This document shows, one piece after another, positions 1 through 64,000 of a DNA stretch of 64,000 nucleotides. Made by a program: the position numbers and the translations under genes. This DNA is from Chitinivorax sp. B. GTDB lineage: Bacteria > Pseudomonadota > Gammaproteobacteria > Burkholderiales > SCOH01. The DNA is taken from contig NZ_SCOH01000011.1 in the NCBI RefSeq assembly GCF_005503445.1, positions 34,085-98,084 on the forward strand, given 5' to 3'. Positions within the stretch are counted from its first letter, which is position 1. Each line of letters starts with the position of its first letter. Below the pieces are notes generated by a model, which ran no database searches, had not been told where the DNA came from, and saw nothing but the letters and a program-made list of their open reading frames with translations.

Positions 1-92
1 GAATTCACTGCGATGTACGTATCAATCCATCAATCATGCACTGCAACAAATCAAGTCTCATCAATTGATCATCTACCTGGCCGGAATCGTGT

Positions 93-2626
<2,534 letters not shown>

Positions 2627-2654
2627 TCCGCCAGCACATTAGGGCGAAAGCCGC

Positions 2655-3674
2655 TTACAACGGGCAGATCTGTATTGGGTCGCCTTCAGCTACATTCAAT
2701 GCGGTCGCCAGCGCCAAGCTCAGCCGCACCTTACCGCTTGGCTCATCCACCAGCACCGCCCCTACCGTGGCCCTATAGTCAGCCAACTTGCGGTTGGCAA
2801 TCAGGTAAGTCGGGGCATCTTCCGCGACAAGTCCAATTTCCGTCTTGTAGCGACGATGTTCAGCAATGGTCCGTATATTGGCTGTACGAGCCTGCACAAC
2901 GCAGCCGCCATCAAAAATATCGACGTAGCGTTCAGTTTCAAACCCCTCGTTGATCAATATCTCGAACGGCAACATGGCTGTCGGATGAACCTGTCCGATG
3001 GCTTCCTGCGCGGACTCCGGTAGCAAGGGGACATAAATCGGATGTTGTGGCAGCAGCTCGGCAATAAAGGAACGACCCTTGATACCACAATACAATTCCG
3101 CCTGGGCATAATCGATATCGAAGAACAAGCGTCCAACCCCATCCCAGAATGGAGAATTGCCATGATCGTCACTCAGGCCCACCATCTCAGACACCACCGC
3201 ATCACCAAATCGTTGCGGGTGGGCTGCAATCATCAGCAACCGCGCACGCGACAGTAGATCGGACCATTCCGTGTACTGATAAGGTTCATCGATATAAAAC
3301 GACGTCAACAACGTGTTGCCAGTCAGATCGTGACAAAGCGACAACACATGAATCTTGCTATGCACACCCAGTTCACGCGAGGCATGGATCAGTGTCTCAT
3401 TGCGATAGTTGTAGAACGGCTCTTGATAACCTGCCGATGCAACAATCCCGGACGTACCCACCAACTCACCAGTGCAGGTGTCTTCCAATACGAAGAAATA
3501 GCTCTCTTCACCATTGCCGTTAACTTCCGCCTCCATAGATTTGACCGAGGCTTCAATTTTGGCATACAGGCGTTCACGGTTATCCGGCAACGAAGTCACG
3601 CCGACCGGACTTTTGGCGGCGATTTTCTCGATTGCGGGTAGGTCAGCCAGACGACTAGGGCGAAAAACGAGCAT
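2655..3674 (-). CDS. aruF: arginine/ornithine N-succinyltransferase subunit (AruF/AstA family)
   Basis: A 339-aa ORF paralogous to the aruG-like gene, immediately downstream of the aminotransferase, as in Pseudomonas aruCFGDB. Confidence 0.82.
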   Translation of the reverse strand: MLVFRPSRLADLPAIEKIAAKSPVGVTSLPDNRERLYAKIEASVKSMEAEVNGNGEESYFFVLEDTCTGELVGTSGIVASAGYQEPFYNYRNETLIHASRELGVHSKIHVLSLCHDLTGNTLLTSFYIDEPYQYTEWSDLLSRARLLMIAAHPQRFGDAVVSEMVGLSDDHGNSPFWDGVGRLFFDIDYAQAELYCGIKGRSFIAELLPQHPIYVPLLPESAQEAIGQVHPTAMLPFEILINEGFETERYVDIFDGGCVVQARTANIRTIAEHRRYKTEIGLVAEDAPTYLIANRKLADYRATVGAVLVDEPSGKVRLSLALATALNVAEGDPIQICPL

Positions 3675-3733
3675 GGCTCTCTCAACAGACAGGGCGGGCA
3701 GCGCACAGCGCTGCTCAGCCAGACAACAGAAAT

Positions 3734-5030
<1,297 letters not shown>

Positions 5031-5060
5031 TAATTACATCGGGCTGCCGAAAACCGGCTT

Positions 5061-6044
5061 TCAAGTTTCATCACCAACCGATGTAGACCGTCGCCCGGGC
5101 TGATGACGCAGGCGGTCTTCACGTGGTGTGGTACCAAAATGATTGCGATAGCTACTGGAAAAATGCGGCCCGGACGAAAAGCCACACGACAGGCCAATCT
5201 GAATGATCGATTTGCTGGTCTGTAACAATAACTGCCGAGCCCGCTGCAGCCGCAAATCCAGATAATACTGCGAAGGTACGCTGTTGAGGTGCTGCTTGAA
5301 CAGGCGTTCCAGCTGCCGGCGCGAAACACAGACCCGATCGGCAATTTCATCGGTAGTCAATGGTTCCTCCAGATTACTCTCCATCAAGCTGACTGCCTTG
5401 ACCAACTTTGGTTGCACACCAGAGCCCAATTGATTTTGCAATGGGATACGCTGACGCTCCTCACCGCTGCGCATCCGCTCATTCATCAAGCTTTCCGACA
5501 CCGCGCCTGCCAGCTCGTTACCCGCCAACCGCGCGATGATGGCTAACGTCAGATCCAATGCAGCCATACCGCCACCGCAACTGAAGCGATTCCGATCCAG
5601 TTCGAACAGATTGCTGCTGATAGCGGTTTGTGGGAATTGTTCGAGATAATGTTCAGCCTGCTGCCAGTGCACGCTGACCTTGTAGCCATTCATCAACCCT
5701 GCCTGGGCCAGCCAGAATACGCCCCAGCCAATACCCACCAACATGGCGTCACGATTGAGCAGCTCAATTACCCGCCGTGCCGGACGCAATGCCCCTGTCA
5801 ACACAAAAACCAGATCCGAGGCCAATTGTGGTTGTAATTGTGGCACCGTCAATGACAGACCCGCTTCATCCTTTACCGGCGCAACATCCAACGTGGCAAG
5901 CGAAATCTGAAAGATCTCCCTGCCGGCCAATCGATTGGCACCGATCAATGCCGCCCGCACCAAAGCCAGCTCATGCAGTGCATAACCAGACAACAGCAAT
6001 AGCTGTACACGTCGAACCGGTACCTGATCGCTCAACTCAAACAT
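5061..6044 (-). CDS. argR: AraC/XylS-family transcriptional regulator at the position of Pseudomonas argR
   Basis: 327 aa. The C-terminus carries an AraC-type double HTH (IADRVCVSRRQLERLFKQ...IGLSCGFSSGPHFSSSYRNHFGTTP). The N-terminus is a DJ-1/PfpI (GATase1-like) type sensory domain. The gene sits between the aot transporter genes and aruC, as in aotJQMOP-argR. Confidence 0.72.
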   Translation of the reverse strand: MFELSDQVPVRRVQLLLLSGYALHELALVRAALIGANRLAGREIFQISLATLDVAPVKDEAGLSLTVPQLQPQLASDLVFVLTGALRPARRVIELLNRDAMLVGIGWGVFWLAQAGLMNGYKVSVHWQQAEHYLEQFPQTAISSNLFELDRNRFSCGGGMAALDLTLAIIARLAGNELAGAVSESLMNERMRSGEERQRIPLQNQLGSGVQPKLVKAVSLMESNLEEPLTTDEIADRVCVSRRQLERLFKQHLNSVPSQYYLDLRLQRARQLLLQTSKSIIQIGLSCGFSSGPHFSSSYRNHFGTTPREDRLRHQPGRRSTSVGDET

Positions 6045-6202
6045 GAATACATCACTTGAAATCTATGGCACTGTACCAACAGCGCCTGGATTCTCAATCT
6101 GGTCATTGGATAGCACACATTGCTGCCGATCCGGCAAAATACTGTGCAAGCATGCTGGAATGCAGACTGGCAAAGGCATGATATGGTTGTAACCTGGATA
6201 AT

Positions 6203-6228
6203 TAAAGGCCGGCTATGTGCCGGCCGCC
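6203..6228 (-). terminator. hairpin GGCCGGC-TATGT-GCCGGCC just downstream of aotP, followed on the minus strand by TTTAATTAT; possible attenuator before argR
   Basis: A perfect 7-bp inverted repeat 7 nt after the aotP stop, with a T/A-rich tail on the minus strand. Confidence 0.45.
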
Positions 6229-6234
6229 TGAACC

Positions 6235-7101
6235 TTATTTTAGACTGCCCGACAGAAATTGACGCAGCCGTTCACTCTGCGGTGACACCAACACTTGCTT
6301 GGGATCGCCTTGCTCTTCAATTCGACCTTGATGCAGGAAGATGACATGATTGGATACCTCACGGGCAAATGCCATCTCATGCGTAACCACCACCATGGTG
6401 CGACCTTCCTGGGCCAATTGTTGCATCACGCGCAATACTTCACCGACCAATTCCGGGTCCAGCGCTGAAGTTGGTTCGTCAAACAACATGACTTCCGGCT
6501 CCATCGCCAAGGCACGGGCAATGGCCACACGCTGTTGTTGCCCCCCCGACATGTGTGCAGGGTATTTGTCCTCGACCTGTTTCAGGCCAACCTTGTCCAG
6601 ATACTTACGGGCTCGACTGATCGCTTCTTCCTTGCTGACACCCAACACGTGGATTGGCGCTTCAATGATGTTTTCCAACACCGTCATATGTGCCCAAAGG
6701 TTGAAGTGCTGGAACACCATTGCCAATCGTGACCGGGTACGCTGCAATTGCTTGGCATCCACCGCATTCAGCATGCCATCTTTCGCCTTCGCCAGCTTCA
6801 GCTCTTCCCCTGTAACCAGGATACGGCCGCTATGCGGGCGCTCCAACAGGTTGATACAACGCAGAAAGGTACTTTTTCCCGAACCACTCGAGCCAATAAT
6901 GCTGATCACGTCGCCCGCACGTGCCGCCAGCGATACACCTTTCAGCACTTCATGGCTACCATAGCACTTGTGCAAGTCTTCCACCTGCAACTTGTATACC
7001 GCCACATCTGCCGCAACATGGTTTGCATCTGATTTAGCAGGCGAGGTGCCACCGGATTGTGCATCTATCGGCAAGCCCGACTTTTCCGCATTCAAAAACA
7101 T
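6235..7101 (-). CDS. aotP: polar amino-acid ABC transporter ATP-binding protein
   Basis: Walker [13 protein letters not shown] signature [15 protein letters not shown] and Walker [12 protein letters not shown] are all present. The start may be internal to the 288-aa ORF. Confidence 0.9.
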
Positions 7102-7122
7102 GGTTGTCTCACTCCAGAAAAC

Positions 7123-8241
7123 TTATGCGCTCAACAGATTACCTGTCTTGAACGGCACACTACCCGCCACTTTGGCCATGCACATGCCGGCCGTCGCGTA
7201 GCGGCGGTTCTCGCGGGCGTACAGCACACCCGCTGTATTGCTGGTCACGGTGGCTATGCGATCCAGTAATGGATCGATCACGTCGAACACCGCGTCTCCT
7301 TTGGCTACCACATCCCCGACCTGCTTGTGGAATGCCACAGCACCGGCAATCGGCGCAGTCAATGAATCCGACCCCGCCAATGGTGAGGCCGCATGCAACA
7401 AGGGCGGCAAGGCCGGCGCAGGTTCATCAACCACTCCGCGATGACACAGAAAGGCATACAAGCTGGCAGCATCTTGCGCTGCCAATTCATGCGTCACATC
7501 CTGCTCGCCACGTAGTTCGACCGTGACGGATAAGCACGCCATTTCAATTGGGAAGCGATCCCTGAAATAATCAGCCAATTTCCACCAAGTTTGCGCACAG
7601 GCTTCATCAAATGGCTGCCCCCCAGACTCTGTCGCCAGCAACGTGGCATGGGCACCCAAATAGCGTGCCAACGGCTCGCACTGTGCCCATAGTGGTGTGC
7701 CGGTATAAAGATGCAGCACCGCTTCCGTATCGCAATGCAAGTCAAGCACCACGTCAGCATCGAAGGCCAAAGACATCAAGGTATGACGCAACGATTCCAG
7801 CTCAGTCAACGGTTTGGCTTGCGCCAACACCTCTCGCATTGCCGCACGGATCACACTGGTATTGTGCTTGGCATCCTGCGTGAACGCCTCAGCCAGCTTC
7901 GCTTGAATCAGCGGCGCAAAATCGGTGTAGTAGCGGTTGAAATTTTCGCCAGTGGTGAATTCAAAACGCCCCATCTGGTCATGCAACAGGGATTGTGACA
8001 AGCCGATCGGATTGGCATAGGGCACCAAGACGATCTCGCCCTTGATTTTACCAGCCGCTTCAGCACGATCGAGCAAAGGCCGTAAATGATGCAATACCAG
8101 CATGCCCGGCAATTCATCCGCATGCAGGCTGGCCTGCAGGTAAATCTTCTCACCCATCCCTGATGCACCGTAATGCAGACTACGCAAACTGCGCTGGGTA
8201 CCAATGCTGGGTGAAATCAGTAAATGATGTTGTATGTTCAT
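7123..8241 (-). CDS. aotO: succinylglutamate desuccinylase/aspartoacylase-family protein (AotO-like)
   Basis: About 372 aa, lying between the permease and ATPase genes exactly where the Pseudomonas aotO gene of unknown function sits. The start was chosen at MNIQHH (ATG at 8241), which is preceded by GGAGG. Confidence 0.65.
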   Translation of the reverse strand: MNIQHHLLISPSIGTQRSLRSLHYGASGMGEKIYLQASLHADELPGMLVLHHLRPLLDRAEAAGKIKGEIVLVPYANPIGLSQSLLHDQMGRFEFTTGENFNRYYTDFAPLIQAKLAEAFTQDAKHNTSVIRAAMREVLAQAKPLTELESLRHTLMSLAFDADVVLDLHCDTEAVLHLYTGTPLWAQCEPLARYLGAHATLLATESGGQPFDEACAQTWWKLADYFRDRFPIEMACLSVTVELRGEQDVTHELAAQDAASLYAFLCHRGVVDEPAPALPPLLHAASPLAGSDSLTAPIAGAVAFHKQVGDVVAKGDAVFDVIDPLLDRIATVTSNTAGVLYARENRRYATAGMCMAKVAGSVPFKTGNLLSA

Positions 8242-8323
8242 ATCGAATCCGCCTCCGGTAACTGCCAGCCGGAACAACGCCAATGCGCTGGAGCCCGCCA
8301 CCCAAGGCGGGCCATGATCCCGG

Positions 8324-9013
8324 TCAGGCTTTGCGTGGCTGCATATGGGCCAGCCAGCGTCCTTCCGCTTTCTTGAACAACTTCACGATCAGAAAGGTAA
8401 AACACAAATAAATCACACCTGCCGCGATGAATGCTTCAAACGGCAGGTAGTACTGCGAATAGATCTTGCGCGCCGCACCAGTGATATCCATCAACGTCAC
8501 GATGGATGCAAGCGACGTACCATGCAGCATCATGATCACCTCATTGCTGTAGGCCGGCAAGGCACGGCGTAAAGCCGATGGCAACAGAATCCGCCGGAAC
8601 ATCAGTGCGCGACTCATACCCATGGCCTTGGCTGCTTCCACTTCACCATGATGAGTAGCCTTGATAGCACCAACCAGCATCTCGGTGGTATAGGCACTGG
8701 TGTTAATGATGAAGGCCAGACAGGCGCAAAAGCTGGCGCTCTGCAAATACTCCCAAGCCCAACTGTCACGCACCAACTCAAATTGTGCCACGCCGTAATA
8801 GATCAAATACAACTGGACCAACATCGGTGTACCACGAATCACGTAGGTATATAGCCACACTACCCCACCGGCCCACTTGCTGGCCACACGCAGCACAGCC
8901 AGCGGCACTGACAACAACAATCCAAACAACAGCGACAAAACCAACAGCTGCAAGGTCGTTAGAATGCCACTGCCGTAAAGACCAATATTGGCCCAGATCA
9001 CGTCAAATTGCAT
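8324..9013 (-). CDS. aotM: polar amino-acid ABC transporter permease
   Basis: A HisM/HisQ-type membrane permease with the EAA-like loop (AKAMGMSRALMFRRILLPSALRRALPAYSNEV). Its start ATG at 9013..9011 overlaps the aotQ stop in an ATGA arrangement. Confidence 0.85.
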   Translation of the reverse strand: MQFDVIWANIGLYGSGILTTLQLLVLSLLFGLLLSVPLAVLRVASKWAGGVVWLYTYVIRGTPMLVQLYLIYYGVAQFELVRDSWAWEYLQSASFCACLAFIINTSAYTTEMLVGAIKATHHGEVEAAKAMGMSRALMFRRILLPSALRRALPAYSNEVIMMLHGTSLASIVTLMDITGAARKIYSQYYLPFEAFIAAGVIYLCFTFLIVKLFKKAEGRWLAHMQPRKA

Positions 9014-9732
9014 CACAACTCCCCGGTCCGCACACCAGCCGAATACCGTTTTTCCACCCAACGCAGGACCAGGATGGAAACCGTGGTAAACAACAGATAC
9101 ATTCCTGCCACAAACAGGAAGAAAGTAAACGGTTGCTGGGTAGCCTTACCAGCAGCATCGGCGCGCTTCATCATATCCTGCAGACCAATGACCGATACCA
9201 GTGCCGTAGTCTTCAGTAGAACCAGCCAGTTGTTGGAGAAGCTGGGGATCGCAAAGCGGATCATCTGTGGCACCACGATACGGAAAAACACCCGACTGCG
9301 GCTCATACCAAAAGCCACACCGGCTTCCGACTGCCCCTTGGGTACTGCCATGATGGCTCCACGAAAGGTTTCCGACAGATATGCCCCAAAAATGAATCCT
9401 ATGGTCAACATACCCGCAAGAAATGGATCAACGTCGACAAAATCCAACGCATAGTCCGAGCCCCGCTCAACCATCCAATCATTGAAGTAGGTCACAAGGT
9501 CATTGATGATGATCTGTCCGCCAAAGAACAGCAGTAACATCAACACCAGATCAGGTACACCACGAATTAATGTGGAATAGGCCTCGCCCCACCAAGCGAT
9601 GAAACGATTAGATGCCAGCTTGGCTGCTGCGCCGATCAAACCAAGAATGGTAGCGACGATCAACGAACCGAAAGCAATTTTCAGTGTGACCCACGCACCG
9701 TCGAGAATGCTGGGGAGGTATTCGCCAAGCAT
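9013..9732 (-). CDS. aotQ: polar amino-acid ABC transporter permease
   Basis: A HisQ-type permease with an EAA loop (GVAFGMSRSRVFFRIVVPQMIRFAIPSFSNN). The start was set at MLGEYLP (ATG at 9732), which follows GGAG. Confidence 0.85.
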   Translation of the reverse strand: MLGEYLPSILDGAWVTLKIAFGSLIVATILGLIGAAAKLASNRFIAWWGEAYSTLIRGVPDLVLMLLLFFGGQIIINDLVTYFNDWMVERGSDYALDFVDVDPFLAGMLTIGFIFGAYLSETFRGAIMAVPKGQSEAGVAFGMSRSRVFFRIVVPQMIRFAIPSFSNNWLVLLKTTALVSVIGLQDMMKRADAAGKATQQPFTFFLFVAGMYLLFTTVSILVLRWVEKRYSAGVRTGEL

Positions 9733-9905
9733 GTTCTGACGCTCCTGCCAAAAAGACGCACAGGCCCGAACCAACCGGCCCGTGCGACACTCAAGGAGAC
9801 AAATATCGAAAACAGCAATTCCACACATGGCAATCGCCGTTGACGAGACGATATCCGATCACGGCATCGGGGGGCACATGTCCACCCGTCACCACTGATC
9901 AGGCG

Positions 9906-10685
9906 CTATTTGCCATAAACGTCGAAATCGAAGTACTTGCCTTGAACCTGCTTGTAGACACCATTACTTCGAATGGCCTTGATGGCTGCCGTGAATTGGT
10001 CACGCAGATCGGCATCCGCCTTGCGTACGGCAACCGCCGCGCCAAAGCCGATGTATTTCGGATCATCCAGTACCGGTCCGACAAAACCATAATCCTTGCC
10101 AGCTGGTGTATCCATGAAATCGACCTTACCTACTACGCTATCCACCAGGGTGGTATCGATGCGGCCCGATTTCAGGTCCAGAAACACCTCGTTCTGCGAG
10201 CCGTAGGGAACAACTTGTGCACCTGCACGGCCATAGATATCGGCTGCATATTGCTCTTGAGTGGAGCCACGCAATACGCCGATCTTTTTACCCTTCATGC
10301 TTTCCGGTGTACCGGCCAGTTTTTTGTCGTTCTTGGCGATCAAACGGGAGGGGGTGTGATAATACTTCTCGGAGAACTCCACCGCGCGCTTGCGTTCTTC
10401 GGTGATCGACATGGAGGAAATGATGGCGTCGAATTTGCGGGCGTTCAACGCAGGGATGATGCCATCCCAGTCTTGCTCGACAAAGGTACACTTGGCCTTC
10501 ATCTGTGCACACAGGGCATTGGCGATATCAACATCGAAACCGGCCAACTTACCATCGGGGGTCTTGTAGGTGAAGGGCTTGTAAGCCGCTTCCAGACCAA
10601 TACGGATGGTTTTCCATTCTTTTGCCTGGGCGGTCGCCGCCAAAGCAGACATGAGTAGCGCAGCAATGAGCGCACGTTTCTGCAT
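9906..10685 (-). CDS. aotJ: periplasmic lysine/arginine/ornithine-binding protein
   Basis: A 259-aa family-3 solute-binding protein with a signal peptide (MQKRALIAALLMSALAATAQA). It is the first gene of the transporter operon. Confidence 0.9.
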   Translation of the reverse strand: MQKRALIAALLMSALAATAQAKEWKTIRIGLEAAYKPFTYKTPDGKLAGFDVDIANALCAQMKAKCTFVEQDWDGIIPALNARKFDAIISSMSITEERKRAVEFSEKYYHTPSRLIAKNDKKLAGTPESMKGKKIGVLRGSTQEQYAADIYGRAGAQVVPYGSQNEVFLDLKSGRIDTTLVDSVVGKVDFMDTPAGKDYGFVGPVLDDPKYIGFGAAVAVRKADADLRDQFTAAIKAIRSNGVYKQVQGKYFDFDVYGK

Positions 10686-10799
10686 ATTGTACTCCTCGTA
10701 TCAAACCGGCCAGCATACCACAAGCCGCATCCATCCTTCACCCCACCGCTTTATTGGTTATGGATTACGCGATGAGTCGAAAAGATTGTAACCACCCGA

Positions 10800-10830
10800 C
10801 TGATCGACACATTTCTTGAAAGCGACATGT
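10800..10830 (-). promoter_or_regulatory. putative ArgR-type box upstream of aotJ
   Basis: The minus strand reads ATGTCGCTTTCAAGAAATGTGTCGATC, with TGTCGC-N8-AA followed by a second TGTCGA half-site. It lies about 120-145 bp upstream of aotJ. Confidence 0.35.
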
Positions 10831-10918
10831 TGTTATATCGCCATATGACCGATTACACAGTATCAACCGAACCACCGAAACATGCGAAAATGATTGGTTC
10901 CATGTGCAGGCATCCAAG

Positions 10919-10960
10919 CGTCGAGCCAATGTACAAAGCTGTCGCATTAGGGAAATCCGC
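10919..10960 (+). promoter_or_regulatory. putative ArgR-type box upstream of gdhB
   Basis: The plus strand reads CGTCGAGCCAATGTACAAAGCTGTCGCATTAGGGAAATCC. The half-sites are 21 bp apart and the second is TGTCGC-N8-AA. The first half resembles the aruC site (CGTCGC-N4-AATG). Confidence 0.4.
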
Positions 10961-11144
10961 TAGATCAGCGTTTCGTTAGAATGCGCCAGAATAAAAAAAG
11001 GCATGACACTTGAGTGATAGTCGTATTTAGCTATGCTGAAATGTTCGCCGGCGCCAGTGGCTGCCCCAAAACCGTTGAATGGCTTGATCACAAGTCAAGT
11101 CACTGCAGCGGCTTTGGGACAGCTTCTGAGGAGGAGACCCCCAC

Positions 11145-14100
11145 ATGCAAAGCGATATCGTCGCAACCAAGCTACTCGACCAGATTTGTGCTGCCGGTAA
11201 TGGCAATGCTGCCCCCGGACTGACGAGTTTTCTCGAACAGTACTACCGCCTTGTCGCCACTGAAGACCTGGAAAGCCGTGAAGCGCTTGACTGGTATGGT
11301 GCAGCGCTGGCGCATTACCAGTTCGGCGCCAAGCGCCCGGCAGGTGAGCTGAAGCTGCGCGTCTACAACCCCAGCTTCAACGAAGACAATTGGCAGACCT
11401 CTCATACCGTCGTCGAAATCATCAATGACGATATGCCATTTCTGGTGGACACCGTCAGTCTGACTTTGCAACGCCTGGGCCTCAACATCCATCTGATCAT
11501 CCATCCAATTTTTGATGTGAACCGCGATGGTAAAGGTCAGTTGAGCGGTTTCGATGCGGCAGATACGCGTGCCGAATCCTGGATGCATGTCGAGATCGAC
11601 CGCATCAGCGGGCGTGGTCAGCTGGAAGAGATCCATGCCGCACTGGAAACCGCATTGACCCAGCTGCGTGCCTGCGTTGAAGACTGGCCTACCATGGCAA
11701 CCAGGTTGGAAGCCGTGGTTGACAGCCTACCCAAAGGCAATAGCGAAGCCGCACAGGCTGCCGATTACCTGACTTGGTTGCGGGACGAACATTTTGTATT
11801 CCTGGGCTTCCGTGAATACGAGCTGACCAGTGATGACAAGGGTCCACAACTGAAGATCGTCAACGAATCCGGCCTGGGTATGTTGCGCGAGGCAGGCGAA
11901 AAGACCCTCTCGGCCAGCTTCAAGGCATTGCCGCTTGAGCTGCGGGATCCGAAGCACCCGCGTGCCAAGCAGTTGATGGTGCTGACCAAGTCCAACTCCC
12001 GTTCTACCGTGCATCGCTCCGGCTATCTGGATGTGATTGCCCTCCGCCGCTTTGACGCTGCCGGCAACGCCGTGGGTGAATACCGATTCCTTGGTCTGTA
12101 TACGGCTGCTGCATACAATACGCCACCACATCAGATTCCATTGCTGTCCGACAAGATTGACGCCGTGATGAAGATGAGTGGCTTGCTGCCGAACAGCCAC
12201 AAGGCTAAAGCCCTGCTGAACGTACTGGAAACCTACCCACGCGACGAATTGATCGAAGCCAGCGAGGAAACACTGTTCCAGATCGCACTAGGCGTGGTCA
12301 ACCTACAGGAACGTTCACGTGTACGCGTGTTCATTCGCGAAGACATTTTCCGTCGTTATGTATCCGCACTGGTTTATCTGCCACGCGATACCTACAACAC
12401 GGATGTCCGTATCAAGATGCAGCAGATTCTGCTGAATGCCTTTAATGGCGTCAGTGCAGAATTCAACGTCATGCTGTCAGAAGCTGCGCTGGCACGCATT
12501 CACTTCATCGTTCGCATTCCGACGGGTGCGCAGCTTAACTACGATGCAGCAGATGTAGAAGCTCAAATTGTTGCCGCTTCCCGCCGCTGGGCTGACGATC
12601 TGCGCGACAACCTTTTGCAACACGCAGGTGAAGAGCGTGGCAATGCCCTGCTTCGCCGTTACCAGAACAGTTTCCCGGCCGCTTATCTGGCTGATTTCAA
12701 TGCCCGCAATGCTGTCGTTGATATCGACCGTATCGAGTCCTGCCTGGCAGGTCATCCGCTGGAGCTGGCCCTGTCAGCACCGAACCCATCCGATACCAGC
12801 CTGATCCGACTGAAACTGTATCGCTCTCAACCCATAGAGCTCTCGGATAGTTTGCCACTGCTGGAAAACCTGGGCGTGCGCGTGACCGATGAGCGCCCTT
12901 ACAAACTGCTGCTGGATGACGGACGCACGGTATCAATCACCGACATCGGTCTGCGCATGCCGCAAACCGGCCTGTTACATGACAGCGATGCGCGCCGCGC
13001 GTTCCAACATGCTTTTGCTGCGACCTTCACAGGTTTGGCAGAAAACGACCCGTTCAACCGCCTGGTTCTGCTGGCCGGTTTGCAATGGCGCGAAGTAGTT
13101 GTGCTGCGTGCTTACTCCAAGTATTTGCGCCAAATCGGTTTCAATTACACCATCGAAACGCTGGCTGACACGCTAGCACGCCATGCAGATCTGGCGAAGC
13201 GTCTGGCCGGCTTGTTCAATGCCATGTTTGAACCAGCACAGACTGGCAAACATGATATCGACACACAGTTTGTCGAGCTGAAGGATGCGCTGCAGAAGGT
13301 CGACAGTGTGGATGACGAACGCATCCTGTCTGGCCTGTTCAATGTGATCAAAGCCACCCTACGTACCAATTTCTTCCAGCCTGCTGTCGATGGCCAGCAA
13401 AAGCCTTACATTTCATTCAAGCTGTCCCCGCGTGACATCCCGAACATGCCGCAGCCGGTGCCCATGTTTGAAATCTGGGTTTATTCACCACGTGTCGAAG
13501 GTGTCCACTTGCGTGGTGGCAAAGTGGCCCGTGGTGGTCTGCGTTGGTCGGATCGCAAGGAAGACTTCCGTACCGAAGTACTGGGCCTGGTGAAAGCGCA
13601 GATGGTGAAAAACACCGTCATCGTGCCGGTTGGCTCAAAAGGTGGTTTTGTCTGCAAGCAGATGGTGCCAGGCATGGATCGCGATGCAGTTCAGGTGGAA
13701 GGCGTGGAATGCTACAAGACCTTTATCCGTGGCCTGCTGGATGTCACCGACAACCTGAAGGAAGGTAAAGTCGTACCGCCGTTGAACGTGGTGCGCCGCG
13801 ATCAGGACGACCCCTATCTGGTGGTGGCAGCTGACAAAGGTACCGCCACCTTCTCCGACATTGCCAACAGCGTGTCGCAGGAATATGGCTTCTGGCTGGA
13901 CGATGCCTTTGCATCCGGTGGCTCCGCAGGATATGACCACAAGAAGATGGGCATTACCGCCCGTGGCGCGTGGGAATCGGTCAAGCGCCAGTTCCGTGAA
14001 ATGGGCGTGGATACCCAGCAAGAAGTGTTCACTGTAGCCGGTATTGGCGATATGGCAGGTGACGTGTTCGGTAACGGCATGTTGAACAGCCCGTTCATCA

Positions 14101-15893
14101 AATTGGTGGCAGCCTTCAACCATATGCACATCTTCCTGGATCCAAATCCGGATGTCGCGCTCAGTTTCAAGGAGCGCCAGCGTATGTTCGTGCTGCCCCG
14201 TTCCAGCTGGGAAGACTACAACAGGGACGTGATTTCGGAAGGTGGTGGCATCTTCTCCCGTTCCGCCAAGACCATTCCGCTGTCACCACAAGTGAAGGCC
14301 ATGCTGCAGGTTGAAGTTGACACCATGACGCCGGCCGAACTGATGAATGCCATCCTCAAGGCACCAGTTGACCTGCTGTATAACGGTGGCATCGGTACCT
14401 ATGTGAAATGCAGTACCCAGACCCATGCAGAAGCCGCCGACCGCGCCAATGATCCGATTCGCGTCAACGGTGGTGAGTTACGCTGCAAGATGGTGGGTGA
14501 AGGCGGTAACCTGGGTTGCACACAGCTAGGTCGTGTTGAGTATGCCTTGAATGGCGGTCGTATCTACACCGATGCGATCGACAATTCTGGTGGCGTGGAT
14601 TGCTCTGATCATGAAGTCAACATCAAGATTCTGCTGACCGGGTTGATGCAAGCGGGCGACATGACCCTGAAACAACGTAATCAGCTGCTGGCAGAAATGA
14701 CCGATGAAGTTGGGCAACTGGTACTGCGTAACAACTATCTGCAGACTCAGGCGATCAGCCTGGAAGCAGAACAGTCAATGTCGCTGTTGCCCGCCCATAT
14801 CCGATTGATGCACAACCTGGAAAAGGCTGGTAAGTTATCCCGTCGCCTGGAGTACCTACCGAACGACGATATCCTGGCAGAACGACGCGCCAAGGGTCAG
14901 GGCATTACCAAGCCGGAGCTGGCTGTATTACTGGCCTACTCGAAGATCGATCTGTATCAGGACCTGCTGGCCAGCACGTTGCCAGACGCCCAAGGTATGG
15001 ATCAGTTGCTGTTCGAATACTTCCCGAAAGTATTGGGCGAACGCTTCCCTGATGCAATGAAGAGCCACGCGCTGAAACGCGAAATCATCGCCAACCACGT
15101 GATCAACGAAACCGTCAACCGCATGGGTTGTACATTTGTTGTCCGCCTGCGTGAAGAGACTGATGCCAGCAGCGCCGACATCGTTCTGGCTTGGCGTGAC
15201 GCCTGCCGCCTGCTGAATGCGGAGCGCTTCTGGCAGGATATTGAAGCACTGGATGGCAAGGCCACGGCCAGTGCACAACATGCACTACATCTGGAGCTGC
15301 GCAAGCAACTCGAACGTCTGACCCGCTGGGTGTTGCGTGAGCGCATGGGCAATCCGAACCTGAGCAGCACACTGGAAACCATCCGTATCGACTTCCAGGC
15401 AGCATTGGCTCAAGCATCGCAATGGCTGGGTTATCGTGACGATCTGAGCAAACTGGTACACGGCTTCGAACAAAACGGTATTCCGTCCGATCTGGCCAAG
15501 CGTCTGGGTTACTTGGATGCAGTGGTTGCGTTACTGGATGTTGTACTGCTGGCCAAGCAGGCTGGCAGCAGTGTCGATGAGGTCGCCGTCAGCTACTTCC
15601 GTATTGACGAGCTATTATCCCTGACATGGTTGCGAGCCAATATTGACGCCTTGCCGCGTGAATCACGTTGGCAAACCCTAGCCCGTATGTCATTGCGCGA
15701 TGAACTGTACCGAGAGCAACGAGCCTTGGTCGAGCGCGTGTTGAAGCTGGGCAATGTCGATAACTGGCTGACCGCCAAGCAGGAAGGCATCAATGGTGCC
15801 CGTGCCCTGCTCGGTGAGTTGATGAGCGAGAAGCGTACCGACATCACCATGCTGTCAGCAGCATTACGTGAACTACGTATCCGCTTCGCGTAA
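11145..15893 (+). CDS. gdhB: NAD-specific glutamate dehydrogenase, large (~180 kDa) type
   Basis: A 1582-aa ORF with the Bac_GDH-family architecture. Its start is preceded by GGAGGAG. Known ArgR target in Pseudomonas. Confidence 0.88.
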   Translation: MQSDIVATKLLDQICAAGNGNAAPGLTSFLEQYYRLVATEDLESREALDWYGAALAHYQFGAKRPAGELKLRVYNPSFNEDNWQTSHTVVEIINDDMPFLVDTVSLTLQRLGLNIHLIIHPIFDVNRDGKGQLSGFDAADTRAESWMHVEIDRISGRGQLEEIHAALETALTQLRACVEDWPTMATRLEAVVDSLPKGNSEAAQAADYLTWLRDEHFVFLGFREYELTSDDKGPQLKIVNESGLGMLREAGEKTLSASFKALPLELRDPKHPRAKQLMVLTKSNSRSTVHRSGYLDVIALRRFDAAGNAVGEYRFLGLYTAAAYNTPPHQIPLLSDKIDAVMKMSGLLPNSHKAKALLNVLETYPRDELIEASEETLFQIALGVVNLQERSRVRVFIREDIFRRYVSALVYLPRDTYNTDVRIKMQQILLNAFNGVSAEFNVMLSEAALARIHFIVRIPTGAQLNYDAADVEAQIVAASRRWADDLRDNLLQHAGEERGNALLRRYQNSFPAAYLADFNARNAVVDIDRIESCLAGHPLELALSAPNPSDTSLIRLKLYRSQPIELSDSLPLLENLGVRVTDERPYKLLLDDGRTVSITDIGLRMPQTGLLHDSDARRAFQHAFAATFTGLAENDPFNRLVLLAGLQWREVVVLRAYSKYLRQIGFNYTIETLADTLARHADLAKRLAGLFNAMFEPAQTGKHDIDTQFVELKDALQKVDSVDDERILSGLFNVIKATLRTNFFQPAVDGQQKPYISFKLSPRDIPNMPQPVPMFEIWVYSPRVEGVHLRGGKVARGGLRWSDRKEDFRTEVLGLVKAQMVKNTVIVPVGSKGGFVCKQMVPGMDRDAVQVEGVECYKTFIRGLLDVTDNLKEGKVVPPLNVVRRDQDDPYLVVAADKGTATFSDIANSVSQEYGFWLDDAFASGGSAGYDHKKMGITARGAWESVKRQFREMGVDTQQEVFTVAGIGDMAGDVFGNGMLNSPFIKLVAAFNHMHIFLDPNPDVALSFKERQRMFVLPRSSWEDYNRDVISEGGGIFSRSAKTIPLSPQVKAMLQVEVDTMTPAELMNAILKAPVDLLYNGGIGTYVKCSTQTHAEAADRANDPIRVNGGELRCKMVGEGGNLGCTQLGRVEYALNGGRIYTDAIDNSGGVDCSDHEVNIKILLTGLMQAGDMTLKQRNQLLAEMTDEVGQLVLRNNYLQTQAISLEAEQSMSLLPAHIRLMHNLEKAGKLSRRLEYLPNDDILAERRAKGQGITKPELAVLLAYSKIDLYQDLLASTLPDAQGMDQLLFEYFPKVLGERFPDAMKSHALKREIIANHVINETVNRMGCTFVVRLREETDASSADIVLAWRDACRLLNAERFWQDIEALDGKATASAQHALHLELRKQLERLTRWVLRERMGNPNLSSTLETIRIDFQAALAQASQWLGYRDDLSKLVHGFEQNGIPSDLAKRLGYLDAVVALLDVVLLAKQAGSSVDEVAVSYFRIDELLSLTWLRANIDALPRESRWQTLARMSLRDELYREQRALVERVLKLGNVDNWLTAKQEGINGARALLGELMSEKRTDITMLSAALRELRIRFA

Positions 15894-15915
15894 GCTGGTT
15901 TCTCTTCTCCAATCA

Positions 15916-15940
15916 AAGCGGGCCTTGGCCCGCTTTGTCA
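15916..15940. terminator. bidirectional intrinsic terminator between convergent gdhB and the tetR-like gene
   Basis: The sequence AAAGCGGGCCTTGGCCCGCTTTG has a GC-rich stem flanked by an A-run and a T-run. Confidence 0.6.
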
Positions 15941-16597
15941 TTACTGCGATAAATATGGCGCCGCCAAGTGATCAAATGCCAGCTGCTGCTCGGCACTGAG
16001 CAACGGCGATACCAGTGACATCGCCTGAAACACACCATTTGCCATCACATCGCTTCCCAAGTCTTGGCGCGGATGCCGGACATACTCAAACGACAACCAC
16101 TGACTCGCGATCACCATCATATTGACCGCCATGGTCTGGATTTGATGGCGGGTTGCCCTCAATTCTCCTCGCATTGCCAGCGAACTCAGAATACCGGCCA
16201 CCGACCGGGCCTGTAGGCCGATAACCTGCTTGAAGCGGCTGGCTACGCCAGGATACCGGGACACCACATTTACCGGGTCACGGTACAGAAACCGGAATTT
16301 CCAGGCCAATTGAAACAGCAAATGCAGGTATAACCACAGATCTTCCAACGTAGCAGCTCGCCCTTCCTCTAACACCAATTCCTCATGTACTTCATGACGA
16401 AACAACTCGAACAAGGCTTCGACAATCGCCTCTTTGTTTTTGAAATGGTAGTAAAGGTTACCCGGGCTGATACTCAATAGTTCACCAATCTCAGTGGCAG
16501 TGACATTGGATTCCCCAACTGCATTGAAACGCGACAGACTCAGCTCAAGAATCCGCTCCTTGGTACGACGTTTGGGTTTGGCTTCCATAGTCACCAC
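15941..16597 (-). CDS. TetR/AcrR-family transcriptional regulator
   Basis: An N-terminal TetR HTH is present (TATEIGELLSISPGNLYYHFKNKEAIV); 218 aa. Confidence 0.8.
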   Translation of the reverse strand: MVTMEAKPKRRTKERILELSLSRFNAVGESNVTATEIGELLSISPGNLYYHFKNKEAIVEALFELFRHEVHEELVLEEGRAATLEDLWLYLHLLFQLAWKFRFLYRDPVNVVSRYPGVASRFKQVIGLQARSVAGILSSLAMRGELRATRHQIQTMAVNMMVIASQWLSFEYVRHPRQDLGSDVMANGVFQAMSLVSPLLSAEQQLAFDHLAAPYLSQ

Positions 16598-16727
16598 TCA
16601 CCATGCGACCGACACGACATCATGTACGCCACATGCCCTTCGCCGCCATACCATTTATAGAGGTTTGCTTCCATGCCGATCCACATACATACTTAAAATC
16701 AAGCCATTGCCATAAATCCATGCCGCC

Positions 16728-17447
16728 ATGTCTGACCACCTGCATCCTGCTGGTTTTTGCGCGATCATGCTGATCTTGCTGGCATACCCGGCCCGTGCCG
16801 ACATATCAATGCAAGATGTCAGAATCTATACAGCCAACGATCCACCTTATGTGGTGGTGGACAAACAAGGTCAGCTGATAGGCGGCACCACCGTTGACAA
16901 AATGCTGCAGGTTCTGGAGGAGCTGCAACTATCACCGGACATCATTCAAAGTGTGCCCTGGTCTAGAGCATTAAAGGAGGCACGCAACAATCCAGGCGTC
17001 ATGATCTTCCCAATGGCCAAAACCGTGGAACGTCTAAAATATTTCGACTTCACTTTCAAAATCATTGATTCCTACGTGTATTTCTACAAACTGAAGCATC
17101 GAGAAGATATACAGTTGAATCAATTGGAAGATGCACGCAAGTACTCTATTTGCGTGGTATCCAACGACTACCGTCAAGAATACCTGGAAGCCGAAGGCTT
17201 TACCCGCCTTGATTTCGCGACAGACAGTACACTCAATGTCAAAAAGTTCATCCATGGGCGCTGCGATCTGATTATATCGACTGAAATTGGACTAGCATCC
17301 AAACTGAAATCGCTGGATCAGGATGGAACGATTGTCAAACGGCTGCTGCTGTTGGATAAGCTGGATAGTGCGCTATACGCCGCCTTCAATAAAACAACAC
17401 CACCCGAAATCATTGAACTGTTCCGTCGAGCAGCCCGAGAGAAGTAA
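16728..17447 (+). CDS. orphan periplasmic solute-binding protein (family 3, amino-acid type)
   Basis: 239 aa with a signal peptide ending PARA. It shows PBPb-like features. No permease or ATPase partner lies nearby. Confidence 0.55.
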   Translation: MSDHLHPAGFCAIMLILLAYPARADISMQDVRIYTANDPPYVVVDKQGQLIGGTTVDKMLQVLEELQLSPDIIQSVPWSRALKEARNNPGVMIFPMAKTVERLKYFDFTFKIIDSYVYFYKLKHREDIQLNQLEDARKYSICVVSNDYRQEYLEAEGFTRLDFATDSTLNVKKFIHGRCDLIISTEIGLASKLKSLDQDGTIVKRLLLLDKLDSALYAAFNKTTPPEIIELFRRAAREK

Positions 17448-17468
17448 TACTGTCGCAACCTTCCGGCC

Positions 17469-17492
17469 AAAAAAAGCCCGCCATAGGCGGGC
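17469..17492 (-). terminator. intrinsic terminator of the phasin gene
   Basis: The sequence is AAAAAAAGCCCGCCATAGGCGGGC. On the minus strand this reads as a stem plus TTTTTTT. Confidence 0.6.
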
Positions 17493-17583
17493 GCGAGGAA
17501 GGGGTGTACTGCTTCTTCATCAATCGACAACAGGGTCTAACACCGTACAACTCATCATATTGCTGCAGAGCCCTTCAAGCGAC

Positions 17584-18072
17584 TTACTGCACGGCAACTT
17601 CCAGCTCAGTCGCTGTCAACGTCGTGTCCTTGACACTTTCCTTCGACTCAATCGAAGCCTTCTTTACCACACCGGCCGCCTTCTTTTCGGCAGCAATCGC
17701 CTTTTCCAGCAATTTGGTCAGCTCTTCCACACGAGCAGTCAGCTCGGCTACTTCCTTACGGCTGGGTACCCCCAAGCGGGAGACCACACCTGCAACGCGA
17801 TCCTGAAACACCTGCTCCAACTTGTCCCAGGTCTCGGTGGCTTTGGACGTACCTTTAGATACCTGCTTGCCAACCGCCTTCTGAGTCTTGGCTTGCAGGG
17901 CTTCGCCCTCCTTCACCAGCTCTTCAAAGACCTTGTTGCCCGTAGATTGTGCCTTGGCAAAAGCACCCAAACCGGCCAACCAGATTTGCTGCGCGGAATC
18001 CCGCGTACCTTTCACCAACTCGTTCTCTGTGACGTTGGAAGCAATGGATTTCAATTGTTTAACCACAGCCAT
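17584..18072 (-). CDS. phasin-family PHA granule-associated protein
   Basis: A 162-aa helical protein with phasin-type sequence (MAVVKQLKSIASNVTENELVKGTRDSAQQIWLAGLGAFAKAQ...). The start was chosen at MAVV (ATG at 18072) after GAGAGGAG. Confidence 0.72.
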   Translation of the reverse strand: MAVVKQLKSIASNVTENELVKGTRDSAQQIWLAGLGAFAKAQSTGNKVFEELVKEGEALQAKTQKAVGKQVSKGTSKATETWDKLEQVFQDRVAGVVSRLGVPSRKEVAELTARVEELTKLLEKAIAAEKKAAGVVKKASIESKESVKDTTLTATELEVAVQ

Positions 18073-18265
18073 GACAGACTCCTCTCTGATCTTCGTTTTC
18101 ACCTTGACGCCACGTTCGCTGCAACGTCTTCCTGACATCTTGATGACAGTCTAGGGAAAAAAATTAGAGGGGGCACACTAATCACCGCGTCAGAACTTGA
18201 TCTGAATCAAACAGACTGGCGTGTCTCCACGGCCATCAATATTTACCAAGACCAGGTTTCCCACA

Positions 18266-19189
18266 TCATGGCAACAAAGCCGGCAGGACTATCTGCCCGG
18301 CATCCATCTGCTCAAACGGCTTGCCCACCTGATCCAGTAGCAGTTCACGAAATGCTCGCATGGCAGCAGTCATCACAACATCGTTTCGATAGATCAACAA
18401 CGTGGGGGCGCGAGAAAATGTGGCTGGCAGGTGATGAACACAAATCGAATCGCGTAGTCGATGCTGCTTGACCAGCGATAGGGGCATCATCGAAATGCCC
18501 ATCCCTGCTGCCACACAGCCCATGATGGCGTCAAACGAACCGAAATCCATGCTACGGCGTGGACTCGCCCCGATGTGATCCAACCACCGTTCTAGATAGC
18601 TGCGATACATGCATCCCTGGCGGAAGACCAATACAGCGGTCTCGCTCATTTGTGCACTATTTGGCAACGCACCATAGACTGGGCTGGTGATCAATACCAG
18701 CTCCTCGTCAAACACTACCTCTTGAGTCAAATCCGGATGCGACAACGGCGCTGCCACCAAAGCGGCAGGTAACTTCTTCGCCAACACAGCACCCATCAAC
18801 TCACGCGTGGTGCCTGTCTCCAGGTTCAATTCCACATCAGGAAACCGGGCATGATATTGCGGCAACACTTTAGGCAAGCGCGAGGCAGCTGTCGTCTCCA
18901 TGGTACCGAGTGTCAGCGAACCTCGTGGCGTACCTGTATCGGTCACTGCCGCACGAGCCTCGTCAGTCATTCGAATGATGCGGTCAGCGTATTGCAGCAA
19001 GACTTCTCCAGCTGGCGTAATCTGCATTCTACGGTTACGACGATAGAACAGCGCCACGCCCAATTCATCTTCCAGTTGCTTGATCCGTGCCGTCACATTG
19101 GATTGCACATAGTGCAACTTTTCTGCGGCACGGGTGACTCCCCCCTCTTCGGCCACGGTTCGAAAGATTTTCAAACTGACCACGTCCAT
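18266..19189 (-). CDS. LysR-family transcriptional regulator
   Basis: An N-terminal LysR HTH (MDVVSLKIFRTVAEEGGVTRAAEKLHYVQSNVTARIKQLEDELG) and a substrate-binding domain. It is divergent from the MFS transporter gene. Confidence 0.85.
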   Translation of the reverse strand: MDVVSLKIFRTVAEEGGVTRAAEKLHYVQSNVTARIKQLEDELGVALFYRRNRRMQITPAGEVLLQYADRIIRMTDEARAAVTDTGTPRGSLTLGTMETTAASRLPKVLPQYHARFPDVELNLETGTTRELMGAVLAKKLPAALVAAPLSHPDLTQEVVFDEELVLITSPVYGALPNSAQMSETAVLVFRQGCMYRSYLERWLDHIGASPRRSMDFGSFDAIMGCVAAGMGISMMPLSLVKQHRLRDSICVHHLPATFSRAPTLLIYRNDVVMTAAMRAFRELLLDQVGKPFEQMDAGQIVLPALLP

Positions 19190-19289
19190 TATCCATCTCC
19201 ATTTATGATGATTTTAATCATTATTATTCGTTTTTCATGATAATGAAATCGAGCTATGCTGAATCGACATTCTTTGAATCACAACGACA

Positions 19290-20465
19290 ATGTCTCATTC
19301 TCAACCCTCTCTTTCCCGCATCTTGCTTGGTGGCATTGCCGCAGTAATGATCGTCCATGGCATCGGGCGCTTCGCCTATACACCGCTTTTGCCCTTGATG
19401 GTAGAAGATGGCCTGAGCTTGCAGCAGGCTGGCTGGATCGCCTCAAGCAATTATGTCGGCTATCTGATCGGCGCATTGTTTACCGTGTTTTATCACGGTC
19501 AGCGCGAGCCTTGGCTGCGTGGCGCTCTGCTGGTAAACCTATTGACGACTTTTGCCATGCCACTGACACAACAGTGGGAAAGCTGGGCAATCTTGCGGCT
19601 GCTGTCGGGTATTAGCAATGGTCTTGTGTTTGTCTATGCCTCTGCCTTTGTCTTCGGGCATATGGCGAAAGCTGGCCGGGTTGCGCTGAGCGGCTTGCTC
19701 TATGCCGGCGTAGGAGCAGGGATTGTGCTATCCGGCCTGGTCATCAGTGTATTGCCACTGTTACAAGGCAATTGGCAACTTGGCTGGTGGCTATCTGGAG
19801 TGGCATGCTGCCTGGTACTTTGGCCAGCATGGCAATTGCACGAACCCAATACCCCATCCAGCGCTCACAACCAACCTCACCCGCGTGCCGGCACCAATCT
19901 GATCTGGGTTGCGATGGGCTATGGCTGTGCTGGGCTTGGATATATTGTGAGCGCCACATTTTTGCCCGCCATTATCCGTGCCACACCAGGGTTGGAACAC
20001 GTCGCAGCACTTAGCTGGATCATTGTCGGTATTGCTGCAATTCCCTCCAGCGTTTGCTGGAGTTGGCTGATGCAGCGGATTGGCGAATTGCGTGCCCTGC
20101 TTCTGGCCTATGCATTGCAGGCAATAGGCGTCATCGCACCGGTATGGATAGGTGGCTTGGCTGGTGCCCTGCTCAGTGCCATGTTACTAGGTGGTACCTT
20201 TCTTGGCATCGTGGTCATGGCTATGGCAATGGCCCGCCGTCACGACCCTCATGGTGGCAGCCGTACGGTTGGGTTGTTAACCTCCATCTACGGTCTCGCC
20301 CAAATCATTGGCCCACTGATTACCGCGAGCCTGACCAACCGCCCCGATGGAATGGAGCTGTCACTGATCATCGCCGCACTCAGTCTGGGCGCAGGCGCCT
20401 TACTGCTGATCAAAGCCGAATTTAATCAAGCGAAGCAACGCCTGTTTACCCGGCAACTTTCTTGA
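19290..20465 (+). CDS. MFS transporter (YbfB/YjiJ-like)
   Basis: 391 aa with about 12 predicted TM segments. Confidence 0.78.
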   Translation: MSHSQPSLSRILLGGIAAVMIVHGIGRFAYTPLLPLMVEDGLSLQQAGWIASSNYVGYLIGALFTVFYHGQREPWLRGALLVNLLTTFAMPLTQQWESWAILRLLSGISNGLVFVYASAFVFGHMAKAGRVALSGLLYAGVGAGIVLSGLVISVLPLLQGNWQLGWWLSGVACCLVLWPAWQLHEPNTPSSAHNQPHPRAGTNLIWVAMGYGCAGLGYIVSATFLPAIIRATPGLEHVAALSWIIVGIAAIPSSVCWSWLMQRIGELRALLLAYALQAIGVIAPVWIGGLAGALLSAMLLGGTFLGIVVMAMAMARRHDPHGGSRTVGLLTSIYGLAQIIGPLITASLTNRPDGMELSLIIAALSLGAGALLLIKAEFNQAKQRLFTRQLS

Positions 20466-20518
20466 CCTATTTGCCCAATTTTGTGGCAACTGCCAATCAA
20501 TCACTACAGGAGTCATCC

Positions 20519-20722
20519 ATGCCTTATGTCAATATCAAAATCACCCGTGAAGGCACCACGCCCGAACAGAAGGCAGCACTGATCAAAGGTGTCACCCAAC
20601 TGCTGGTTGATGTGCTGGACAAGAACCCGAACACCACGGTAGTGGTGATTGACGAAGTGGGCACAGATAATTGGGGAATCGGCGGGGAAAGCGTGACCGT
20701 ACGGCGCAGAAGCGGGTGCTGA
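20519..20722 (+). CDS. 4-oxalocrotonate tautomerase-family protein
   Basis: A 67-aa product starting MPYVNIKI with a Pro1 catalytic residue, matching the 4-OT family in size and sequence. Confidence 0.78.
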   Translation: MPYVNIKITREGTTPEQKAALIKGVTQLLVDVLDKNPNTTVVVIDEVGTDNWGIGGESVTVRRRSGC

Positions 20723-20784
20723 TCCGCTGCTGACCGGATAGGCAGATGAATTTCGGGGCCTGCCCGGCCCCCTACTCCATCCAT

Positions 20785-21846
20785 TTAGAATTTGGTTTTC
20801 GATATCACTTTCCCACGCCTGAAATTGTTCGAGCAATCGTAGGTAACACTGGTGGCATGCAGGCCTTGCTGATCAACCTGAAGGCGAATCTCGGTTTCCT
20901 GCTCCCCACCATGATCCCCACAAGGATATTGCACCAAGGCTACCTGTCCATTGCTTTCGCGCAATTTCTCCCAATCTGAGCGCCGTTCAAACACCAGAGG
21001 CTGATCGGGATGTGCCACCGTGCCGAATGCGTGCAATTGATTGCGTTTCGAACTGACACCAACAGCGACTGCCTGGGTATGGCCACAGGGTTCAGCACCA
21101 ATCTGAAGCACGAACTCGGTTGCCTGACCATTGTGGTCATAGTCTCCCATGTTCATGACACCAACTGGCGGGCGGTTCTTCACCTGTTTCTCGATACGTC
21201 CAATATCCTCAACATCACGGTCACCTTTCATCACCGGCCATCTCGGTAACATGGATTCCCCTTCTGTACCGGCACCCTCCGAGAATAGAAAGCCCAGCGG
21301 CAGCCGCTCTTCTGCCTGCCCATGACGCAAGCGTACCAAATCAAGCTTGCCGGATTGTCCAAACGCATAGCCATGGCAAGGACACGTCTGCCACGTATCG
21401 ACACTATCAGTCGAACAATAAGGCTTGGGCGATTGCCGCCACTGCAGTTGCCAGATTTCAGCCCCCCCATCGACCATGACCACGCGTTGTTCACGCAGTA
21501 CAACCGATGCCCACTTTCCAGACTGCTTTGGCCTGGCATACTTCCCAGCTTCCTCCATGACATACAACTCACCGGTATTACCATCGATACGCCAGTCACC
21601 TAGCCATTTATCCATTTCACGACACCCACTTGCCCACAACGCCACGGCATAGCCCATGTTCTTCAACCTCATGTTCCTGATCTGCAGGCAATTAGGCTGC
21701 ACGGGGTAATAGCGTTGTGTGACAACCCATTGCTTGAGTAAGAGTTGCGCTTCATTTTGATCAATGCGCACATCCTCAGCTTTAACGATCGAAGAGACAA
21801 ACAAGCTGCCAATGAACAAACCAACACGGAAAAGACATATGGACAT
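20785..21846 (-). CDS. secreted hypothetical protein (signal peptide, Cys-containing, no recognised domain)
   Basis: 353 aa. The N-terminus MSICLFRVGLFIGSLFVSSIVKA is signal-peptide-like and there are 10 Cys residues. No family was recognised. Confidence 0.5.
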   Translation of the reverse strand: MSICLFRVGLFIGSLFVSSIVKAEDVRIDQNEAQLLLKQWVVTQRYYPVQPNCLQIRNMRLKNMGYAVALWASGCREMDKWLGDWRIDGNTGELYVMEEAGKYARPKQSGKWASVVLREQRVVMVDGGAEIWQLQWRQSPKPYCSTDSVDTWQTCPCHGYAFGQSGKLDLVRLRHGQAEERLPLGFLFSEGAGTEGESMLPRWPVMKGDRDVEDIGRIEKQVKNRPPVGVMNMGDYDHNGQATEFVLQIGAEPCGHTQAVAVGVSSKRNQLHAFGTVAHPDQPLVFERRSDWEKLRESNGQVALVQYPCGDHGGEQETEIRLQVDQQGLHATSVTYDCSNNFRRGKVISKTKF

Positions 21847-21967
21847 GGGAAATAATCAAAAAAGTTAAAAAGCCCAAACAGAATAGGCAGTCACATCTAA
21901 CAAGCCGACCGAAGTCAACCCACAACAGACTTTTCTCAAGCTGACGGTGTTACAGCCCGGTAAGCAT

Positions 21968-22003
21968 GAAAAAACCGCCAGCGAGATATCACTGGCGGTT
22001 TTC
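21968..22003. terminator. intrinsic terminator downstream of purL
   Basis: The sequence is AAAAAACCGCCAG-N10-CTGGCGGTTTTC. The minus strand reads as a stem plus T-run. Confidence 0.55.
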
Positions 22004-22038
22004 GACACATCATTACCCGATGAAAAAAGGCGCCGGGA

Positions 22039-25000
22039 CTAACCCAGCCACTTACGGGCATTCCGGAACATGCGCATCCAGCCGGAATCCTCCCGCCACT
22101 CACTCGGGTACCAAGAACATTGCACCGCGCGATGCGCACGCTCAGGGTGTGGCATCATGATGGTGAAGCGGCCATCAGGCGTCGTGACCCCCGTAATACC
22201 TTTCGGAGAGCCGTTCGGATTAAGTGGATACACCTCGGTCGGCTTGCCTTTGTGGTCAATGAAGCGCAAAGCAACATTCACCTGTTTTTGCGCACTGGCG
22301 CTGGCAAACTCAGCCAAACCTTCACCATGTGAGACCACGATCGGCATTTTGCTACCCGCCATGCCCTGCAAGAACAGCGACGGACTTTCCTGCACTTCCA
22401 CCATGACAAAGCGAGCTTCAAACTGCTCTGACAGATTGCGACCAAAGTGCGGCCAATACTCAGCACCAGGAATGATTTCCTTGAGGTTGCTCATCATCTG
22501 GCAACCATTGCACACGCCCAACGCAAAGGTATCACCACGCTGGAAGAAGGCTTCGAACTGTTCGCGGGCACGACCATTGAACAGGATGGATTTGGCCCAG
22601 CCTTCGCCCGCCCCCAATACATCACCGTAAGAGAAACCACCACACGCCGCAAAGCCAGCAAATTCGCTCAATGCAACGCGGCCAGTGATGATGTCACTCA
22701 TGTGCACATCAAACGCATCGAAACCAGCCTTGGTAAAAGCGGCGGCCATTTCAGCCTGACTGTTGACACCTTGCTCACGCAAAACAGCAATACGCGGCTT
22801 GGCACCGGTTGCGATGAATGGCGCGGCAATATTTTCGCTTGGATCATATGTCAGCTCGGCAAACAGGCCGCGGTCGTGCTTATCCTGAATCCGGTCATAT
22901 TCGCTTTCAGCGCAGGCCGGGTTGTCACGCAGCATCTGCATCTGGTAACTGGTTTCCGACCAGGCACGCTGCAGACTGGTACGTGTTTCATGGAATACGG
23001 TCTTGTTGTTGCGCTTGATTTTCAGCTTGTCATCCGACGACAGCGAACCGATCACATACAGCTCACTGCGGATACCAGCACTGAAGAACGCAGCCATGAC
23101 AGCGGACGTATCGCTGCGGCGACATTGAATGACCGCGCCCAACTCTTCGTTGAACAACACACCCATGATGCGACCATTTTCAGCACGCAGCACGTCTTCC
23201 GGGGTCATTTCACCGTATTCGCGCTCACTGCGACGACGTTCGAAACACAATTCATCGATTTCAATGTTCAAGCCGACATGGCTGGCGAACATCATTTCAC
23301 ACAATGTCACGAACAGGCCGCCATCGCCACGGTCATGGTAAGCCAGCAGTTTGTCTTCGCGATTCAACTTCTGGATCACATTGAAGAATGCCATCAGTCG
23401 TTGCGAACTGACCACGTCAGGGTTGAAGTTACCGATCTGCTTGTAAACCTGTGCTAGCGCGGAACCACCCAAACGGCACTTGCCTGCACCCAGATCGATC
23501 AGAATCAGATCAGTATCGCCTGCATCGGTACGCAGCACAGGGGTCAAGGTCCGACGGACATCTTGTACTGGTGCGAATGCAGACACCACCAAACTCAGCG
23601 GTGCTGTCACCGACTTCTGTTGATTACCTTCCTGCCAGACCGTCTTCATTGACAATGAATCCTTGCCGACCGGAATACTGATGCCCAATTCCTTCGACAG
23701 ATTCATCACAGCTTCTACCGTGTCATACAGGTTTGCGTCTTCACCTGGATGGCCTGCTGGGGCCATCCAGTTGGCAGACAACTTGATATCGCCAATTTCT
23801 TCAATACTGGACGCTGCAATATTGGTAATCGCCTCACCAATTGACATGCGGCCAGCTGCTGGACCGGAGATCAATGCCAACGGTGTGCGCTCGCCCATCG
23901 CCATGGCTTCACCACGATAAGTATCGAAACCCATTGTGGTCACCGCCACGTTGGATACGGGCACTTGCCAAGGGCCAACCATCTGGTCACGGGCAGTCAT
24001 ACCACCCACGGTACGGTCACCAATCGTGATCAGGAAGGTCTTGTCCGCCACGGCTGGCAGGCGCAATACGCGATAGGCTGCCTCATCCAGACACAAGGTG
24101 GAAGAGTCGAAGCGTGGTAGGTCCAATGTGCGGTGCATTACATCACGTGTCATGCGTGGCGGCTTGCCAAGCAGCACTTGCATATCCATATCAACCGGTT
24201 TGGACTGATCATGGGCATCCGATACGGTCAGATGCTGCTCAGTCGTCGCATGGCCCAGCACAGCAAATGGGCAACGCTCTCGTTCACAAATCGACTTGAA
24301 CAACGACAGATCCGCCTCATTGATCGCCAGCATGTAGCGTTCTTGCGACTCATTGCACCAAATCTCTTTCGGTGACATGCCTTTTTCTTCGACCTTGATA
24401 TCGCGCAGATTGACCCACGCGCCACGATCGGAACCATGCACCAGCTCCGGCAATGCGTTGGATAAACCACCAGCACCCACATCATGAATCGACAGGATCG
24501 GATTCTTGTCGCCGAGCTGCCAGCAACGGTCAATGACTTCCTGTGCACGACGCTGAATTTCCGGATTACCACGCTGTACCGAGTCAAAATCCAGATCTGC
24601 AGCATTGGCCCCCGTATCCATCGATGACGCAGCCCCGCCCCCCAATCCGATCAGCAGGCCAGGCCCACCCAATTGGATGATCAAGGCACCTGCCGGCAAA
24701 TCATGCTTGCCGATATGATCGGCATCGATATTACCCAAGCCACCCGCGATCATGATCGGTTTGTGATAACCACGCATTTCGCCGGCAATCATTTCTTCAT
24801 AAGTACGGAAATAACCCGTCAGGTTTGGACGCCCGAATTCATTATTGAACGCCGCCCCTCCGATCGGGCCATCCAGCATAATCTGCAATGGGCTGGCGAT
24901 ACGGTCGGGACGACCATACTGACCGTGCGAACCATCCTTGCCAGAATATTCTTCCCAAGGCTGCCCAAAGCCTGGGATGTTCAAATTGGACACGGTGAAA

Positions 25001-26013
25001 CCTGTCAAACCGGCCTTGGGCTTCGAGCCACGTCCCGTCGCACCCTCATCACGAATCTCCCCCCCAGCACCAGTCGATGCGCCAGGGAACGGAGAAATCG
25101 CTGTCGGGTGATTATGGGTTTCCACCTTCATCAGGATATGGGTCGGACGATTGTGCCATTCCCATTTGCCATTCACCGAGTTGGGCTGCAGGCGATTGAT
25201 GGTGGTACCCTCAATGACGGAAGAGTTGTCCGAATAAGCCACCACAGTACCTTCCGGGTGCGCCTTGTGGGTTTCGCGAATCATGCCGAACAGCGACAGC
25301 GGTTTTGCTTCGCCATCGATAATGAAATCAGCATTGAAGATCTTGTGACGACAATGTTCCGAATTGGCTTGCGCAAACATCATCAACTCGACATCGGTCG
25401 GGTTGCGCTTGATCCGCTGGAAATTCTCGACCAGATACTCGACTTCATCAGGGCTCAATGCCAGCCCCCAGTCCTTGTTGGCCTCGTCCAGCGCATTCTT
25501 GCCGCCAGCGAGCAGATCGACAGTTTCCAACGGTTTGCTGTCAATATGACGGAACAGCTTGCCTGCAGATTCCACCGACTCGAACACCATTTCCGTCATG
25601 CGGTCATGAATCAGCGGAGCCAGTGCTCGGCGGTCGTTATCCGACATCCTGCCGCCAGATTTGGTGATATAGATGGCCATACCACGCTCAACACGACGGA
25701 CAGCACCAATGCCAGCATTGTGGACAATATCAGTGGCCTTGGAAGACCAGGGTGATATCGTGCCGATACGCGGCGTCACCAGCACCATCTCGCCAACGGT
25801 TGCGGCATCGATAGCGGGTGAACCGTATTCGAGCAGTTTTCCGAGGGTCGCCAGCTCCTCCGGCGTCAAGTCACGATCTACTTCCACAAAATGCCAGAAT
25901 TCGGCGTAGACGTGTTCGGCATTAATGCCGACCTGAGTCAGCCCTTGGCGTAATTTATTCAGTCGAAATGCAGACAGCGCAGCGCCGCCGCGCAGTTTGA
26001 GGATGTCAGACAT
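22039..26013 (-). CDS. purL: phosphoribosylformylglycinamidine synthase (single-chain)
   Basis: 1324 aa with FGAM synthetase and a C-terminal GATase domain (catalytic Cys context GVCNGCQMM). Confidence 0.95.
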
Positions 26014-26271
26014 GCGATTCTCGAAAAAACGGGGTGTGTTCGAAAAGACCTCGCATAATACCGCAAAAGGCCATCATTTTCGAGGCGAACATCGGCCGGA
26101 CCATACCTTCTCCCTTGCTCCACAATCAATTGATTGCTATTGGCAAACATCCATGTCGATACATTCCATGACAAATGAAGGCGTTTGATCGGCATCAATC
26201 CTGCTCGCCAAGCCTTTCTGTGCCATGTCCGCAACTGTTAAACTGACCAAAACGGCCACGAAAGTTTAAGC

Positions 26272-27666
26272 ATGGACTATTTCCCGACATTCATGAATCT
26301 GCAGGGGCAACCCTGTGTCGTCATTGGCGGTGGCGACGTGGCTGCCCGCAAGGCCGGGCTACTGGCGAAGGCTGGCGCCAGACTCACTATTGTCTCGCCT
26401 GAATTGTGCGCCGCGCTGCAAGCCGAGGCAGTGGCAGGTCGCCTGCTACACTTGGCAGCACCATTTGCCCCGGAACACTTGGCCAACGCCACACTGGTGA
26501 TCGCGGCAACGGATGACGAAACGGTCAATCGACAAGTTGCCGATACCGCACGCGCTCAGCGCATTCCTGTCAATGTAGTGGATCAACCCGATCTATGCAG
26601 CTTTATCATGCCTGCCATCATTGATCGATCACCCGTTGTCATCGCAGTGTCGACCGGCGGCGGCGTACCGGTACTTGCCCGCCTCATTCGCGCCAAGCTG
26701 GAAACCATGATTCCCAGCACCTATGGCGAACTAGCCAAGTTGGCGACCGAATTCCGCGACCGCGTCAAAGCACGATTTGGCAGTGTCACCGCACGCCGCA
26801 TATTCTGGGAAGACGTACTACAAGGCGATGTAGCCGAAAAGGTGTTTTCCGGCAATATCGACGCTGGCCGCAAGCTGCTGGAGCAAGCACTGCAACAAGC
26901 AGAACAAGGTACGCGCAATCTCGGTGCGGTATATCTGATCGGTGGCGGCCCAGGCAACCCGGATCTGCTTACCTTCCGTGCGTTACGGCTGATGCAGCAG
27001 GCTGATATCGTATTGTATGACGCACTGGTTGCTCCCGAAATCGTCGATCTGTGTCGGCGCGATGCAGAGCGCATCTTCGTTGGCAAGCAAAGCAGCAATC
27101 ATGCACTGCCACAGGAAGACATCAACCAGCTGCTGGTCTACCACGCCCAACAAGGTAAACGGGTAGCCCGCCTGAAAGGCGGTGACCCGTTCATCTTCGG
27201 CCGAGGTGGCGAAGAAATTGAAACCCTGGTCGAATACAACGTTCCGTTTGAAGTCGTGCCCGGCATTACCTCCGCGCAAGGCGCCTCCAGCTACGCAGGC
27301 ATCCCTCTCACCCATCGTGACCACGCCCAGTCCTGTACCTTTGTCACCGGTCACCGCCGCGATGGTGCCGGCGAAGTCGACCTCGACTGGCCCTCGCTGA
27401 CTCGGCCGGAACAAACTGTGGTGGTCTACATGGGGGTCGGGCAGTTACCTGAAATCTGCCGGCAAATGATCGCCTATGGCCGCAGCGCCAACACGCCCGC
27501 CGCCATCATCGAGCGCGCAACAACCTCTCGGCAACGGGTGGTCATCGGCAATTTGCAGTCGCTGCCAGACAAGGCAACTGAACAACAGGTCAAAGCCCCG
27601 GCACTGATCGTGATTGGTAGCGTTGTCAGCCTACATGAGAAATTGTGCTGGTTCAAAACCCAATAG
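26272..27666 (+). CDS. cysG: siroheme synthase (uroporphyrinogen-III methyltransferase / precorrin-2 dehydrogenase / ferrochelatase)
   Basis: 464 aa. It starts [31 protein letters not shown], close to E. coli CysG. The SAM-methyltransferase motif [11 protein letters not shown] is present. Confidence 0.9.
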
Positions 27667-27730
27667 ACAAGGCACGCACCGAAGAAACACAGCCCGCGTG
27701 CACGGGCCGCTTACTTGACTGACTAGGCAG

Positions 27731-28162
27731 TTACTGTGCCTTTTCCACCTCGATCGTCGACTTGGCCGGCGGCGCAGTCGGGTCAACCGGATGGCTAGTA
27801 GTATTGATGAACCACAACTTACCATCGACCTCAATACGCGCTGTCAACGCATATTGGCGCTTAGCTTCCAATTTATTGGCAGGGTAACGCAATTTGAATG
27901 CAATCGGCACCTGCTTGCCCTTGGTCTGAATGGTCTGCTGGGCAATGGTAGTCGCAGCCACATCCATCAACGATACATCGTCAAGCCGCACCTGCACCTT
28001 GGCATTTGGAGGCAAAGCCATCCGCTCGCGGTAGACCACCCCCCCTTTCAGCACCATCATCTTGCCCACCTTTTTTGTCAGCGCCTCGGCCCCCTGAGCC
28101 ACAGAACATACTCCACTCAGCGCCAACCCAAGTAACATGACATGCATCGTCCGAATTAGCAT
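27731..28162 (-). CDS. YbaY-like (lipo)protein
   Basis: 143 aa with a signal peptide. It resembles E. coli YbaY in size and pattern (...VQVRLDDVSLMDVAATTIAQQ...GKQVPIAFKL...DGKLWFIN...). Confidence 0.55.
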   Translation of the reverse strand: MLIRTMHVMLLGLALSGVCSVAQGAEALTKKVGKMMVLKGGVVYRERMALPPNAKVQVRLDDVSLMDVAATTIAQQTIQTKGKQVPIAFKLRYPANKLEAKRQYALTARIEVDGKLWFINTTSHPVDPTAPPAKSTIEVEKAQ

Positions 28163-28485
28163 TTTGCTTCCTTATTGATGACAAATGGCTATGGTAGCCG
28201 TTTCTTAGTTACCAGAAAATCGAATGCCACCGCACCAGCCCCTTAACAATATGACTTACCCTTTTGCCGCAACGGGCGGACAGAATACACATAGAAACCA
28301 CGTGAGCCGATCTGCATCAACGAGATTTTAATCGAATAACTTGTCACATAACCGTCATATTTCCATGGCACAGTGGCGGGCAATGCAACCGTTATCGTAT
28401 ACACCTCCATTACAAACACCACATGAGCTGATATTTGCCAATTCAGATCAGCCAGTAGCGAACACATTTCAGCATACTTACTCAA

Positions 28486-28512
28486 GCCGCCAAATCTGGC
28501 GGCTTTTTATTT
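28486..28512 (+). terminator. orphan plus-strand intrinsic terminator upstream of the psp/flotillin operon
   Basis: The sequence is GCCGCCA-AATC-TGGCGGC followed by TTTTTATTT. No plus-strand CDS precedes it. Confidence 0.45.
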
Positions 28513-28583
28513 GGCCTCGTCAAACCAGCATTTCCGCAGCGGCGCAACACGCAAGTCATTTGACAGCACTGCCGTCAGAGCAA

Positions 28584-28626
28584 GACATAATATGTCTTGA
28601 CATTTTATGTCCAAAATCCAATACTC
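28584..28626 (+). promoter_or_regulatory. sigma70-like promoter (TTGACA-N17-AATACT) overlapped by two tandem palindromes GACAT-N3-ATGTC
   Basis: The sequence is AGACATAATATGTCTTGACATTTTATGTCC. It lies about 40 bp upstream of the GTG start at 28665. Confidence 0.3.
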
Positions 28627-28664
28627 AACCTGTCGCTTTCATCCTTTTACCTTGGAGACAACGC

Positions 28665-29078
28665 GTGGACTTTCTGCAACGCATCGAACAATCCCTGACC
28701 GAGGTGCAATCCCACATGGGTGGACTAGAAGTACAAATGCAACCAATTCCCGGTGAAGTGGATGTGGTTCAACTCACCATCGAGGGTCGTGAGTCACTGC
28801 CGATTTTTCTCACTCGCTCGGACGCGCAAATGTTGTGTATCTGCTACCTGTGGACCGATGCCGAAGTTAAGCCGGATCAGCGCCAGGCGATGCAAACGAC
28901 GATGCTGGATCTGAACGTAGCAGTACCGTTGTCCTCTTTCGGACGCATCCAAGACAAATATGTACTGTTCGGCGCCCTGGCAAGCCACGCGACACCCGCC
29001 GACATTGCACTGGAAATCGTGACACTCAGCGACAACTCGGTCGACGCGCTGGATGCGATGTCGGACTACCTAATCTAA
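28665..29078 (+). CDS. YjfI-like DUF2170-family protein
   Basis: A 137-aa product from a GTG start preceded by GGAG, which is the right size for DUF2170. The track ORF (28341..) cannot be real because it runs through the terminator hairpin. It is the first gene of the operon. Confidence 0.5.
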   Translation: MDFLQRIEQSLTEVQSHMGGLEVQMQPIPGEVDVVQLTIEGRESLPIFLTRSDAQMLCICYLWTDAEVKPDQRQAMQTTMLDLNVAVPLSSFGRIQDKYVLFGALASHATPADIALEIVTLSDNSVDALDAMSDYLI

Positions 29079-29088
29079 GGAGGCAAAC

Positions 29089-29808
29089 ATGAATGTGTTC
29101 AACAAAATTCTTACCGCCCTACGTGGTTCGGTTCGCGAGATCGGCGAAAGCGTGGTCGATGCCAATGCTACCCGCATCTATGAGCAGGAGATCATGGATG
29201 CCAAGCACCACTTGAGCCAAGCCAAACAGGACTTAACGCTGGTCATGGCCAAGGAAATGCAAGCACAGCGGGATATCGCACGCCTGAATGGCGAAATCGC
29301 CAAGTATGAGCAACATGCACTACAGGCCCTGGACAAGGATGCCGCCACGCTGGCAGAAGAGGTTGCAGAACGGATTGCCATACTGGAAGTGGAGCTGACA
29401 GGCCAGATCAAGGTCAAGGAGGAATTTGCCGGTAACATTGTGCGACTGAAAGAACTGATCAAACAAACTGAAGCTAAATTACGAGAACATGAGCGTGAAC
29501 TGGCCATGGCCAAAACCACCGAAAGCGTCTATCGCGCTACTCAGTCCATCTCGCAGAGTATGCATGGCGGTGGGTCCAAGCTGATATCGGCAAGGGAATC
29601 TCTGGATCGCATCAAGCAACGCCACACCGAACTGAGTGATCGTATCAAGGCCACTGAACAATTGGATAACGAGTTGGGTGACAAAGCGCTGGATGCCAAG
29701 CTAGCAGCTGCAGGTATCGGCGCACAGGTTAATGGCAAGCAGGTTGTGCTGGACCGATTGAAAGCCAAGCATCGCGGCACCGATACCTCGCCAAAACAGG
29801 ATACGTAA
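29089..29808 (+). CDS. PspA/IM30-family protein (YjfJ-like, ESCRT-III-like)
   Basis: A 239-aa coiled-coil protein with the PspA/IM30 pattern (MNVFNKILTALRGSVREIGESVVDANATRIYEQEIMDAKHHL...). A strong AAGGAGG RBS precedes it. Confidence 0.8.
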   Translation: MNVFNKILTALRGSVREIGESVVDANATRIYEQEIMDAKHHLSQAKQDLTLVMAKEMQAQRDIARLNGEIAKYEQHALQALDKDAATLAEEVAERIAILEVELTGQIKVKEEFAGNIVRLKELIKQTEAKLREHERELAMAKTTESVYRATQSISQSMHGGGSKLISARESLDRIKQRHTELSDRIKATEQLDNELGDKALDAKLAAAGIGAQVNGKQVVLDRLKAKHRGTDTSPKQDT

Positions 29809-30137
29809 TGAGCAAGCCGATTCCCAGCCGCTGGCAAAGCTCGGACACCGCCATCAAAGCCGTGCAAGTCGCATTTGATGTCGAAGAGACGGTAATGAAT
29901 GCTGTGCGCCGTGCAGCCTTTGACAATAGTTTGTCCGCTTCGGATCAAATCCGCTTGGTTCTAGGTTTGTCCGTCGCCACCAAACCAAAGCGGCCACGCC
30001 TGACTGTCTCGCTGTCGGAAGAGGATTACCGTATTCTGGGCAAACGGTATGGCATCGATCCGGACGAACGGCTAAAAATCAAGGAGCACGTCACACAAGA
30101 CCTGATCCAGTTTGCTCAAACCACCGAGGACAAATGA
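29808..30137 (+). CDS. small protein with two tandem ribbon-helix-helix (CopG/Arc-like) repeats
   Basis: 109 aa. Its start overlaps the PspA stop (TAATG). Repeat 1 (KAVQVAFDVEETVMNAVRRAAFDNSLSASDQIRLVL) and repeat 2 (RLTVSLSEEDYRILGKRYGI) both fit the RHH strand-helix pattern. Confidence 0.4.
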   Translation: MSKPIPSRWQSSDTAIKAVQVAFDVEETVMNAVRRAAFDNSLSASDQIRLVLGLSVATKPKRPRLTVSLSEEDYRILGKRYGIDPDERLKIKEHVTQDLIQFAQTTEDK

Positions 30138-30162
30138 CCCTCCTCCGCCATAAGGAACCGCC

Positions 30163-30858
30163 ATGCCACTGTGGCTTGATGCCATCCTGAGTTTTCCAAC
30201 CATCGTTTACACCATCTTACTGGTTGTCGTGGTGACTTATTGGCTGCTCGCCATTGTCGGGCTGGTCGATTTCAGCCATGGCCATCATGGCCATATGGAA
30301 TGGCACGACCTTGCGCATGGTCATGGCCACGATACCCACTTTCCTGCAGATGCGCACGGACATGGCGAAACCGATGTCAGCACGATTGCCAGTTTCGCCA
30401 TGGCGATGGGGCTTAGCGGTGTGCCCTTTTCGATTGTCGTCAGTCTGATCGTGTTCTTTGCCTGGGTTATATCGGCATTGGTGGGTGAATACGTACTGGT
30501 GTGGGTACCAACCCAGCTACTCAGAATATTGTTCGGTCTAGCAGTGATGGCAGGCGCCTTTGCAATGGCCTTGCCACTGACCGCCCTGACAATCCGTCCG
30601 ATGCGACCTCTGTTTGTCGTACACAACGCCCCACACAATGCCGGCCTGGTTGGGTTGCCCTGTCGTATTTTGACCCTAACGGTGGACGAAAAATTTGGTC
30701 AGGCAGAGGTCACGCACCAAGGCAGCACGTTCAACATCAAAATCTGGGCTCCCACACCCAATGGCTTGACCAAGGGCAGCATCAGTGCCCTGCTGGATTA
30801 CGACCAGAAAACTGGTCGTTACGAAGTGGCAACGGTCGATATCACCACCGACCAATGA
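30163..30858 (+). CDS. YqiJ/NfeD-like inner-membrane protein (His-rich loop, C-terminal OB-like beta domain)
   Basis: 231 aa with an N-terminal TM, the His-rich segment HGHHGHMEWHDLAHGHGHDTHFPADAHGHGE, further TM helices and a soluble beta-rich C-terminus. It sits directly upstream of the flotillin gene, as in yqiJ-yqiK and nfeD-floT pairs. Confidence 0.5.
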   Translation: MPLWLDAILSFPTIVYTILLVVVVTYWLLAIVGLVDFSHGHHGHMEWHDLAHGHGHDTHFPADAHGHGETDVSTIASFAMAMGLSGVPFSIVVSLIVFFAWVISALVGEYVLVWVPTQLLRILFGLAVMAGAFAMALPLTALTIRPMRPLFVVHNAPHNAGLVGLPCRILTLTVDEKFGQAEVTHQGSTFNIKIWAPTPNGLTKGSISALLDYDQKTGRYEVATVDITTDQ

Positions 30859-30964
30859 CAACCATGCCTTCTGACCAGCGGTCCGAGACATCCAACAATC
30901 AAGTGCAACGACAAGGCTACGTATTCGGGGCACGGCAATAGATAACAACACAAATGAGGAAAAT

Positions 30965-33037
30965 ATGGAAATTCTGCTGATTGCCAGTGGCATACTGACG
31001 CTGATCATCTTTGGTGCATTCGTGCTGTTTGCCAAGTTCTATCACAAAGTAGAGCAAGGTCACGCCATGATCGTCAACACCTTGCGCGCTGAACCGGAAG
31101 TGACCTTCACCGGCCGTATGGTCTACCCCATCATCCATATTAAGGAACTGATGGATATCTCGGTGAAAACCGTGGTGATCAAGCGCACAGGAAAAGAAGG
31201 CTTGATCTGCTCGGACAACATTCGTGCCGATATCGAGGTCACCTTCTTCGTCCACGTCAACAAAACCACTGAAGACGTCCTGAAAGTCGCCCAGACTATC
31301 GGTTGCAACCGCGCCTCCAGCCAGGAAACCTTGGAAGAACTGTTTGCCGCCAAATTTTCAGAGGCGTTGAAAACCGTTGGCAAAGCAATGAAGTTTGAAG
31401 ATCTGTACCAGGAACGTGACAAGTTCCGTGACGAAATCATCCGCCAGATCGGCAACAACCTGTCCGGTTACGTACTGGAAGATGCCGCCATCGATTATCT
31501 GGAACAAACCCCGCTCGATAAGCTGGACCCGAACAATATTCTGGATGCACAAGGCATCCGCAAGATTACCGAACTGACCGCCATCGAACACGTGCAGACC
31601 AACGAGTTGCAACGTAACGAGCAGATGCAGATCAAGAAGAAAGACGTCGAAACCCAGGAAACCTTGCTGGAACTGGAACGCCAACAAGCGGATGCGCAAG
31701 CCCGCCAAACCCGTGAAATCGCCTCAGTCCGTGCTCGCGAACAAGCCGAGGCCGCCAAGATCCAAGCGGAGGAAAATGCCAAGGCCGAGTTGGCACGCAT
31801 CCAGTCCGAACAAGTGATTGCCGTACAACAGGAGAACATGCAACGCGAGAAGGAAGTTGCCGAAAACAACCGTAAGCGAGCGGTGGCCATCGAGGAAGAA
31901 AAAGTCACCCGTGCCCGTCAATTGGAGATCGTCGATCGCGAGAAAGAAGTAGCCTTGCAGGAAATCGACAAAGAAAAGGTATTGGAAATCCAGAAGAAAG
32001 CCATCGCAGACGTCATCCGCGAACGCATCGTGGTGGAACGCACCGTGGCCGAGCAGGAAGAAGCCATCAAGGAACTACGTAAAGTCGCGGAAGCTGACCG
32101 TAACAAAAAAGCCGTGGTCATCACAGCAGAAGGCAAGGCCGAGGAAAAACTGGTGATCGACGTGAAAGCAGCTGAGGCTGAAGAACGCCGCGCCAAGCAC
32201 AAGGCGCAGGAAGAATTGACCTTGGCTGAAGCCCGCCTGAAAGTGGCCGAGAAACAGGCGGAAGCCAAGAAACGGGAAGCCGAGGGGATGGAAGCGGTCG
32301 CCGCCGCACCTGGGCTGGCTCATGCCAAGGTACAAATGGCATCTGCCGACGCCACCGAAAAACAAGGCATGGTCGACGCCAAGGTGAAAATCGCCAGTGC
32401 CGAGGCCGTCACCAAATTGGGGAATGCCGAAGCCGAAGCGCTGTTGGCCAAGCTGGAAGCGGAAGCACAAGGCAAACAACAACTAGGCTTGGCGGATGTG
32501 CAAGTCAAAACGGCTGATGCACAAGCGGTTGAAGCACGCTTCCAGGCCGAAGCCAAGGGCCTGCGTGAGAAATTCGCCGCCATGAAGGAAATGAGCGACG
32601 ATACCCGCTCTCACGAGGAATTCCGGATGCGTCTGGACAATGCCCACATCGAAACGCTCAAGGCGATCGAGGCCAACACGGTGATCGCCAAGGAACAAGC
32701 GGCAATGATCAGTACCGCCCTGGGCAATGCCAAGATCGACATCGTCGGCGGCGAAGGAGATTACTTCCAGAAATTTGTCGGTGCCCTGGGTACGGGCAAG
32801 GCAATAGACGGCATCATCAACCGTAGCCAGACACTGCAACTGGCACTGAAAGACCACCTGACCGGTGAGCGTGACTTCATCGAAGATGCCAAGGGCTTAC
32901 TGGGCAGCCTTGGCAATTCGGCAGATGAGCTACAGAACCTGAGTGTTGCCGCCCTGCTGTCGAAAGTGATGAACAATGGCAGCGACGAGCAGAAAGCGGC
33001 ACTGACCAGCTTGCTGGCAGGGTTCAAGAAGCCTTGA
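30965..33037 (+). CDS. flotillin-family protein (SPFH/band-7 domain plus long EA-rich coiled coil), YqiK-like
   Basis: 690 aa with an N-terminal TM, an SPFH domain and an extended Glu/Ala/Lys-rich coiled-coil region. A GAGGA RBS precedes it. Confidence 0.85.
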   Translation: MEILLIASGILTLIIFGAFVLFAKFYHKVEQGHAMIVNTLRAEPEVTFTGRMVYPIIHIKELMDISVKTVVIKRTGKEGLICSDNIRADIEVTFFVHVNKTTEDVLKVAQTIGCNRASSQETLEELFAAKFSEALKTVGKAMKFEDLYQERDKFRDEIIRQIGNNLSGYVLEDAAIDYLEQTPLDKLDPNNILDAQGIRKITELTAIEHVQTNELQRNEQMQIKKKDVETQETLLELERQQADAQARQTREIASVRAREQAEAAKIQAEENAKAELARIQSEQVIAVQQENMQREKEVAENNRKRAVAIEEEKVTRARQLEIVDREKEVALQEIDKEKVLEIQKKAIADVIRERIVVERTVAEQEEAIKELRKVAEADRNKKAVVITAEGKAEEKLVIDVKAAEAEERRAKHKAQEELTLAEARLKVAEKQAEAKKREAEGMEAVAAAPGLAHAKVQMASADATEKQGMVDAKVKIASAEAVTKLGNAEAEALLAKLEAEAQGKQQLGLADVQVKTADAQAVEARFQAEAKGLREKFAAMKEMSDDTRSHEEFRMRLDNAHIETLKAIEANTVIAKEQAAMISTALGNAKIDIVGGEGDYFQKFVGALGTGKAIDGIINRSQTLQLALKDHLTGERDFIEDAKGLLGSLGNSADELQNLSVAALLSKVMNNGSDEQKAALTSLLAGFKKP

Positions 33038-33058
33038 CCACCAGTTGTGAAACACACG

Positions 33059-33076
33059 GTCGGGCTTCTGCCCGAC
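33059..33076 (+). other. intra-operon hairpin GTCGGGC-TTCT-GCCCGAC between the flotillin and zinc-ribbon genes (no T-run)
   Basis: A perfect 7-bp stem. It may be an mRNA processing or stability element or a partial attenuator. Confidence 0.3.
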
Positions 33077-33127
33077 TGACCTCACTCGTTATCACCCGAT
33101 CCGCCAGACTGGGAGACCAGGAACATC

Positions 33128-33664
33128 ATGCACTGCCCTACCTGCAACGAAGCTCTCAGCCAATACGAACCCGCTGCTGGCCTGCGGGCCCATCATTGTG
33201 AACATGGCCATGGCATGTGGCTGGACATCGCGGAGTACCGTCGCTGGCTGCCGACACAAGCGGCCCACGGCGCCAGCCCCCTGACCGAACCAATATCAGA
33301 CATCAGCGACCACCGCGCGGCCCGTGCTTGCCCGGTATGTACTCGCATCATGCAGAAATATCGGGTATCCAGCCGGTTCGATTACCGCCTTGATCGCTGC
33401 AATACCTGCCAGGGTGTGTGGTTCGACCAAGGCGAATGGGATGCGCTGGTTGCCTTACAACAACAAGGCGATCTGAATACGATTTTGTCAGATGCCGGGC
33501 AACGTGACATTCAAGCCACCATCAGTCGGGAACGCATTGATGCACGCGATCGCGAACGGTTTGGCGACACCGTTTTTGCCGAACTGCAGCGTATCCGCCA
33601 ATGGCTGGCTAACCAACCCAATGCCCATGAACTGCTGGCTTATCTGAACCGCAGGGAACACTGA
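33128..33664 (+). CDS. protein with two tandem zf-TFIIB-like zinc ribbons
   Basis: Ribbon 1 is CPTC...HHCEHGHGMWLD and ribbon 2 is CPVC...CNTCQGVWFDQGEWDAL. Both fit the CPxC...C(x)2(C/H)GxW motif. Confidence 0.6.
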   Translation: MHCPTCNEALSQYEPAAGLRAHHCEHGHGMWLDIAEYRRWLPTQAAHGASPLTEPISDISDHRAARACPVCTRIMQKYRVSSRFDYRLDRCNTCQGVWFDQGEWDALVALQQQGDLNTILSDAGQRDIQATISRERIDARDRERFGDTVFAELQRIRQWLANQPNAHELLAYLNRREH

Positions 33665-33670
33665 TCAACC

Positions 33671-36600
33671 ATGTCCGAACCCCAAGAAAACCTCACCGAA
33701 CTTGCTGGTGGTAGCTACGATCTGCTTCGCCAACGGTTGAATCAACAAGGCGAAATGCTATTGACCAAGGCTGGCACACTGAATGAGGCAAGACTGGCCG
33801 AATTCGGCCGGGAAGACATGCGACTGATCCGCCGCATCCGTGCCCGTACTGAAAACAACTGCGTAGCCCGCGATCTGGTTCGGGTCGGCCCCTGGCTGCT
33901 GTTTGGCTACAACGTCTTCATTGGCCTTAAAAAAGAAACCCGCATCGAGGATGTGTTCAGCCTGTATCAACTGGTGGAAGGCAACGATGGTGACGAACTG
34001 ATACCCTCGCCATTCGATGGAACCTTTCTGGCTGATCAGCGCTTCACGGCCGATTTCCGCGAGCTTTACGCCTATTACAAACAAGCCACTTTGGTGCAGT
34101 TACGGGTACACAATGACAAATTGTTGGTCGCCTTCAAAATCGGCCAACAAATCACCGATATCCGCGTGTTCCGCTGGGCATTGGCGCCAGACGGCAAGAT
34201 TGCCTATATCGACAACCGTGGTGAGCGTGACATACAGCTGCCACCTACCCATGATTTCGAGTGGACCACCACCACCCGCGAAGACCACGTCAATGGCAAG
34301 CACCCGCATATCAACATTCTTGACACGGTGTTTGTGGAAACAATTGGCGGCGATCTGACCATCAAGATCGAGAACAACACTGAAAGTGGATTGGGTATCT
34401 TCAGCGAACCGGTGGATGACCGGAACCAATCATTGGCCGATGCCGACGTCGCCTATGCACGGCTGGGTGCGTTGATTCTGCTACGTATCAAGCCATATCG
34501 TGAAGACAAAGTACGTTACTTGGTCTACAACCAGCGCACCCAAACCGCCACCCGGATTGATGAGATGGGTGAGAGTTGTGTGCAATTGCCAGAAGACCAC
34601 GGAATCATCTTTCCCGGTGGGTATTACCTACAAAGCGGTGAATCCAAACGCTTTGATACTGACGCAGCTGGCATGCGCTTCAAGCGGATGGCACGCTCAC
34701 CCAACGGCGAGGATGTGCTGTATGTGTTCTATGAACCGGTAGCCGGTAAGCTTGGCCTGTTCTCCTACAACCTGATTGACAAGCAATTGTCAGCACCGAT
34801 CTACAGCAATGGCTACGCCCGCTTTGCAGACGGCCGCATCCTGTTGTTTATCGCAGAAAGTGACGAACCTACCCGCACCCACCCCATGCAATTGTGGCAA
34901 ACCCCATTCTGCAATGAGGAATTCGCCAGCAGCAAAGCGATTGGACACGGTTTTTTCGGCCGTATTGGTAATGGTGAACTGGTGCGCGGTTTGTCGGAAC
35001 TCTATGGCATTGCCCGTGCCGTGCGCGAGCAATGCCCCTCCCGCCACGCCTATGAAGACCTGATCAAGCACTGTGCCCGCGTTCAGGACAGTTATTTTTG
35101 GCTGGACGCCCCCGAGACAGGCCAGTTGGCTAGCGAACTCAAGGCAATCGGCGACACCGCCCGCGCCACGCTGGATGAGTTCGACAAGATCACCAGCATC
35201 CGTCGTGAAGCAGCCAAATTGCTGACTCAGGCAGAAGCCGAACAGAAAGCACTCAACACGGATATTGCCAGTGCACTATGGCACTCGCCTGGTGATTTTG
35301 TTGTAGCGCTGGACAAGCTGCGCGCGCAACGCGGCAGGCTGCTGACCTTGAAGGAAGCACGTTACATTGACCTGGACCGGATCAGCCAGCTGGATGTCGA
35401 GCTGACTACCGAGCAAACACGAATTGCCGACAAAACCATCCGCTTTTTGGCGCAAGATACAGCCTTTGACAGCTATCGCAATGAGCTGGCAAAAACTGCA
35501 ACCCAGCTGCCCACAGTGGAAAAGACTGTCGATCTGGCGCCGATTCTGGCCCAGCTGGATCAGGTGGCCCATGGTCTGGATCTGTTGACCGAGCTACTGG
35601 GCACACTGGCCGCCGGCGACGCCACTTTGCGCACCCGTATTCTGGATGCTATTTCCGGCGTCTATGCAGAGGTGAACAGATTACGCGCCGAAGCCCGCAA
35701 GCTGAAAAAACAATTGGCCGAAACCGAATCGGCCGCCGAATTTGGTGCGCAATTCAAGCTATTCGGGCAAAGCATTGCCAATGCGCTGGATCTGGCCGAC
35801 TCACCAGAAAAATGCGATGAGGCCATGACACGGCTACTGACGCAACTGGAAGAATTGGAAGGCCAGTTTGGTGAACAGGATGCCTTCATCGCCGATATTG
35901 CCATCAAACGCGAAGCGGTCTACGAGGCATTTTCCGGACGCAAGCAAACCTTGCTGGATGAGCGCCAGAAACGGGCCGGCGCCCTGTTTGATGCTGCCAG
36001 CCGCATTCTCGCAGGCATTCCCAAACGCGTGGTGCAACTGTCTGAGCAAGCACAACTACATGCCTACTTCGCCTCCGACGCGCTGATCCTGAAACTAAAG
36101 GGCTTGATAGGCGAGCTGCGCAAACTGGGCGACGCAGTCCACGCTGACGACCTCGAATCCCAATTGAAAACGGCGCGCGAAAATGCCGTCAAGGTATTGC
36201 GTGATCGCACCGAGCTGATGGGCGAAGGCGGTAATGTGATCCGCCTGGGCAAACACGCCTTTACCGTCAACGTGCAGCCGCTGGACCTGACCCTAGTACC
36301 CAAAGAAGGCGCCCTCGCCTTTCACCTGACCGGGACTGACTATTTTGAAATGGTCAATGACTCAGTGCTGGATTCACTCAAACCCTACTGGGGCTTGGTG
36401 CTACCCAGTGAAACACCTTCGCTGTATCGAGCCGAATATTTAGTCGGCCAATTGCTGGACGCGGCAACCCGCAAGGAATTCGGCTTGGATCTGAACCGCC
36501 TGCACGAGATCGCCGCTGACCTGCCAGCACTACAGGATCGCGTTCGTCAATTTGCGGCACCACGTTATCAGGATGGCTACCAGAAAGGCGTCCATGATCA

Positions 36601-38866
36601 TGATGCTGCATTGATATTGGCAGCCCTGCTACCAATGATGGACCATGCCGGCCTGCTTCGTTACAGCCCAACGGCCCGTGCACTGGCCGCGCTCTACCAT
36701 GCCGCCATTGGCGAAGGCCTGCAGACCCAATTGAAGCGACGCGCCCACAGCGCAGAACAACTTCATGCCCAGTTCGGACAAGATCAAGCCATAAACGAGC
36801 TCCGCCAGCATACCGTACGCAGCCTAGCCCGCTTTGCCAAGGAAAGCGGTCTGGAAAGCTGGTCCAATGGCACTTTGCTGGAAGAAGCTGGTGAATATCT
36901 GGTCGCTGAATTGGCCAGCCCGCAACGGGATTGGACAGAAAGTGGCAATGCCCGGGATTTGGCCGATGGCCTGATTCACTATCTGGAACATGCCAACCTG
37001 ATTGGCGAATGGCGTGACACACTGCAAAGCGGTAGCTTGAATGAACGCTGGTTACATGCCAGCCACTGGCTACAAGGCTATGCAACGGCCCACGCCCCGC
37101 AGGCCGTGTTCTTTGTCCCAGAAGCCGCCGCCCTACTATTGACCGAGCAAGCTCGTCATCGCGTCAATGCCACACTGCAACAGGCAGTACCGGGCTTGCT
37201 GGGTGAACACCCATTGATTCAGCAGGGTACGCTGCAGATCAACCTGAACGATTTCCGTCAAAGGCTAGCTCATCATCGCCAAGTTGTATTGCCTGCCTAC
37301 GAGCAACTACAGGCGTTACGACAGCAACTGGTCACAAATCGCAAGGGCGAACTCAAACTGCATCAGTTCCAGGCCAAACCACTGTCCAGCTTTGTGCGCA
37401 ACCGCCTGATCGACGAGGTATACCTACCCATCATTGGCGACAACTTAGCCAAACAGATGGGTACAGCGGGCGAAGCACGTCGTACCGATTTGATGGGGAT
37501 GCTGTTGCTGATCTCACCCCCCGGTTATGGCAAGACCACGCTGATGGAATATCTGGCTGATCGGCTGGGCATGATCTTCGTTCGAATCAACTGCCCTGCC
37601 TTGGGCCACGACATTGTCTCACTCGACCCTGCCCAGGCAACCCATAGCGCGGCGCGGCAAGAACTGGAAAAGCTCAACCTCGGATTGATGATGGGCAATA
37701 ACGTGATGTTGTATCTGGATGATATCCAACACACCAATCCGGAGTTCCTGCAGAAATTCATCGCGCTATGTGATGGCACGCGCAGAGTGGAAGGCGTATG
37801 GCATGGTGAACCGCGCACGTTCGACCTACGTGGTAAGCGTTTCGCAATCGTCATGGCAGGCAACCCATATACTGAATCAGGGGAAGCCTTCAAGATTCCG
37901 GACATGTTGGCCAACCGGGCCGACATCTATAATTTGGGTGATGTGTTGTCTGGGCGTGAAGCGTTGTTTGCCCTGTCATATCTGGAAAACAGCCTGACCG
38001 CTCACCCCGCCTTGGCTCCACTGACCAGTCGGGCACCGTCGGACGTCCGCCTATTTGTACAGATGGCGCAAGGTGAGAACGTTCCCCAAAGTGAGTTTAG
38101 CCATGCTTACGGTGCCGCTGAAGCCAATGAGATTGTTGGCCTGTTCCGCAAGCTGTTCCAGGTGCGTGATGTGCTGCTGCAGGTGAACGCAGCATACATC
38201 GCCTCCGCCGCGCAGGCTGATGCCTACCGTACTGAACCACCATTCAAGCTGCAGGGTAGCTATCGCAATATGGCCAAACTGACGGCCAGGGTCAGCGCCA
38301 TCATGCGCGATGATGAACTGGCCGCACTGCTGCGTGACCACTATCGCGGTGAAGCACAGACCCTGACCCAAGGTGCGGAAGAAAACCTCCTGAAATTGTC
38401 GGAAATCCTTGGGGACCATACGCCAGAAGAAGCCGAGCGTTGGGCTACCATCCGCGCCGATTTTCAACGCCACAAAAAACAAGGCGGCGCCGATGCCGAT
38501 GGCACCACCAAGCTTGCCAATCTGGCGGCGGATATGGCCGTCACGCTAGGCGATATTGCTGGACAACTACGTGATGCCCAAGGCACCAAAACCTTGGCCA
38601 AGGTTTTGCATGATGGACTGGGTACACTCGCCAAACATGTCCCACCCGCACCGCAAGTACATGTGCAGGTTGAACCCGCGGCAGATATCGTGGACGTCAT
38701 CCGCGGCCTGGCACAAGCCTATGAAACAGCGTTACTACCCACCATCAGTGCCATGAACCATAAGATTAGGTTGGATCATGAGATCTGGGAGAAAGTGCAG
38801 CAAATAGGCGAAGAGCTAACCAACCTGCAACAGCGCATTACCGCAGTAAGCAAGGCACCGCGATGA
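33671..38866 (+). CDS. giant (1731 aa) protein with an N-terminal beta-rich domain, long helical regions and a C-terminal MoxR/dynein-like AAA+ ATPase module
   Basis: Walker A LLISPPGYGKTTL (about nt 37510-37545), Walker-B-like MLYLDDIQH, and sensor-like AIVMAGNP...ANRADIYNLGD. The start lies 6 nt after the zinc-ribbon gene stop, so translational coupling is likely. Confidence 0.7.
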   Translation: MSEPQENLTELAGGSYDLLRQRLNQQGEMLLTKAGTLNEARLAEFGREDMRLIRRIRARTENNCVARDLVRVGPWLLFGYNVFIGLKKETRIEDVFSLYQLVEGNDGDELIPSPFDGTFLADQRFTADFRELYAYYKQATLVQLRVHNDKLLVAFKIGQQITDIRVFRWALAPDGKIAYIDNRGERDIQLPPTHDFEWTTTTREDHVNGKHPHINILDTVFVETIGGDLTIKIENNTESGLGIFSEPVDDRNQSLADADVAYARLGALILLRIKPYREDKVRYLVYNQRTQTATRIDEMGESCVQLPEDHGIIFPGGYYLQSGESKRFDTDAAGMRFKRMARSPNGEDVLYVFYEPVAGKLGLFSYNLIDKQLSAPIYSNGYARFADGRILLFIAESDEPTRTHPMQLWQTPFCNEEFASSKAIGHGFFGRIGNGELVRGLSELYGIARAVREQCPSRHAYEDLIKHCARVQDSYFWLDAPETGQLASELKAIGDTARATLDEFDKITSIRREAAKLLTQAEAEQKALNTDIASALWHSPGDFVVALDKLRAQRGRLLTLKEARYIDLDRISQLDVELTTEQTRIADKTIRFLAQDTAFDSYRNELAKTATQLPTVEKTVDLAPILAQLDQVAHGLDLLTELLGTLAAGDATLRTRILDAISGVYAEVNRLRAEARKLKKQLAETESAAEFGAQFKLFGQSIANALDLADSPEKCDEAMTRLLTQLEELEGQFGEQDAFIADIAIKREAVYEAFSGRKQTLLDERQKRAGALFDAASRILAGIPKRVVQLSEQAQLHAYFASDALILKLKGLIGELRKLGDAVHADDLESQLKTARENAVKVLRDRTELMGEGGNVIRLGKHAFTVNVQPLDLTLVPKEGALAFHLTGTDYFEMVNDSVLDSLKPYWGLVLPSETPSLYRAEYLVGQLLDAATRKEFGLDLNRLHEIAADLPALQDRVRQFAAPRYQDGYQKGVHDHDAALILAALLPMMDHAGLLRYSPTARALAALYHAAIGEGLQTQLKRRAHSAEQLHAQFGQDQAINELRQHTVRSLARFAKESGLESWSNGTLLEEAGEYLVAELASPQRDWTESGNARDLADGLIHYLEHANLIGEWRDTLQSGSLNERWLHASHWLQGYATAHAPQAVFFVPEAAALLLTEQARHRVNATLQQAVPGLLGEHPLIQQGTLQINLNDFRQRLAHHRQVVLPAYEQLQALRQQLVTNRKGELKLHQFQAKPLSSFVRNRLIDEVYLPIIGDNLAKQMGTAGEARRTDLMGMLLLISPPGYGKTTLMEYLADRLGMIFVRINCPALGHDIVSLDPAQATHSAARQELEKLNLGLMMGNNVMLYLDDIQHTNPEFLQKFIALCDGTRRVEGVWHGEPRTFDLRGKRFAIVMAGNPYTESGEAFKIPDMLANRADIYNLGDVLSGREALFALSYLENSLTAHPALAPLTSRAPSDVRLFVQMAQGENVPQSEFSHAYGAAEANEIVGLFRKLFQVRDVLLQVNAAYIASAAQADAYRTEPPFKLQGSYRNMAKLTARVSAIMRDDELAALLRDHYRGEAQTLTQGAEENLLKLSEILGDHTPEEAERWATIRADFQRHKKQGGADADGTTKLANLAADMAVTLGDIAGQLRDAQGTKTLAKVLHDGLGTLAKHVPPAPQVHVQVEPAADIVDVIRGLAQAYETALLPTISAMNHKIRLDHEIWEKVQQIGEELTNLQQRITAVSKAPR

Positions 38867-39029
38867 CAAGAACTGACCAGTAGGCAGGTTAAACATCCGA
38901 TAACGCAAATGCACAGACCATCACTTGAATGAGATAGGCTGTGTTTTATGCCTGATAATCGGTGAAGGCATGGTCGGCCTATTCTGTTATCGTGTCTTAA
39001 AATCCGAAGCTATGCATATGGAGCCTTTC

Positions 39030-39866
39030 ATGTCCGACGACAACAATTCGCAACGTATCAAGACCATCGCCATCGCAACAGCCATCGTGGCCTTGCTGGT
39101 TGGCGGCGGCGCCGCCATATTCGGTTCGTCCGACAAGAAAGCAGATGCAACCAAAGCTGCTGGCGGCAAACTCGCCAATTCGGACAGCAGCGCCAGCAGC
39201 GACACTTCGAGTGACGCCATGCAGAAACTGGCCGCCGAAACCAAGGCTGGCCGACAACCCCAAACCAGTAACAGCAAAACCATCTTGAGTGGTTCCGACG
39301 TGAAGCCAGGCGCAACCAAACTTGCCACGGCAACACCACCAGGCGCTGAGCATGGCGACATGATCAGCGGTGGCATGGGTGGAGGCAGTTCATCCAACGT
39401 TGCACCGTTCAAGAATGGCGATTTGGTATCGCTACAGTGTCAGGACACGGTACCCGGCCCCAAATGGCTGAATGGTTCTGTCAAGAGCAGTTCAGTCGGG
39501 TTATCCATGCAACAGGAAGCTGCACCTGCCTCCACGTGGTGGAAAGTCACCGTCAGCAACGAAGGCTCGATTGTTTTTGAAAGTCAGGACGGTGGTGCTG
39601 GCAATTTCCTGTCCACCAGCGGCACCACAGGCTTGCGCCTACAGCCCAACGCCAAGGACCCAGGCGCCATGTGGTTGGTCGAAAAATCGGAACGTGGCTG
39701 GTCATTACGCAATATGGACAATCCACAGGGCGGCCGATGGGTAGACTGTGTCGCAGCAGACAATAAAGTCTGGATGGCACCTAGCCGGGACGGCCATGTC
39801 AACGGCACCAGCTGGAAGATCGTGAAAAAACCCGCAGCCGGCTCCGAGTCTGCCACACAAAGCTGA
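39030..39866 (+). CDS. membrane-anchored protein with Ser/Ala-rich linker and C-terminal beta-trefoil (ricin-B/fascin-like) candidate domain
   Basis: The start was chosen at MSDDNN after GGAG. A single TM follows (IAIATAIVALLVGGGAAIF). The C-terminus contains three repeats of about 40 aa with conserved Trp residues (TWWKV..., AMWLV..., TSWKIV...). Confidence 0.42.
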   Translation: MSDDNNSQRIKTIAIATAIVALLVGGGAAIFGSSDKKADATKAAGGKLANSDSSASSDTSSDAMQKLAAETKAGRQPQTSNSKTILSGSDVKPGATKLATATPPGAEHGDMISGGMGGGSSSNVAPFKNGDLVSLQCQDTVPGPKWLNGSVKSSSVGLSMQQEAAPASTWWKVTVSNEGSIVFESQDGGAGNFLSTSGTTGLRLQPNAKDPGAMWLVEKSERGWSLRNMDNPQGGRWVDCVAADNKVWMAPSRDGHVNGTSWKIVKKPAAGSESATQS

Positions 39867-39885
39867 CCCATTGGAATCGGTCCCG

Positions 39886-39922
39886 TCGCCACGTGCCGGT
39901 CTGGCCCGTGGTGATTTTTTTG
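39886..39922 (+). terminator. intrinsic terminator closing the operon
   Basis: The sequence is GCCACG-N12-CGTGGTGATTTTTTTGA. Confidence 0.5.
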
Positions 39923-39963
39923 ATCACTACACTCAAATCACATCACCACGCCAAAGCCTGTGA

Positions 39964-40407
39964 TCAGCGATAGACTAATACGGGGATCTTGCTATGCGTC
40001 AGCACCTTGTTGGTCTCGCTACCCAACAACAGACTTTGCAAGCCACGCCGACCATGAGAAGCCATCAGAATCAGGTCACAACCGCACTGCTCAGCAACGC
40101 TCACAATCGCTTGGTAGATCGATTCACCCGTTACAGCCTCCGTTTTGCAAGTCACCCTGGCTTCTCGGGCCGCATCTGCCACAATACCAAGATAGCGATC
40201 GGCAATGCTTTGTTGGTGTTTCTGAAATTCGTCAACCGATGACACATTCAGTGGCGCATACTCTGTCACTGGCATCACAGGAAAGCGCTCCATCACATAC
40301 AGTGCCGTGATGCGCGCATCCGTTTCAATTGCCAACTTAATAGCAGCATCTACTGCCTTGCCAGACAGTGGCGACCCATCAGTCGGGACCAGAATATGTT
40401 TGAACAT
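39964..40407 (-). CDS. uspA: universal stress protein (UspA family)
   Basis: 147 aa with the UspA fold motifs (MFKHILVPTDGS..., GSHGRRGLQSLLLGSETNKVL). Confidence 0.85.
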   Translation of the reverse strand: MFKHILVPTDGSPLSGKAVDAAIKLAIETDARITALYVMERFPVMPVTEYAPLNVSSVDEFQKHQQSIADRYLGIVADAAREARVTCKTEAVTGESIYQAIVSVAEQCGCDLILMASHGRRGLQSLLLGSETNKVLTHSKIPVLVYR

Positions 40408-40775
40408 GATGGATTCCTCCTCAAGTAAGCTCCAGCAAGTCCAGCATCAATGCAACGTACCAATTGAAAGCAGGAGCAGGTTGTGGATGTACACGGATCT
40501 AAGGTAATCGATCCCCAACAATGCGCTATTGATTGAAATCAAGGACCCTGAGGGCGATTCAACACCATGCAACCTGTCCGTCAGGCAGCCTTGACTTAAA
40601 TTGTGTAGCGATGTGCAAATGGGTGACGGGGAATGTGCCAAGCTAAGTAGTACGGCCGCATGGTATCGCTGTCATTGGGCAAAAATACTTGGCCTGTATC
40701 TGGAGACATCCAGAAAAATAGGGGCTTTTGAGCCCACCCACATCATAGGGCGGGCAACAAAACCAATACCTGCTA

Positions 40776-41720
40776 TCAAACCATCCGCAAGGTATTCAAA
40801 GCAGAACATGGCAGTTCATCTGCCGACATCCATCGCTGTAATCGATCGGCAGCGGACTGTAAGGCACTATCTGCTTCTGGCATCAGCCCGGCCAGCATCT
40901 GCCAGCCATGCCACATATGATCACCGACCAGAAAATCGACCCGCACACCAGCAATCTTGGCCTTTTCCATCAGGCGATCCGCATCACTAAACAATATCTC
41001 ATCACTGCCAACTTGAATCACCAACGGCGGCAACCCACGCAAGTCTGCATATAAAGGAGAGATCAATGGCGTCGCTGGATCGCGTCCCGCACAATACATA
41101 TCAGCCTGCCAAGCCAACCATGCGCGACTGATCATCGGATCTCGTTCGGCACGCGTAACCAAGCTGCCACCCGTCAACATCAGATCAGTCCAAGGAGACA
41201 ACAGCAAGAGTGCCCCCGGCATCGGCCGACCACGCTCACGTATACGTAATGCTGTCGACAATGCCAACCCACCTCCTGCCGAATCCCCAGCGAGCACAAT
41301 CCGTCTTGCGGCAACACCCTGCGCCAACAACCAGTCATATGCCGTTACTGCATCATCCAGCCCTGCGGGGAAAGGATGCTCAGGCGCAAGCCGATAGTTG
41401 GGCAACAATGCCTGACCATGTAGGCGTCGACATAGTCTGGCGACCAAACTCCGGTGTGTCCTCGCCGCCCCCATACAATATCCGCCGCCATGTAGAAATA
41501 GAAAAATCGGGCCATCGTCGTGATCTCTGAAGGTCAACCATTCACATGGCACCCGCTCCGCGTGGACAGTCTTGACTCGCAAGGTGGGCGGCACCGGCAA
41601 ACAACTACCCGCATGCATCACATGCGAACGTTGCCTTGCCAGCGGCCATTCGGGATGCAGTTTGGAACTAAACCAGTGCTTGACTACTAGGCGATGAATA
41701 TGACTGCGTAGACTTGGCAT
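40776..41720 (-). CDS. alpha/beta hydrolase, hormone-sensitive-lipase-type esterase
   Basis: The HGGG oxyanion motif (FLHGGGYCMG) and the GDSAGG nucleophile elbow are present. The start was chosen at MPSL (ATG at 41720) after GGAGGGG. Confidence 0.75.
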   Translation of the reverse strand: MPSLRSHIHRLVVKHWFSSKLHPEWPLARQRSHVMHAGSCLPVPPTLRVKTVHAERVPCEWLTFRDHDDGPIFLFLHGGGYCMGAARTHRSLVARLCRRLHGQALLPNYRLAPEHPFPAGLDDAVTAYDWLLAQGVAARRIVLAGDSAGGGLALSTALRIRERGRPMPGALLLLSPWTDLMLTGGSLVTRAERDPMISRAWLAWQADMYCAGRDPATPLISPLYADLRGLPPLVIQVGSDEILFSDADRLMEKAKIAGVRVDFLVGDHMWHGWQMLAGLMPEADSALQSAADRLQRWMSADELPCSALNTLRMV

Positions 41721-41899
41721 GACCCCTCCAATCCGGCAGGGTACAAGCCATACCAACGTATTGCAGGCCACTACATAGTCGCCCCAATACGTCACCTGGC
41801 ATTGCTCCTTACTCGGGTATCGCTAGACCGTTAACACGGCCATCTCAACACGCCATCATGACCTCATGACAGGTCTACGGCGCATATCATGTCGATACA

Positions 41900-43390
41900 A
41901 CTTGCGTGATGATCTGCTTTTACCCGGCACTCAATTGTCTGAGCTATTACGTGAAAAAAGGTTCAAGCCAATCAATACTTCGCAAGCAATCGATTCATCA
42001 TAGCGCATACGTAATGCGTGCAACTATGTTTATAAATCATGCACCATCAAACAAAAACAACTCAACAACATTCGACTATTCAGATATAAATACCAGGATT
42101 CAGGCATGATTACTCCAACACCAGCCACGATTAATATGCATTGATGCGATAAAACGAGAATATAAACTTGAGAATGGATAGTCCTGCATGAAACACGAGT
42201 ACCACAGCGCCCACAACATAAAATCAAATATCTACAATCAATAACTCAATAAAATCAATCCGCATAACTGCGATAAGACATACCAGATTACAATAGGCGG
42301 CTTTATATTTTGTTAGCTGTGAATAGCTTAGCTTGGCAGGTAGGTACGCCCCCCTCTCAAGCAACAAGACGCGGCACACTCCATGTAAAGACCTGATGGT
42401 CATCACCAGCAGATTGAAAAGTAAACATCGTCCGTCCGACCCGCGACTTAGGTGATCAAGGCTGCATTTTCCAACCAAATCAGGCCAATGGCTTGCACCA
42501 TGCCAACGACCTCAACAACAAAGTGCTACCCAATTTGCTAGCATCACCAATACTATGAGACGCAGGTATGCAGTGAACACGCTGCTCAGCACGAGCAGCA
42601 CCATCAGCCAGAGCGTAACTTTTTGCCAGCGTTGTATATCGACCTCCAACAGATACCAGCCTGCCAATAAGGTGCTCACGAATGGGCCAGCATGCAATGG
42701 CCACCATGACACCCAAGACGATGACATCAACCAGACCCAGTCAGGGGACCCCGTTAAGATCATACAAATAGCCACCTAACCACACACCAAGAAAACTACC
42801 AATCTAGTGCGAGAGGAAAACAAAGCCGGACAACATGCCCAAGTAGACTGACCTGAAAATATGGGCAATCAGACCGCTGGTCAGCGGTTTAGTAGACAAC
42901 CACAGAAAACCCATTGCTGCAGCAAATGCGTACCACACACCTGCATACCTTGTCACCGGTTTGCTGAGCAATGAAAAACGTGATTCAAGCATACGACTGT
43001 GCCGATACTTTAGGCAGAAACTATTACAGCTTTTTTTGAGAAGGAACTACCACACTGCCCCCTAAAAAACAAACCGCCTTTACAGGCGGTGAGCGGAGTC
43101 TTGTTGTTTCTTATTATTCTATTTGAATGTATATCAGATTTATTCGTGCAATGACAGTTTTTATATTCAAAAAGAAAAATTTTGCCAGGCAAGCTCACCA
43201 CGATAAAGTATCAAATAAGATGCGATGTGAACTGGCGAGAAATCGAAGGCCTCCATACCACAACATGCAAGCTCGCATATCGCCTGGCATCGTAATAATA
43301 GATTTGACAACGGAGCGTCAATCTTCATGACCATTACTCAAAACGGCAAGGCAATCTGATTTCGCAGCCACTATAATTCATGCCCTTCCA
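41900..43390. other. AT-rich (~35-40% GC) stretch lacking convincing genes; possible decayed horizontally acquired DNA
   Basis: All ORFs are under 90 aa. Two adjacent hydrophobic minus-strand ORFs (42992..42804 and 42775..42512) may be fragments of a disrupted membrane-protein gene. Confidence 0.4.
43064..43090 (-). terminator. minus-strand intrinsic terminator within the AT-rich stretch
   Basis: The sequence is AAAAAACAAACCGCC-TTTACA-GGCGGT. The minus strand reads as a stem plus a T-rich tail. Confidence 0.35.
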
Positions 43391-43396
43391 CACAAC

Positions 43397-44029
43397 TCAT
43401 ATGGCATGAAGTAGGCGCATATGCTCGACGCCATCGACGAAATCCCTGACGCGCTGGAAGCCCCGCCAAAAGGTTTTGATGCCGGGTTCACCGTCCCCCT
43501 TTCTGCCGAGAAACCCGCCGAGCATGGCGATCTGCCGGATGACTTCACGGATCGTCGGTGGCGTCGTCGGGATCGGCTTCTTGGCCAGGATATAGGCGCC
43601 TTTCCACTCGTCATCGGTGAAGAGCGTCGTCGCTGCGAGTTCCGGATGCGTCCACCCCAAGCGCACCAGGCGCGCCAGTCGCCACGCCACGACCATGTAG
43701 ACGGCCAGGGCCAGTTCGAGCTTGCCGACATGTTTGAGCTGCAAGGCTTCGACCCGGCAGCCGTTCTTGAGCACGTTGAAGAAGGTCTCGATCTCCCAGC
43801 GGCAGCGATACCAGTCGATCAGTTCGACGACGGCGTCGAAGGTCGGTGCGCTTCGGTTCGTCAGCAGCCGCCACTCCACCGCCTTGATCCCAGTGGGCGC
43901 ATGGCTTTCCCTGGCGATGCAGCAGGTGAGGTGCATGCGGCCGCCTTGGCCGTCGGGCAGCGTGAGCTGGCGCGCCCAAACCTGTTGGCGTACCAGGCGC
44001 GCCGCTTGCCCATGACGGGCAGCAATCAT
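43397..44029 (-). mobile_element. IS4-family (DDE) transposase gene remnant, N-terminally truncated
   Basis: A 210-aa C-terminal DDE transposase fragment (...WRLLTNRS...YRCRWEIETFFNVLKNGCRVEAL...). It is much more GC-rich than its flanks. No full-length ORF and no obvious terminal inverted repeats were found. Confidence 0.7.
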
Positions 44030-44272
44030 GACATCAATCGGGAAGGTGATCAGTTACCTGATCAGGTGAGGCCGCAAAGCACAGGCAGATGCGATGATTG
44101 CCAAAGCTTGCTGCACAAAGCACCAGCATTCAGCCCCCCCAAAATGTGTTATTGATTTGCGCAATGAATACAGCATCAGTAACGCAGCCTGGCTGAGCAC
44201 GCACTTGCTCATAAAAGGTGGCGAGGGAAACAAACTGTGGCGGAGTATTCCAATTCACCATATCAGCAACGT

Positions 44273-45577
44273 TCAGATCTGCTCAAACAATGACAGCCGC
44301 TGAGTTTGCAAAAATGTCTTCTGTGCAGCCTCCAGAAAAGTCTGGGTCAATGCGAAATCGCTGATGGCCTGAGCATAGTCCAGCTCTCCCAAGTCACGAT
44401 TCTGGGTAGCGTATTGTAACTTGAGATCATCAAGCGTATCCCGTACAGAATCCACTTCCTTCAACCTCGTCCCGATGTCTGCCTGAACGGTAGTGACATT
44501 GGTAATGGTATTTTCCAGGCTTTGCATGACCTGGCCCAGCTCGTTCTGGTAGTTGGCAGCTGCAGCTGGCGTATCTTTCTGCAATTTCAACAAATTGGCA
44601 AACTGCGTCATGGTATCGAAGATCTGCTTGTCCTTTGCCGCACTGATGGTAAACGTATCACCTTGAGCCGGAGCACTATCGATACTGGTTTGAATGCCAA
44701 CATCGAATGCAACAGCCCCTGGATCACCCGGCAAGCGCCTGAAGTCAATGGCGGCATTAGGTTGATAGACACGAGCATATACGCCAGCGACAGGCGGTGC
44801 CCCGGTAAACACCGAATTGCCGGTGGCAGTCTCCGTGATGTCATAGCGGGTCACATTGGGGTTGACCGTGGTATCCACCTCGAACACGATAGTGAAATCC
44901 TTTACCGTGGCGGCCTGCCATTTGGCCAAGTCTTTCACTGTGCCAGGGGCAATGATACCTGTACCGGTATTCGTGGAAGGTGCTTTACCAACAAAGGTAC
45001 CGTTGCCTTCCTTGATACGCTGGAACACGTCCCGGCCCGACTCACTGACTGGCAAGGCTCGTGACGGGCTGATCTGAATCTGCCGTTGCCCCTGATCCCC
45101 CAGATAAACCACTTGCCCAGGGGCAATCTCATCAAACGGTTTGGTATTCCCTTGATAGCCAGAATACAGATACTGCCCGTTGCCATCCGTAGCATTCGCC
45201 AAGCCCATCAACTCTTTGTAACGCTCTTCCAGCTCGGACAACAGCGCAGCCCGATCAGACTGGGTCAACGTCGGGTTACCGGCGTAAACTGCCTGGGTTT
45301 TTACATTTTGCAGCAAGGCAGTCACCGATTGCAGATAGCCTTCACTCAATGAAACCGCAGACCGGGCATTCTGACCATTGACCATGAACTGTTCGTTCAA
45401 TGCAGCAGCCTGATCCACTTGCAACATCTGGGCCGACGCCACCGGGTCGTCGGCGGGAGTCAGTACACGCCGGCCACTGGAAATCTGCTGTTGCAGCTTG
45501 ACCAGATCAAACTGATTCTGCCGCACGCTATCGATGCCCAGATTATAGATATTGAGAGTACTGAAACGCATAGCCAT
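44273..45577 (-). CDS. flgL: flagellar hook-associated protein 3
   Basis: 434 aa with a flagellin-like N-terminus (MAMRFSTLNIYNLGIDSVRQNQ...) and a conserved C-terminal helix. Confidence 0.85.
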   Translation of the reverse strand: MAMRFSTLNIYNLGIDSVRQNQFDLVKLQQQISSGRRVLTPADDPVASAQMLQVDQAAALNEQFMVNGQNARSAVSLSEGYLQSVTALLQNVKTQAVYAGNPTLTQSDRAALLSELEERYKELMGLANATDGNGQYLYSGYQGNTKPFDEIAPGQVVYLGDQGQRQIQISPSRALPVSESGRDVFQRIKEGNGTFVGKAPSTNTGTGIIAPGTVKDLAKWQAATVKDFTIVFEVDTTVNPNVTRYDITETATGNSVFTGAPPVAGVYARVYQPNAAIDFRRLPGDPGAVAFDVGIQTSIDSAPAQGDTFTISAAKDKQIFDTMTQFANLLKLQKDTPAAAANYQNELGQVMQSLENTITNVTTVQADIGTRLKEVDSVRDTLDDLKLQYATQNRDLGELDYAQAISDFALTQTFLEAAQKTFLQTQRLSLFEQI

Positions 45578-45589
45578 GATACGACGTCC

Positions 45590-47845
45590 TTAAATATCCA
45601 GAATACTCTGGAAGGTTTGCTGCGCGATGCTGATGACCTTGCTGGCCGCCAGATAAGCCTGCTGGTACTTGAGCAGATTGGCTGCTTCTTCATCCAGATT
45701 CACCCCGGAGAACGCGCTTTTCTGCGAATTGGCTTCCTTCACCAGCGTATCCTGTGCTTTTACGCCAATCTTGATCTCGCTAGCCTGATTTCCGACGCTA
45801 CTTACCATCTGACTGTAAGCAGATTGATAGGTTGCCGAAGCATCCCCCAGTACATTGGCCGTTTGCAGATTAGCCATCGCCAATGCATTACGGTTGTCTG
45901 CAGAACCGTTAGTGTTGGGGCCAACCGTAAACACATCCCCCGCCACTGGCCCGCCGGACAATTTGATTGACCAGCCATTGAAACCAACTGCGTTGGATGT
46001 AGCCGGGTTGTAGTTCAGGCCCGTTGCCAACGTAGTACCTGTTGTCGTGTCCACCACGTTGAACTGGGTAGTAGAGGTAAAGGTAATCGTCACGTTGTTG
46101 CGGACTGCATCCAGCTGCGGCAAAAACACCGACTGCGGGGGATTGGGTACTGGCGCCCCAACGGGCCGGGCTGCCGGGTCCGGTACCACCTCGGCAATCG
46201 TACCAGTACCAGTATTGGCACTACCCTTGGATGCCACAGTCTTGTCAATAACGAATTGATCTCCCGTCGCCGGCGCACCCGTCAATGTGGTCTGCCAACC
46301 ATTCACAGTGACCGTGGCATTAGCCGGGTAAGCCCAGGTGTAACTCGCCGGCGTCAACGGCAAAGCCGCGCCCGGTGGCGCGATGGGCGCACCAGTAGTG
46401 GTATTGGTGACGGTAAAGGTAGTAGCGCTAGTGAAATTGATGGTCACCTTGTCGTATGGCGAATTGCTGACACCACCATCTATCTTACCAGTACCCACAT
46501 TGCTCAGCGGTGCATCTGTACGAAACGGTGCAGCGGCTGCAATACGCTTCACGTCAGTGATCATCACGTCGATGTCACGTCCACCACCCCGTACTGGCTG
46601 CACCAGGAACGAATCTCCTGAAATCGGTGCGCCAGAGCTGCGCTGGAAAGTTACGCCATCCATGGTGAAACCAGCAGTCATCTGCGCAGCACTTGCAGTC
46701 TGTTTGAAATTATCGGAAAGGCGGATCACATCATAGGTACCTGCCTGGGTGAACACGACACGGTAATCACTGGCCGTCAGCTCGCCAACGGATGACAGAC
46801 TGGCCTGAATCTGTGCATTCCCGCCATTATTGGCATGTGATACCACGCGTGGTGTACTGACTTTGAACAGGTCACCACCAGGATTGCCATCCAGATCCTG
46901 CCCCAATCGATGCTGCTCATTCATAGTGCGGGCCAGCCCGACAGCCACTCGTCCCAGCGCATTCTGGGCCAAGTCCAGGGTATTGGTACGGAAATTGAGC
47001 AACGCACCCAGTTTACCCCCTTGCAGGAGATTGTCCGGGATCGGTACATCACTGAAACCCTGCTTGAACGATACCGAGATGGATTCCGGATCGGCTGCGG
47101 AAGGTACGGCCGCAAACTGGTTTGCAGTCCCGCCCAGCACCAGCATCTGACCACTACCGACCGCCACACTGATCGAGCCATCGGTCTGGGGAAGTGTGGT
47201 TACCTTCACCAGCTTGTTCAGCTCCACAATCACCGCATCACGCTGATCCAGCAAATCGTTCGGGTCACGACCGGCACCGGAAGTACGGGCAGCGATCTCA
47301 TTGTTCAGGTCGGCCACCTTACGGGCTAAGGCATTGACTTGGCTGACGGTCGACGTGATCTGCTCATTCACCCCTTTACGAACTTCTTGCAAGCGACCGT
47401 CAATTTGACGGAAACGACTGGTCAGCGTGTTGGCAAGGCTGATCATCTGTTGTCGGGCAGGTGCAGACGCCGGATTGGAGGCTGCACTCTGCAAACCCTT
47501 GAAGAAATCCTGAATGGATGGCGACAACCCGACTGTTGGATCAGCCACAATGCCATCGATGATATTGATCTGCTGTTCGTAGCCTTTCAAATAACCTTGA
47601 ACAGCTTCGGCAGACAGAATGGACTGCTGCAGGAAGTTATCGTAGGCACGAACCACATTGGTCACCTCGACACCACGGCCAAAAAAACCGGCCCCAGTGA
47701 ACAGCGGCTTGTTTGCCTCCTGCCGGATTTCCTGACGGTTATAACCTGCGGTACCGGCATTGGCGACATTGTGGGATGTCGTCAACAGTCCAGCCTGGGC
47801 GGCATTCAATCCCGTCAACGCAATACCAAAAATTCCGCTAGCCAT
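45590..47845 (-). CDS. flgK: flagellar hook-associated protein 1
   Basis: 751 aa, starting MASGIFGIALTGLNAAQAGLLTTSHNVANAGTAGYNRQ. Confidence 0.9.
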   Translation of the reverse strand: MASGIFGIALTGLNAAQAGLLTTSHNVANAGTAGYNRQEIRQEANKPLFTGAGFFGRGVEVTNVVRAYDNFLQQSILSAEAVQGYLKGYEQQINIIDGIVADPTVGLSPSIQDFFKGLQSAASNPASAPARQQMISLANTLTSRFRQIDGRLQEVRKGVNEQITSTVSQVNALARKVADLNNEIAARTSGAGRDPNDLLDQRDAVIVELNKLVKVTTLPQTDGSISVAVGSGQMLVLGGTANQFAAVPSAADPESISVSFKQGFSDVPIPDNLLQGGKLGALLNFRTNTLDLAQNALGRVAVGLARTMNEQHRLGQDLDGNPGGDLFKVSTPRVVSHANNGGNAQIQASLSSVGELTASDYRVVFTQAGTYDVIRLSDNFKQTASAAQMTAGFTMDGVTFQRSSGAPISGDSFLVQPVRGGGRDIDVMITDVKRIAAAAPFRTDAPLSNVGTGKIDGGVSNSPYDKVTINFTSATTFTVTNTTTGAPIAPPGAALPLTPASYTWAYPANATVTVNGWQTTLTGAPATGDQFVIDKTVASKGSANTGTGTIAEVVPDPAARPVGAPVPNPPQSVFLPQLDAVRNNVTITFTSTTQFNVVDTTTGTTLATGLNYNPATSNAVGFNGWSIKLSGGPVAGDVFTVGPNTNGSADNRNALAMANLQTANVLGDASATYQSAYSQMVSSVGNQASEIKIGVKAQDTLVKEANSQKSAFSGVNLDEEAANLLKYQQAYLAASKVISIAQQTFQSILDI

Positions 47846-47885
47846 GTTTCAACCCCTGTCGTCTGTTACGACGCATCAATATTCA

Positions 47886-47912
47886 TTAACGGCATCAATC
47901 AATAAAAATTGA
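47886..47912 (-). promoter_or_regulatory. sigma28 (FliA)-type promoter upstream of flgK
   Basis: The minus strand reads TCAATTTT-N11-GCCGTTAA, against the consensus TAAAGTTT-N11-GCCGATAA. It lies about 40 bp upstream of the flgK ATG. Confidence 0.5.
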
Positions 47913-47919
47913 GTACCAA

Positions 47920-48855
47920 TCAAACCCACTGCTGATATGCAGCCATCGCAGCCCGACGCATCACCTGATGCCCTGCCACCTTGGTCAATTTGTTGGCGTA
48001 ATTCGGATCAGTCGCATAGCCACCGCTTTGTAATGCTTTGGCAAACCCGGCAGCGTCATGACCCTGGTTCAACACTTCGCGATACCGTCCATTGCTCTGT
48101 AACAACTGGGCATAATCATTGAATGCTACCTGATACGATTCGTATGCCCTGAAACGCTCTACTCGCTTCTCCGCCTTGCCATTCACATATTCTGTCGTGG
48201 TGACTTCAGCTACTGGCCCTTGCCAGTTTTTACCAGCCTTGATGCCGAATACATTGTGACTGTCCCGCCCTTGATCATCGCGAATCACCCGCTTACCCCA
48301 ACCGGTCTCCAGTGCCGCTTGCGAAGCCAGCAAGTGTGGTGCCACACCAAGCGATTCCGCTGCAGGTTTGGCATGGATGATCATCTTGTCGACAAATTGC
48401 TGCATAGCAGACTTGGTCAATGGGACAGCCTGCAGATCAGGCCGGGTGACAGGCAATGCCACACCCTTAGGCTGTTTCATGTCGGCCGGCAACTGAACAG
48501 GCGCCATCACGCGGTCACGTGTCAGTTGCTGCAAGATCATGTCAGCCAAGCCAACCCCGCCTTTGCTGGACATCTGCGTGGCGTACTGATCATCCAGCAA
48601 CCCAGTGAACATCTTGGTTTCTTCACTACCGAACAGATCATTTTCAGGCATGCTAGCGCGCATATTGCGCATCATCATCTGCAGAAACATCGCCTCGAAC
48701 TGCTGCGCCACACCTTTCATGGCACCTTTTTCATCCCGCTTGGCCTGCAATTTCAAGGCATCCAGACTGTTGACATCCACGCTCAGGCGATTGTTGATGT
48801 CCGGGCCACCAAGACGACTTAACAGAATGGAAGCATTGCTGGAGAGACTTTGCAT
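47920..48855 (-). CDS. flgJ: flagellar rod assembly protein / peptidoglycan hydrolase
   Basis: An N-terminal rod-binding region and a C-terminal glucosaminidase domain (AALETGWG, NVFGIK). The start was chosen at MQSLSS (ATG at 48855) after AAGGTGA. The track ORF extends to 48999. Confidence 0.78.
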   Translation of the reverse strand: MQSLSSNASILLSRLGGPDINNRLSVDVNSLDALKLQAKRDEKGAMKGVAQQFEAMFLQMMMRNMRASMPENDLFGSEETKMFTGLLDDQYATQMSSKGGVGLADMILQQLTRDRVMAPVQLPADMKQPKGVALPVTRPDLQAVPLTKSAMQQFVDKMIIHAKPAAESLGVAPHLLASQAALETGWGKRVIRDDQGRDSHNVFGIKAGKNWQGPVAEVTTTEYVNGKAEKRVERFRAYESYQVAFNDYAQLLQSNGRYREVLNQGHDAAGFAKALQSGGYATDPNYANKLTKVAGHQVMRRAAMAAYQQWV

Positions 48856-49018
48856 GATCGCATCACCTTGTGATTTCCGTTGACGAGACGGTGATATTTG
48901 CACTACAACGCCGTCATTTGACATAAATCTAGCAAGATACAGGCCAGCAATTACAAGGAGATGGGCAGATAAGACACAGCCGGGCATGCAACATGACACA
49001 TACCCGACAGCGACTGGA

Positions 49019-50116
49019 TCAGATGATTTCCAGCTCGGCCTTCAATGCGCCTGCTGCTTTCATGGCCTGCAAAATAGAAAGTAGATCTTGTGGCGTGGCA
49101 CCAATGGAATTAAGTGCTTTCACCACATCCGCCAGCTTGGCACTTTTCGCCAGCTGTAAGACACGCCCCTGGTCGGATTTGATGGCGATATCGGCATTCT
49201 GTACTGGCGTGGTTTGCCCACCAGACAAAGGATTGGGCTGACTGACATCATTTCTCGCCCCGATCGAAACGGACAGATTGCCATGCGATACCGCACAAGG
49301 TTCAATGGTCACTGCCTGATTCATCACCACTGAGCCAGTACGAGCATTGATCACCACTCGGGCGGCATTCTCTGCCGGGTCGACGGCAAGATTTTCCAAA
49401 CGCGCCAAAAACTGTACCCGCTCGTTTGAATCCTGCGGTGCACGCACCTGGATCTGCCGACCATCAATTGCACGAGCGGTATCCGAACCGAATTTGCTGT
49501 TGATCTCATTGACCACTCGGTTAGCCGTGGTGAAATCGCTCTGCTGCAGCTCGACATGAATGAAATCACCTTGCCCCAAGTTGGTTGGCACCGCCCGTTC
49601 TACCGTGGCACCGGCTGGAATCCGCCCTGCATTGAGCTGGTTGACCTGCGCACTGGAACCGGCCGCTGAGGCGCCGGCCCCACCCAACAGGATATTGCCT
49701 TGGGCAATGGCATAAATCTGGCCGTCAGCCCCGCGCAACGGTGTCATCAGCAATGTACCGCCCCGCAAGCTTTTACTGCTGCCAATGGACGATACCGTTA
49801 CGTCAATCGGCTGCCCTGGCCGGGCAAAAGCTGGCAGCGATGCAGTCACCGACACCGGTGCAGCATTCTTGGCAGATAGCGATGTGCCCGGTGGAATTTG
49901 CACCCCCAGTTGGGTCAGCATGGCGGTCAGACTCTGCGAGGTCAACGTTGAGCTATCGCCTGAGCCATCCAGCCCCACCACCACACCATAACCGACCAAC
50001 TGGTTGCTGCGTACACCCTGGATCGACGCCAGCTCCTTCAACCGCTGCTGAGCCTGACTGGGCAATGCCATCACCGCCACACCCACGCATAATAGGTAAA
50101 TTGACAGTCGTTTCAT
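49019..50116 (-). CDS. flgI: flagellar P-ring protein
   Basis: 365 aa with a signal peptide and FlgI family sequence. Confidence 0.9.
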   Translation of the reverse strand: MKRLSIYLLCVGVAVMALPSQAQQRLKELASIQGVRSNQLVGYGVVVGLDGSGDSSTLTSQSLTAMLTQLGVQIPPGTSLSAKNAAPVSVTASLPAFARPGQPIDVTVSSIGSSKSLRGGTLLMTPLRGADGQIYAIAQGNILLGGAGASAAGSSAQVNQLNAGRIPAGATVERAVPTNLGQGDFIHVELQQSDFTTANRVVNEINSKFGSDTARAIDGRQIQVRAPQDSNERVQFLARLENLAVDPAENAARVVINARTGSVVMNQAVTIEPCAVSHGNLSVSIGARNDVSQPNPLSGGQTTPVQNADIAIKSDQGRVLQLAKSAKLADVVKALNSIGATPQDLLSILQAMKAAGALKAELEII

Positions 50117-50117
50117 A

Positions 50118-50792
50118 TCAGAACGGCATCACCGTCAGGAAAAAACGCTGCAGCCAACCCGATTCCTGCACGGCACTGAGCGCCCCGGTAGCACGCTGCT
50201 CGATCCGGGCATCTGCAACCTTGGTGGAGGAAACCGTATTACCAACCTTGATATCGGACGGATTGACGACCCCGGAGAATCGGAGAAACTCATGTTCGTT
50301 GTGTATGGCAATCTGCTTCTCACCCGCCACCATCAAGTTGCCATTGGGTAAAACTTCCGTCACGGTGACCGTAATCGAGCCAGTAAAAGTATTAGTGGCG
50401 GTTGCCTCACCTTTGCCCTCGTGGTTGTTACCCGAACTGGTCTTGACGCTCAATTGCCCCAATTTATCGACCACACCCGGCGCGTAAGGTATCGAAAATG
50501 GATTGGCGCTAAGGCTCATGCTACCAGTCCGATTGGCCTTGGTATCGGACTTGGTACTAGCTGATAACTTTTCCTCGATGGCAATAGTCAGGATATCGCC
50601 TACCCGTCGTGCCACTCGGTCTTCAAACAGCCCATTGCTGCCACTTTGGAAAATGGCGCCACTGCCACTGGCCATCGGTACGGCGGCAATCGGCCGCACC
50701 GTAGTCGGACCTTGCACAATGGCGCGCGGCGTGCTGGTGCAGCCGGCCAATGCAGCCAATATGCCAATACTTGCAAGCAATTGTTTCATCAC
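50118..50792 (-). CDS. flgH: flagellar L-ring lipoprotein
   Basis: 224 aa with a lipobox (LAALAGCTS). Confidence 0.9.
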   Translation of the reverse strand: MMKQLLASIGILAALAGCTSTPRAIVQGPTTVRPIAAVPMASGSGAIFQSGSNGLFEDRVARRVGDILTIAIEEKLSASTKSDTKANRTGSMSLSANPFSIPYAPGVVDKLGQLSVKTSSGNNHEGKGEATATNTFTGSITVTVTEVLPNGNLMVAGEKQIAIHNEHEFLRFSGVVNPSDIKVGNTVSSTKVADARIEQRATGALSAVQESGWLQRFFLTVMPF

Positions 50793-50799
50793 ATCACCT

Positions 50800-51582
50800 T
50801 TACAACTGGGTCAACCGCTGCAACATCTGATCCGACGTCTGAATCGCCCGGGAATTGATCTCGAACGAGCGCTGCGCCTGAATCATGTTGATCAACTCCT
50901 CCGTTACATTGACATTCGAATTCTCGACATAGGTATGCAGCAGGATACCGGTACCGTTTTGCCCCGGCGTGTTCACTTGTACAGCACCAGATGCCGCCGT
51001 TTCTAGATAGAGGTTCTCGCCTTTCGATTGCAATCCCGCCGGGTTGATGAAATCAGCCAACAGGATTTGACCAACCTGTACCGGTGCCACATTGCCCGGC
51101 TGTACCACGGTCACAATGCCATCCAGCCCGACCGTCACACTCTGGACATCGGCGGGAATGGTAATGTTGGGTAGCAACAAATAGCCACTGGATGTCACGA
51201 TCTGGCCTTGGCTATTCAACTCAAACGAACCATCACGCGAATAGGCGGTACTACCATCCGGCATCTGGATCTGAAAAAAGCCGCGCCCATTGATCGCAAT
51301 ATCGAACGGATTGTCCGTCTTCTGCAGCGTTCCTTCCGTATGGTTACGGGCAGTTGCCACCACACGCGCCCCAACACCCAGTTGAAGGCCGGTCGGGATT
51401 TCGTTGGTTTGTGTGGCAAGTGCGCCCGGCTGGCGCAAGGTCTGGTAGATCAAGTCTTCAAAGATGGCCCGCTGCCGCTTGTAGCCAGTGGTGTTGACGT
51501 TGGCCAGGTTGTGAGAAATAACATCGATATGCGTTTGTTGCGCATCCATACCGGTCTTGGCGACCCAGAGTGCTCTGATCAT
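50800..51582 (-). CDS. flgG: flagellar distal rod protein
   Basis: 260 aa with conserved N- and C-terminal rod/hook segments. Confidence 0.9.
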
Positions 51583-51651
51583 TCGCGTACCCGTTTCTTT
51601 TGGTAATGACCTATTGAGTGCCGGCAGTATTTGCTGGCATGTACAGCCAAG

Positions 51652-52389
51652 TCAGCTTAATGCCAGGATTTGCGCAGCCTGCCGCGCATTTTGGTCTGCC
51701 GTCTGCAACAACTTGATCTGGGTTTCATATTGGCGGGCATGGCTGATCATGCTCACCAGCGATTCCACTGCATTGACGTTACTAGCCTCCAGAGCGCCGG
51801 CATAAACCTGCACTTCAGGGGCTGCCTCAGTCGGTACGCCATCACGGGTCCGAAACAGACCGTCAGGCCCTTTCGCCAGATTCAATGCTGGCGGATTGAC
51901 CAGCTTCAAGCGACCAATTTCAGCCCGATTTTGCGGGCCATTGATAGGAATCGCGACGACCACGCCATCATTACCGATTTCTACCCGGTTGCCCGCAGGC
52001 ACCGTAATTTCGCCGCCGTCGCCCAGCACGGTCAGCCCATTACGGGTACGCAGAATGCCTTCCGCATCAATCTCAAAGCTGCCATGACGCGTATAGGCTT
52101 CGCCCTGCGGCGTCTGTACGGTGAACCAACCCTGGCTACGAATGGAGGCATCCAGCTCGCGCCCGGTGTATTGGATCGGGCCCGCGGTCAAATCCGCACC
52201 AGCGGTCTGATCCACGACGAAGGTCCGAGTTGGCAACGCTGGGCTGCCAACCACCGGTAAAGCACGGAAGGCATTCTCCTCTGCCTTGTAACCTGGTGTA
52301 TTGGCATTGGCCAGGTTATGCGCCGTTGATGCCTGTTGCAGCATCAAGTGCTTGGCACCATTCATGGCAACATAGATCAGCCTGTCCAT
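51652..52389 (-). CDS. flgF: flagellar proximal rod protein
   Basis: 245 aa rod protein. Confidence 0.85.
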   Translation of the reverse strand: MDRLIYVAMNGAKHLMLQQASTAHNLANANTPGYKAEENAFRALPVVGSPALPTRTFVVDQTAGADLTAGPIQYTGRELDASIRSQGWFTVQTPQGEAYTRHGSFEIDAEGILRTRNGLTVLGDGGEITVPAGNRVEIGNDGVVVAIPINGPQNRAEIGRLKLVNPPALNLAKGPDGLFRTRDGVPTEAAPEVQVYAGALEASNVNAVESLVSMISHARQYETQIKLLQTADQNARQAAQILALS

Positions 52390-52417
52390 GCGTGTTCCTT
52401 ACGTGTCAATCAATCGA

Positions 52418-53932
52418 TCAGCGCAGACTGACCAGCGTCTGCAAAACGGAATCCTGCGTTTTGATGGTTTGCGCATTGGCCTGATAGCTGCGTTGTGCCG
52501 TGATCATGTTTACCAACTCAGCTGTCAGATCGACGTTGGAATCCTCCATCGCACCGGACTGCAAGGTCCCAAACCCTGCATCCCCTGGCAAACCCACCTG
52601 TTCGGTACCCGCCTGGAAGGTTTGTACCCATTGGTTGTTACCCGCCGGCTGCAACCCCTGTACGTTCGGGAAGCTGGCCAGCCGCACAAAACCTTCGGTA
52701 CGGCTTTGGCCGTTGGTGTAACGCACGGTGATCGCGCCGGTTGGCGAGATCGAGAATCCAGCCAATTGCCCTGGCGCAAAGCCATCTTGCTGGGCCTTGA
52801 CAGAGAAGCCAGAGGCAAACTGGGTCGAACCCTTGAAGTTCAACGGGAAATCCAAGCTGCGGTACGGTGGTGCATTACCAGCCGCGCCATAGGTCACCAC
52901 GGTATTGATACCCTTGACCTGGTTAATATTGGTCAATTCGTCCGCGATGCCTTTCAGATTCAGACTGATGTCGGGTGGAGTCGATGGCGGATAGCTGGTA
53001 CCAGCCACTTTATAACCGGTCAACTGACCATTGGTGTCGAAGGTCAGGCGCAAATCAGCCAAACCTGCCAATGGCAGACCTGTGATCGGATCATAGGCGT
53101 TACCAGTCCCATTAACCTGAGGCAGAAAGGCTCCGCCCCCTGGGGCACGTACCCCGACATTAGCTGCACTGGCACCATCGGCCACCATCATCACCGCCCA
53201 CTCGTTCGGGACTTCGGTTTTGATGTAGAAAGTAGTCAGTGCATGCGCCATACCTTCGCTATCGTATACCGTCAATGAAGTCGCTGTGGTATAGCTGGAT
53301 GCATCTGGAATCGGGCTACCCAACGGGCCGCCAACCGGTGTAGTCGATGATTTGAAATTGTTTTTGTTGGTAGGCGTGGTTTTGGTTGCATCAAGGTTGA
53401 CGTTGAACATCGCCCCCCGCTCCGCTCCCAGGCTGGCCCCAGTAGCCTGGGGCGCAGACTGGCCGTTGGGGTCGATACGCAGATTGATTTCCTTACCACG
53501 ATCCGCCACATCTCTGGCTACGCCAGTCAAGGCATCCACCGCTTGGGTCACCCCAAAACCAGTCAGATAATTGCCCCGGTTATCAACCAAGTAACCAAAC
53601 TTATCCTGCTTGAATTGGCCATTACGGGTGTAACTGATGGCACCGGCTGGCGATGACATGCGGAAGAACCCATTGTCGTTGATAGCCAGATCCAGTGGGT
53701 TGGCCGACGAGGTGATATTACCCTGTGTAAATTGCTGCGCCACGCGACTGACGTAGGCACCAATCCCCGCCTGGGTACCTGACAATCCCACTAGGGTGGA
53801 TGCAAAGATATCCGCAAATTCGGTACGGGAGTACTTGAAGCCAACCGTATTGGCATTGGCCACGTTGTTGCCGATCACATCCAGATTCTTGGCTGATACG
53901 TTCAGACCGGACAAACCTTGTTGAAAACCCAT
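52418..53932 (-). CDS. flgE: flagellar hook protein
   Basis: 504 aa, starting MGFQQGLSGLNVSAKNLDVIGNNVANANTVGFK. Confidence 0.9.
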   Translation of the reverse strand: MGFQQGLSGLNVSAKNLDVIGNNVANANTVGFKYSRTEFADIFASTLVGLSGTQAGIGAYVSRVAQQFTQGNITSSANPLDLAINDNGFFRMSSPAGAISYTRNGQFKQDKFGYLVDNRGNYLTGFGVTQAVDALTGVARDVADRGKEINLRIDPNGQSAPQATGASLGAERGAMFNVNLDATKTTPTNKNNFKSSTTPVGGPLGSPIPDASSYTTATSLTVYDSEGMAHALTTFYIKTEVPNEWAVMMVADGASAANVGVRAPGGGAFLPQVNGTGNAYDPITGLPLAGLADLRLTFDTNGQLTGYKVAGTSYPPSTPPDISLNLKGIADELTNINQVKGINTVVTYGAAGNAPPYRSLDFPLNFKGSTQFASGFSVKAQQDGFAPGQLAGFSISPTGAITVRYTNGQSRTEGFVRLASFPNVQGLQPAGNNQWVQTFQAGTEQVGLPGDAGFGTLQSGAMEDSNVDLTAELVNMITAQRSYQANAQTIKTQDSVLQTLVSLR

Positions 53933-53949
53933 TGTCTATACTCCTGCCA

Positions 53950-54624
53950 TTACACGATTTGCTTCACATCGGCGAAAGCCACATTACCCAGCTTGCCAAC
54001 ATCAAGTTTGACACCATCATCACCCAACAACACACTATTGACCCGCGAAAAAGCATATGGCATTGCCTGGATCGATTTACCTTTGTACGATGCGCTGATT
54101 TCAAAATGGTACTGCCCGTCCGGCAGTTGACTACCCTTGTCGTCCTTGCCATCCCATGCCAGTCGCAGCACGCCCGCACTTTGACCGCCCAGCTCCTGCT
54201 TGCTGACCAGCTTGCCATCCTTGTCGAGAATCGATACTGTCACCTGATCGACATCTTCGGCAAAATTGACACCCGCAGCACCCTTGCTGCCCGCGAGATC
54301 AATCAGATTGCCTGGCACCAGCGCCTGCCGGCCAATCACACTGGCAGCCTGCATGGCCTGCCCGGCCATCATGCTTTTCGACAGTGCTGCGATCGATTCA
54401 TTCAGCTTGGTAATCCCCGCTACGGTGTTGATCTGCGCCATTTGCGAAGTCACCTGTGCGTTATCCAGCGGATTCAGTGGATCCTGATTACGCATCTGCG
54501 TGGTCAACAGGCGAAGGAAGCGGTCCTGAGCCTCTTCCATGGTATTGGTGGTTTTCTTGGCCGCACTCGTCCCGTTGGTATTCTGGGTTGAGCCGGCACC
54601 ACCGATGTTGTTCACGTCAGCCAT
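53950..54624 (-). CDS. flgD: flagellar hook capping/assembly protein
   Basis: 224 aa, FlgD-like. Confidence 0.85.
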   Translation of the reverse strand: MADVNNIGGAGSTQNTNGTSAAKKTTNTMEEAQDRFLRLLTTQMRNQDPLNPLDNAQVTSQMAQINTVAGITKLNESIAALSKSMMAGQAMQAASVIGRQALVPGNLIDLAGSKGAAGVNFAEDVDQVTVSILDKDGKLVSKQELGGQSAGVLRLAWDGKDDKGSQLPDGQYHFEISASYKGKSIQAMPYAFSRVNSVLLGDDGVKLDVGKLGNVAFADVKQIV

Positions 54625-54634
54625 CAGGGTCTCC

Positions 54635-55039
54635 TTACTGACCGATCTGCAGGGTTTTCAGCAGCATGGTCTTGGCGGTATTCATCATGTCTGCGTTGGT
54701 TTGGTAAGAGCGGGAGGCTGAGATCATGTTCACCATCTCCTCCACCGCATTGACATTTGGAAATGTCACATAGCCATTGCCATCGGCAAACGGGCTGGTC
54801 GGATCATAAACAATACGCGGTGGTGCCGGGTCTTCAATCACCTCGCGTACCCGCACCCCGGCCACATTCGGCTGACTCTTTGTCAGCGGCGTGGTTTCAA
54901 ATACCACCTGCTTCGCCTTGTAGACCTCACCAGTGCTGGAAGTGGCACTGTCGATATTCGCCAGATTGCTGGCCACCACATTCAATCGCTGTGACTGAGC
55001 TGTCATTGCAGAACCGGCGATATCGAATACCTTGAACAT
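54635..55039 (-). CDS. flgC: flagellar proximal rod protein
   Basis: 134 aa, starting [31 protein letters not shown]. Confidence 0.9.
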
Positions 55040-55053
55040 GGTCCGGCTCCTAA

Positions 55054-55455
55054 TCAGCGAGTCTGCATCGCACTCGTCAACGAGCGAATACGACTATTGA
55101 GGAAAGTTAGTTCGGCTTGGTAGCGGACTGCATTGTCGGTGAAATTGGCCAGCTCGGTATCGGTATCCACCGTATTACCATCAATACTGGCCTGCTTTTC
55201 CAGGCGATACAGTACTTGTGCGCCAGCCGCACTCCCGTCTGCCGGGCCAAGATGGCGCTTGTGTGTCGTATTCAACTTCAAATCACCGCGATTACCCATT
55301 GCACCACTGAGCGCTGCAGCAAAATCGATATCCTTGGCTTTGTAACCCGGGGTATCAGCGTTGGCAATGTTGGAGGCAATCAGCTCCTGCCGGAAAGTAC
55401 GCAGCTTGATGGCTTTTTCCAGAAAAGCGAATTCGCGATCAATTTTGCCGAGCAT
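55054..55455 (-). CDS. flgB: flagellar proximal rod protein
   Basis: A 133-aa product from MLGKIDREF (ATG at 55455) preceded by GGAG. The track start at 55467 would leave no room for a leader after the sigma54 promoter. Confidence 0.85.
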
Positions 55456-55485
55456 GGCAGTCTCCAAAAGTCTTGCTCAACCTCA

Positions 55486-55501
55486 AGCACGATATGTGCC
55501 A
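55486..55501 (-). promoter_or_regulatory. sigma54 (RpoN)-type promoter upstream of flgB
   Basis: The minus strand reads TGGCAC-ATATC-GTGCT, with GG and GC at the -24/-12 spacing. Confidence 0.45.
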
Positions 55502-55751
55502 ATACGCATTTCCTGCCAAAATGCTTGATATACCAAGAGAGAACCATGTGTAGTGGTAAATGACAGAAGCGACGGCACCCGCTGGCGGCAAGATTTGCCG
55601 GCAACAATGACAAACTGTCGGCAATAAGTGAACAAAGGCACAACTGGGCAATCGTTGGGTAGTGGCTCATCCGTCAAGATGTGGGATCAGCACCACTGAT
55701 ATTCGCTCATCACTTGAGGAGCTGCCATCAATTTATTCAGCGAAAAACATA

Positions 55752-57605
55752 CTAGTCGGCAGCAAGTACCTTATTCTTGCCGGCTTTTTTGGCCCGATAC
55801 ATGGCATCATCCGCCCGCCCGATCACTGAGTCCTGCTCCTCCCCCGGTCGATAGCGGGCCACACCTGCGCTGAAGGTAATCAGCAGTCGCTCATTATTGA
55901 ACAGGAAAAAGCGCTTAGTCAGCTCACGCTGCAAACGCTCCATGACGCGAATACCCTCATCCTGTTCAGTATTGACCAGCAACACCACAAATTCCTCACC
56001 GCCATAGCGAGCCACAATATCCGTTGGTCGCAAGGTGTCCCGTACCACACCCGCCAGATGAACCAGCGCGCCATCTCCGGCGCTATGCCCCAGTCGATCA
56101 TTCAGTTGCTTGAAATTATCAACATCCAGCAAGGCGACGCACAGAGGCGCCGCTTCCCGTTCCGAGCGGGACACCTCGGCAAAGAAAGCATCATCCAGAC
56201 CACGCCGGTTCAATGCCCCTGTCAGATGGTCCTGTTTGACCTTTTCGCTGATGGCTCGCAATTCACCCTCAAGATTACGGATACGCTCTTCCGCATCCTG
56301 CGCCTGCTGGCGAGCCAATTGCATTTCGTCGCGAGAGCGCAGCATATCGGTCTGCACACTGCGGGTATCATTCATCAGATCAGCCAGCAACTGGTTCAAT
56401 TGCAGCATATCGTCCGTTTCCTGGATGCGTTCAGCGTAGATTTTGACCTTATCGTGATAGCCACCAGTACTATTGGACATGACGCCCAGACGGTCGATGA
56501 ACGTTGCCACCATATGCTTGAATGTTTCCTTGGCTTCATTCAGGCCGTGCTTGAGCGCCCCCTGCTTGATGATCAAATCCTTGAAACTGGCCTCTGCCGC
56601 ATAGATCTGCCGTGCGGTAAGGGGTTTGTCGATCATGTCACGCAGTACTGCCACCTGCCCGTCAATCCACTGGTCGTCCACAACCAGCTCACCAATATTG
56701 TCGACCAACAGCTCCAGCAAACGCAGCAGCCCGGTGAACAGACGCTCATCATGGTCATTATGCAATTCAAGTTTGATGCAGAATTTTTTGGTCTGCGCAG
56801 CAAAGCGTTGTAAGGTTGTTTCATCACGCACCTCCCGCACTGCAACCAGCAAGGCTTCCGCTTCGCCTTGCAACTCCGGGAAGGGCTTCAAACGTGCCAC
56901 CAACCCACTCGACACAATCAGTGACATCAATTCAGACCAGGCTGCCAAACCCACCATACCCGCGCTGACAGCCGCTGCACCCTCAACAGCACCCTGAGCA
57001 TTCCCGGTTACCTTTCGTGATACATCAGCACCAACGGCCTCTTCATCTGCCGTTTCGACACCAGCCTCTGGCTCCCCCCCCTCTGCCCAACTCTTCAGCA
57101 TCCCTGCAAGCTTCTCGTTCAACTGGGCTAGATCACTACCAAAATTGATCAACACCCGCTCAAGTGCATCCTTCTTTTTGCCACTGGAAAAACCGGGGCG
57201 GTGCAGATCCCATTCCCGCAGCAATTCGCGAATCAATTCAGGCCACGGACGCGAGAAACGACGTCCTGCTAAACTATTCAGGATTTCGTCTTCATACAGA
57301 TTGAAAAACTTGGGCCATTGCTGCGCTGCAGCCAACTGATCCAGCTCTTTGATGGCTCGACCACGAGCAGGGCTTCCCTTGGCAGCTTGTTGTAAAGGTT
57401 TCAACAATTCACCCAACAACTCGCTATGACCAGTTGCCACAGCATCACGAATACCAGCGATTTCGTTGTAGATCTTGCGGTAATTGTCTGGATCAGGCAT
57501 GACCTTGCGCTGAGCCATCAATTTCAAGGTTTCACGTGCGACCAGCGAAGGATTGACGTTTTTTTCCATGATTGTTCCGAGCACGACAACAGCCACCGTG
57601 CTCAA
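55752..57605 (-). CDS. GGDEF-domain diguanylate cyclase with large N-terminal helical sensor region
   Basis: 617 aa with a C-terminal GGDEF domain. The I-site RPTD and the active site GGEEF are both intact (LRPTDIVARYGGEEF). No TM segments were seen. Confidence 0.85.
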   Translation of the reverse strand: MSTVAVVVLGTIMEKNVNPSLVARETLKLMAQRKVMPDPDNYRKIYNEIAGIRDAVATGHSELLGELLKPLQQAAKGSPARGRAIKELDQLAAAQQWPKFFNLYEDEILNSLAGRRFSRPWPELIRELLREWDLHRPGFSSGKKKDALERVLINFGSDLAQLNEKLAGMLKSWAEGGEPEAGVETADEEAVGADVSRKVTGNAQGAVEGAAAVSAGMVGLAAWSELMSLIVSSGLVARLKPFPELQGEAEALLVAVREVRDETTLQRFAAQTKKFCIKLELHNDHDERLFTGLLRLLELLVDNIGELVVDDQWIDGQVAVLRDMIDKPLTARQIYAAEASFKDLIIKQGALKHGLNEAKETFKHMVATFIDRLGVMSNSTGGYHDKVKIYAERIQETDDMLQLNQLLADLMNDTRSVQTDMLRSRDEMQLARQQAQDAEERIRNLEGELRAISEKVKQDHLTGALNRRGLDDAFFAEVSRSEREAAPLCVALLDVDNFKQLNDRLGHSAGDGALVHLAGVVRDTLRPTDIVARYGGEEFVVLLVNTEQDEGIRVMERLQRELTKRFFLFNNERLLITFSAGVARYRPGEEQDSVIGRADDAMYRAKKAGKNKVLAAD

Positions 57606-57804
57606 TCAGCAAGGTGGTACAACACACATCACAGCAATATATGCATTGTAGGCGCTGGTGGACAGGCTTTCATCATTGTATTTGTCCATCCATACTTAAA
57701 AATCGGATCAGCAAAGATGTCATGAGCTCAAACAAACACGCTGAGCAGGCGCGACAATCGGCATGCCCAGTCAACGAGTATGACGGCGCACAAACCAAAC
57801 GGTG

Positions 57805-58143
57805 CTATGGGGCACGCCCAGTAACAGAAGCAGGGGGAGTAGATAGGGTTGGTGGTGCTTGTACGGGCGTTTCCAGAACCTGAAAGAACACCTCATCATG
57901 CCGGATCATACCCAATTCGTTACGTGCACGTTCTTCAATGGCATCGTAACCCTGTTTGAGGTCGTTCACTTCCGCCTCAAGCGACGCATTGCGCGCCTGC
58001 AGTTGCTCGTTGACCCCTTTCTGCTTGACCAGTTCACTGTCGTTCTTCCAAACGCTCAGCCAGCTGCCTTTGCCTACCCACAAGGGGTATTGCAGCAACG
58101 CGATCAATGCAACCAGAATGAGGGTGAGAAAACGCATAGTCAA
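57805..58143 (-). CDS. ftsB: cell division protein FtsB
   Basis: 112 aa with an N-terminal TM followed by a coiled coil ([18 protein letters not shown]). Confidence 0.8.
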
Positions 58144-58201
58144 TTAAAACACTCGCGACGATCGCCGCGAGTGTTACAGGTCACCAAGTAAATTACAAGC
58201 C

Positions 58202-59491
<1,290 letters not shown>

Positions 59492-59554
59492 TCAACCTTA
59501 TGTTCAATCAGTGGATGAATGGGTTCTGCTAACTTATTTGGACCACGACCGTGG

Positions 59555-60415
59555 TCACTGGCCCAGGAGTTCGTTTTCGGCAAAGCCGGCTTGCTTGACC
59601 AGTGCATCAATTGCCTGCAAGGTCTTCAGCAAATCTTTCAACTTGCCCAGCGGCCAGGCATTGGGTCCATCCGACATCGCCTCACACGGGTTCGGATGGG
59701 TTTCCATGAACAGGCCAGCCACGCCCGTTGCCACCGCAGCGCGCGCCAGTACAGGTACAAATTCACGTTGTCCGCCAGAGGATGAACCTTGCCCACCCGG
59801 CAACTGCACGGAGTGAGTAGCATCGAATACAACCGGGCAACCAGTTTCCCGCATGATGGCCAAACTGCGCATATCGGAAACCAGATTGTTGTAACCAAAG
59901 CTGACACCGCGTTCACAGGCCATGAAGTTATCTTCGGGCAGTCCAGCCTCACGTGCCGCCTCACGCGCCTTGTCCATGACATTCTTCATGTCATGCGGAG
60001 CCAGGAACTGACCTTTCTTGATATTAACCGGCTTACCAGACTGCGCACAGGCCCGGATGAAATCCGTCTGACGGCACAGGAAAGCTGGTGTCTGCAACAC
60101 ATCCACCACATCAGCAACCGGCTTGATCTGGTCGATATCATGAATATCGGTCAGCACGGGTACGGCTAATTGCTCCTTGACCTTGGCGAGGATGCGCAGC
60201 CCCTCTTCCATGCCGAAGCCACGGAATGACTTGCCAGAGGAACGATTCGCCTTGTCGAAGCTGGATTTGTAAACGAATGGGATGCCCAGTTCAGCTGCAA
60301 TTTCCTTGAGTTGTCCGGCGGTATCGATGGCAAATTGTTCGCCCTCGATGACGCAGGGGCCGGCGATCAGGAAAAACGGGTGATTCAACCCGACTTCAAC
60401 GCCACACAGTTTCAT
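59555..60415 (-). CDS. kdsA: 3-deoxy-8-phosphooctulonate synthase
   Basis: KdsA family. The start was chosen at MKLCGVEVG (ATG at 60415), which gives about 286 aa. Confidence 0.9.
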
Positions 60416-60510
60416 GATCACATCCTGTTTAGCGATGATGGAGCACACTGCTCACACCACCGACACGATGACAAAAACAAGCCGGCATCAAGCCGGCTTG
60501 TGTATTCCAA

Positions 60511-62163
60511 TCAGCAGTGCAATCCCTCACGCCCATTTTCGCGGGCGTAGGTAATTGCAGCCTCGACATACGCCTGGAACAACGGGTGCCCGTCGCGCGG
60601 TGTCGAAGTGAATTCCGGGTGGAACTGGCAACCGAAGAACCAGCGATGGTTCGGCAGCTCAATGGTTTCACACAGATGATTCGGATCGGTCGAACGGCCA
60701 CTGACTTTCAGGCCAGCTGCTTCCAGGCGTGGCAAGTAGTGGTTGTTGACTTCATAACGGTGGCGATGGCGCTCAACAATGCGGTTTGCACCATAAATAC
60801 GTGCTGCCAGCGAATCCGCCTGCAGGTCACAGTCCTGACCACCCAGGCGCATGGTGCCACCCATATTGGAGTTCTCGTCACGGGTTTCGATCTTGCCGTC
60901 ACGATTGATCCACTCGTCAATCAACGCCACCACCGGGAACGGGGTTTCGCGTGTGAATTCAGTGGAGTTGGCATCGGTCATGCCAGCCACATCGCGGGCA
61001 TATTCGATCAACGCCAGTTGCATACCCAAACAGATGCCCAGGTACGGAACATTGTGCTCACGGGCATAGCGCACAGCACGGATCTTGCCTTCCACACCAC
61101 GCTTACCGAAACCACCCGGCACCAGGATTGCATCCATGTCCTTCAGTTCGTGCAGATCACCGGTTTCCAACTCTTCGGAATCCAGATAATGAATCCTCAC
61201 TTCGCTACGAGTATGAATTCCCGCGTGTTTCAATGCTTCGATCAATGACTTGTAGGATTCGGTCAGATCAACATATTTGCCGACCATCGCCACATTAACT
61301 GTCTGACCAGGATTTTCCACAGCCTCGACAATATTGTCCCACATGCTCAAATCCGCTTTAGGCAGATTCAATTGCAATTGCTTGCAGATGATCTCGTCGA
61401 TACCCTGATCGCACAACACACGAGGAATCTTGTAGATCGAATCCATATCCGGGCAGGACACCACAGCACGCTCGGACACATTGGTGAACAACGCGATCTT
61501 CTTGCGTTCATCTTCCGGCACCATACGGTCAGCACGGCAAATCAACACATCCGGCTGGATACCGATTTCGCGCAGCTCCTTGACCGAGTGCTGAGTTGGC
61601 TTGGTTTTGATTTCACCTGCCGCAGCAATATATGGCACATAGGACAGATGCACGAAGCAAGTGTTTTCACGGCCCAGCTCAACACCCATCTGGCGGATCG
61701 CTTCCAGGAACGGCAGCGACTCGATATCACCCACAGTACCGCCCACTTCGATCACAGCCAGTTCAGCTTCGCTAGCACCCTGATTGATGAACAATTTCAT
61801 CTCATCGGTGATGTGCGGAATTACCTGTACGGTTTTACCCAGGTAATCACCACGACGCTCTTTCTTGATCACTGACTCGTAGATCTGGCCGGTGGTGAAG
61901 TTGTTGCACTTGCGCATCTTGGCCTGGATGAAGCGCTCATAGTGGCCCAGGTCAAGATCGGTTTCCGCGCCGTCTTCAGTCACGAACACTTCGCCGTGCT
62001 GCATTGGGCTCATGGTGCCAGGATCTACGTTGATATACGGGTCCAGCTTCATCATGGTGACCTTGAGGCCGCGGGATTCGAGGATAGCTGCAAGTGACGC
62101 GGCGGCGATGCCTTTTCCTAAAGAGGAGACAACGCCGCCGGTAACGAAGATATATTTAGTCAT
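60511..62163 (-). CDS. pyrG: CTP synthase
   Basis: 550 aa with an N-terminal synthetase domain ([19 protein letters not shown]) and a C-terminal GATase domain (GICLGMQ). Confidence 0.95.
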
Positions 62164-62357
62164 GTTGATACTGGCTAAATTGAATTCCGTATTCTACAGG
62201 AAATGGGACCTTTCCTCAATTCGGCGCAAGGCACGCCTGCTGGCCGAATCGAAAAATCCGATGCTGGCTCATGGACTTGGCTGACAAAAAAATTCCACCC
62301 TTAATGGGATGCGCATGTACCAAGATGACAATCCAGCTTGCCACCAAGCCACACACA

Positions 62358-62392
62358 ACAAAAAAGGCACCTATTGGTGCCTTTTTTGTTTT
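62358..62392. terminator. bidirectional intrinsic terminator (ppsA terminator)
   Basis: The sequence is AAAAAAGGCACC-TATT-GGTGCCTTTTTTGTTTT. Confidence 0.7.
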
Positions 62393-62409
62393 CGGGAAAG
62401 TTCCGCCAA

Positions 62410-64000
62410 TCAGCGAGCCAGTTCCTTCGCCAGGTAGATCCAGGTTTCCACAACCGTATCTGGGTTCAGCGATACGGTTTCGATCCCCTCTTCCACCAGC
62501 CATTTGGCCAGATCAGGATGATCCGATGGACCTTGGCCGCAGATACCAATGTACTTACCCTGCTTGCGGCACGCCTTGATTGCCATCGACAACATTGCCT
62601 TGACCGCATCATTACGCTCATCAAACAGCGATGCGATCGGACCACCGGAATCGCGGTCCAGCGCCAAAGTCAGCTGAGTCATGTCGTTGGAACCGATAGA
62701 GAATCCATCAAAATATTCCAAGAACTGCTCTGCCAGGATGGCATTGGCAGGAATCTCACACATCATGATCAGGCGCAGACCGTTTTCGCCACGCTTCAGA
62801 CCATTTTGCGCCAGCAGCTCAACCACCTGCTTCGCTTCCGTCACGGTACGCACAAACGGAATCATGACCTCGACATTGATCAATCCCATCAAGTTACGCA
62901 CCTTCTTGATTGCACGGCATTCCAACTCGAAGCAATCACGGAAAGACTCGTTGACATAACGGGACGCACCACGGAAACCGATCATCGGGTTTTCTTCGTG
63001 CGGCTCGTATAGCTGACCACCAATCAGGTTCGAGTACTCGTTCGACTTGAAGTCGGACATACGTACGATCACCTTTTTCGGCGCAAACGCTGCACCAATG
63101 GTCGCAATACCTTCAACCAACTTCTCGACATAGAAATCGACCGGGCTGGCATAACCACCGATACGATCTTCAATGATGTCTTTCACATCAGCCGGCAGAT
63201 TGGGATAAGCTAACAGCGCTTTCGGGTGAATACCAATCATACGGTTGATGATGAATTCCAGGCGAGCCAAACCCACACCTTCGTTCGGCAGATGCGCGAA
63301 GTCGAAAGCCAACTCAGGGTTACCCACGTTCATCATCAATTTCACAGGCGATGCAGGCATCTTGTCCAACGCCAGATCAATCACCTCAACATCCAACAAG
63401 CCCTTATAGATATTGCCGGTATCGCCTTCGGCGCATGAAACAGTCACTTCCATGCCGTCTTCCAGCACATCAGTCGCATCACCACAACCCACAACTGCCG
63501 GCACACCCAGCTCGCGCGCAATAATCGCTGCGTGGCAGGTACGGCCGCCGCGGTTGGTCACAATGGCTGCAGCGCGCTTCATCACTGGCTCCCAATCTGG
63601 GTCAGTCATGTCGGTAACCAAGATGTCACCTTCCTTCACGCGTTCCATTTCAGCCACATCGCGAATCATACGCACCACGCCCTGGCCCACTTTCTGGCCA
63701 ATTGCACGCCCGGAAGCAAGGATTTCAGACTTGGTGTTCAAGCGATATCGGCGCAGTGTTTCCACGCGATTTTCTTGCGACTTAACCGTTTCTGGACGCG
63801 CTTGCAGGATGTACAGCTTGCCATCCACGCCATCACGCCCCCACTCGATATCCATCGGGCGCTGATAGTGCTTTTCAATGATCACTGCGTAGCGGGCCAG
63901 TTCCTCCACTTCCGCGTCAGTAATGGAGAAAGTTTGACGATCTGTGGTTGGCACATCAATAGTCTTAACCGAACGGCCAGCTTCACGGTTTTCGGTGAAA
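62410..64000 (-). CDS. ppsA: phosphoenolpyruvate synthase, C-terminal ~2/3 (gene continues beyond window end)
   Basis: PEP-utilising enzyme motifs are present, including the phospho-His region [21 protein letters not shown] and the PEP-binding C-terminal domain. The ORF is open to the window edge. Confidence 0.85.

Follow-up and report, generated by a model that had tools for sequence, protein, structure and literature searches.

A DUF2170-PspA-NfeD-flotillin-ATPase operon in Chitinivorax sp. B with a predicted ribbon-helix-helix repressor

PspA/IM30 proteins are ESCRT-III-like membrane remodellers, and pairs of SPFH and NfeD proteins, such as QmcA-YbbJ, form cage-like oligomers. An operon class that joins these two membrane organisers, an ESCRT-III-like PspA and an SPFH/flotillin protein, to a very large AAA+ ATPase has been described from comparative genomics by Ravi et al. 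2024 (mSystems, PMC11237479, section 19). The same class is represented by bacABCDEF of Pseudomonas aeruginosa, the 'biofilm-associated cluster' (PA3732-PA3727 / PA14_16140-16200), for which RT-PCR and phenotype data exist (PMC2587700, PMC10948618, PMC13086221). The bac genes form one transcript by RT-PCR, the other Bac proteins increase 6- to 13-fold in a bacA mutant, the mutant phenotypes concern biofilm, rhamnolipid, swarming, and virulence, and a crystal structure of BacA has been reported (PMC10948618). PA3728 is listed as 'ATPase' (PMC8190622); in strain PA14, PA14_16160 encodes the short NfeD protein and PA14_16180 the SPFH protein PaFlo3, deletion of which lowered biofilm by only about 20% (PMC13086221), so that phenotypes may be subtle.

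Here we analyze a member of this class in Chitinivorax sp. B. A preliminary description of the locus had presented it as a candidate undescribed system for which no analogue in gene content was recognized; both views are superseded by the work of Ravi et al. and on the bac operon, and the locus adds no new kind of system. What is new here, as read from the DNA, is a predicted repressor (g3) together with a predicted operator overlapping the -35 element of the operon promoter.

Gene content and boundaries of the operon

The window, i.e., the whole 64-kb stretch of DNA that was analyzed, derives from Chitinivorax sp. B and contains, where about nine genes had been proposed, eight co-directional plus-strand open reading frames (Table 1). 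Seven of them, closely packed between 28665 and 38866, constitute the operon proper (g1 to g7), in the order DUF2170/YjfI protein, PspA/YjfJ protein, ribbon-helix-helix (RHH)-like protein, YqiJ-type short NfeD protein, YqiK-type flotillin, double zinc-ribbon protein, and DUF3686 AAA+ ATPase. The gaps from g1 to g7, calculated from the coordinates, are 10, -1, 25, 106, 90, and 6 nt, while 163 nt lie between g7 and g8; from this spacing and the single promoter-like site, we infer that g1 to g7 are cotranscribed as one operon. The unit put forward in the preliminary description was borne out as a compact g1-g7 cluster, and its assignments of g1, g2, and g4 to g7 were supported by Pfam or Escherichia coli profile matches; its inclusion of g8 was not. 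The gene g8, whose product had been described as beta-trefoil-like and as a possible glycan-binding module of the system, is absent from all 80 related loci, and in C. tropicus it occupies the corresponding site although the operon is missing there; judged by this distribution, it is a separate, genus-specific gene outside the system. It has two homologues, an AlphaFold model with a pLDDT of 32 (from 3 sequences), a weak three-fold D..G..W repeat, and no Pfam match at E<=5.

Table 1. Features of the operon and its boundaries in the 64-kb window
Feature	Position	Strand	Remarks
Terminator-like hairpin with T run	28484-28505	+	9-bp stem, 6 G-C pairs, tail TTTATTTGG
Palindromic operator, predicted g3 site	28584-28596		GACATAATATGTC; motif GACAT-N3-ATGTC
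Adjacent palindromic operator, predicted g3 site	28599-28611		GACATTTTATGTC; motif GACAT-N3-ATGTC
Sigma-70-type promoter	28597-28625	+	-35 TTGACA, 17-nt spacer, -10 AATACT; 10/12 matches
g1, DUF2170/YjfI/BacA-family protein, 137 aa	28665-29078	+	GTG start after GGAGA ribosome-binding site
g2, PspA/IM30 (ESCRT-III-like) protein, YjfJ subfamily, 239 aa	29089-29808	+	Pfam PspA_IM30 3e-35
g3, two RHH-like repeats, 109 aa	29808-30137	+	Start overlaps g2 stop (TAATG)
g4, YqiJ-type short NfeD membrane protein, 231 aa	30163-30858	+	Profile match to E. coli YqiJ
g5, YqiK-type flotillin, 690 aa	30965-33037	+	Profile match to E. coli YqiK
g6, two TFIIB-type zinc ribbons and helical tail, 178 aa	33128-33664	+	Pfam Zn_ribbon_TFIIB 1.2e-19, 2 stretches
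g7, AAA+ ATPase, 1731 aa	33671-38866	+	Pfam DUF3686 4.6e-198, DUF7902, AAA
Intrinsic terminator 3' of g8, convergent with usp	39885-39921	+	-22.1 kcal/mol, z -2.55, followed by TTTTTTT

The start of g1 was placed at the GTG at 28665, and the TTG of the open reading frame at 28341 was set aside. The protein matches Pfam DUF2170 (1e-30), E. coli YjfI (E 2e-9), and PDB entry 8q8o, labelled 'DUF2170 family protein' (E 2e-5), which we take to be the BacA crystal structure; against the NCBIfam BacA model (NF050185) it scores 44 bits (cutoff 300), only profile positions 85 to 202 being matched. It has a CesT/Tir-like chaperone fold and is predicted to be a partner and regulator of the PspA homologue, g2, which shares 30% identity over 227 aa with E. 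coli YjfJ (E 3e-23). Neither g4 nor g5 could be identified directly through Pfam or the PDB; comparing their family profiles with E. coli YqiJ and YqiK was the one approach that succeeded. The g4 family profile matches YqiJ with a probability of 93% (hhalign, E 3e-7), and the protein has about three hydrophobic transmembrane segments, with a His-rich loop between the first two, followed by a C-terminal soluble domain; as no Pfam model matches any of the 31 family members, the YqiJ-type assignment has moderate support. For the g5 family profile, the match to YqiK reaches a probability of 99.9% (hhalign, E 1.5e-32, 406 columns), and 3 of 32 homologues match Band_7; the protein consists of a single, N-terminal transmembrane segment (residues 1 to 28), an SPFH domain, and a long Ala/Glu-rich helical region. 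The zinc-ribbon protein g6 has no transmembrane segment and is soluble; its gene ends just before the ATPase start, and genes of this type occur between flotillin and ATPase in about 11 of the 80 loci, mostly in Burkholderiales.

The giant ATPase g7 comprises DUF3686 (aa 31 to 476), DUF7902 (598 to 680), a long helical middle region, and one AAA+ module with the invariant motifs PPGYGKT (Walker A, 1283), MLYLDD (Walker B, 1346), MAGNP (1395), and ANRAD (1414), the Walker B motif ending in DD rather than DE. It is 100% identical to a Chitinivorax sp. B protein and has more than 5172 homologues at E<=1e-10. As the preliminary description had guessed, it carries a generic database label, 'DNA repair ATPase' at NCBI. 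A search of the PDB with the whole g7 profile gave no match, and the nearest PDB sequences (ClpE, Rix7, midasin, and RuvB) are weakly similar (E >= 9e-4). AAA_5, the module of the MoxR-type ATPases to which the preliminary description had likened g7, matches at just 7e-5, with AAA and AAA_22 at comparable strength, and Pfam detected no gene for a VWA-domain protein, a MoxR-type partner, in the operon. A literature search for the term DUF3686 returned no paper, and no solved structure or biochemical study of a DUF3686 ATPase was found in the literature searched.

The hairpin 5' of the operon lies within a segment missing from C. tropicus at the same site, and no plus-strand gene ends within about 800 nt 5' of it; it may insulate the operon promoter from upstream transcription. 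Because a scan of 38867-39029 found no plus-strand terminator-like site between g7 and g8, the terminator 3' of g8 is probably also the end of any read-through transcript of the operon. The hairpin at 33059-33076, which separates the flotillin gene from the zinc-ribbon gene, has no plus-strand T run and was rejected as an internal terminator. The operon is flanked by purL, cysG, a YscW-like gene, usp, and flagellar genes. Relative to C. tropicus, the cassette represents an insertion or deletion, and neither terminal direct or inverted repeats nor an integrase was found around it; its closest relative, on metagenome contigs, occurs in three different flanking contexts, one beside ICE, transposase, and PemK genes.

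A predicted switch at the promoter

The evidence on g3 itself, which includes an alignment of 16 homologues, is no more than suggestive of a tandem RHH protein. Among 32 homologues, RHH_1 is matched in 5, a FitA-like RHH in 3, and RHH_5 in 1, all weakly (E >= 0.0057), and the match to CopG has a probability of 40% (hhalign). The AlphaFold model (pLDDT 84) is beta-alpha-alpha-like in its second half and forms a long helix in its first; Foldseek returned no match below E = 1 for it, the top TM-scores, which are not significant, being those of 9f0y chains E/F and AvtR (4hv0), all presumably tandem-RHH proteins.

The motif GACAT-N3-ATGTC occurs just twice in the 64-kb window, in the two adjacent palindromes listed in Table 1, where 0.07 occurrences would be expected by chance. 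Of the 15 related loci that have a g3 homologue, 14 show it directly 5' of the first gene, compared with 1 of the 65 that have none; since the palindrome co-occurs with the g3 gene in this way, g3 is probably the repressor of its own operon. The closest relative (L084-086) has exactly the same two operators, amid otherwise unalignable DNA. The promoter is the top promoter-like site in 26000-42500, its -35 TTGACA is embedded in the second operator, and the combination of TTGACAT-N3-ATGTC with a following TAnnnT -10 recurs across genera. No sigma-54 element of the form GG-N10-GC is present within 400 nt 5' of g1. The sub-lineage that includes the Chitinivorax locus would possess a simple switch, consisting of an RHH-like protein, two predicted operators, and a sigma-70 promoter, which might serve as a handle for turning the system on and tracing the stimulus to which it responds.

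Conservation of the class and its possible function

The class is widespread, the ATPase alone having more than 5000 homologue clusters. The preliminary description had proposed the gene neighbourhoods of ATPase homologues as the test of whether the genes belong together, and in a sample of 80 related loci, the partner genes do recur. NfeD and flotillin genes adjoin the ATPase gene, with order and strand unchanged, in all 69 loci with enough upstream sequence to be scored; these loci come from Beta-, Gamma-, and Zetaproteobacteria, Myxococcota, and Actinomycetota. DUF2170 and PspA occur as a pair in 40 of the 67 loci scored for them, all proteobacterial, and within the locus neighbourhoods compared, no PspA gene accompanies the ATPase in Actinomycetota, Myxococcota, and many Xanthomonadales. 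Seven loci (L003, L004, L005, L009, L013, L022, and L055) share the full seven-gene order. In three loci, DUF2170-PspA-RHH is transcribed divergently from NfeD-flotillin-ATPase, with the operator in the shared intergenic region, so that each half can have a transcript of its own. PspA, which the preliminary description had cast as a membrane-damage sensor, is an accessory restricted to Proteobacteria and not the center of the system; the invariant core is NfeD-flotillin-ATPase, and the constant partner of the ATPase is flotillin-NfeD rather than PspA.

The analysis shows what the genes encode, the order in which they lie, their conservation in other taxa, and a conserved promoter-operator region. 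We consider it probable that the locus is a chromosomal operon for inner-membrane maintenance and envelope stress, of the DUF2170-PspA-NfeD-flotillin-ATPase class, for which we infer the following mechanism. The flotillin, anchored by its N-terminal transmembrane segment, would form with the NfeD-like protein a large SPFH oligomer at the cytoplasmic face of the inner membrane. The giant soluble ATPase, constant companion of flotillin-NfeD, probably docks via its N-terminal DUF3686 domain and probably spends ATP on building, reshaping, or taking apart the scaffold or its clients. In Proteobacteria, this module would be coupled to a polymer of YjfJ-type PspA, which would patch or reshape membrane under stress and is probably restrained by the DUF2170 chaperone. 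The double zinc-ribbon protein g6, translationally close to the ATPase, is a probable adaptor, recalling by analogy YdjG of Bacillus subtilis, and in the Chitinivorax lineage the RHH-like protein would repress the sigma-70 promoter via the two operators over the -35 element.

A chance juxtaposition of two functionally uncoupled modules, one yjfIJ-like and the other yqiJK-like with the ATPase, might be suspected from E. coli, where yjfIJ and yqiJK are separate, and from the absence of DUF2170-PspA in 27 of 67 loci and its divergent orientation in 3; it is very unlikely, however, given that the two modules lie side by side in 40 loci of Beta- and Gammaproteobacteria, that the genes are tightly spaced here (10, -1, 25, 106, 90, and 6 nt), that the operator sits in the shared intergenic region where the halves diverge, and that all six P. 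aeruginosa bac genes are cotranscribed and coregulated (PMC10948618). It is scarcely credible that g7 is a true DNA repair ATPase with an incidental neighbourhood of membrane genes: the Pfam entry on DUF3686 ('ATPase involved in DNA repair'), the NCBI family name, and weak RuvB P-loop similarities point that way, but the similarities to RuvB, ClpE, Rix7, and midasin are confined to the P-loop region (E 1e-3 to 1e-1), Pfam detects no DNA-binding, nuclease, or helicase domain in g7, the gene is linked with those for NfeD and flotillin without exception across phyla, and the term DUF3686 appears in no paper found. The name 'DNA repair ATPase' given in databases is probably misapplied. The antiphage or antitoxin role raised in the preliminary description, in which PspA and flotillin would sense envelope damage and the giant ATPase would execute the response, strikes us as highly improbable. 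PADLOC-DB 2.0 gave nothing significant for the eight proteins, the marginal matches to LmuB, JetC, and IetA (E 1.5e-3 to 8e-3) falling on coiled-coil or P-loop stretches; Pfam found no toxic effector domain, such as a nuclease or protease, in the operon of the window; the flanking purL, cysG, YscW-like, usp, and flagellar genes are housekeeping genes; a core triad in fixed order across phyla is what one typically sees in modules for housekeeping or stress; and the P. aeruginosa phenotypes are biofilm, rhamnolipid, swarming, and virulence (PMC10948618). Against this stand the giant ATPases and membrane-acting modules of some defence systems, the insertion or deletion relative to C. tropicus, and the varied contexts of the closest relative, including the one with ICE, transposase, and PemK genes.

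A further proposal is that the ATPase, in the manner of Vps4, serves mainly to disassemble the PspA polymer, with flotillin and NfeD providing only the membrane platform. In archaea and eukaryotes, ESCRT-III polymers depend on an AAA+ ATPase for their recycling, bacterial PspA homologues are recurrently associated with AAA+ ATPases (Ravi et al., PMC11237479, section 18), and PspA and the ATPase are encoded in one operon here. We nevertheless regard this as unlikely, because NfeD and flotillin are the companions of the ATPase in 69 of 69 loci and PspA is nearby in only 40 of 67 (locus neighbourhoods), being absent from the actinomycetotal, myxococcotal, and many xanthomonadalean loci, and because Pfam detects no MIT-like domain in g7; PspA may, however, be encoded elsewhere in the genomes concerned. 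Within the membrane-maintenance reading, a more specific version, which we offer tentatively as a possibility with the odds against it, makes the DUF3686 ATPase a dedicated, ATP-driven remodeller or disassemblase of flotillin-NfeD cages, with PspA as a secondary client in Proteobacteria and, in one sub-lineage, a tandem-RHH repressor acting on GACAT-N3-ATGTC. If true, the DUF3686 ATPase would be the first known energy-consuming machine acting on SPFH scaffolds and a bacterial counterpart of Vps4 on ESCRT-III.

Comparison with described systems

In E. coli, the homologues of g1 and g2 (YjfI and YjfJ) and those of g4 and g5 (YqiJ and YqiK) are encoded at two loci, neither of which has a DUF3686 ATPase, and yjfIJ is linked to the polyamine-related yjfK, L, M, and C. 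The pspA-ydjGHI (samGHI) operon of B. subtilis likewise combines PspA with an SPFH protein and a two-zinc-ribbon protein (YdjG), and there PspA is recruited to the membrane by its SPFH partner YdjI and also needs YdjG and YdjH, both membrane proteins, for this step (PMC8581546, PMC11237479). Unlike the Chitinivorax operon, it has neither an AAA+ ATPase nor DUF2170; YdjG is membrane anchored whereas g6 is soluble, YdjI lacks the transmembrane segment found in g5, and the likeness of g6 to YdjG is an analogy of domain content. ESCRT-III/Vps4 and PspFABC also feature a protein of the PspA/ESCRT-III superfamily encoded with an AAA+ ATPase, but g7 differs from Vps4 in architecture and in having no MIT domain, and from PspF in not being of the sigma-54-activator type; none of the eight products or immediate neighbours gave a family match to PspF, PspB, or PspC.

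All five gene families that define the class of Ravi et al. are found in the Chitinivorax operon, and their PspA-less flotillin-YqiJ-ATPase version is also among the loci sampled here (PMC11237479). Compared with the text of their section 19, the operon has two extra genes, the RHH-like gene between PspA and NfeD and the double zinc-ribbon gene between flotillin and ATPase; the PLD (HKD) hydrolase that they report for some Proteobacteria is missing from the window and lies downstream in 12 other loci. In one of their supplementary files, the example accession ANH61663.1 appears under a Dokdonia Toastrack context.

The five-gene core corresponds to bacABCDE of bacABCDEF, which is likewise ordered DUF2170, PspA, short NfeD, flotillin, and giant ATPase, the position of the ATPase being taken from Pseudomonas-type loci. 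These loci, found via g7 and sharing the gene order, encode BacA equivalogs (327 to 350 bits against the NCBIfam cutoff of 300), which links the class to the P. aeruginosa bac operon. The ATPase g7 is orthologous to that of BacA-type loci, and its identity to the ATPases of the Pseudomonas-type loci, the sequences used in this comparison, is about 51%. Compared with BacA, g1 lacks an N-terminal extension of about 70 aa and falls below the equivalog cutoff, and compared with bac, the window contains two more genes, the RHH-like and the zinc-ribbon one, while PLD and rhomboid genes are missing downstream. A sigma-54 promoter has been proposed for P. aeruginosa bac, whereas the Chitinivorax operon has a sigma-70-type promoter with RHH-linked predicted operators; sigma-54 control is inapplicable here, and regulation therefore differs within the operon class.

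Gene layout and protein products

The plus strand from 28.3 to 39.9 kb of the window carries eight ORFs, g1 to g8 in order, rather than the "about nine" genes counted in the preliminary description, whose coordinates and most of whose gene calls hold. The intergenic distances from g1 to g7 are 10, -1, 25, 106, 90, and 6 nt, the second being a TAATG overlap between g2 and g3, and g8 lies 163 nt beyond g7. The g1 product is 137 aa long, since the DUF2170 match in the ORF listed from TTG 28341 begins only at ORF residue 114, the GTG at 28665 and the ribosome-binding site 5' of it (GGAGA) are kept in the closest relative, and betaproteobacterial g1 homologs are ~135 aa long. In the leader of ~500 nt 5' of g1 (28163-28664), no plus-strand gene ends near the hairpin; an 80-aa minus-strand ORF (28243-28485) gives no match in Pfam, and most of the segment is missing at the corresponding Chitinivorax tropicus site.

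Coordinates of the eight ORFs and the flanking terminator-like hairpins
Feature	Position	Strand	Remarks
Hairpin	28484-28505	+	terminator-like, with T run; upstream of g1
g1	28665-29078	+	137 aa, GTG start
g2	29089-29808	+	
g3	29808-30137	+	
g4	30163-30858	+	
g5	30965-33037	+	
g6	33128-33664	+	
g7	33671-38866	+	
g8	39030-39866	+	most likely start ATG 39030, after GGAG
Hairpin	39885-39921		terminator-like; -22.1 kcal/mol, z -2.55, then T7

Pfam searches identified g1 as DUF2170 (1e-30), g2 as PspA_IM30 (3e-35), g6 as a protein with two Zn_ribbon_TFIIB stretches (1.2e-19), and g7 as a DUF3686 (4.6e-198) and DUF7902 (1e-24) protein with one AAA+ module; g3, g4, g5, and g8 had no Pfam match, even at E<=5. 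When family profiles built from homologs in related loci were compared with Escherichia coli K-12 proteins (NC_000913.3), g5 matched the flotillin YqiK (probability 99.9%, E 1.5e-32, 406 columns) and g4 matched YqiJ (probability 93%, E 3e-7). The g2 protein is 30% identical to YjfJ, and g1 is matched by YjfI and by PDB 8q8o, annotated as "DUF2170 family protein," which is presumably the crystal structure of BacA described in PMC10948618. Hydropathy indicated a single transmembrane (TM) segment each in g5 (N-terminal) and g8, about three in g4, and no such segment in g1, g2, g3, g6, or g7. The loop between TM1 and TM2 of g4 (residues 39-69, 30277-30369) is His-rich (HGHHGH..HGHGHD..HGHGE), homologs have an Asp-rich loop at the same site, and this loop may be a cation-binding site. 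Between the flotillin (g5) and zinc-ribbon (g6) genes lies a perfect 7-bp hairpin, GTCGGGCTTCTGCCCGAC (33059-33076), with no T run on the plus strand; it may act in RNA processing or stability and so set the ratio of flotillin to ATPase.

Four motifs of the giant ATPase g7 are invariant in 12 homologs: Walker A PPGYGKT (1283), Walker B MLYLDD (1346), MAGNP (1395), and ANRAD (1414). The Walker B motif of AAA+ proteins usually ends in DE; because it is DD in g7 (residues 1346-1351, 37706-37723) and in all 12 homologs, ATP turnover may be slow or regulated. A sequence-profile search found no PDB relative of g7, and similarities to ClpE, Rix7, midasin, and RuvB are confined to the P-loop region. 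The Chitinivorax sp. B protein that is 100% identical to g7 is named "DNA repair ATPase" by NCBI, a label unsupported by its domain content or gene context.

Conserved neighborhood and genomic site

We retrieved 80 loci from one-genome-per-species contigs with an alignment of the 12 ATPase homologs and searched their six-frame ORFs with the window proteins and then with profiles; the loci came from Beta-, Gamma-, and Zetaproteobacteria, Myxococcota, Actinomycetota, and one metagenome-assembled genome labeled Clostridia. Homologs of g4 and g5 lay directly upstream from the ATPase gene, with order and strand kept, in all 69 loci that extended more than 3.2 kb upstream. The DUF2170-PspA pair was present in 40 of the 67 loci with more than 5.2 kb upstream, all of them proteobacterial, and was divergent from the NfeD-flotillin-ATPase triad in three (L065, L072, and L074). 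Homologs of g3 were found in 15 of the 80 loci, and about 11, mostly from Burkholderiales, had a zinc-ribbon gene placed between those for flotillin and ATPase; L003, L004, L005, L009, L013, L022, and L055 repeat the seven genes of the window in exactly the same order. Given this recurrent order, the juxtaposition noted in the preliminary description is no coincidence. NfeD, flotillin, and ATPase form an invariant core, to which PspA and its chaperone are added.

Several loci show further variation. In L074 and L072 (Cellvibrionaceae and Marinobacter; L074:4825-5484, L072:721-1827), DUF2170, PspA, and ribbon-helix-helix (RHH)-like genes together are divergent from the triad; L074 has a zinc-ribbon-like ORF after the RHH gene instead of before the ATPase gene and four copies of the palindrome GACAT-N3-ATGTC in the intergenic region common to the two halves. 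Genes absent from the window recur in other taxa 3' of the ATPase gene and on its strand: a PLD-like hydrolase (PLDc_2) gene at ~0-1 kb (L004, L016, L018-L021, L024, L028, L030, and L033 among others), a rhomboid protease gene in eight loci (L012, L018, L019, L021, L025, L026, L028, and L071), and TelA in Xanthomonadales (L036, L038, L039, L041, and others). A rhomboid gene beside an SPFH/NfeD module recalls known partnerships between proteases and SPFH proteins.

The preliminary description also counted g8 as an operon component, which is not the case. Among 5.8 billion proteins, g8 had only two homologs, one from C. tropicus and the other 97% identical, and the 80 loci contained none. The C. 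tropicus block reads purL-cysG-yscW-[g8]-usp-flagellar genes, and the operon is missing from the yscW-g8 interval; in the window, the operon is flanked by the same genes, and ~130 nt 5' of g8 are conserved between the two species. Thus, g8 comes with an upstream region of its own, and the operon (about 28220-38915) represents an insertion or deletion at this site; we found no terminal repeats or integrase marking the event. There is no terminator between g7 and g8, so read-through into g8 is possible. The g8 product, described as beta-trefoil-like in the preliminary description, is a genus-restricted orphan whose gene lies, in either species of Chitinivorax, between usp and a gene of the YscW type. 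It has one TM segment at the N terminus, a linker rich in Ser and Ala, and a C-terminal domain that is beta-rich and contains a three-fold D..G..W repeat, though a weak one. An Abhydrolase_3 alpha/beta-hydrolase gene (40776-41795) between usp and the flagellar genes is missing from the corresponding C. tropicus place (L083), so the syntenic block shows a further small insertion or deletion.

A predicted autorepressor and its operators

The best sigma-70-type site of the region, TTGACA-17-AATACT (28597-28625), is overlapped by two palindromes, GACATAATATGTC (28584) and GACATTTTATGTC (28599), which are the only matches to GACAT-N3-ATGTC in the 64-kb window (0.07 expected). In the 1.7 Mb that the 80 loci comprise, we counted 24 copies of the motif; 23 of these fell in 14 g3-carrying loci, nearly all just 5' of the first operon gene. 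Only 1 of 65 loci without g3 had it, again at a TTGACA upstream from the triad: L063 (6828-6840, Pseudoalteromonas ardens) carries TTGACATAATATGTC and has no g3 homolog within 10 kb. Conversely, L031 (15373-15717, Methylomonas subterranea) has a g3 homolog 3' of the ATPase gene and lacks the operator even with one mismatch allowed. The closest relative (L084-086, 73% ATPase identity) shares both operators and their 15-bp spacing, as a perfectly conserved island of ~45 nt within an otherwise unalignable leader. Half-site GACAT forms part of the -35 hexamer in most genera examined, so occupancy should block sigma-70 binding. The co-occurrence with g3, the conserved island, and the -35 overlap lead us to predict that g3 is the autorepressor of the operon.

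The evidence for an RHH fold in g3 is suggestive only. The homolog alignment shows two beta-alpha-alpha-like repeats, 9 of 32 g3 homologs have weak matches to RHH_1, FitA-like RHH, or RHH_5, and hhalign gave 40% probability for CopG. The AlphaFold model is confident (pLDDT 84) but makes the first half one long helix. Foldseek found no significant match for this model; the top TM-scores, themselves not significant, were to 9f0y chains E/F (F-plasmid relaxosome) and AvtR 4hv0, both tandem-RHH proteins.

Possible function and relation to described operons

From the anatomy shown here we infer a mechanism, the most likely model being a flotillin-NfeD scaffold on the inner membrane on which the soluble ATPase g7 would act. 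Membrane repair or remodeling in Proteobacteria would involve a YjfJ-type PspA coupled, with its CesT-like chaperone, to the scaffold and ATPase; the zinc-ribbon protein g6, encoded 6 nt upstream from the ATPase gene, is probably an adaptor, and the predicted RHH-like repressor g3 would gate expression of the window operon. A role for the ATPase in recycling PspA in the manner of Vps4 is a poorer fit, since flotillin-NfeD remains its partner even in lineages without an adjacent PspA, as judged from PspA genes at the locus only. The defense role that had been considered finds no support: PADLOC returned only marginal coiled-coil or P-loop matches, the flanks are housekeeping genes, and no operon product has an effector-like domain. 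The only hint of mobility comes from the metagenome contigs L084, L085, and L086 (~5170-15460), in which an identical cassette, including ~440 nt of leader and encoding identical operon proteins, sits in three different flanking contexts, one with ICE, transposase, and PemK genes beside it and conjugative TraG/TraI downstream; such a distribution suggests either a movable cassette or a hot spot of recombination.

Contrary to the initial view of a candidate undescribed system, the operon class already appears in Ravi et al. 2024 (PMC11237479, section 19), who reported operons joining a CesT/Tir (DUF2170)-PspA dyad to three further genes, including a 3TM YqiJ/YuaF protein, with a PLD hydrolase also in some Proteobacteria and abbreviated flotillin-YqiJ-ATPase operons being more widespread. 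Our 80-locus sample reproduces this pattern exactly, including PLDc_2 genes downstream in 12 loci. Pseudomonas-type loci in the set have the order DUF2170-PspA-NfeD-flotillin-ATPase, and with 327-350 bits their first gene exceeds the cutoff (300) of the NCBIfam BacA equivalog model, which links the class with the P. aeruginosa "biofilm-associated cluster," bacABCDEF. These genes are cotranscribed by RT-PCR, and a bacA mutant has 6- to 13-fold more of the other Bac proteins (PMC10948618); biofilm, swarming, virulence, and the production of rhamnolipid are all impaired in bac mutants (PMC10948618, PMC2587700). The annotation of PA14_16160 is short NfeD and that of PA14_16180 is PaFlo3, an SPFH protein whose deletion lowers biofilm by only ~20% (PMC13086221), and PA3728, listed as "ATPase," is recurrently mutated in cystic fibrosis isolates (PMC8190622).

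Gene-by-gene orthology of the window operon to PA3727-PA3732 is assumed here via the intermediate Pseudomonas loci. In contrast to bac, g1 is the short YjfI-like form without the N-terminal extension of BacA (44 bits on the BacA model), and no sigma-54 element (GG-N10-GC) lies within 400 nt upstream from it. In the section that Ravi et al. devote to this operon group, RHH and zinc-ribbon genes both go unmentioned; the authors did record an RHH gene for another PspA group and a pair of zinc ribbons for Bacillus subtilis YdjG (PMC11237479). The locus is real and is a new example of an already described operon class with an experimentally studied representative, to which it adds modest points: a predicted RHH repressor with its operator, a zinc-ribbon insertion, flotillin and NfeD as the invariant partners of the ATPase, and the exclusion of g8.

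Follow-up and report, generated by a model that had tools for sequence, protein, structure and literature searches.

The gene considered here lies in a 64-kb stretch of Chitinivorax sp. B DNA (64,000 nucleotides; the window), within a cluster that opens with genes for a DUF2170 protein and a PspA/IM30 protein (Table 1). Its 109-aa product is identical (100%) to a hypothetical protein of Chitinivorax sp. B at NCBI, and the open reading frame is real and contains both segments from which the earlier note had read a tandem ribbon-helix-helix (RHH) protein; the gene is called rhh below. The DUF2170 gene probably starts at the GTG codon, since this is what the local sequence and tblastn coverage beginning at residues 1–5 indicate. 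An alternative long open reading frame starting with TTG at 28341 would cross the promoter, and the DUF2170 homologues are 129–163 aa long. The membrane-protein gene that follows rhh appears, from its position, to correspond to the YqiJ/PA3730-type gene of the published operons.

Table 1. Features of the DUF2170–pspA–rhh locus (positions within the window).
Feature	Position	Strand	Evidence
Distal 13-bp symmetric element GACATAATATGTC, putative operator O2, about -52 to -40	28584..28596		Exact palindrome
-35 hexamer TTGACA, made of TT and the GACA that opens the proximal element	28597..28602	+	Promoter inspection; conserved
Proximal 13-bp symmetric element GACATTTTATGTC, putative operator O1, overlapping the -35 hexamer and spacer	28599..28611		Exact palindrome, conserved
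-10 hexamer AATACT, 17-bp spacer	28620..28625	+	Promoter inspection
DUF2170 / YjfI-BacA-like gene, first of the operon; probable GTG start; Shine-Dalgarno GGAG at 28654–28657	28665..29078	+	Pfam DUF2170, E 1e-30
PspA/IM30-family gene, YjfJ/BacB type	29089..29808	+	Pfam PspA_IM30, E 3e-35
TAATG stop/start overlap of pspA and rhh (translational coupling)	29806..29810	+	Sequence
Predicted tandem RHH protein, 109 aa	29808..30137	+	ORF, homologues, AlphaFold, profile alignments
Predicted RHH unit 1, residues 17–52: strand KAVQVAFDV, helix A 27–39, turn LSAS, short helix B 44–51	29856..29963	+	AlphaFold; in-register alignments to Arc, CopG, Mnt, NikA, AvtR, FitA
Predicted RHH unit 2, residues 62–106: basic arm KRPR, strand LTVSLS, helix A' 71–81, turn GIDP, long helix B' 88–108	29991..30125	+	AlphaFold; CopG alignment
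Membrane protein with His-rich loop, next after rhh	30163..30858	+	Position conserved in all loci; no Pfam match
Flotillin-like protein, 690 aa, PA3729/BacD type	30965..33037	+	62–78% identity in all loci; flotillin/SPFH annotation in plasmid records
Zinc-ribbon (TFIIB-type) protein, variably present	33128..33664	+	Pfam Zn_ribbon_TFIIB, E 1e-19; missing from some loci
DUF3686/AAA-type ATPase, 1731 aa, last conserved gene of the cluster	33671..38866	+	ORF, conserved across loci

The promoter of the operon is near-consensus for sigma70 (TTGACA, 17 bp, TAnnnT). The earlier note had called it sigma70-like with no evident sigma54 promoter, and inspection agrees: TTGACA-17-AATACT occupies 28597–28625, and no -24/-12 element of the sigma54 type (GG-N10-GC) was found on the plus strand between 28163 and 28720. 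A pattern search over the whole window was uninformative, with 443 matches against 408 expected, and an Rfam scan of the intergenic region yielded sub-threshold matches only. The same promoter design recurs among the related loci, TTGACA being formed by TT and the GACA of a palindrome in 72 of 75 and followed 16–18 bp downstream by TAnnnT in 66 of the 75.

The palindromes that had been flagged at 28584–28626 prove to be two exact copies of one 13-bp element, and the 64-kb window holds no exact copy beyond this pair. Upstream of the DUF2170 gene, 74 of 75 loci have GACAT-N3-ATGTC, and the remaining locus has an assembly gap. In 39 of the 75 a second copy precedes the proximal one at a distance of 15 bp; many lineages keep one palindrome, and the Comamonadaceae keep the proximal copy only. 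All 100 exact palindromes in 1.40 Mb of related loci fall between -160 and 0 relative to the DUF2170 start, where 0.48 would be expected by chance, and no exact palindrome occurs in the three control loci with rhh-less operons (Proteus, Halomonas and plasmid pQBR103). The palindrome accompanies rhh across orders of the proteobacteria, and variants of it do so in a Flavobacteriales contig. In the operons of seven divergent relatives, which are of two types, DUF2170 is preceded by the same 13-bp element or a variant of it; covariation of the sheet residues (see below) with the operator was followed in three divergent loci, and a relative with altered residues (Q-H-T / R-A-N) has the element GCCAT-N3-ATGGC.

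The gene itself is no less constant in its setting. It lies between pspA and the membrane-protein gene in 80 of 80 loci, with the same gene order throughout, and at least 478 species genomes encode relatives of its product. At the junction with pspA, base 29808 is shared by the TAA stop and the ATG start (acgTAATGagc), exactly as had been described, and in nearly all of 74 loci the two genes overlap by 1 or 4 nt (ATGA or TGATG/TAATG) or lie no more than 5 nt apart; the conservation of this junction supports the proposal that rhh is expressed in a coupled manner with the stress effector. The 109-aa protein has 347 homologues with 34 invariant positions. Divergent relatives (29–38% identity) are all encoded in DUF2170–PspA operons; in some, the RHH domain is fused to a different protein of about 200 aa from the same kind of operon, whose domain, N-terminal in the fusions, had no Pfam match even at E 10. 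For distant members, cluster look-ups returned hardly any taxonomy. Every member of the family, the fusions included, has both predicted RHH units. The family is a real one, and probably an uncharacterised family of regulators.

Curated profiles say little about the fold of this family. The 109-aa protein matched no Pfam or NCBIfam model above cut-off, and phmmer against PDB sequences returned noise only; the curated RHH models (Pfam RHH_1, RHH_5, FitA-like_RHH and others) had no match in the window protein, and none reaches its cut-off in the family, where a few relatives match weakly (best E 0.003 for FitA-like_RHH, 0.027 for RHH_1 and 0.041 for RHH_5). The suggestion of two consecutive RHH segments, for which a structure prediction had been proposed as a check, is nevertheless supported by AlphaFold and by in-register alignments of the family profiles. 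With a diverse alignment, the strand-helix-helix succession is seen twice in the model (extended 15–26, helices 27–39 and 44–51; extended 52–70, helices 71–81 and 88–108), with a pLDDT of 84 and a pTM of 0.45, the halves being unpacked and the strands extended but unpaired. A first run with 40 close homologues had given a compact model (pTM 0.71) in which strand 1 lay inside a long helix; we attribute this helix to the small depth of that alignment, since it disappeared with the deeper one and since the alternating strand pattern persists in distant relatives. Neither model has a paired beta-sheet. Both predicted models resemble solved RHH proteins, the open one matching single RHH units of MazE4, ParD/PrpA, TraM and Reg576 and the compact one resembling TraY, single-chain Arc and AvtR, which are monomeric pseudo-dimers.

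The two strands show the alternation of hydrophobic and polar residues (V19-Q-V-A-F-D-V25 in unit 1, L65-T-V-S-L69 in unit 2), which is kept in relatives at 29–38% identity; Q20 and F23 of unit 1 and R64 of unit 2 do not vary anywhere in the wide family alignment (A5), and basic arms (RW..., KRPR) precede both strands. An invariant Asp, D24, is predicted to be on the DNA-facing side, where it is unusual, and the linker from helix B to strand 2 has only about 12 residues. The wide profile aligns in register, though weakly, with NikA, AvtR and FitA (E 0.3–0.9; PDB sequence matches overall, E 0.1–0.9). Against the CopG, Arc and Mnt sequences, the family profiles were likewise in register, the N and C halves with CopG at P 1e-4 and 5e-4, respectively, and the N half with Arc at P 1e-3, and the alignment paired RPRLTVSLS... 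of unit 2 with KKRLTITLS... of CopG. Taken with the models, these alignments make the prediction of an RHH fold in both halves well supported. An hhalign comparison of the N half with the C half, run on the narrow and on the wide alignment, detected no significant internal repeat in either case, and an ancient duplication of the two halves cannot be shown from sequence. The earlier note was right that a covalently duplicated RHH is uncommon, but it is not unprecedented: F-plasmid TraY, DndE and AvtR are natural single-chain double-RHH proteins (PMC12117103, PMC10853773), and the 109-aa protein is predicted likewise to have two units per chain. A chromosomal transcription-factor family without a Pfam model would thereby join a short list.

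Close parallels are CopG of plasmid pMV158 and Arc of phage P22, small RHH repressors encoded, as predicted here, in the operon that they control; CopG is co-transcribed with its target (PMC2724298). Their operators are 13-bp symmetric elements, that of CopG lying over the -35 box, with one dimer on each half and further copies of the protein binding cooperatively (PMC2724298). Short inverted repeats with an overlap of the -35 are what we find as well, and a 13-bp symmetric element over the promoter of the candidate repressor's own operon is an arrangement of the Arc/CopG type. The half-site differs, being GACA(T) here as against TGCA or TAGA for CopG/Arc; so does the setting, a chromosomal membrane-stress operon rather than a plasmid or a phage; and whereas CopG and Arc are homodimers of one unit, the 109-aa protein is predicted to combine two different units in an asymmetric sheet (Q-A-D / R-T-S).

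Judged on these patterns of conservation, the 109-aa RHH protein very probably shuts off its own operon through the 13-bp palindrome over the promoter. The idea of a local repressor gains its support from the co-conservation of palindrome, promoter and rhh, from the Arc/CopG operator geometry and from the conserved coupling to pspA, the -35-overlapping palindrome being found, among the loci compared, solely at this promoter and in rhh-carrying operons. We consider it likely that the protein is a DNA-binding transcription factor with two RHH units in one chain and a dedicated autorepressor. Each chain would fold as a pseudo-dimer whose two-stranded sheet, exposing Q20, A22 and D24 from strand 1 and R64, T66 and S68 from strand 2, would read one GACAT half-site; each 13-bp element would then accommodate two chains, like an Arc or CopG operator with its two dimers, and four chains on the tandem pair would keep RNA polymerase off the -35 box. 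Since rhh is translated with pspA, the level of the repressor should climb with that of PspA, giving negative feedback.

The same function could also be served by a different assembly, in which the units do not pair within the chain and the palindromes are read by a symmetric homodimer with N-N' and C-C' sheets or by an open polymer. The unpacked halves, low pTM and unpaired strands of the deeper-alignment model would fit such an arrangement, as would the short linker between helix B and strand 2, and a perfect palindrome needs a complex with two-fold symmetry; dyad-related pseudo-dimers, however, satisfy this symmetry too, as dimers do on the CopG and Arc operators (PMC2724298). The identity of the two tandem palindromes is a poor fit to two different sheets (Q-A-D and R-T-S), many lineages have a single palindrome, and the compact model is like the monomeric pseudo-dimers named above, and we regard this assembly as unlikely. 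That the protein binds the element as an activator seems very improbable. Some RHH proteins can activate, and the distal element, at about -52 to -40, is placed as are sites used by class I and class II activators; but the proximal element is the most conserved one and covers the -35 and spacer of a near-consensus promoter that should need no activation, it is the copy that the Comamonadaceae retain alone, and CopG represses from an equivalent position (PMC2724298).

Alternatively, the RHH protein might act as a binding partner or adaptor for PspA or for the chaperone-like DUF2170 protein, with the palindromes bound by a regulator encoded elsewhere. Translational coupling would suit a fixed stoichiometry with PspA, some relatives carry the domain fused to the non-DNA-binding protein of about 200 aa, an acidic residue is invariant on the sheet face, and in Pseudomonas aeruginosa deletion of the DUF2170 gene raises other Bac proteins 6- to 13-fold, so that another operon protein affects expression there (PMC10948618). 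Against this, no other protein with a DNA-binding fold is common to all of the element-carrying operons, the element and rhh co-occur across phyla and are jointly missing from rhh-less operons, the 13-bp geometry is that of a classic RHH operator (PMC2724298), basic arms precede both strands, and one-component regulators commonly have a sensor fused to their DNA-binding domain; the adaptor role is quite doubtful on this balance. As for a structural protein of the yjfK type, which the earlier note had named as one outcome that would overturn its reading, no DUF2491, other Pfam or NCBIfam match of that kind was found in the 109-aa protein, the fusion in some relatives being the sole hint of a structural partner; pQBR103 has DUF2491 as a gene of its own (221 aa) in an rhh-less operon. 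A small RHH gene that overlaps its neighbour also recalls toxin-antitoxin pairs, and weak FitA-like_RHH matches exist, but rhh has no toxin gene beside it and keeps its place after pspA and before the membrane-protein gene in all 80 loci, and the divergent relatives are all in DUF2170–PspA operons; the conserved gene context effectively refutes the toxin-antitoxin reading, and the probability of an antitoxin-like gene or mobile-element remnant lying next to pspA by chance is negligible.

Returning to autorepression by the tandem RHH protein, its functional counterparts are PspF with sigma54 in the classical psp system and ClgR in actinobacteria, dedicated regulators encoded with or next to pspA that set the level of PspA (PMC11237479, where PspF is described as regulator), as is predicted here. 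The promoter of the Chitinivorax operon is of the sigma70 type without GG-N10-GC, in contrast to classical psp, and the regulator would be an RHH protein, neither an AAA+ enhancer-binding nor an HTH one, acting by promoter occlusion. Ravi et al. 2024 (PMC11237479) place an RHH transcription factor at the end of spermine-synthase-type CesT/Tir–PspA operons, in one sentence of the main text that concerns the polyamine type only. This factor is probably of the same family as the 109-aa protein, because the divergent members L086, L090 and L092 sit in exactly such operons. The RHH passages considered from the supplement to that paper concern other operons, and neither these nor the main-text sentence describe two units, an operator or a presence in the flotillin/AAA-type operon. 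The bacABCDEF operon of P. aeruginosa, which is associated with stress and biofilms, has the same core of DUF2170, PspA, membrane protein and 76-kDa flotillin-like protein with further genes; there pspA is followed by the membrane-protein gene with no rhh in between, a putative RpoN promoter is reported instead, and BacA (DUF2170) has been proposed as a regulator (PMC2587700, PMC10948618).

How the promoter would be released is a more speculative matter. Membrane stress might lift repression through a protein partner, which in the polyamine-type operons might be the protein of about 200 aa that is encoded just upstream and sometimes fused to the RHH domain, and in flotillin-type operons like that of Chitinivorax might, on the model of PspA and PspF, be either PspA or the DUF2170 protein. 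A tentative idea, of low probability, is that a partner-switch circuit takes the place of PspF/sigma54 and that the tandem RHH protein supplies its DNA-binding half: the protein would repress the strong sigma70 promoter only while complexed with such a soluble operon protein, or while free of antagonism from it; stress that recruits the partner to the membrane would free the operator, and the sheet, asymmetric and formed by a single chain, would be adapted to a half-site that is not palindromic. If true, this would be an undescribed and widespread regulatory logic for PspA/ESCRT-III-like membrane-repair systems, extending to at least 478 species.

Membrane repair of the PspA/IM30/ESCRT-III type is widespread, and its regulation is understood for the PspF/sigma54, LiaRS and ClgR paradigms only; the flotillin/AAA-type and polyamine-type DUF2170–PspA operons, including the bac cluster of P. 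aeruginosa with its links to biofilm and virulence, are without a known regulator. For the species that encode the family, the present analysis offers a candidate regulator, a candidate operator and a testable autorepressor circuit coupled to pspA, and GACAT-N3-ATGTC over the sigma70 -35 box is a precisely defined candidate operator for reporter assays on the inducing signals.

The 109-aa product of the RHH gene matches a hypothetical Chitinivorax sp. B protein in NCBI at 100% identity and reached no Pfam or NCBIfam model at or above the cut-off. A few of its relatives give weak FitA-like_RHH, RHH_1 or RHH_5 matches, and some UniRef entries already carry the label of CopG-type RHH protein. We found 347 homologues (E ≤ 0.01), each of about 105–140 aa, with 34 invariant positions in an alignment of 40 sequences. 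The exhaustive profile search yielded 176 cluster representatives, and a survey with each species represented by a single genome placed relatives in at least 478 species, including Burkholderiales, Rhodocyclales, Chitinibacteraceae and some Lysobacterales.

The presence of two RHH units, proposed in the earlier note from two consecutive segments that the translated ORF indeed contains, is well supported. The strand-helix-turn-helix pattern occurs twice: strand K-A-V-Q-V-A-F-D-V, helix, turn LSAS and a short helix in unit 1; basic arm KRPR, strand L-T-V-S-L-S, helix, turn GIDP and a long helix in unit 2. The strand alternation persists at 29–38% identity (e.g., KKIQVHFTL, RPRIALNLT), and Q20, F23 and R64 are invariant in divergent relatives as well. 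Against PDB sequences, the wide family profile aligned in register with NikA, AvtR and FitA within its top seven matches (E 0.3–0.9). The half-profiles aligned in register with CopG (P 1e-4 for the N half, 5e-4 for the C half), and the N half did so with Arc and Mnt (1e-3), placing Q20 on Arc Q9. No similarity was detectable between the two halves.

The palindromes reported earlier at 28584-28626 proved to include two exact copies of the 13-bp element GACAT-N3-ATGTC, the only ones in the window. The initial GACA of the proximal copy, together with the TT before it, forms a TTGACA followed 17 bp later by AATACT, so that the sigma70-like promoter of the earlier note was recovered; a search of the plus strand in 28163-28720 for a sigma54-type GG-N10-GC element was negative, again as that note had it. 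For DUF2170 the GTG listed in the table is the most likely start, which leaves the promoter intergenic. A strong terminator-like hairpin, with no annotated plus-strand gene before it, lies some 80 bp upstream of this promoter in the divergent intergenic region; Rfam gave only sub-threshold matches there (Phe_leader, E 0.056; csRNA, E 0.31).

Features of the window and of homologous loci (L numbers)
Feature	Locus	Position	Strand	Details
Hairpin	window	28484-28515	+	AAGCCGCC-AAAT-CTGGCGGCTT, then TTTATTT
Distal palindrome	window	28584-28596		GACATAATATGTC; exact
Proximal palindrome	window	28599-28611		GACATTTTATGTC; exact
DUF2170 gene, most likely start	window	28665		GTG; preceded by GGAG Shine-Dalgarno
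PspA/IM30-family gene	window	29089-29808	+	Pfam E 3e-35; directly precedes RHH gene
RHH gene	window	29808-30137	+	109 aa
Membrane-protein gene	window	30163-30858	+	231 aa; His-rich loop SHGHHGHMEWHDLAHGHGHDTHFPADAHGHGE
Double Zn-ribbon (TFIIB-type) gene	window	33128-33664	+	
Double Zn-ribbon (TFIIB-type) gene	L084	14161-14682	-	
Element	L088, L089, L091	upstream of DUF2170		GACATnnnATGTC x2 (one copy mismatched in L089, L091); sheet residues Q-A-E / R-T-S (L091: R-S-T)
Element	L090	upstream of DUF2170		GACATnnnATGTC x1; Q-S-E / R-S-S
Element	L087	upstream of DUF2170		GACATnnnATGAC x3; Q-A-D / R-S-S
Element	L092	upstream of DUF2170		(G/T)ACATAATATGCA x2; Q-A-Q / R-T-S
Element	L086	upstream of DUF2170		GCCATTAAATGGC and GTCATTTAATGGC; Q-H-T / R-A-N
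Small ORF directly 3' of RHH gene	L088	8251-8445		59-64 aa
Small ORF directly 3' of RHH gene	L089	5732-5911		59-64 aa
Small ORF directly 3' of RHH gene	L091	8383-8574		59-64 aa
Locus entered with fusion observation	L090	7408-8013		
Locus entered with fusion observation	L086	6976-7632		
Locus entered with fusion observation	L092	1202-1855		
Reduced or rearranged cluster (possibly)	L029	9189-10309		
Extra DNA	L017, L027, L056	~10330-11400		~0.9-1.1 kb
Upstream genes, possible additional regulators	L001	3711-6705		

The element lies upstream of DUF2170 in 74 of 75 non-redundant loci, the remaining one having an assembly gap, as a tandem pair at exactly 15 bp (39 loci) or a single copy (35 loci). 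It forms TTGACA in 72 of the 75, with TAnnnT 16–18 bp after in 66. In 1.40 Mb of locus DNA all 100 exact copies fell within -160 to 0 of the DUF2170 start and none elsewhere, against 0.48 expected from base composition. The exact element was absent from three related operons that lack the RHH gene, namely membrane protein-flotillin-AAA operons of Proteus mirabilis and Halomonas and the YjfI-PspA-...-SPFH-ATPase operon of pQBR103. Seven divergent family members could be assigned to contigs, each within a DUF2170-PspA operon: L087, L088, L089 and L091 represent the flotillin/AAA type, and L086 (Flavobacteriales), L090 and L092 the spermine-synthase/DUF350 type. The CAT...ATG core, Q20 and R64 are constant in all seven, and the outer element bases change along with the variable sheet residues, a covariation that, with three divergent loci, is suggestive. 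In L088, L089 and L091 the tandem pair is followed, some 16 bp past the proximal element, by a weaker third palindrome (AACATATTATGTA or TACATAAAATGTA) that overlaps the expected -10 region.

The 109-aa protein is probably an operator-binding autorepressor. The operators of Arc and CopG are symmetric over 13 bp, with 4-bp inverted repeats 5 bp apart, each half being bound by one RHH dimer; that of CopG overlaps the -35 box, cooperative binding of four CopG dimers extends across ~50 bp, and the CopG gene shares a transcript with its target (PMC2724298). This geometry and position are exactly those of GACA-TnnnA-TGTC. Each chain would act as a pseudo-dimer whose asymmetric sheet (Q20/A22/D24 and R64/T66/S68) reads one GACAT half-site; two chains would occupy an element, four the tandem pair, keeping RNA polymerase off the near-consensus promoter. 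The TAA stop of pspA and the ATG of the RHH gene share base 29808, which is the TAATG overlap described earlier, and an overlap (ATGA, TGATG or TAATG) or a gap of ≤5 nt is kept in nearly all loci; such translational coupling may provide negative feedback on the PspA level.

Pairing of the units may be intramolecular, the arrangement of TraY (PMC12117103) and DndE (PMC10853773), or may involve separate chains; this second option, an N-N', C-C' assembly that would leave the function unchanged, seems rather unlikely. That the protein is a protein-binding adaptor, the element being bound by another factor, we regard as improbable, and a role as activator as quite improbable; an antitoxin-like remnant is hardly credible for a gene whose order, DUF2170 - PspA - RHH gene - membrane protein - flotillin-like - (Zn-ribbon) - 1700-aa DUF3686/AAA ATPase, is found in 80 of 80 fetched loci. 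RHH autorepressors with 13-bp operators are textbook knowledge, and natural single-chain double-RHH proteins are known, if few. What is new is a candidate for joining the two in a widespread chromosomal family with no Pfam model, dedicated to DUF2170-PspA operons and with a sharply defined putative operator at a sigma70 promoter replacing PspF/sigma54.

This operon is of the CesT/Tir-PspA type of Ravi et al. 2024, with band-7/flotillin, YqiJ and AAA+ (PMC11237479), as is the P. aeruginosa bacABCDEF cluster (PMC10948618, PMC2587700), where a 23-kDa membrane protein directly follows PspA and a putative RpoN site is present (PMC2587700). The main texts of these three papers make no mention of an RHH gene in the flotillin-type operon; Ravi et al. 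note in one sentence "an RHH transcription factor" in the spermine-synthase/DUF350 type (PMC11237479).

A lead on how repression may be lifted comes from relatives of 200–620 aa (P0213, P0218, P0239, P0216 and about 25 more) that carry the double-RHH domain C-terminally, after a linker rich in Pro/Glu/Lys/Ala. In P0213 the N-terminal domain of ~200 aa, without any Pfam match, is homologous (E 5e-11) to a ~200-aa protein whose gene directly precedes and overlaps the RHH gene in a polyamine-type (spermine-synthase/DUF350) operon. P0213 is a gene fusion that functionally links the two proteins, and the ~200-aa protein is likely a sensor or modulator. The flotillin-type operon is without it, and therefore PspA or the DUF2170 protein may fill that part; in P. 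aeruginosa, deletion of the DUF2170 gene raised the other Bac proteins 6- to 13-fold (PMC10948618).

Several loci depart from the common layout. The double Zn-ribbon gene occurs in most, not all, RHH-containing operons, and the small ORF of three divergent flotillin-type operons has no counterpart in the window's operon. The membrane protein following the RHH gene has no Pfam match, and its His-rich loop looks like a metal-binding segment. L029 (Chitinimonas lacunae) has DUF2170, a short PspA-like fragment (residues 118-157), the RHH gene and an intact tandem palindrome; membrane-protein, flotillin and AAA genes were not detected downstream. In L017, L027 and L056 (Zoogloeaceae and other Betaproteobacteria) the extra DNA between the RHH and membrane-protein genes, along with longer gaps before the Zn-ribbon and AAA genes, suggests inserted genes. 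Four Lysobacterales loci (L020, L051, L073, L080) keep the palindromes and an RHH protein 61–67% identical; the gene that separates their DUF2170 and RHH genes was unmatched by tblastn with the window's PspA (E 1e-5), a miss which we ascribe to its excess divergence. The L001 lineage (Hydrogenophaga luteola) has one palindrome only, and a same-strand DUF7577/Zn-ribbon gene and a divergent GerE-type two-component system directly upstream of its operon are possible additional regulators.

Follow-up and report, generated by a model that had tools for sequence, protein, structure and literature searches.

The 1731-aa protein encoded at positions 33671-38866 of the window (the whole 64,000-nucleotide stretch of Chitinivorax sp. 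B DNA analysed here) belongs to a family of AAA+ ATPases whose genes are nearly never found apart from a flotillin gene. Our favoured reading, held with somewhat better than even confidence, is that it acts as a cytoplasmic, ATP-driven remodeller of a YqiJ/flotillin scaffold and, in most genomes, of the adjacent YjfI-PspA module as well. It would thus offer a concrete candidate for the energy-consuming component of flotillin/PspA polymer turnover.

This protein and an ATPase described by Ravi et al. 2024 (mSystems, PMC11237479) are members of the same family. Using comparative genomics, with Dokdonia donghaensis as the prototype neighbourhood, those authors defined an operon type in which a 'Beta-propeller + coiled-coil + AAA+ ATPase' accompanies CesT/Tir-PspA, YqiJ-YuaF and band-7-flotillin operons, and predicted ATP-dependent membrane remodelling for the class. 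The ATPase itself is given one sentence and one table row there, its AAA+ clade unassigned (PMC11237479), and in the literature on DUF3686/PF12458, DUF7902/PF25472 and flotillin-associated ATPases this was the only paper on the protein. The novelty implied by a preliminary description of the DNA therefore has to be withdrawn, as the family is in Pfam, is named 'DNA repair ATPase' by NCBI and has a published operon link (PMC11237479). What we add is a MoxR-like fold, a near-invariant DD(I/V)QH motif, the flotillin triad rather than PspA as the constant core, the variability of the zinc-ribbon gene and the absence of a PLD gene from the window.

Architecture of the 1731-aa protein

The open reading frame is real: it begins with ATG, and the NCBI record "DNA repair ATPase [Chitinivorax sp. 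B]" is 100% identical to its product. The gene and the parts of the protein lie in the window as follows.

33671..38866, + strand: 1731-aa DUF3686-DUF7902-AAA+ protein, database name 'DNA repair ATPase' (sequence, Pfam, NCBI match)
33761..35098, + strand: DUF3686 region, aa 31-476, an N-terminal helix and a beta-rich, propeller-like domain (Pfam, AF2 model)
34916..36220, + strand: helical/coiled-coil stalk, aa 416-850, including DUF7902 at aa 598-680, nt 35462-35710 (AF2 model, Pfam)
36236..37141, + strand: small beta unit (aa 856-894) and helical domain (aa 898-1157) (AF2 model, conservation profile)
37478..38350, + strand: single MoxR-like AAA+ module, aa ~1270-1560 (motifs, AF2 model)
38351..38863, + strand: C-terminal helical tail, aa 1561-1731 (AF2 model, conservation profile)

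Pfam DUF3686 (PF12458) matched aa 31-476 over profile positions 3-448 of 448 (E 4.6e-198; 658.7 bits vs a cut-off of 25), and DUF7902 matched aa 598-680 (E 9.6e-25); profile methods thus pick out features in the roughly 1500 residues outside the AAA+ core, where no motif had been recognised by eye. Homologues are alike in architecture and length, with DUF3686, DUF7902 and a C-terminal AAA+ module in ~1600-1930 aa, and the 1731-aa protein likewise has the order of N-terminal beta-propeller-like domain, coiled coil and AAA+ module found in the Ravi et al. 2024 type.

The N-terminus had been described from the sequence as beta-rich and possibly a propeller. The first part is borne out by the AF2 model, which places ~29 strands within aa 51-410 at a pLDDT of mostly 80-90. 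For the second, Foldseek returned many beta-propellers at a probability of ~1.0 but with low TM-scores; a propeller-like fold is plausible, and the assignment is a soft one on which two analyses differ. Residues of this domain that are invariant in the family include G346-E347-D348 and L306-P307. The helical middle that had been predicted is also present in the model, with helices of 49, 58 and 51 residues among those of aa 416-850 and a further helical domain at aa 898-1157, in which aa 1001-1150 show the lowest conservation upstream of the AAA+ module. Conservation is poor again beyond aa 1600, and the last helix of the tail is long (aa ~1671-1727). We detected no transmembrane segment in the protein (maximum 19-residue Kyte-Doolittle mean of 1.47), and the best reading is that it is soluble and cytoplasmic. 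Searches of the PDB by phmmer with the protein, and by hmmsearch with an alignment of 87 sequences, gave only insignificant P-loop matches (Rix7, RuvB, Rpt3); as far as such searches reach, the PDB contains no solved structure of a relative.

The AAA+ module and its Walker B motif

Only one P-loop is present in the protein and only one AAA+ alpha/beta core in two AF2 models, in agreement with the preliminary description. We also weighed the idea of a second, degenerate AAA domain and dropped it, the sequence having no other P-loop and the models no other alpha/beta core. The three motifs cited for the core (GYGKTT, MLYLDDIQH and AIVMAGNP) were all found, although at aa 1282-1399 rather than 1200-1360. 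Walker A is SPPGYGKTT (aa 1282-1290, K1288; nt 37514-37540), Walker B is MLYLDDIQH (aa 1346-1354, D1350/D1351, with the DD at nt 37718-37723) and sensor 1 is AIVMAGNP (aa 1392-1399, N1398 at nt 37862-37864); R1416 is a candidate arginine finger and R1532 (QGSYRNM) a candidate sensor 2. All of these elements are near-invariant in the family, and the conservation profile places the AAA+ core as the best conserved region of the protein.

A Walker B of DD rather than DE had been noted from the sequence, and this stands (LYLDD). The motif reads DDIQH in 180 of 189 full-length homologues and DDVQH in a further 2, and remains near-invariant down to homologues of 31-33% identity. It had also been called degenerate, a term that does not fit: its near-invariance, together with its location in the best conserved stretch of the protein, indicates that DD(I/V)QH has been kept by selection and has not decayed. 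The DD pair may mean slow hydrolysis or switch-like behaviour.

Such behaviour is central to one alternative, in which ATP binding at the DD site would slowly switch the self-assembly of coiled coils and propellers into a lattice beneath a flotillin domain, so that the protein would be a nucleotide-gated scaffold or tether doing little mechanical work. Several features suit this: an Asp takes the place of the catalytic Glu across the family, propeller and helices outside the ATPase account for over 1200 of the 1731 residues, and Foldseek reports a low-TM resemblance to clathrin heavy chain, IFT-A and Elp1, which are propeller-plus-helical coats or scaffolds. MoxR ATPases, moreover, are not known to be processive unfoldases. 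However, the coat matches have TM-scores below 0.2, and the invariance of sensor 1 and of the residues proposed as arginine finger and sensor 2 suggests that hydrolysis, as well as binding, is under selection. We regard such a scaffold as rather unlikely and continue to favour an ATP-driven remodeller.

Structure comparison places the AAA+ fold nearest to the MoxR ATPases CbbQ (6l1q) and NorQ (9qh4). Profile evidence is less specific: Pfam AAA_5 scores 23.3 bits vs a cut-off of 22 (E 7e-5), with the generic AAA and AAA_22 profiles scoring equally well or better, and AAA_3 has no match in the protein at E <= 0.01. Judged by the secondary structure of the AF2 model, alpha3 and beta4 are separated by a hairpin (aa ~1372-1385), the pre-sensor-1 position, and beta2 and alpha2 by an 18-residue loop with no clear helix-2 beta-hairpin. 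MoxR ATPases normally work through a VWA adaptor, yet no VWA/MIDAS gene was seen near the ATPase gene, either in the window or in the 10 neighbourhoods inspected, and this absence counts against reading the protein as a MoxR-clade remodeller. It also counts against the idea of a canonical MoxR-VWA chaperone (CbbQO, NorQD or RavA-ViaA type) that inserts metal cofactors or activates enzymes, an idea to which the rank of CbbQ and NorQ as top structural matches and the label 'MoxR-like ATPase' on some homologues (JGI) would otherwise lend credit. The neighbourhoods share no conserved gene for a target enzyme, the 1731-aa protein is ~5x the length of the matched MoxR chains (254-267 residues), and both the DD in Walker B and the missing AAA_3 match depart from that pattern; we consider such a chaperone highly improbable.

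The operon and its conservation

The ATPase gene is preceded by a promoter-like site and a series of genes on the same strand, and followed by one further ORF.

28597..28625, + strand: promoter-like site TTGACA-17-AATACT upstream of the operon (consensus scan, 10/12 matches)
28665..29078, + strand: YjfI/DUF2170 (CesT/Tir-like) gene (Pfam DUF2170 E 9.9e-31, aa 114-244 of the listed ORF)
29089..29808, + strand: PspA/IM30 (YjfJ-type) ESCRT-III-like protein (Pfam PspA_IM30 E 3.1e-35)
29808..30137, + strand: small conserved 109-aa ORF overlapping the PspA stop codon (ORF list)
30163..30858, + strand: YqiJ/YuaF (NfeD-like) membrane protein (sequence; synteny; weak YqiJ_N matches among orthologues)
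30965..33037, + strand: SPFH/flotillin-like 690-aa protein (NCBIfam FloT E 0.0025, weak; orthologue names; synteny)
33128..33664, + strand: double zinc-ribbon protein, 2 x Zn_ribbon_TFIIB and a helical tail (Pfam PF13453 E 1.2e-19, two stretches)
39031..39866, + strand: downstream ORF with a single TM segment, Ser/Ala-rich linker and beta-rich C-domain (sequence)

The genes at 28665-33037 make up the YjfI-PspA, YqiJ/YuaF-type TM and TM-band-7-flotillin operon, set here among housekeeping genes. We corrected the start of yjfI from 28341, where the mechanically listed ORF begins, to the GTG at 28665, which is preceded by GGAGA at 28654-28658; orthologues are 136-138 aa long. The promoter-like site fits in that it sits just before this corrected start, although such sites are no commoner in the region than in shuffles and are weak evidence by themselves. 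The 109-aa ORF matches no Pfam family, and in 21 of 69 loci its position is occupied by a homologue.

The operon's membrane protein, of the type named YqiJ/YuaF (PMC11237479), has N-terminal TM segments, a His-rich loop and a C-terminal OB-like segment, and Pfam YqiJ_N is weakly matched by 4/26 of its orthologues. Its neighbour, the 690-aa protein, combines an N-terminal TM helix, an SPFH-like region, a long Glu/Ala/Lys-rich coiled coil and a conserved C-terminus. It has no Pfam match, and its own scores being weak, its predicted SPFH identity comes from orthologues, which NCBI names 'flotillin family protein' or 'SPFH domain-containing protein' and of which 2/26 match Pfam Band_7 (best 1.2e-7). 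Profile searches of the PDB with alignments of the flotillin-like and YqiJ-like orthologues gave nothing usable.

The gap between the zinc-ribbon gene and the ATPase gene is 6 nt, as had been reported (TGA 33662-33664, ATG 33671), and no standard Shine-Dalgarno sequence precedes the ATG, again as reported; the sole purine-rich stretch, AGGGAA at -18 to -13, is too distant. Downstream, the ORF with its likely start at ATG 39031 (GGAG at 39020-39023) has no Pfam match and no homologue in any of 90 related loci, and is probably outside the system.

We counted synteny in 69 loci from Beta-, Gamma- and Zetaproteobacteria with enough upstream DNA. In 68 of them a YqiJ-like gene lies directly before a flotillin-like gene, which in turn lies upstream of the ATPase gene. 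This triad order recurs in Bacteroidota, in Streptomyces and Deinococcus and in two metagenomic contigs, one of them from an unclassified MAG. PspA is encoded in 47/69 loci and YjfI in 45/69, so that PspA is missing next to the ATPase gene in about one third, whereas the link to the neighbouring flotillin gene, anticipated in the preliminary description, extends to all but one. We take a functional link between the ATPase and flotillin to be strongly supported, the evidence for it being gene neighbourhood. What the preliminary description would have yielded to, a set of well-characterised domains from a MoxR-VWA or dynein-type pathway with no tie to the neighbours, is not what we found, and the tie is strong.

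The zinc-ribbon protein, by comparison, does not hold up as the stoichiometric partner that tight gene spacing had suggested. Its gene is present in only 21/69 loci and at variable positions (between the flotillin and ATPase genes in 12, downstream in 5, elsewhere in 4), so we rejected it as an obligate partner; the loci of Bacteroidota, Streptomyces and Deinococcus gave no sign of it, and only Burkholderiales-type loci have short gaps or overlaps (-4 to +38 nt). On this distribution the gene is a lineage-variable accessory. Other variable neighbours, all membrane-related, are PLD/HKD, rhomboid, TelA, TPM, DUF350 and spermine synthase genes. On plasmid pQBR103 a yjfI-pspA-rhomboid-DUF2491-DUF350-DUF1190-GspS-like set is joined directly to the triad.

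These neighbours bear on the database name, for which we found only the NCBI product name itself, the Pfam DUF3686 line 'ATPase involved in DNA repair' and the proximity of uvrA and mutL in one Sphingobacterium locus. That proximity is not conserved, while the neighbours that are conserved encode membrane proteins in all the lineages examined; the protein has no detectable DNA-binding, nuclease, SMC/Rad50 or helicase domain, and the RuvB equivalog scores 17.7 bits vs a cut-off of 282, through the P-loop only. We find a role as a DNA repair ATPase barely credible, and by the sequence evidence the name, which is spreading through databases, is unsupported.

Neighbourhood also raises the prospect of anti-phage defence or abortive infection, with the AAA+ protein as sensor and the PLD/HKD protein, where present, as nuclease or lipase effector. 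Large NTPase and HKD pairs are common in defence systems, and a PLD/HKD gene lies 3' of the ATPase gene in 23/67 loci, where the window has its downstream ORF; AbiJ-like and deaminase genes occur near one locus (L006), and the name 'phage shock' recalls a historical link between Psp and phage. Nevertheless, the eight operon proteins have no significant PADLOC match: the best is IetA at E 0.0023, aligned over 30 residues of the P-loop region, and beyond it there is only coiled-coil noise for PspA. A search of 50,697 phage records found no copy of the gene. Of 72,556 plasmid records only 13 carry one, and most of these are megaplasmids or chromosomes labelled wrongly. The genes keep their order from phylum to phylum, the window's locus lies among housekeeping genes and the window has no PLD gene. 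A defence role is very unlikely in our estimate.

At least 595 species-level genomes carry the family, which extends over Proteobacteria, Bacteroidota, Actinomycetota, Deinococcota and Planctomycetota. A blastn search of complete E. coli genomes with a Providencia copy found no match; E. coli has YqiJK and YjfIJ and no detectable copy of the ATPase gene, which counts against our favoured reading in that flotillin and PspA can function without the ATPase.

Among family members of unusual length or odd alignment, two (P0254 and P0250) have a flotillin C-terminal segment fused in frame, and a third (P0198) has an NfeD1b_N domain upstream. These are Rosetta-stone hints only and may be gene-calling artefacts, as the linkers resemble translated non-coding or frameshifted high-GC DNA.

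Proposed role and comparison with known systems

In the remodelling model that follows, we infer the oligomeric state, the bound partner, which way remodelling runs and what the DD pair means for the kinetics. The single AAA+ module would oligomerise, probably into a hexamer like other MoxR ATPases, giving a particle of ~1.1 MDa. The N-terminal propeller-like domain would bind a client or adaptor, for which the flotillin C-terminus, the cytoplasmic domain of YqiJ, PspA and lineage-specific accessories such as the zinc-ribbon protein are candidates, and the long helical stalk would set the distance from the ATPase ring to the membrane-bound flotillin assembly. ATP binding and probably slow hydrolysis, which we propose on account of the invariant DD Walker B, would then drive assembly, disassembly or reshaping of flotillin/PspA polymers at a stressed membrane, a role comparable to that of Vps4 for ESCRT-III or of FtsH within HflK/C cages. 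As about one third of the loci have no adjacent PspA gene, PspA may not be the client.

Experiments in B. subtilis show that PspA binds an SPFH protein and depends on it to reach the membrane (PMC8581546). A 2025 review notes that a Vps4-like ATPase appears to be absent in bacteria, which leaves the regulation of PspA polymers unexplained (PMC7619361). It is possible, though well short of even in our estimate, that the family is this missing bacterial disassembly or remodelling machine: the first dedicated AAA+ remodeller of SPFH/flotillin cages and, where PspA is co-encoded, a non-homologous functional counterpart of Vps4, with MoxR as its chassis, a propeller as substrate receptor and a stalk long enough to reach the cage.

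Among known systems, the B. subtilis PspA-YdjGHI (SamGHI) operon is alike in coupling PspA to an SPFH protein and to a double zinc-ribbon protein (PMC8581546; zinc ribbons PMC11237479). In contrast, the Bacillus operon has no AAA+ ATPase, and YdjG is membrane-anchored whereas the zinc-ribbon protein of the window has no TM segment. From the operon type of Ravi et al. the window's copy differs in having no PLD gene. Compared with the MoxR family (CbbQ, NorQ, RavA), the 1731-aa protein has ~1270 extra N-terminal residues, no VWA partner, a DD in place of the canonical hhhhDE Walker B, no clear helix-2 hairpin in the model and no match to the AAA_3 profile; a MoxR-type ATPase with an invariant DD Walker B and no VWA partner is of interest in itself.

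With Vps4/CdvC acting on ESCRT-III, the family shares the genetic coupling of an AAA+ ATPase to an ESCRT-III-superfamily protein, here PspA, and the predicted task of turning over polymers at membranes, but the protein has neither the MIT domain nor the classical-clade fold of the Vps4 type. HflK/C-FtsH and other pairs of SPFH cage and AAA+ protein likewise join an SPFH scaffold to an AAA+ machine at the cytoplasmic membrane, with an NfeD-type partner gene adjoining the SPFH gene. FtsH is a membrane-anchored, classical-clade AAA+ protease inside its cage, whereas the 1731-aa protein is predicted to be soluble, has no protease domain and shares an operon with its own SPFH protein.

Domain anatomy and family of the ATPase

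The ATPase ORF, with an ATG start and a product of 1731 residues, is genuine, and its translation matches 'DNA repair ATPase [Chitinivorax sp. B]' in NCBI and UniRef at 100% identity. The window is chromosomal, with NAD-glutamate dehydrogenase, purL, cysG and flagellar genes among the housekeeping genes around the ORF. Pfam profiles, sequence motifs and two AlphaFold2 models made with an 87-sequence alignment (aa 1-1200, mean pLDDT 84; aa 1131-1731, mean pLDDT 80) gave the following picture of the protein.

Features of the ATPase (33671-38866, + strand)
aa 15-45: N-terminal helix (AlphaFold2)
aa 31-476: DUF3686, 'ATPase involved in DNA repair' (Pfam, E 4.6e-198)
aa 51-410: beta-rich domain, ~29 strands (AlphaFold2)
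aa 416-850: long helical region, helices of 49, 58 and 51 residues (AlphaFold2)
aa 598-680: DUF7902 (Pfam, E 9.6e-25)
aa 856-894: small beta unit (AlphaFold2)
aa 898-1157: helical domain (AlphaFold2)
aa 1276-1401: AAA, AAA_22 and AAA_5, weak generic matches (Pfam)
aa 1277-1281: beta1 of the single AAA+ alpha/beta core, led into by a short beta element and a long helix (AlphaFold2)
aa 1282-1290: Walker A, SPPGYGKTT (K1288)
P-loop: RuvB_N, sub-threshold match (Pfam)
aa 1346-1354: Walker B, MLYLDDIQH (D1350, D1351)
aa 1392-1399: sensor 1, AIVMAGNP (N1398)
C-terminal to the core: helical lid and extension (AlphaFold2)
C-terminal end: poorly conserved tail with one long terminal helix (AlphaFold2)

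The preliminary description had found no recognizable motif in some 1500 residues, but this part of the protein is not featureless, since Pfam recognizes DUF3686 and DUF7902 there, both domains of unknown function. Its reading of a MoxR-like ATPase with a propeller-like N-terminal domain, a helical middle and only one AAA+ core agrees with the models, in which the fold resembles that of MoxR ATPases, and with the lack of a second P-loop in the 1731-aa sequence. All three AAA+ motifs that it had placed at aa 1200-1360 are present, about 80 residues further downstream. The ATPase falls outside the Vps4, RuvB and SMC types. As it contains no transmembrane-like segment (maximum 19-residue hydropathy 1.47), we predict that it is soluble and cytoplasmic. 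The database name might suggest a genuine DNA repair protein, a reading we find scarcely credible: the name derives from the Pfam description line, and the protein has neither a repair domain nor a repair-gene context.

Among sequence clusters built at 90% identity, more than 5000 match the full-length ATPase; for its first 500 residues, 729 clusters built at 50% identity do so, and their complete members span 1600-1930 aa. Copies occur in at least 595 species-level genomes. The family has representatives in Beta-, Gamma- and Zetaproteobacteria, Bacteroidota, Planctomycetota, Actinomycetota and Deinococcota. In every feature tested the protein belongs to the Pfam DUF3686/DUF7902/AAA family, which is both widespread and mis-annotated. 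Two family proteins of ~1040 aa, P0310 (locus L007, 10001-13123) and P0311, carry DUF3686 and DUF7902 without the AAA+ module; the P0310 gene lies among Por-secretion-tail proteins, without flotillin, YqiJ or PspA neighbours, and may be a decayed copy or an ATPase-less variant. A copy in an actinomycete assembly (Phytomonospora sp., NZ_JBFAKK010000027.1, 905-2350), cut at the contig end, shares 61% identity in its C-terminal region with the betaproteobacterial query, the same closeness as Xanthomonadales copies.

Conservation of the nucleotide site

Among 189 full-length homologues, SPPGYGKTT is found in 185, MAGNP in 181 and DDIQH in 180, with DDVQH in 2 more. We also aligned 105 diverse family members (median 40% identity to the window ATPase), in which column identity is 0.71-0.79 at aa 1251-1450 and 1501-1550, 0.5-0.6 in the propeller-like domain and ~0.27 at aa 1001-1150, with the C-terminal tail lower still (below 0.25). 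Residues conserved at 97% or more in this alignment include the Walker motifs, GNPYT..G..F..PDML.NR.D..NLG, which holds the candidate arginine finger R1416, and QGSYR.M, which holds the candidate sensor-2 residue R1532. Judged from these sequences, the nucleotide site is intact and under the strongest selection in the protein. The Walker B had been called degenerate for its DD; because DD is near-invariant within the most strongly conserved region, it is a fixed signature of the family and no sign of decay. It may have a kinetic meaning, such as slow hydrolysis.

Gene neighbourhood in the window and in related loci

In the window the ATPase gene is the last of a seven-gene string on the + strand.

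Operon and flanking elements
27731-28162, -: YscW-family lipoprotein gene (type III secretion pilotin-like; E 6.6e-33)
28484-28505: terminator-like hairpin with T-run, inside the listed DUF2170 ORF
28597-28625: promoter-like site, before the corrected DUF2170 start and inside the listed ORF
28665-29078, +: YjfI/DUF2170 gene, GTG start (listed ORF 28341-29078, 245 aa, over-extended)
next, +: PspA/IM30 gene
29808-30137, +: 109-aa ORF, overlapping the PspA stop codon (ATGA)
next, +: YqiJ/NfeD-like membrane protein gene
next, +: gene for a 690-aa TM and SPFH/flotillin-like protein
33059-33076: G+C-rich 7-bp hairpin, GTCGGGC-TTCT-GCCCGAC
next, +: double zinc-ribbon protein gene, stop TGA 33662-33664
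33671-38866, +: ATPase gene
39031-39866, +: ORF with one TM helix, Ser/Ala-rich linker and beta-rich C-terminal domain
43397-44029, -: truncated Tn5-type transposase remnant, 210 aa

The corrected DUF2170 start has GGAGA 6 nt before the in-frame GTG (28654-28667) and yields 137 aa, orthologues having 136-138 aa. The 109-aa ORF matches no Pfam family and, by eye, suggests a pair of ribbon-helix-helix-like repeats (VQVAFDVEETVMNAVRRAA... and RLTVSLSEEDYRILGKRYG...). The hairpin at 33059-33076 lies in the 90 nt that separate the flotillin-like gene from the zinc-ribbon gene and has no T-run after it on the + strand; by analogy with the B. subtilis pspA-ydjG terminator, which sets differential expression there, it could do so inside this operon. 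The ORF at 39031-39866 has no Pfam match and no homologue in 90 related loci, and occupies the position of a PLD/HKD gene in many relatives. The YscW-family gene stands alone between cysG and the operon, with no further T3SS genes noticed nearby, and the Tn5-type remnant, comprising only the DDE domain end and the Tn5 dimerisation domain, lies between an esterase/USP region and flgL-flgK.

We took 80 loci from a collection of species-level genomes and 10 more obtained via specific homologues and plasmid matches, and searched their ORFs with profiles from the window proteins.

Neighbours of the ATPase gene in loci whose sequence upstream of it reaches 6 kb or more
YqiJ-like gene: 68/69
Flotillin-like gene: 68/69
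PspA: 47/69
YjfI: 45/69
109-aa ORF, same position: 21/69
Zinc-ribbon gene: 21/69
PLD/HKD gene downstream of the ATPase: 23/67

The order, where the genes are present, is invariably YqiJ-like, flotillin-like, ATPase. In Streptomyces and Deinococcus these three genes occur without an adjoining PspA gene, the middle one annotated by NCBI as 'flotillin family protein' or hypothetical. Given this distribution, the constant core is YqiJ/NfeD-like, flotillin and ATPase, and the suggested link to flotillin stands; PspA-YjfI, from its counts, forms a second module that is often present. The variable neighbours further include TelA, TPM phosphatase, DUF4178, DUF350 with spermine synthase, and rhomboid. 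Anti-phage defence, as another role for such a gene, is very unlikely: PADLOC gave no match, phage records contained no copy, and the synteny is chromosomal and stable.

The zinc-ribbon protein had been proposed as a stoichiometric partner from its gene's position 6 nt before the ATPase ATG, without a Shine-Dalgarno sequence. That arrangement is borne out, the sole purine-rich element, AGGGAA at -18 to -13, being too distant for a normal site, and in Burkholderiales loci where the gene directly precedes the ATPase (gap -4 to +38 nt) co-translation is plausible. Such a gap cannot define the general partner of the ATPase, however. Of the loci with a zinc-ribbon gene, 12 have it between flotillin and ATPase, 5 on the downstream side of the ATPase and 4 elsewhere. 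Its presence in only 21/69 loci marks it as a lineage-specific accessory. In two Cellvibrionaceae-type loci (L006 and L037) a YjfI-PspA-small ORF-zinc ribbon(-rhomboid) arm is divergent from YqiJ-like/flotillin/ATPase, so that there the zinc-ribbon gene travels with the PspA arm and not with the ATPase.

On the Pseudomonas fluorescens SBW25 plasmid pQBR103 (NC_009444.1, 84437-97641), a ten-gene string joins an E. coli-type yjfIJKLMC-like set and a rhomboid gene (yjfI-pspA-rhomboid-DUF2491-DUF350-DUF1190-glutathionylspermidine-synthase-like) directly to the YqiJ-like, SPFH and ATPase genes, the middle one annotated 'SPFH domain-containing protein'. This megaplasmid is well studied, and the system could be tested there. 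Metagenomic family proteins P0254 (aa 1-417) and P0250 (aa 1-200) carry an in-frame upstream flotillin C-terminal segment, and P0198 (aa 74-215) an NfeD1b_N domain (56.6 bits, cut-off 40). These fusions may be gene-calling artefacts, as their linkers resemble translated non-coding or frameshifted high-GC DNA; if real, they would be Rosetta-stone links to the SPFH/NfeD system.

A proposed role and its relation to known systems

Exactly this operon class, to which the window ATPase belongs in every feature tested, has been described by comparative genomics, including abbreviated operons without PspA, and by analogy with ESCRT-III and Vps4 an ATP-dependent remodelling of membranes was proposed (Ravi et al., mSystems 2024, PMC11237479). 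The family is known, with its operon association published in silico, but uncharacterized; we found no experimental study of any member in the literature. YdjI, a B. subtilis SPFH protein, binds PspA, whose membrane recruitment depends on YdjI (PMC8581546), and according to a 2025 review bacteria apparently lack a Vps4-like ATPase, leaving PspA polymer regulation unexplained (PMC7619361). The family is a concrete candidate for this open question in bacterial membrane biology.

We favour, with a little better than even confidence, a cytoplasmic MoxR-type AAA+ machine that remodels the YqiJ/flotillin (and PspA) scaffold. Its AAA+ ring, which is probably a hexamer like those of other MoxR ATPases, would be coupled through the long helical stalk to the propeller-like receptor domain and would dock on the cytoplasmic face of the scaffold, where ATP binding and hydrolysis would assemble, reshape or dismantle polymers of flotillin, and of PspA where present, in membrane stress. 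The computation shows the anatomy, the intact conserved catalytic motifs, the fold class, the predicted solubility and the synteny; oligomeric state, bound partner, direction of remodelling and the kinetic meaning of DD are what we infer. The main rival, a nucleotide-gated scaffold or tether rather than a mechanical remodeller, seems to us improbable, at perhaps one chance in several.

A canonical MoxR-VWA chaperone is a reading that the fold might invite and that we consider most improbable. As typical of MoxR systems we take a VWA partner, a DE Walker B and a shorter chain. Two further features give mixed signals: AAA_5 scores 23.3 bits against a cut-off of 22 while AAA_3 has no match at E <= 0.01, and at the site of the helix-2 insert the model has an 18-residue loop between beta2 and alpha2 in place of a hairpin. 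The ATPase is like MoxR ATPases in fold, but no VWA gene lies in any inspected neighbourhood, its Walker B is DD and its chain is ~5-7 times the MoxR length, and for these reasons we call it MoxR-like and not a MoxR system.
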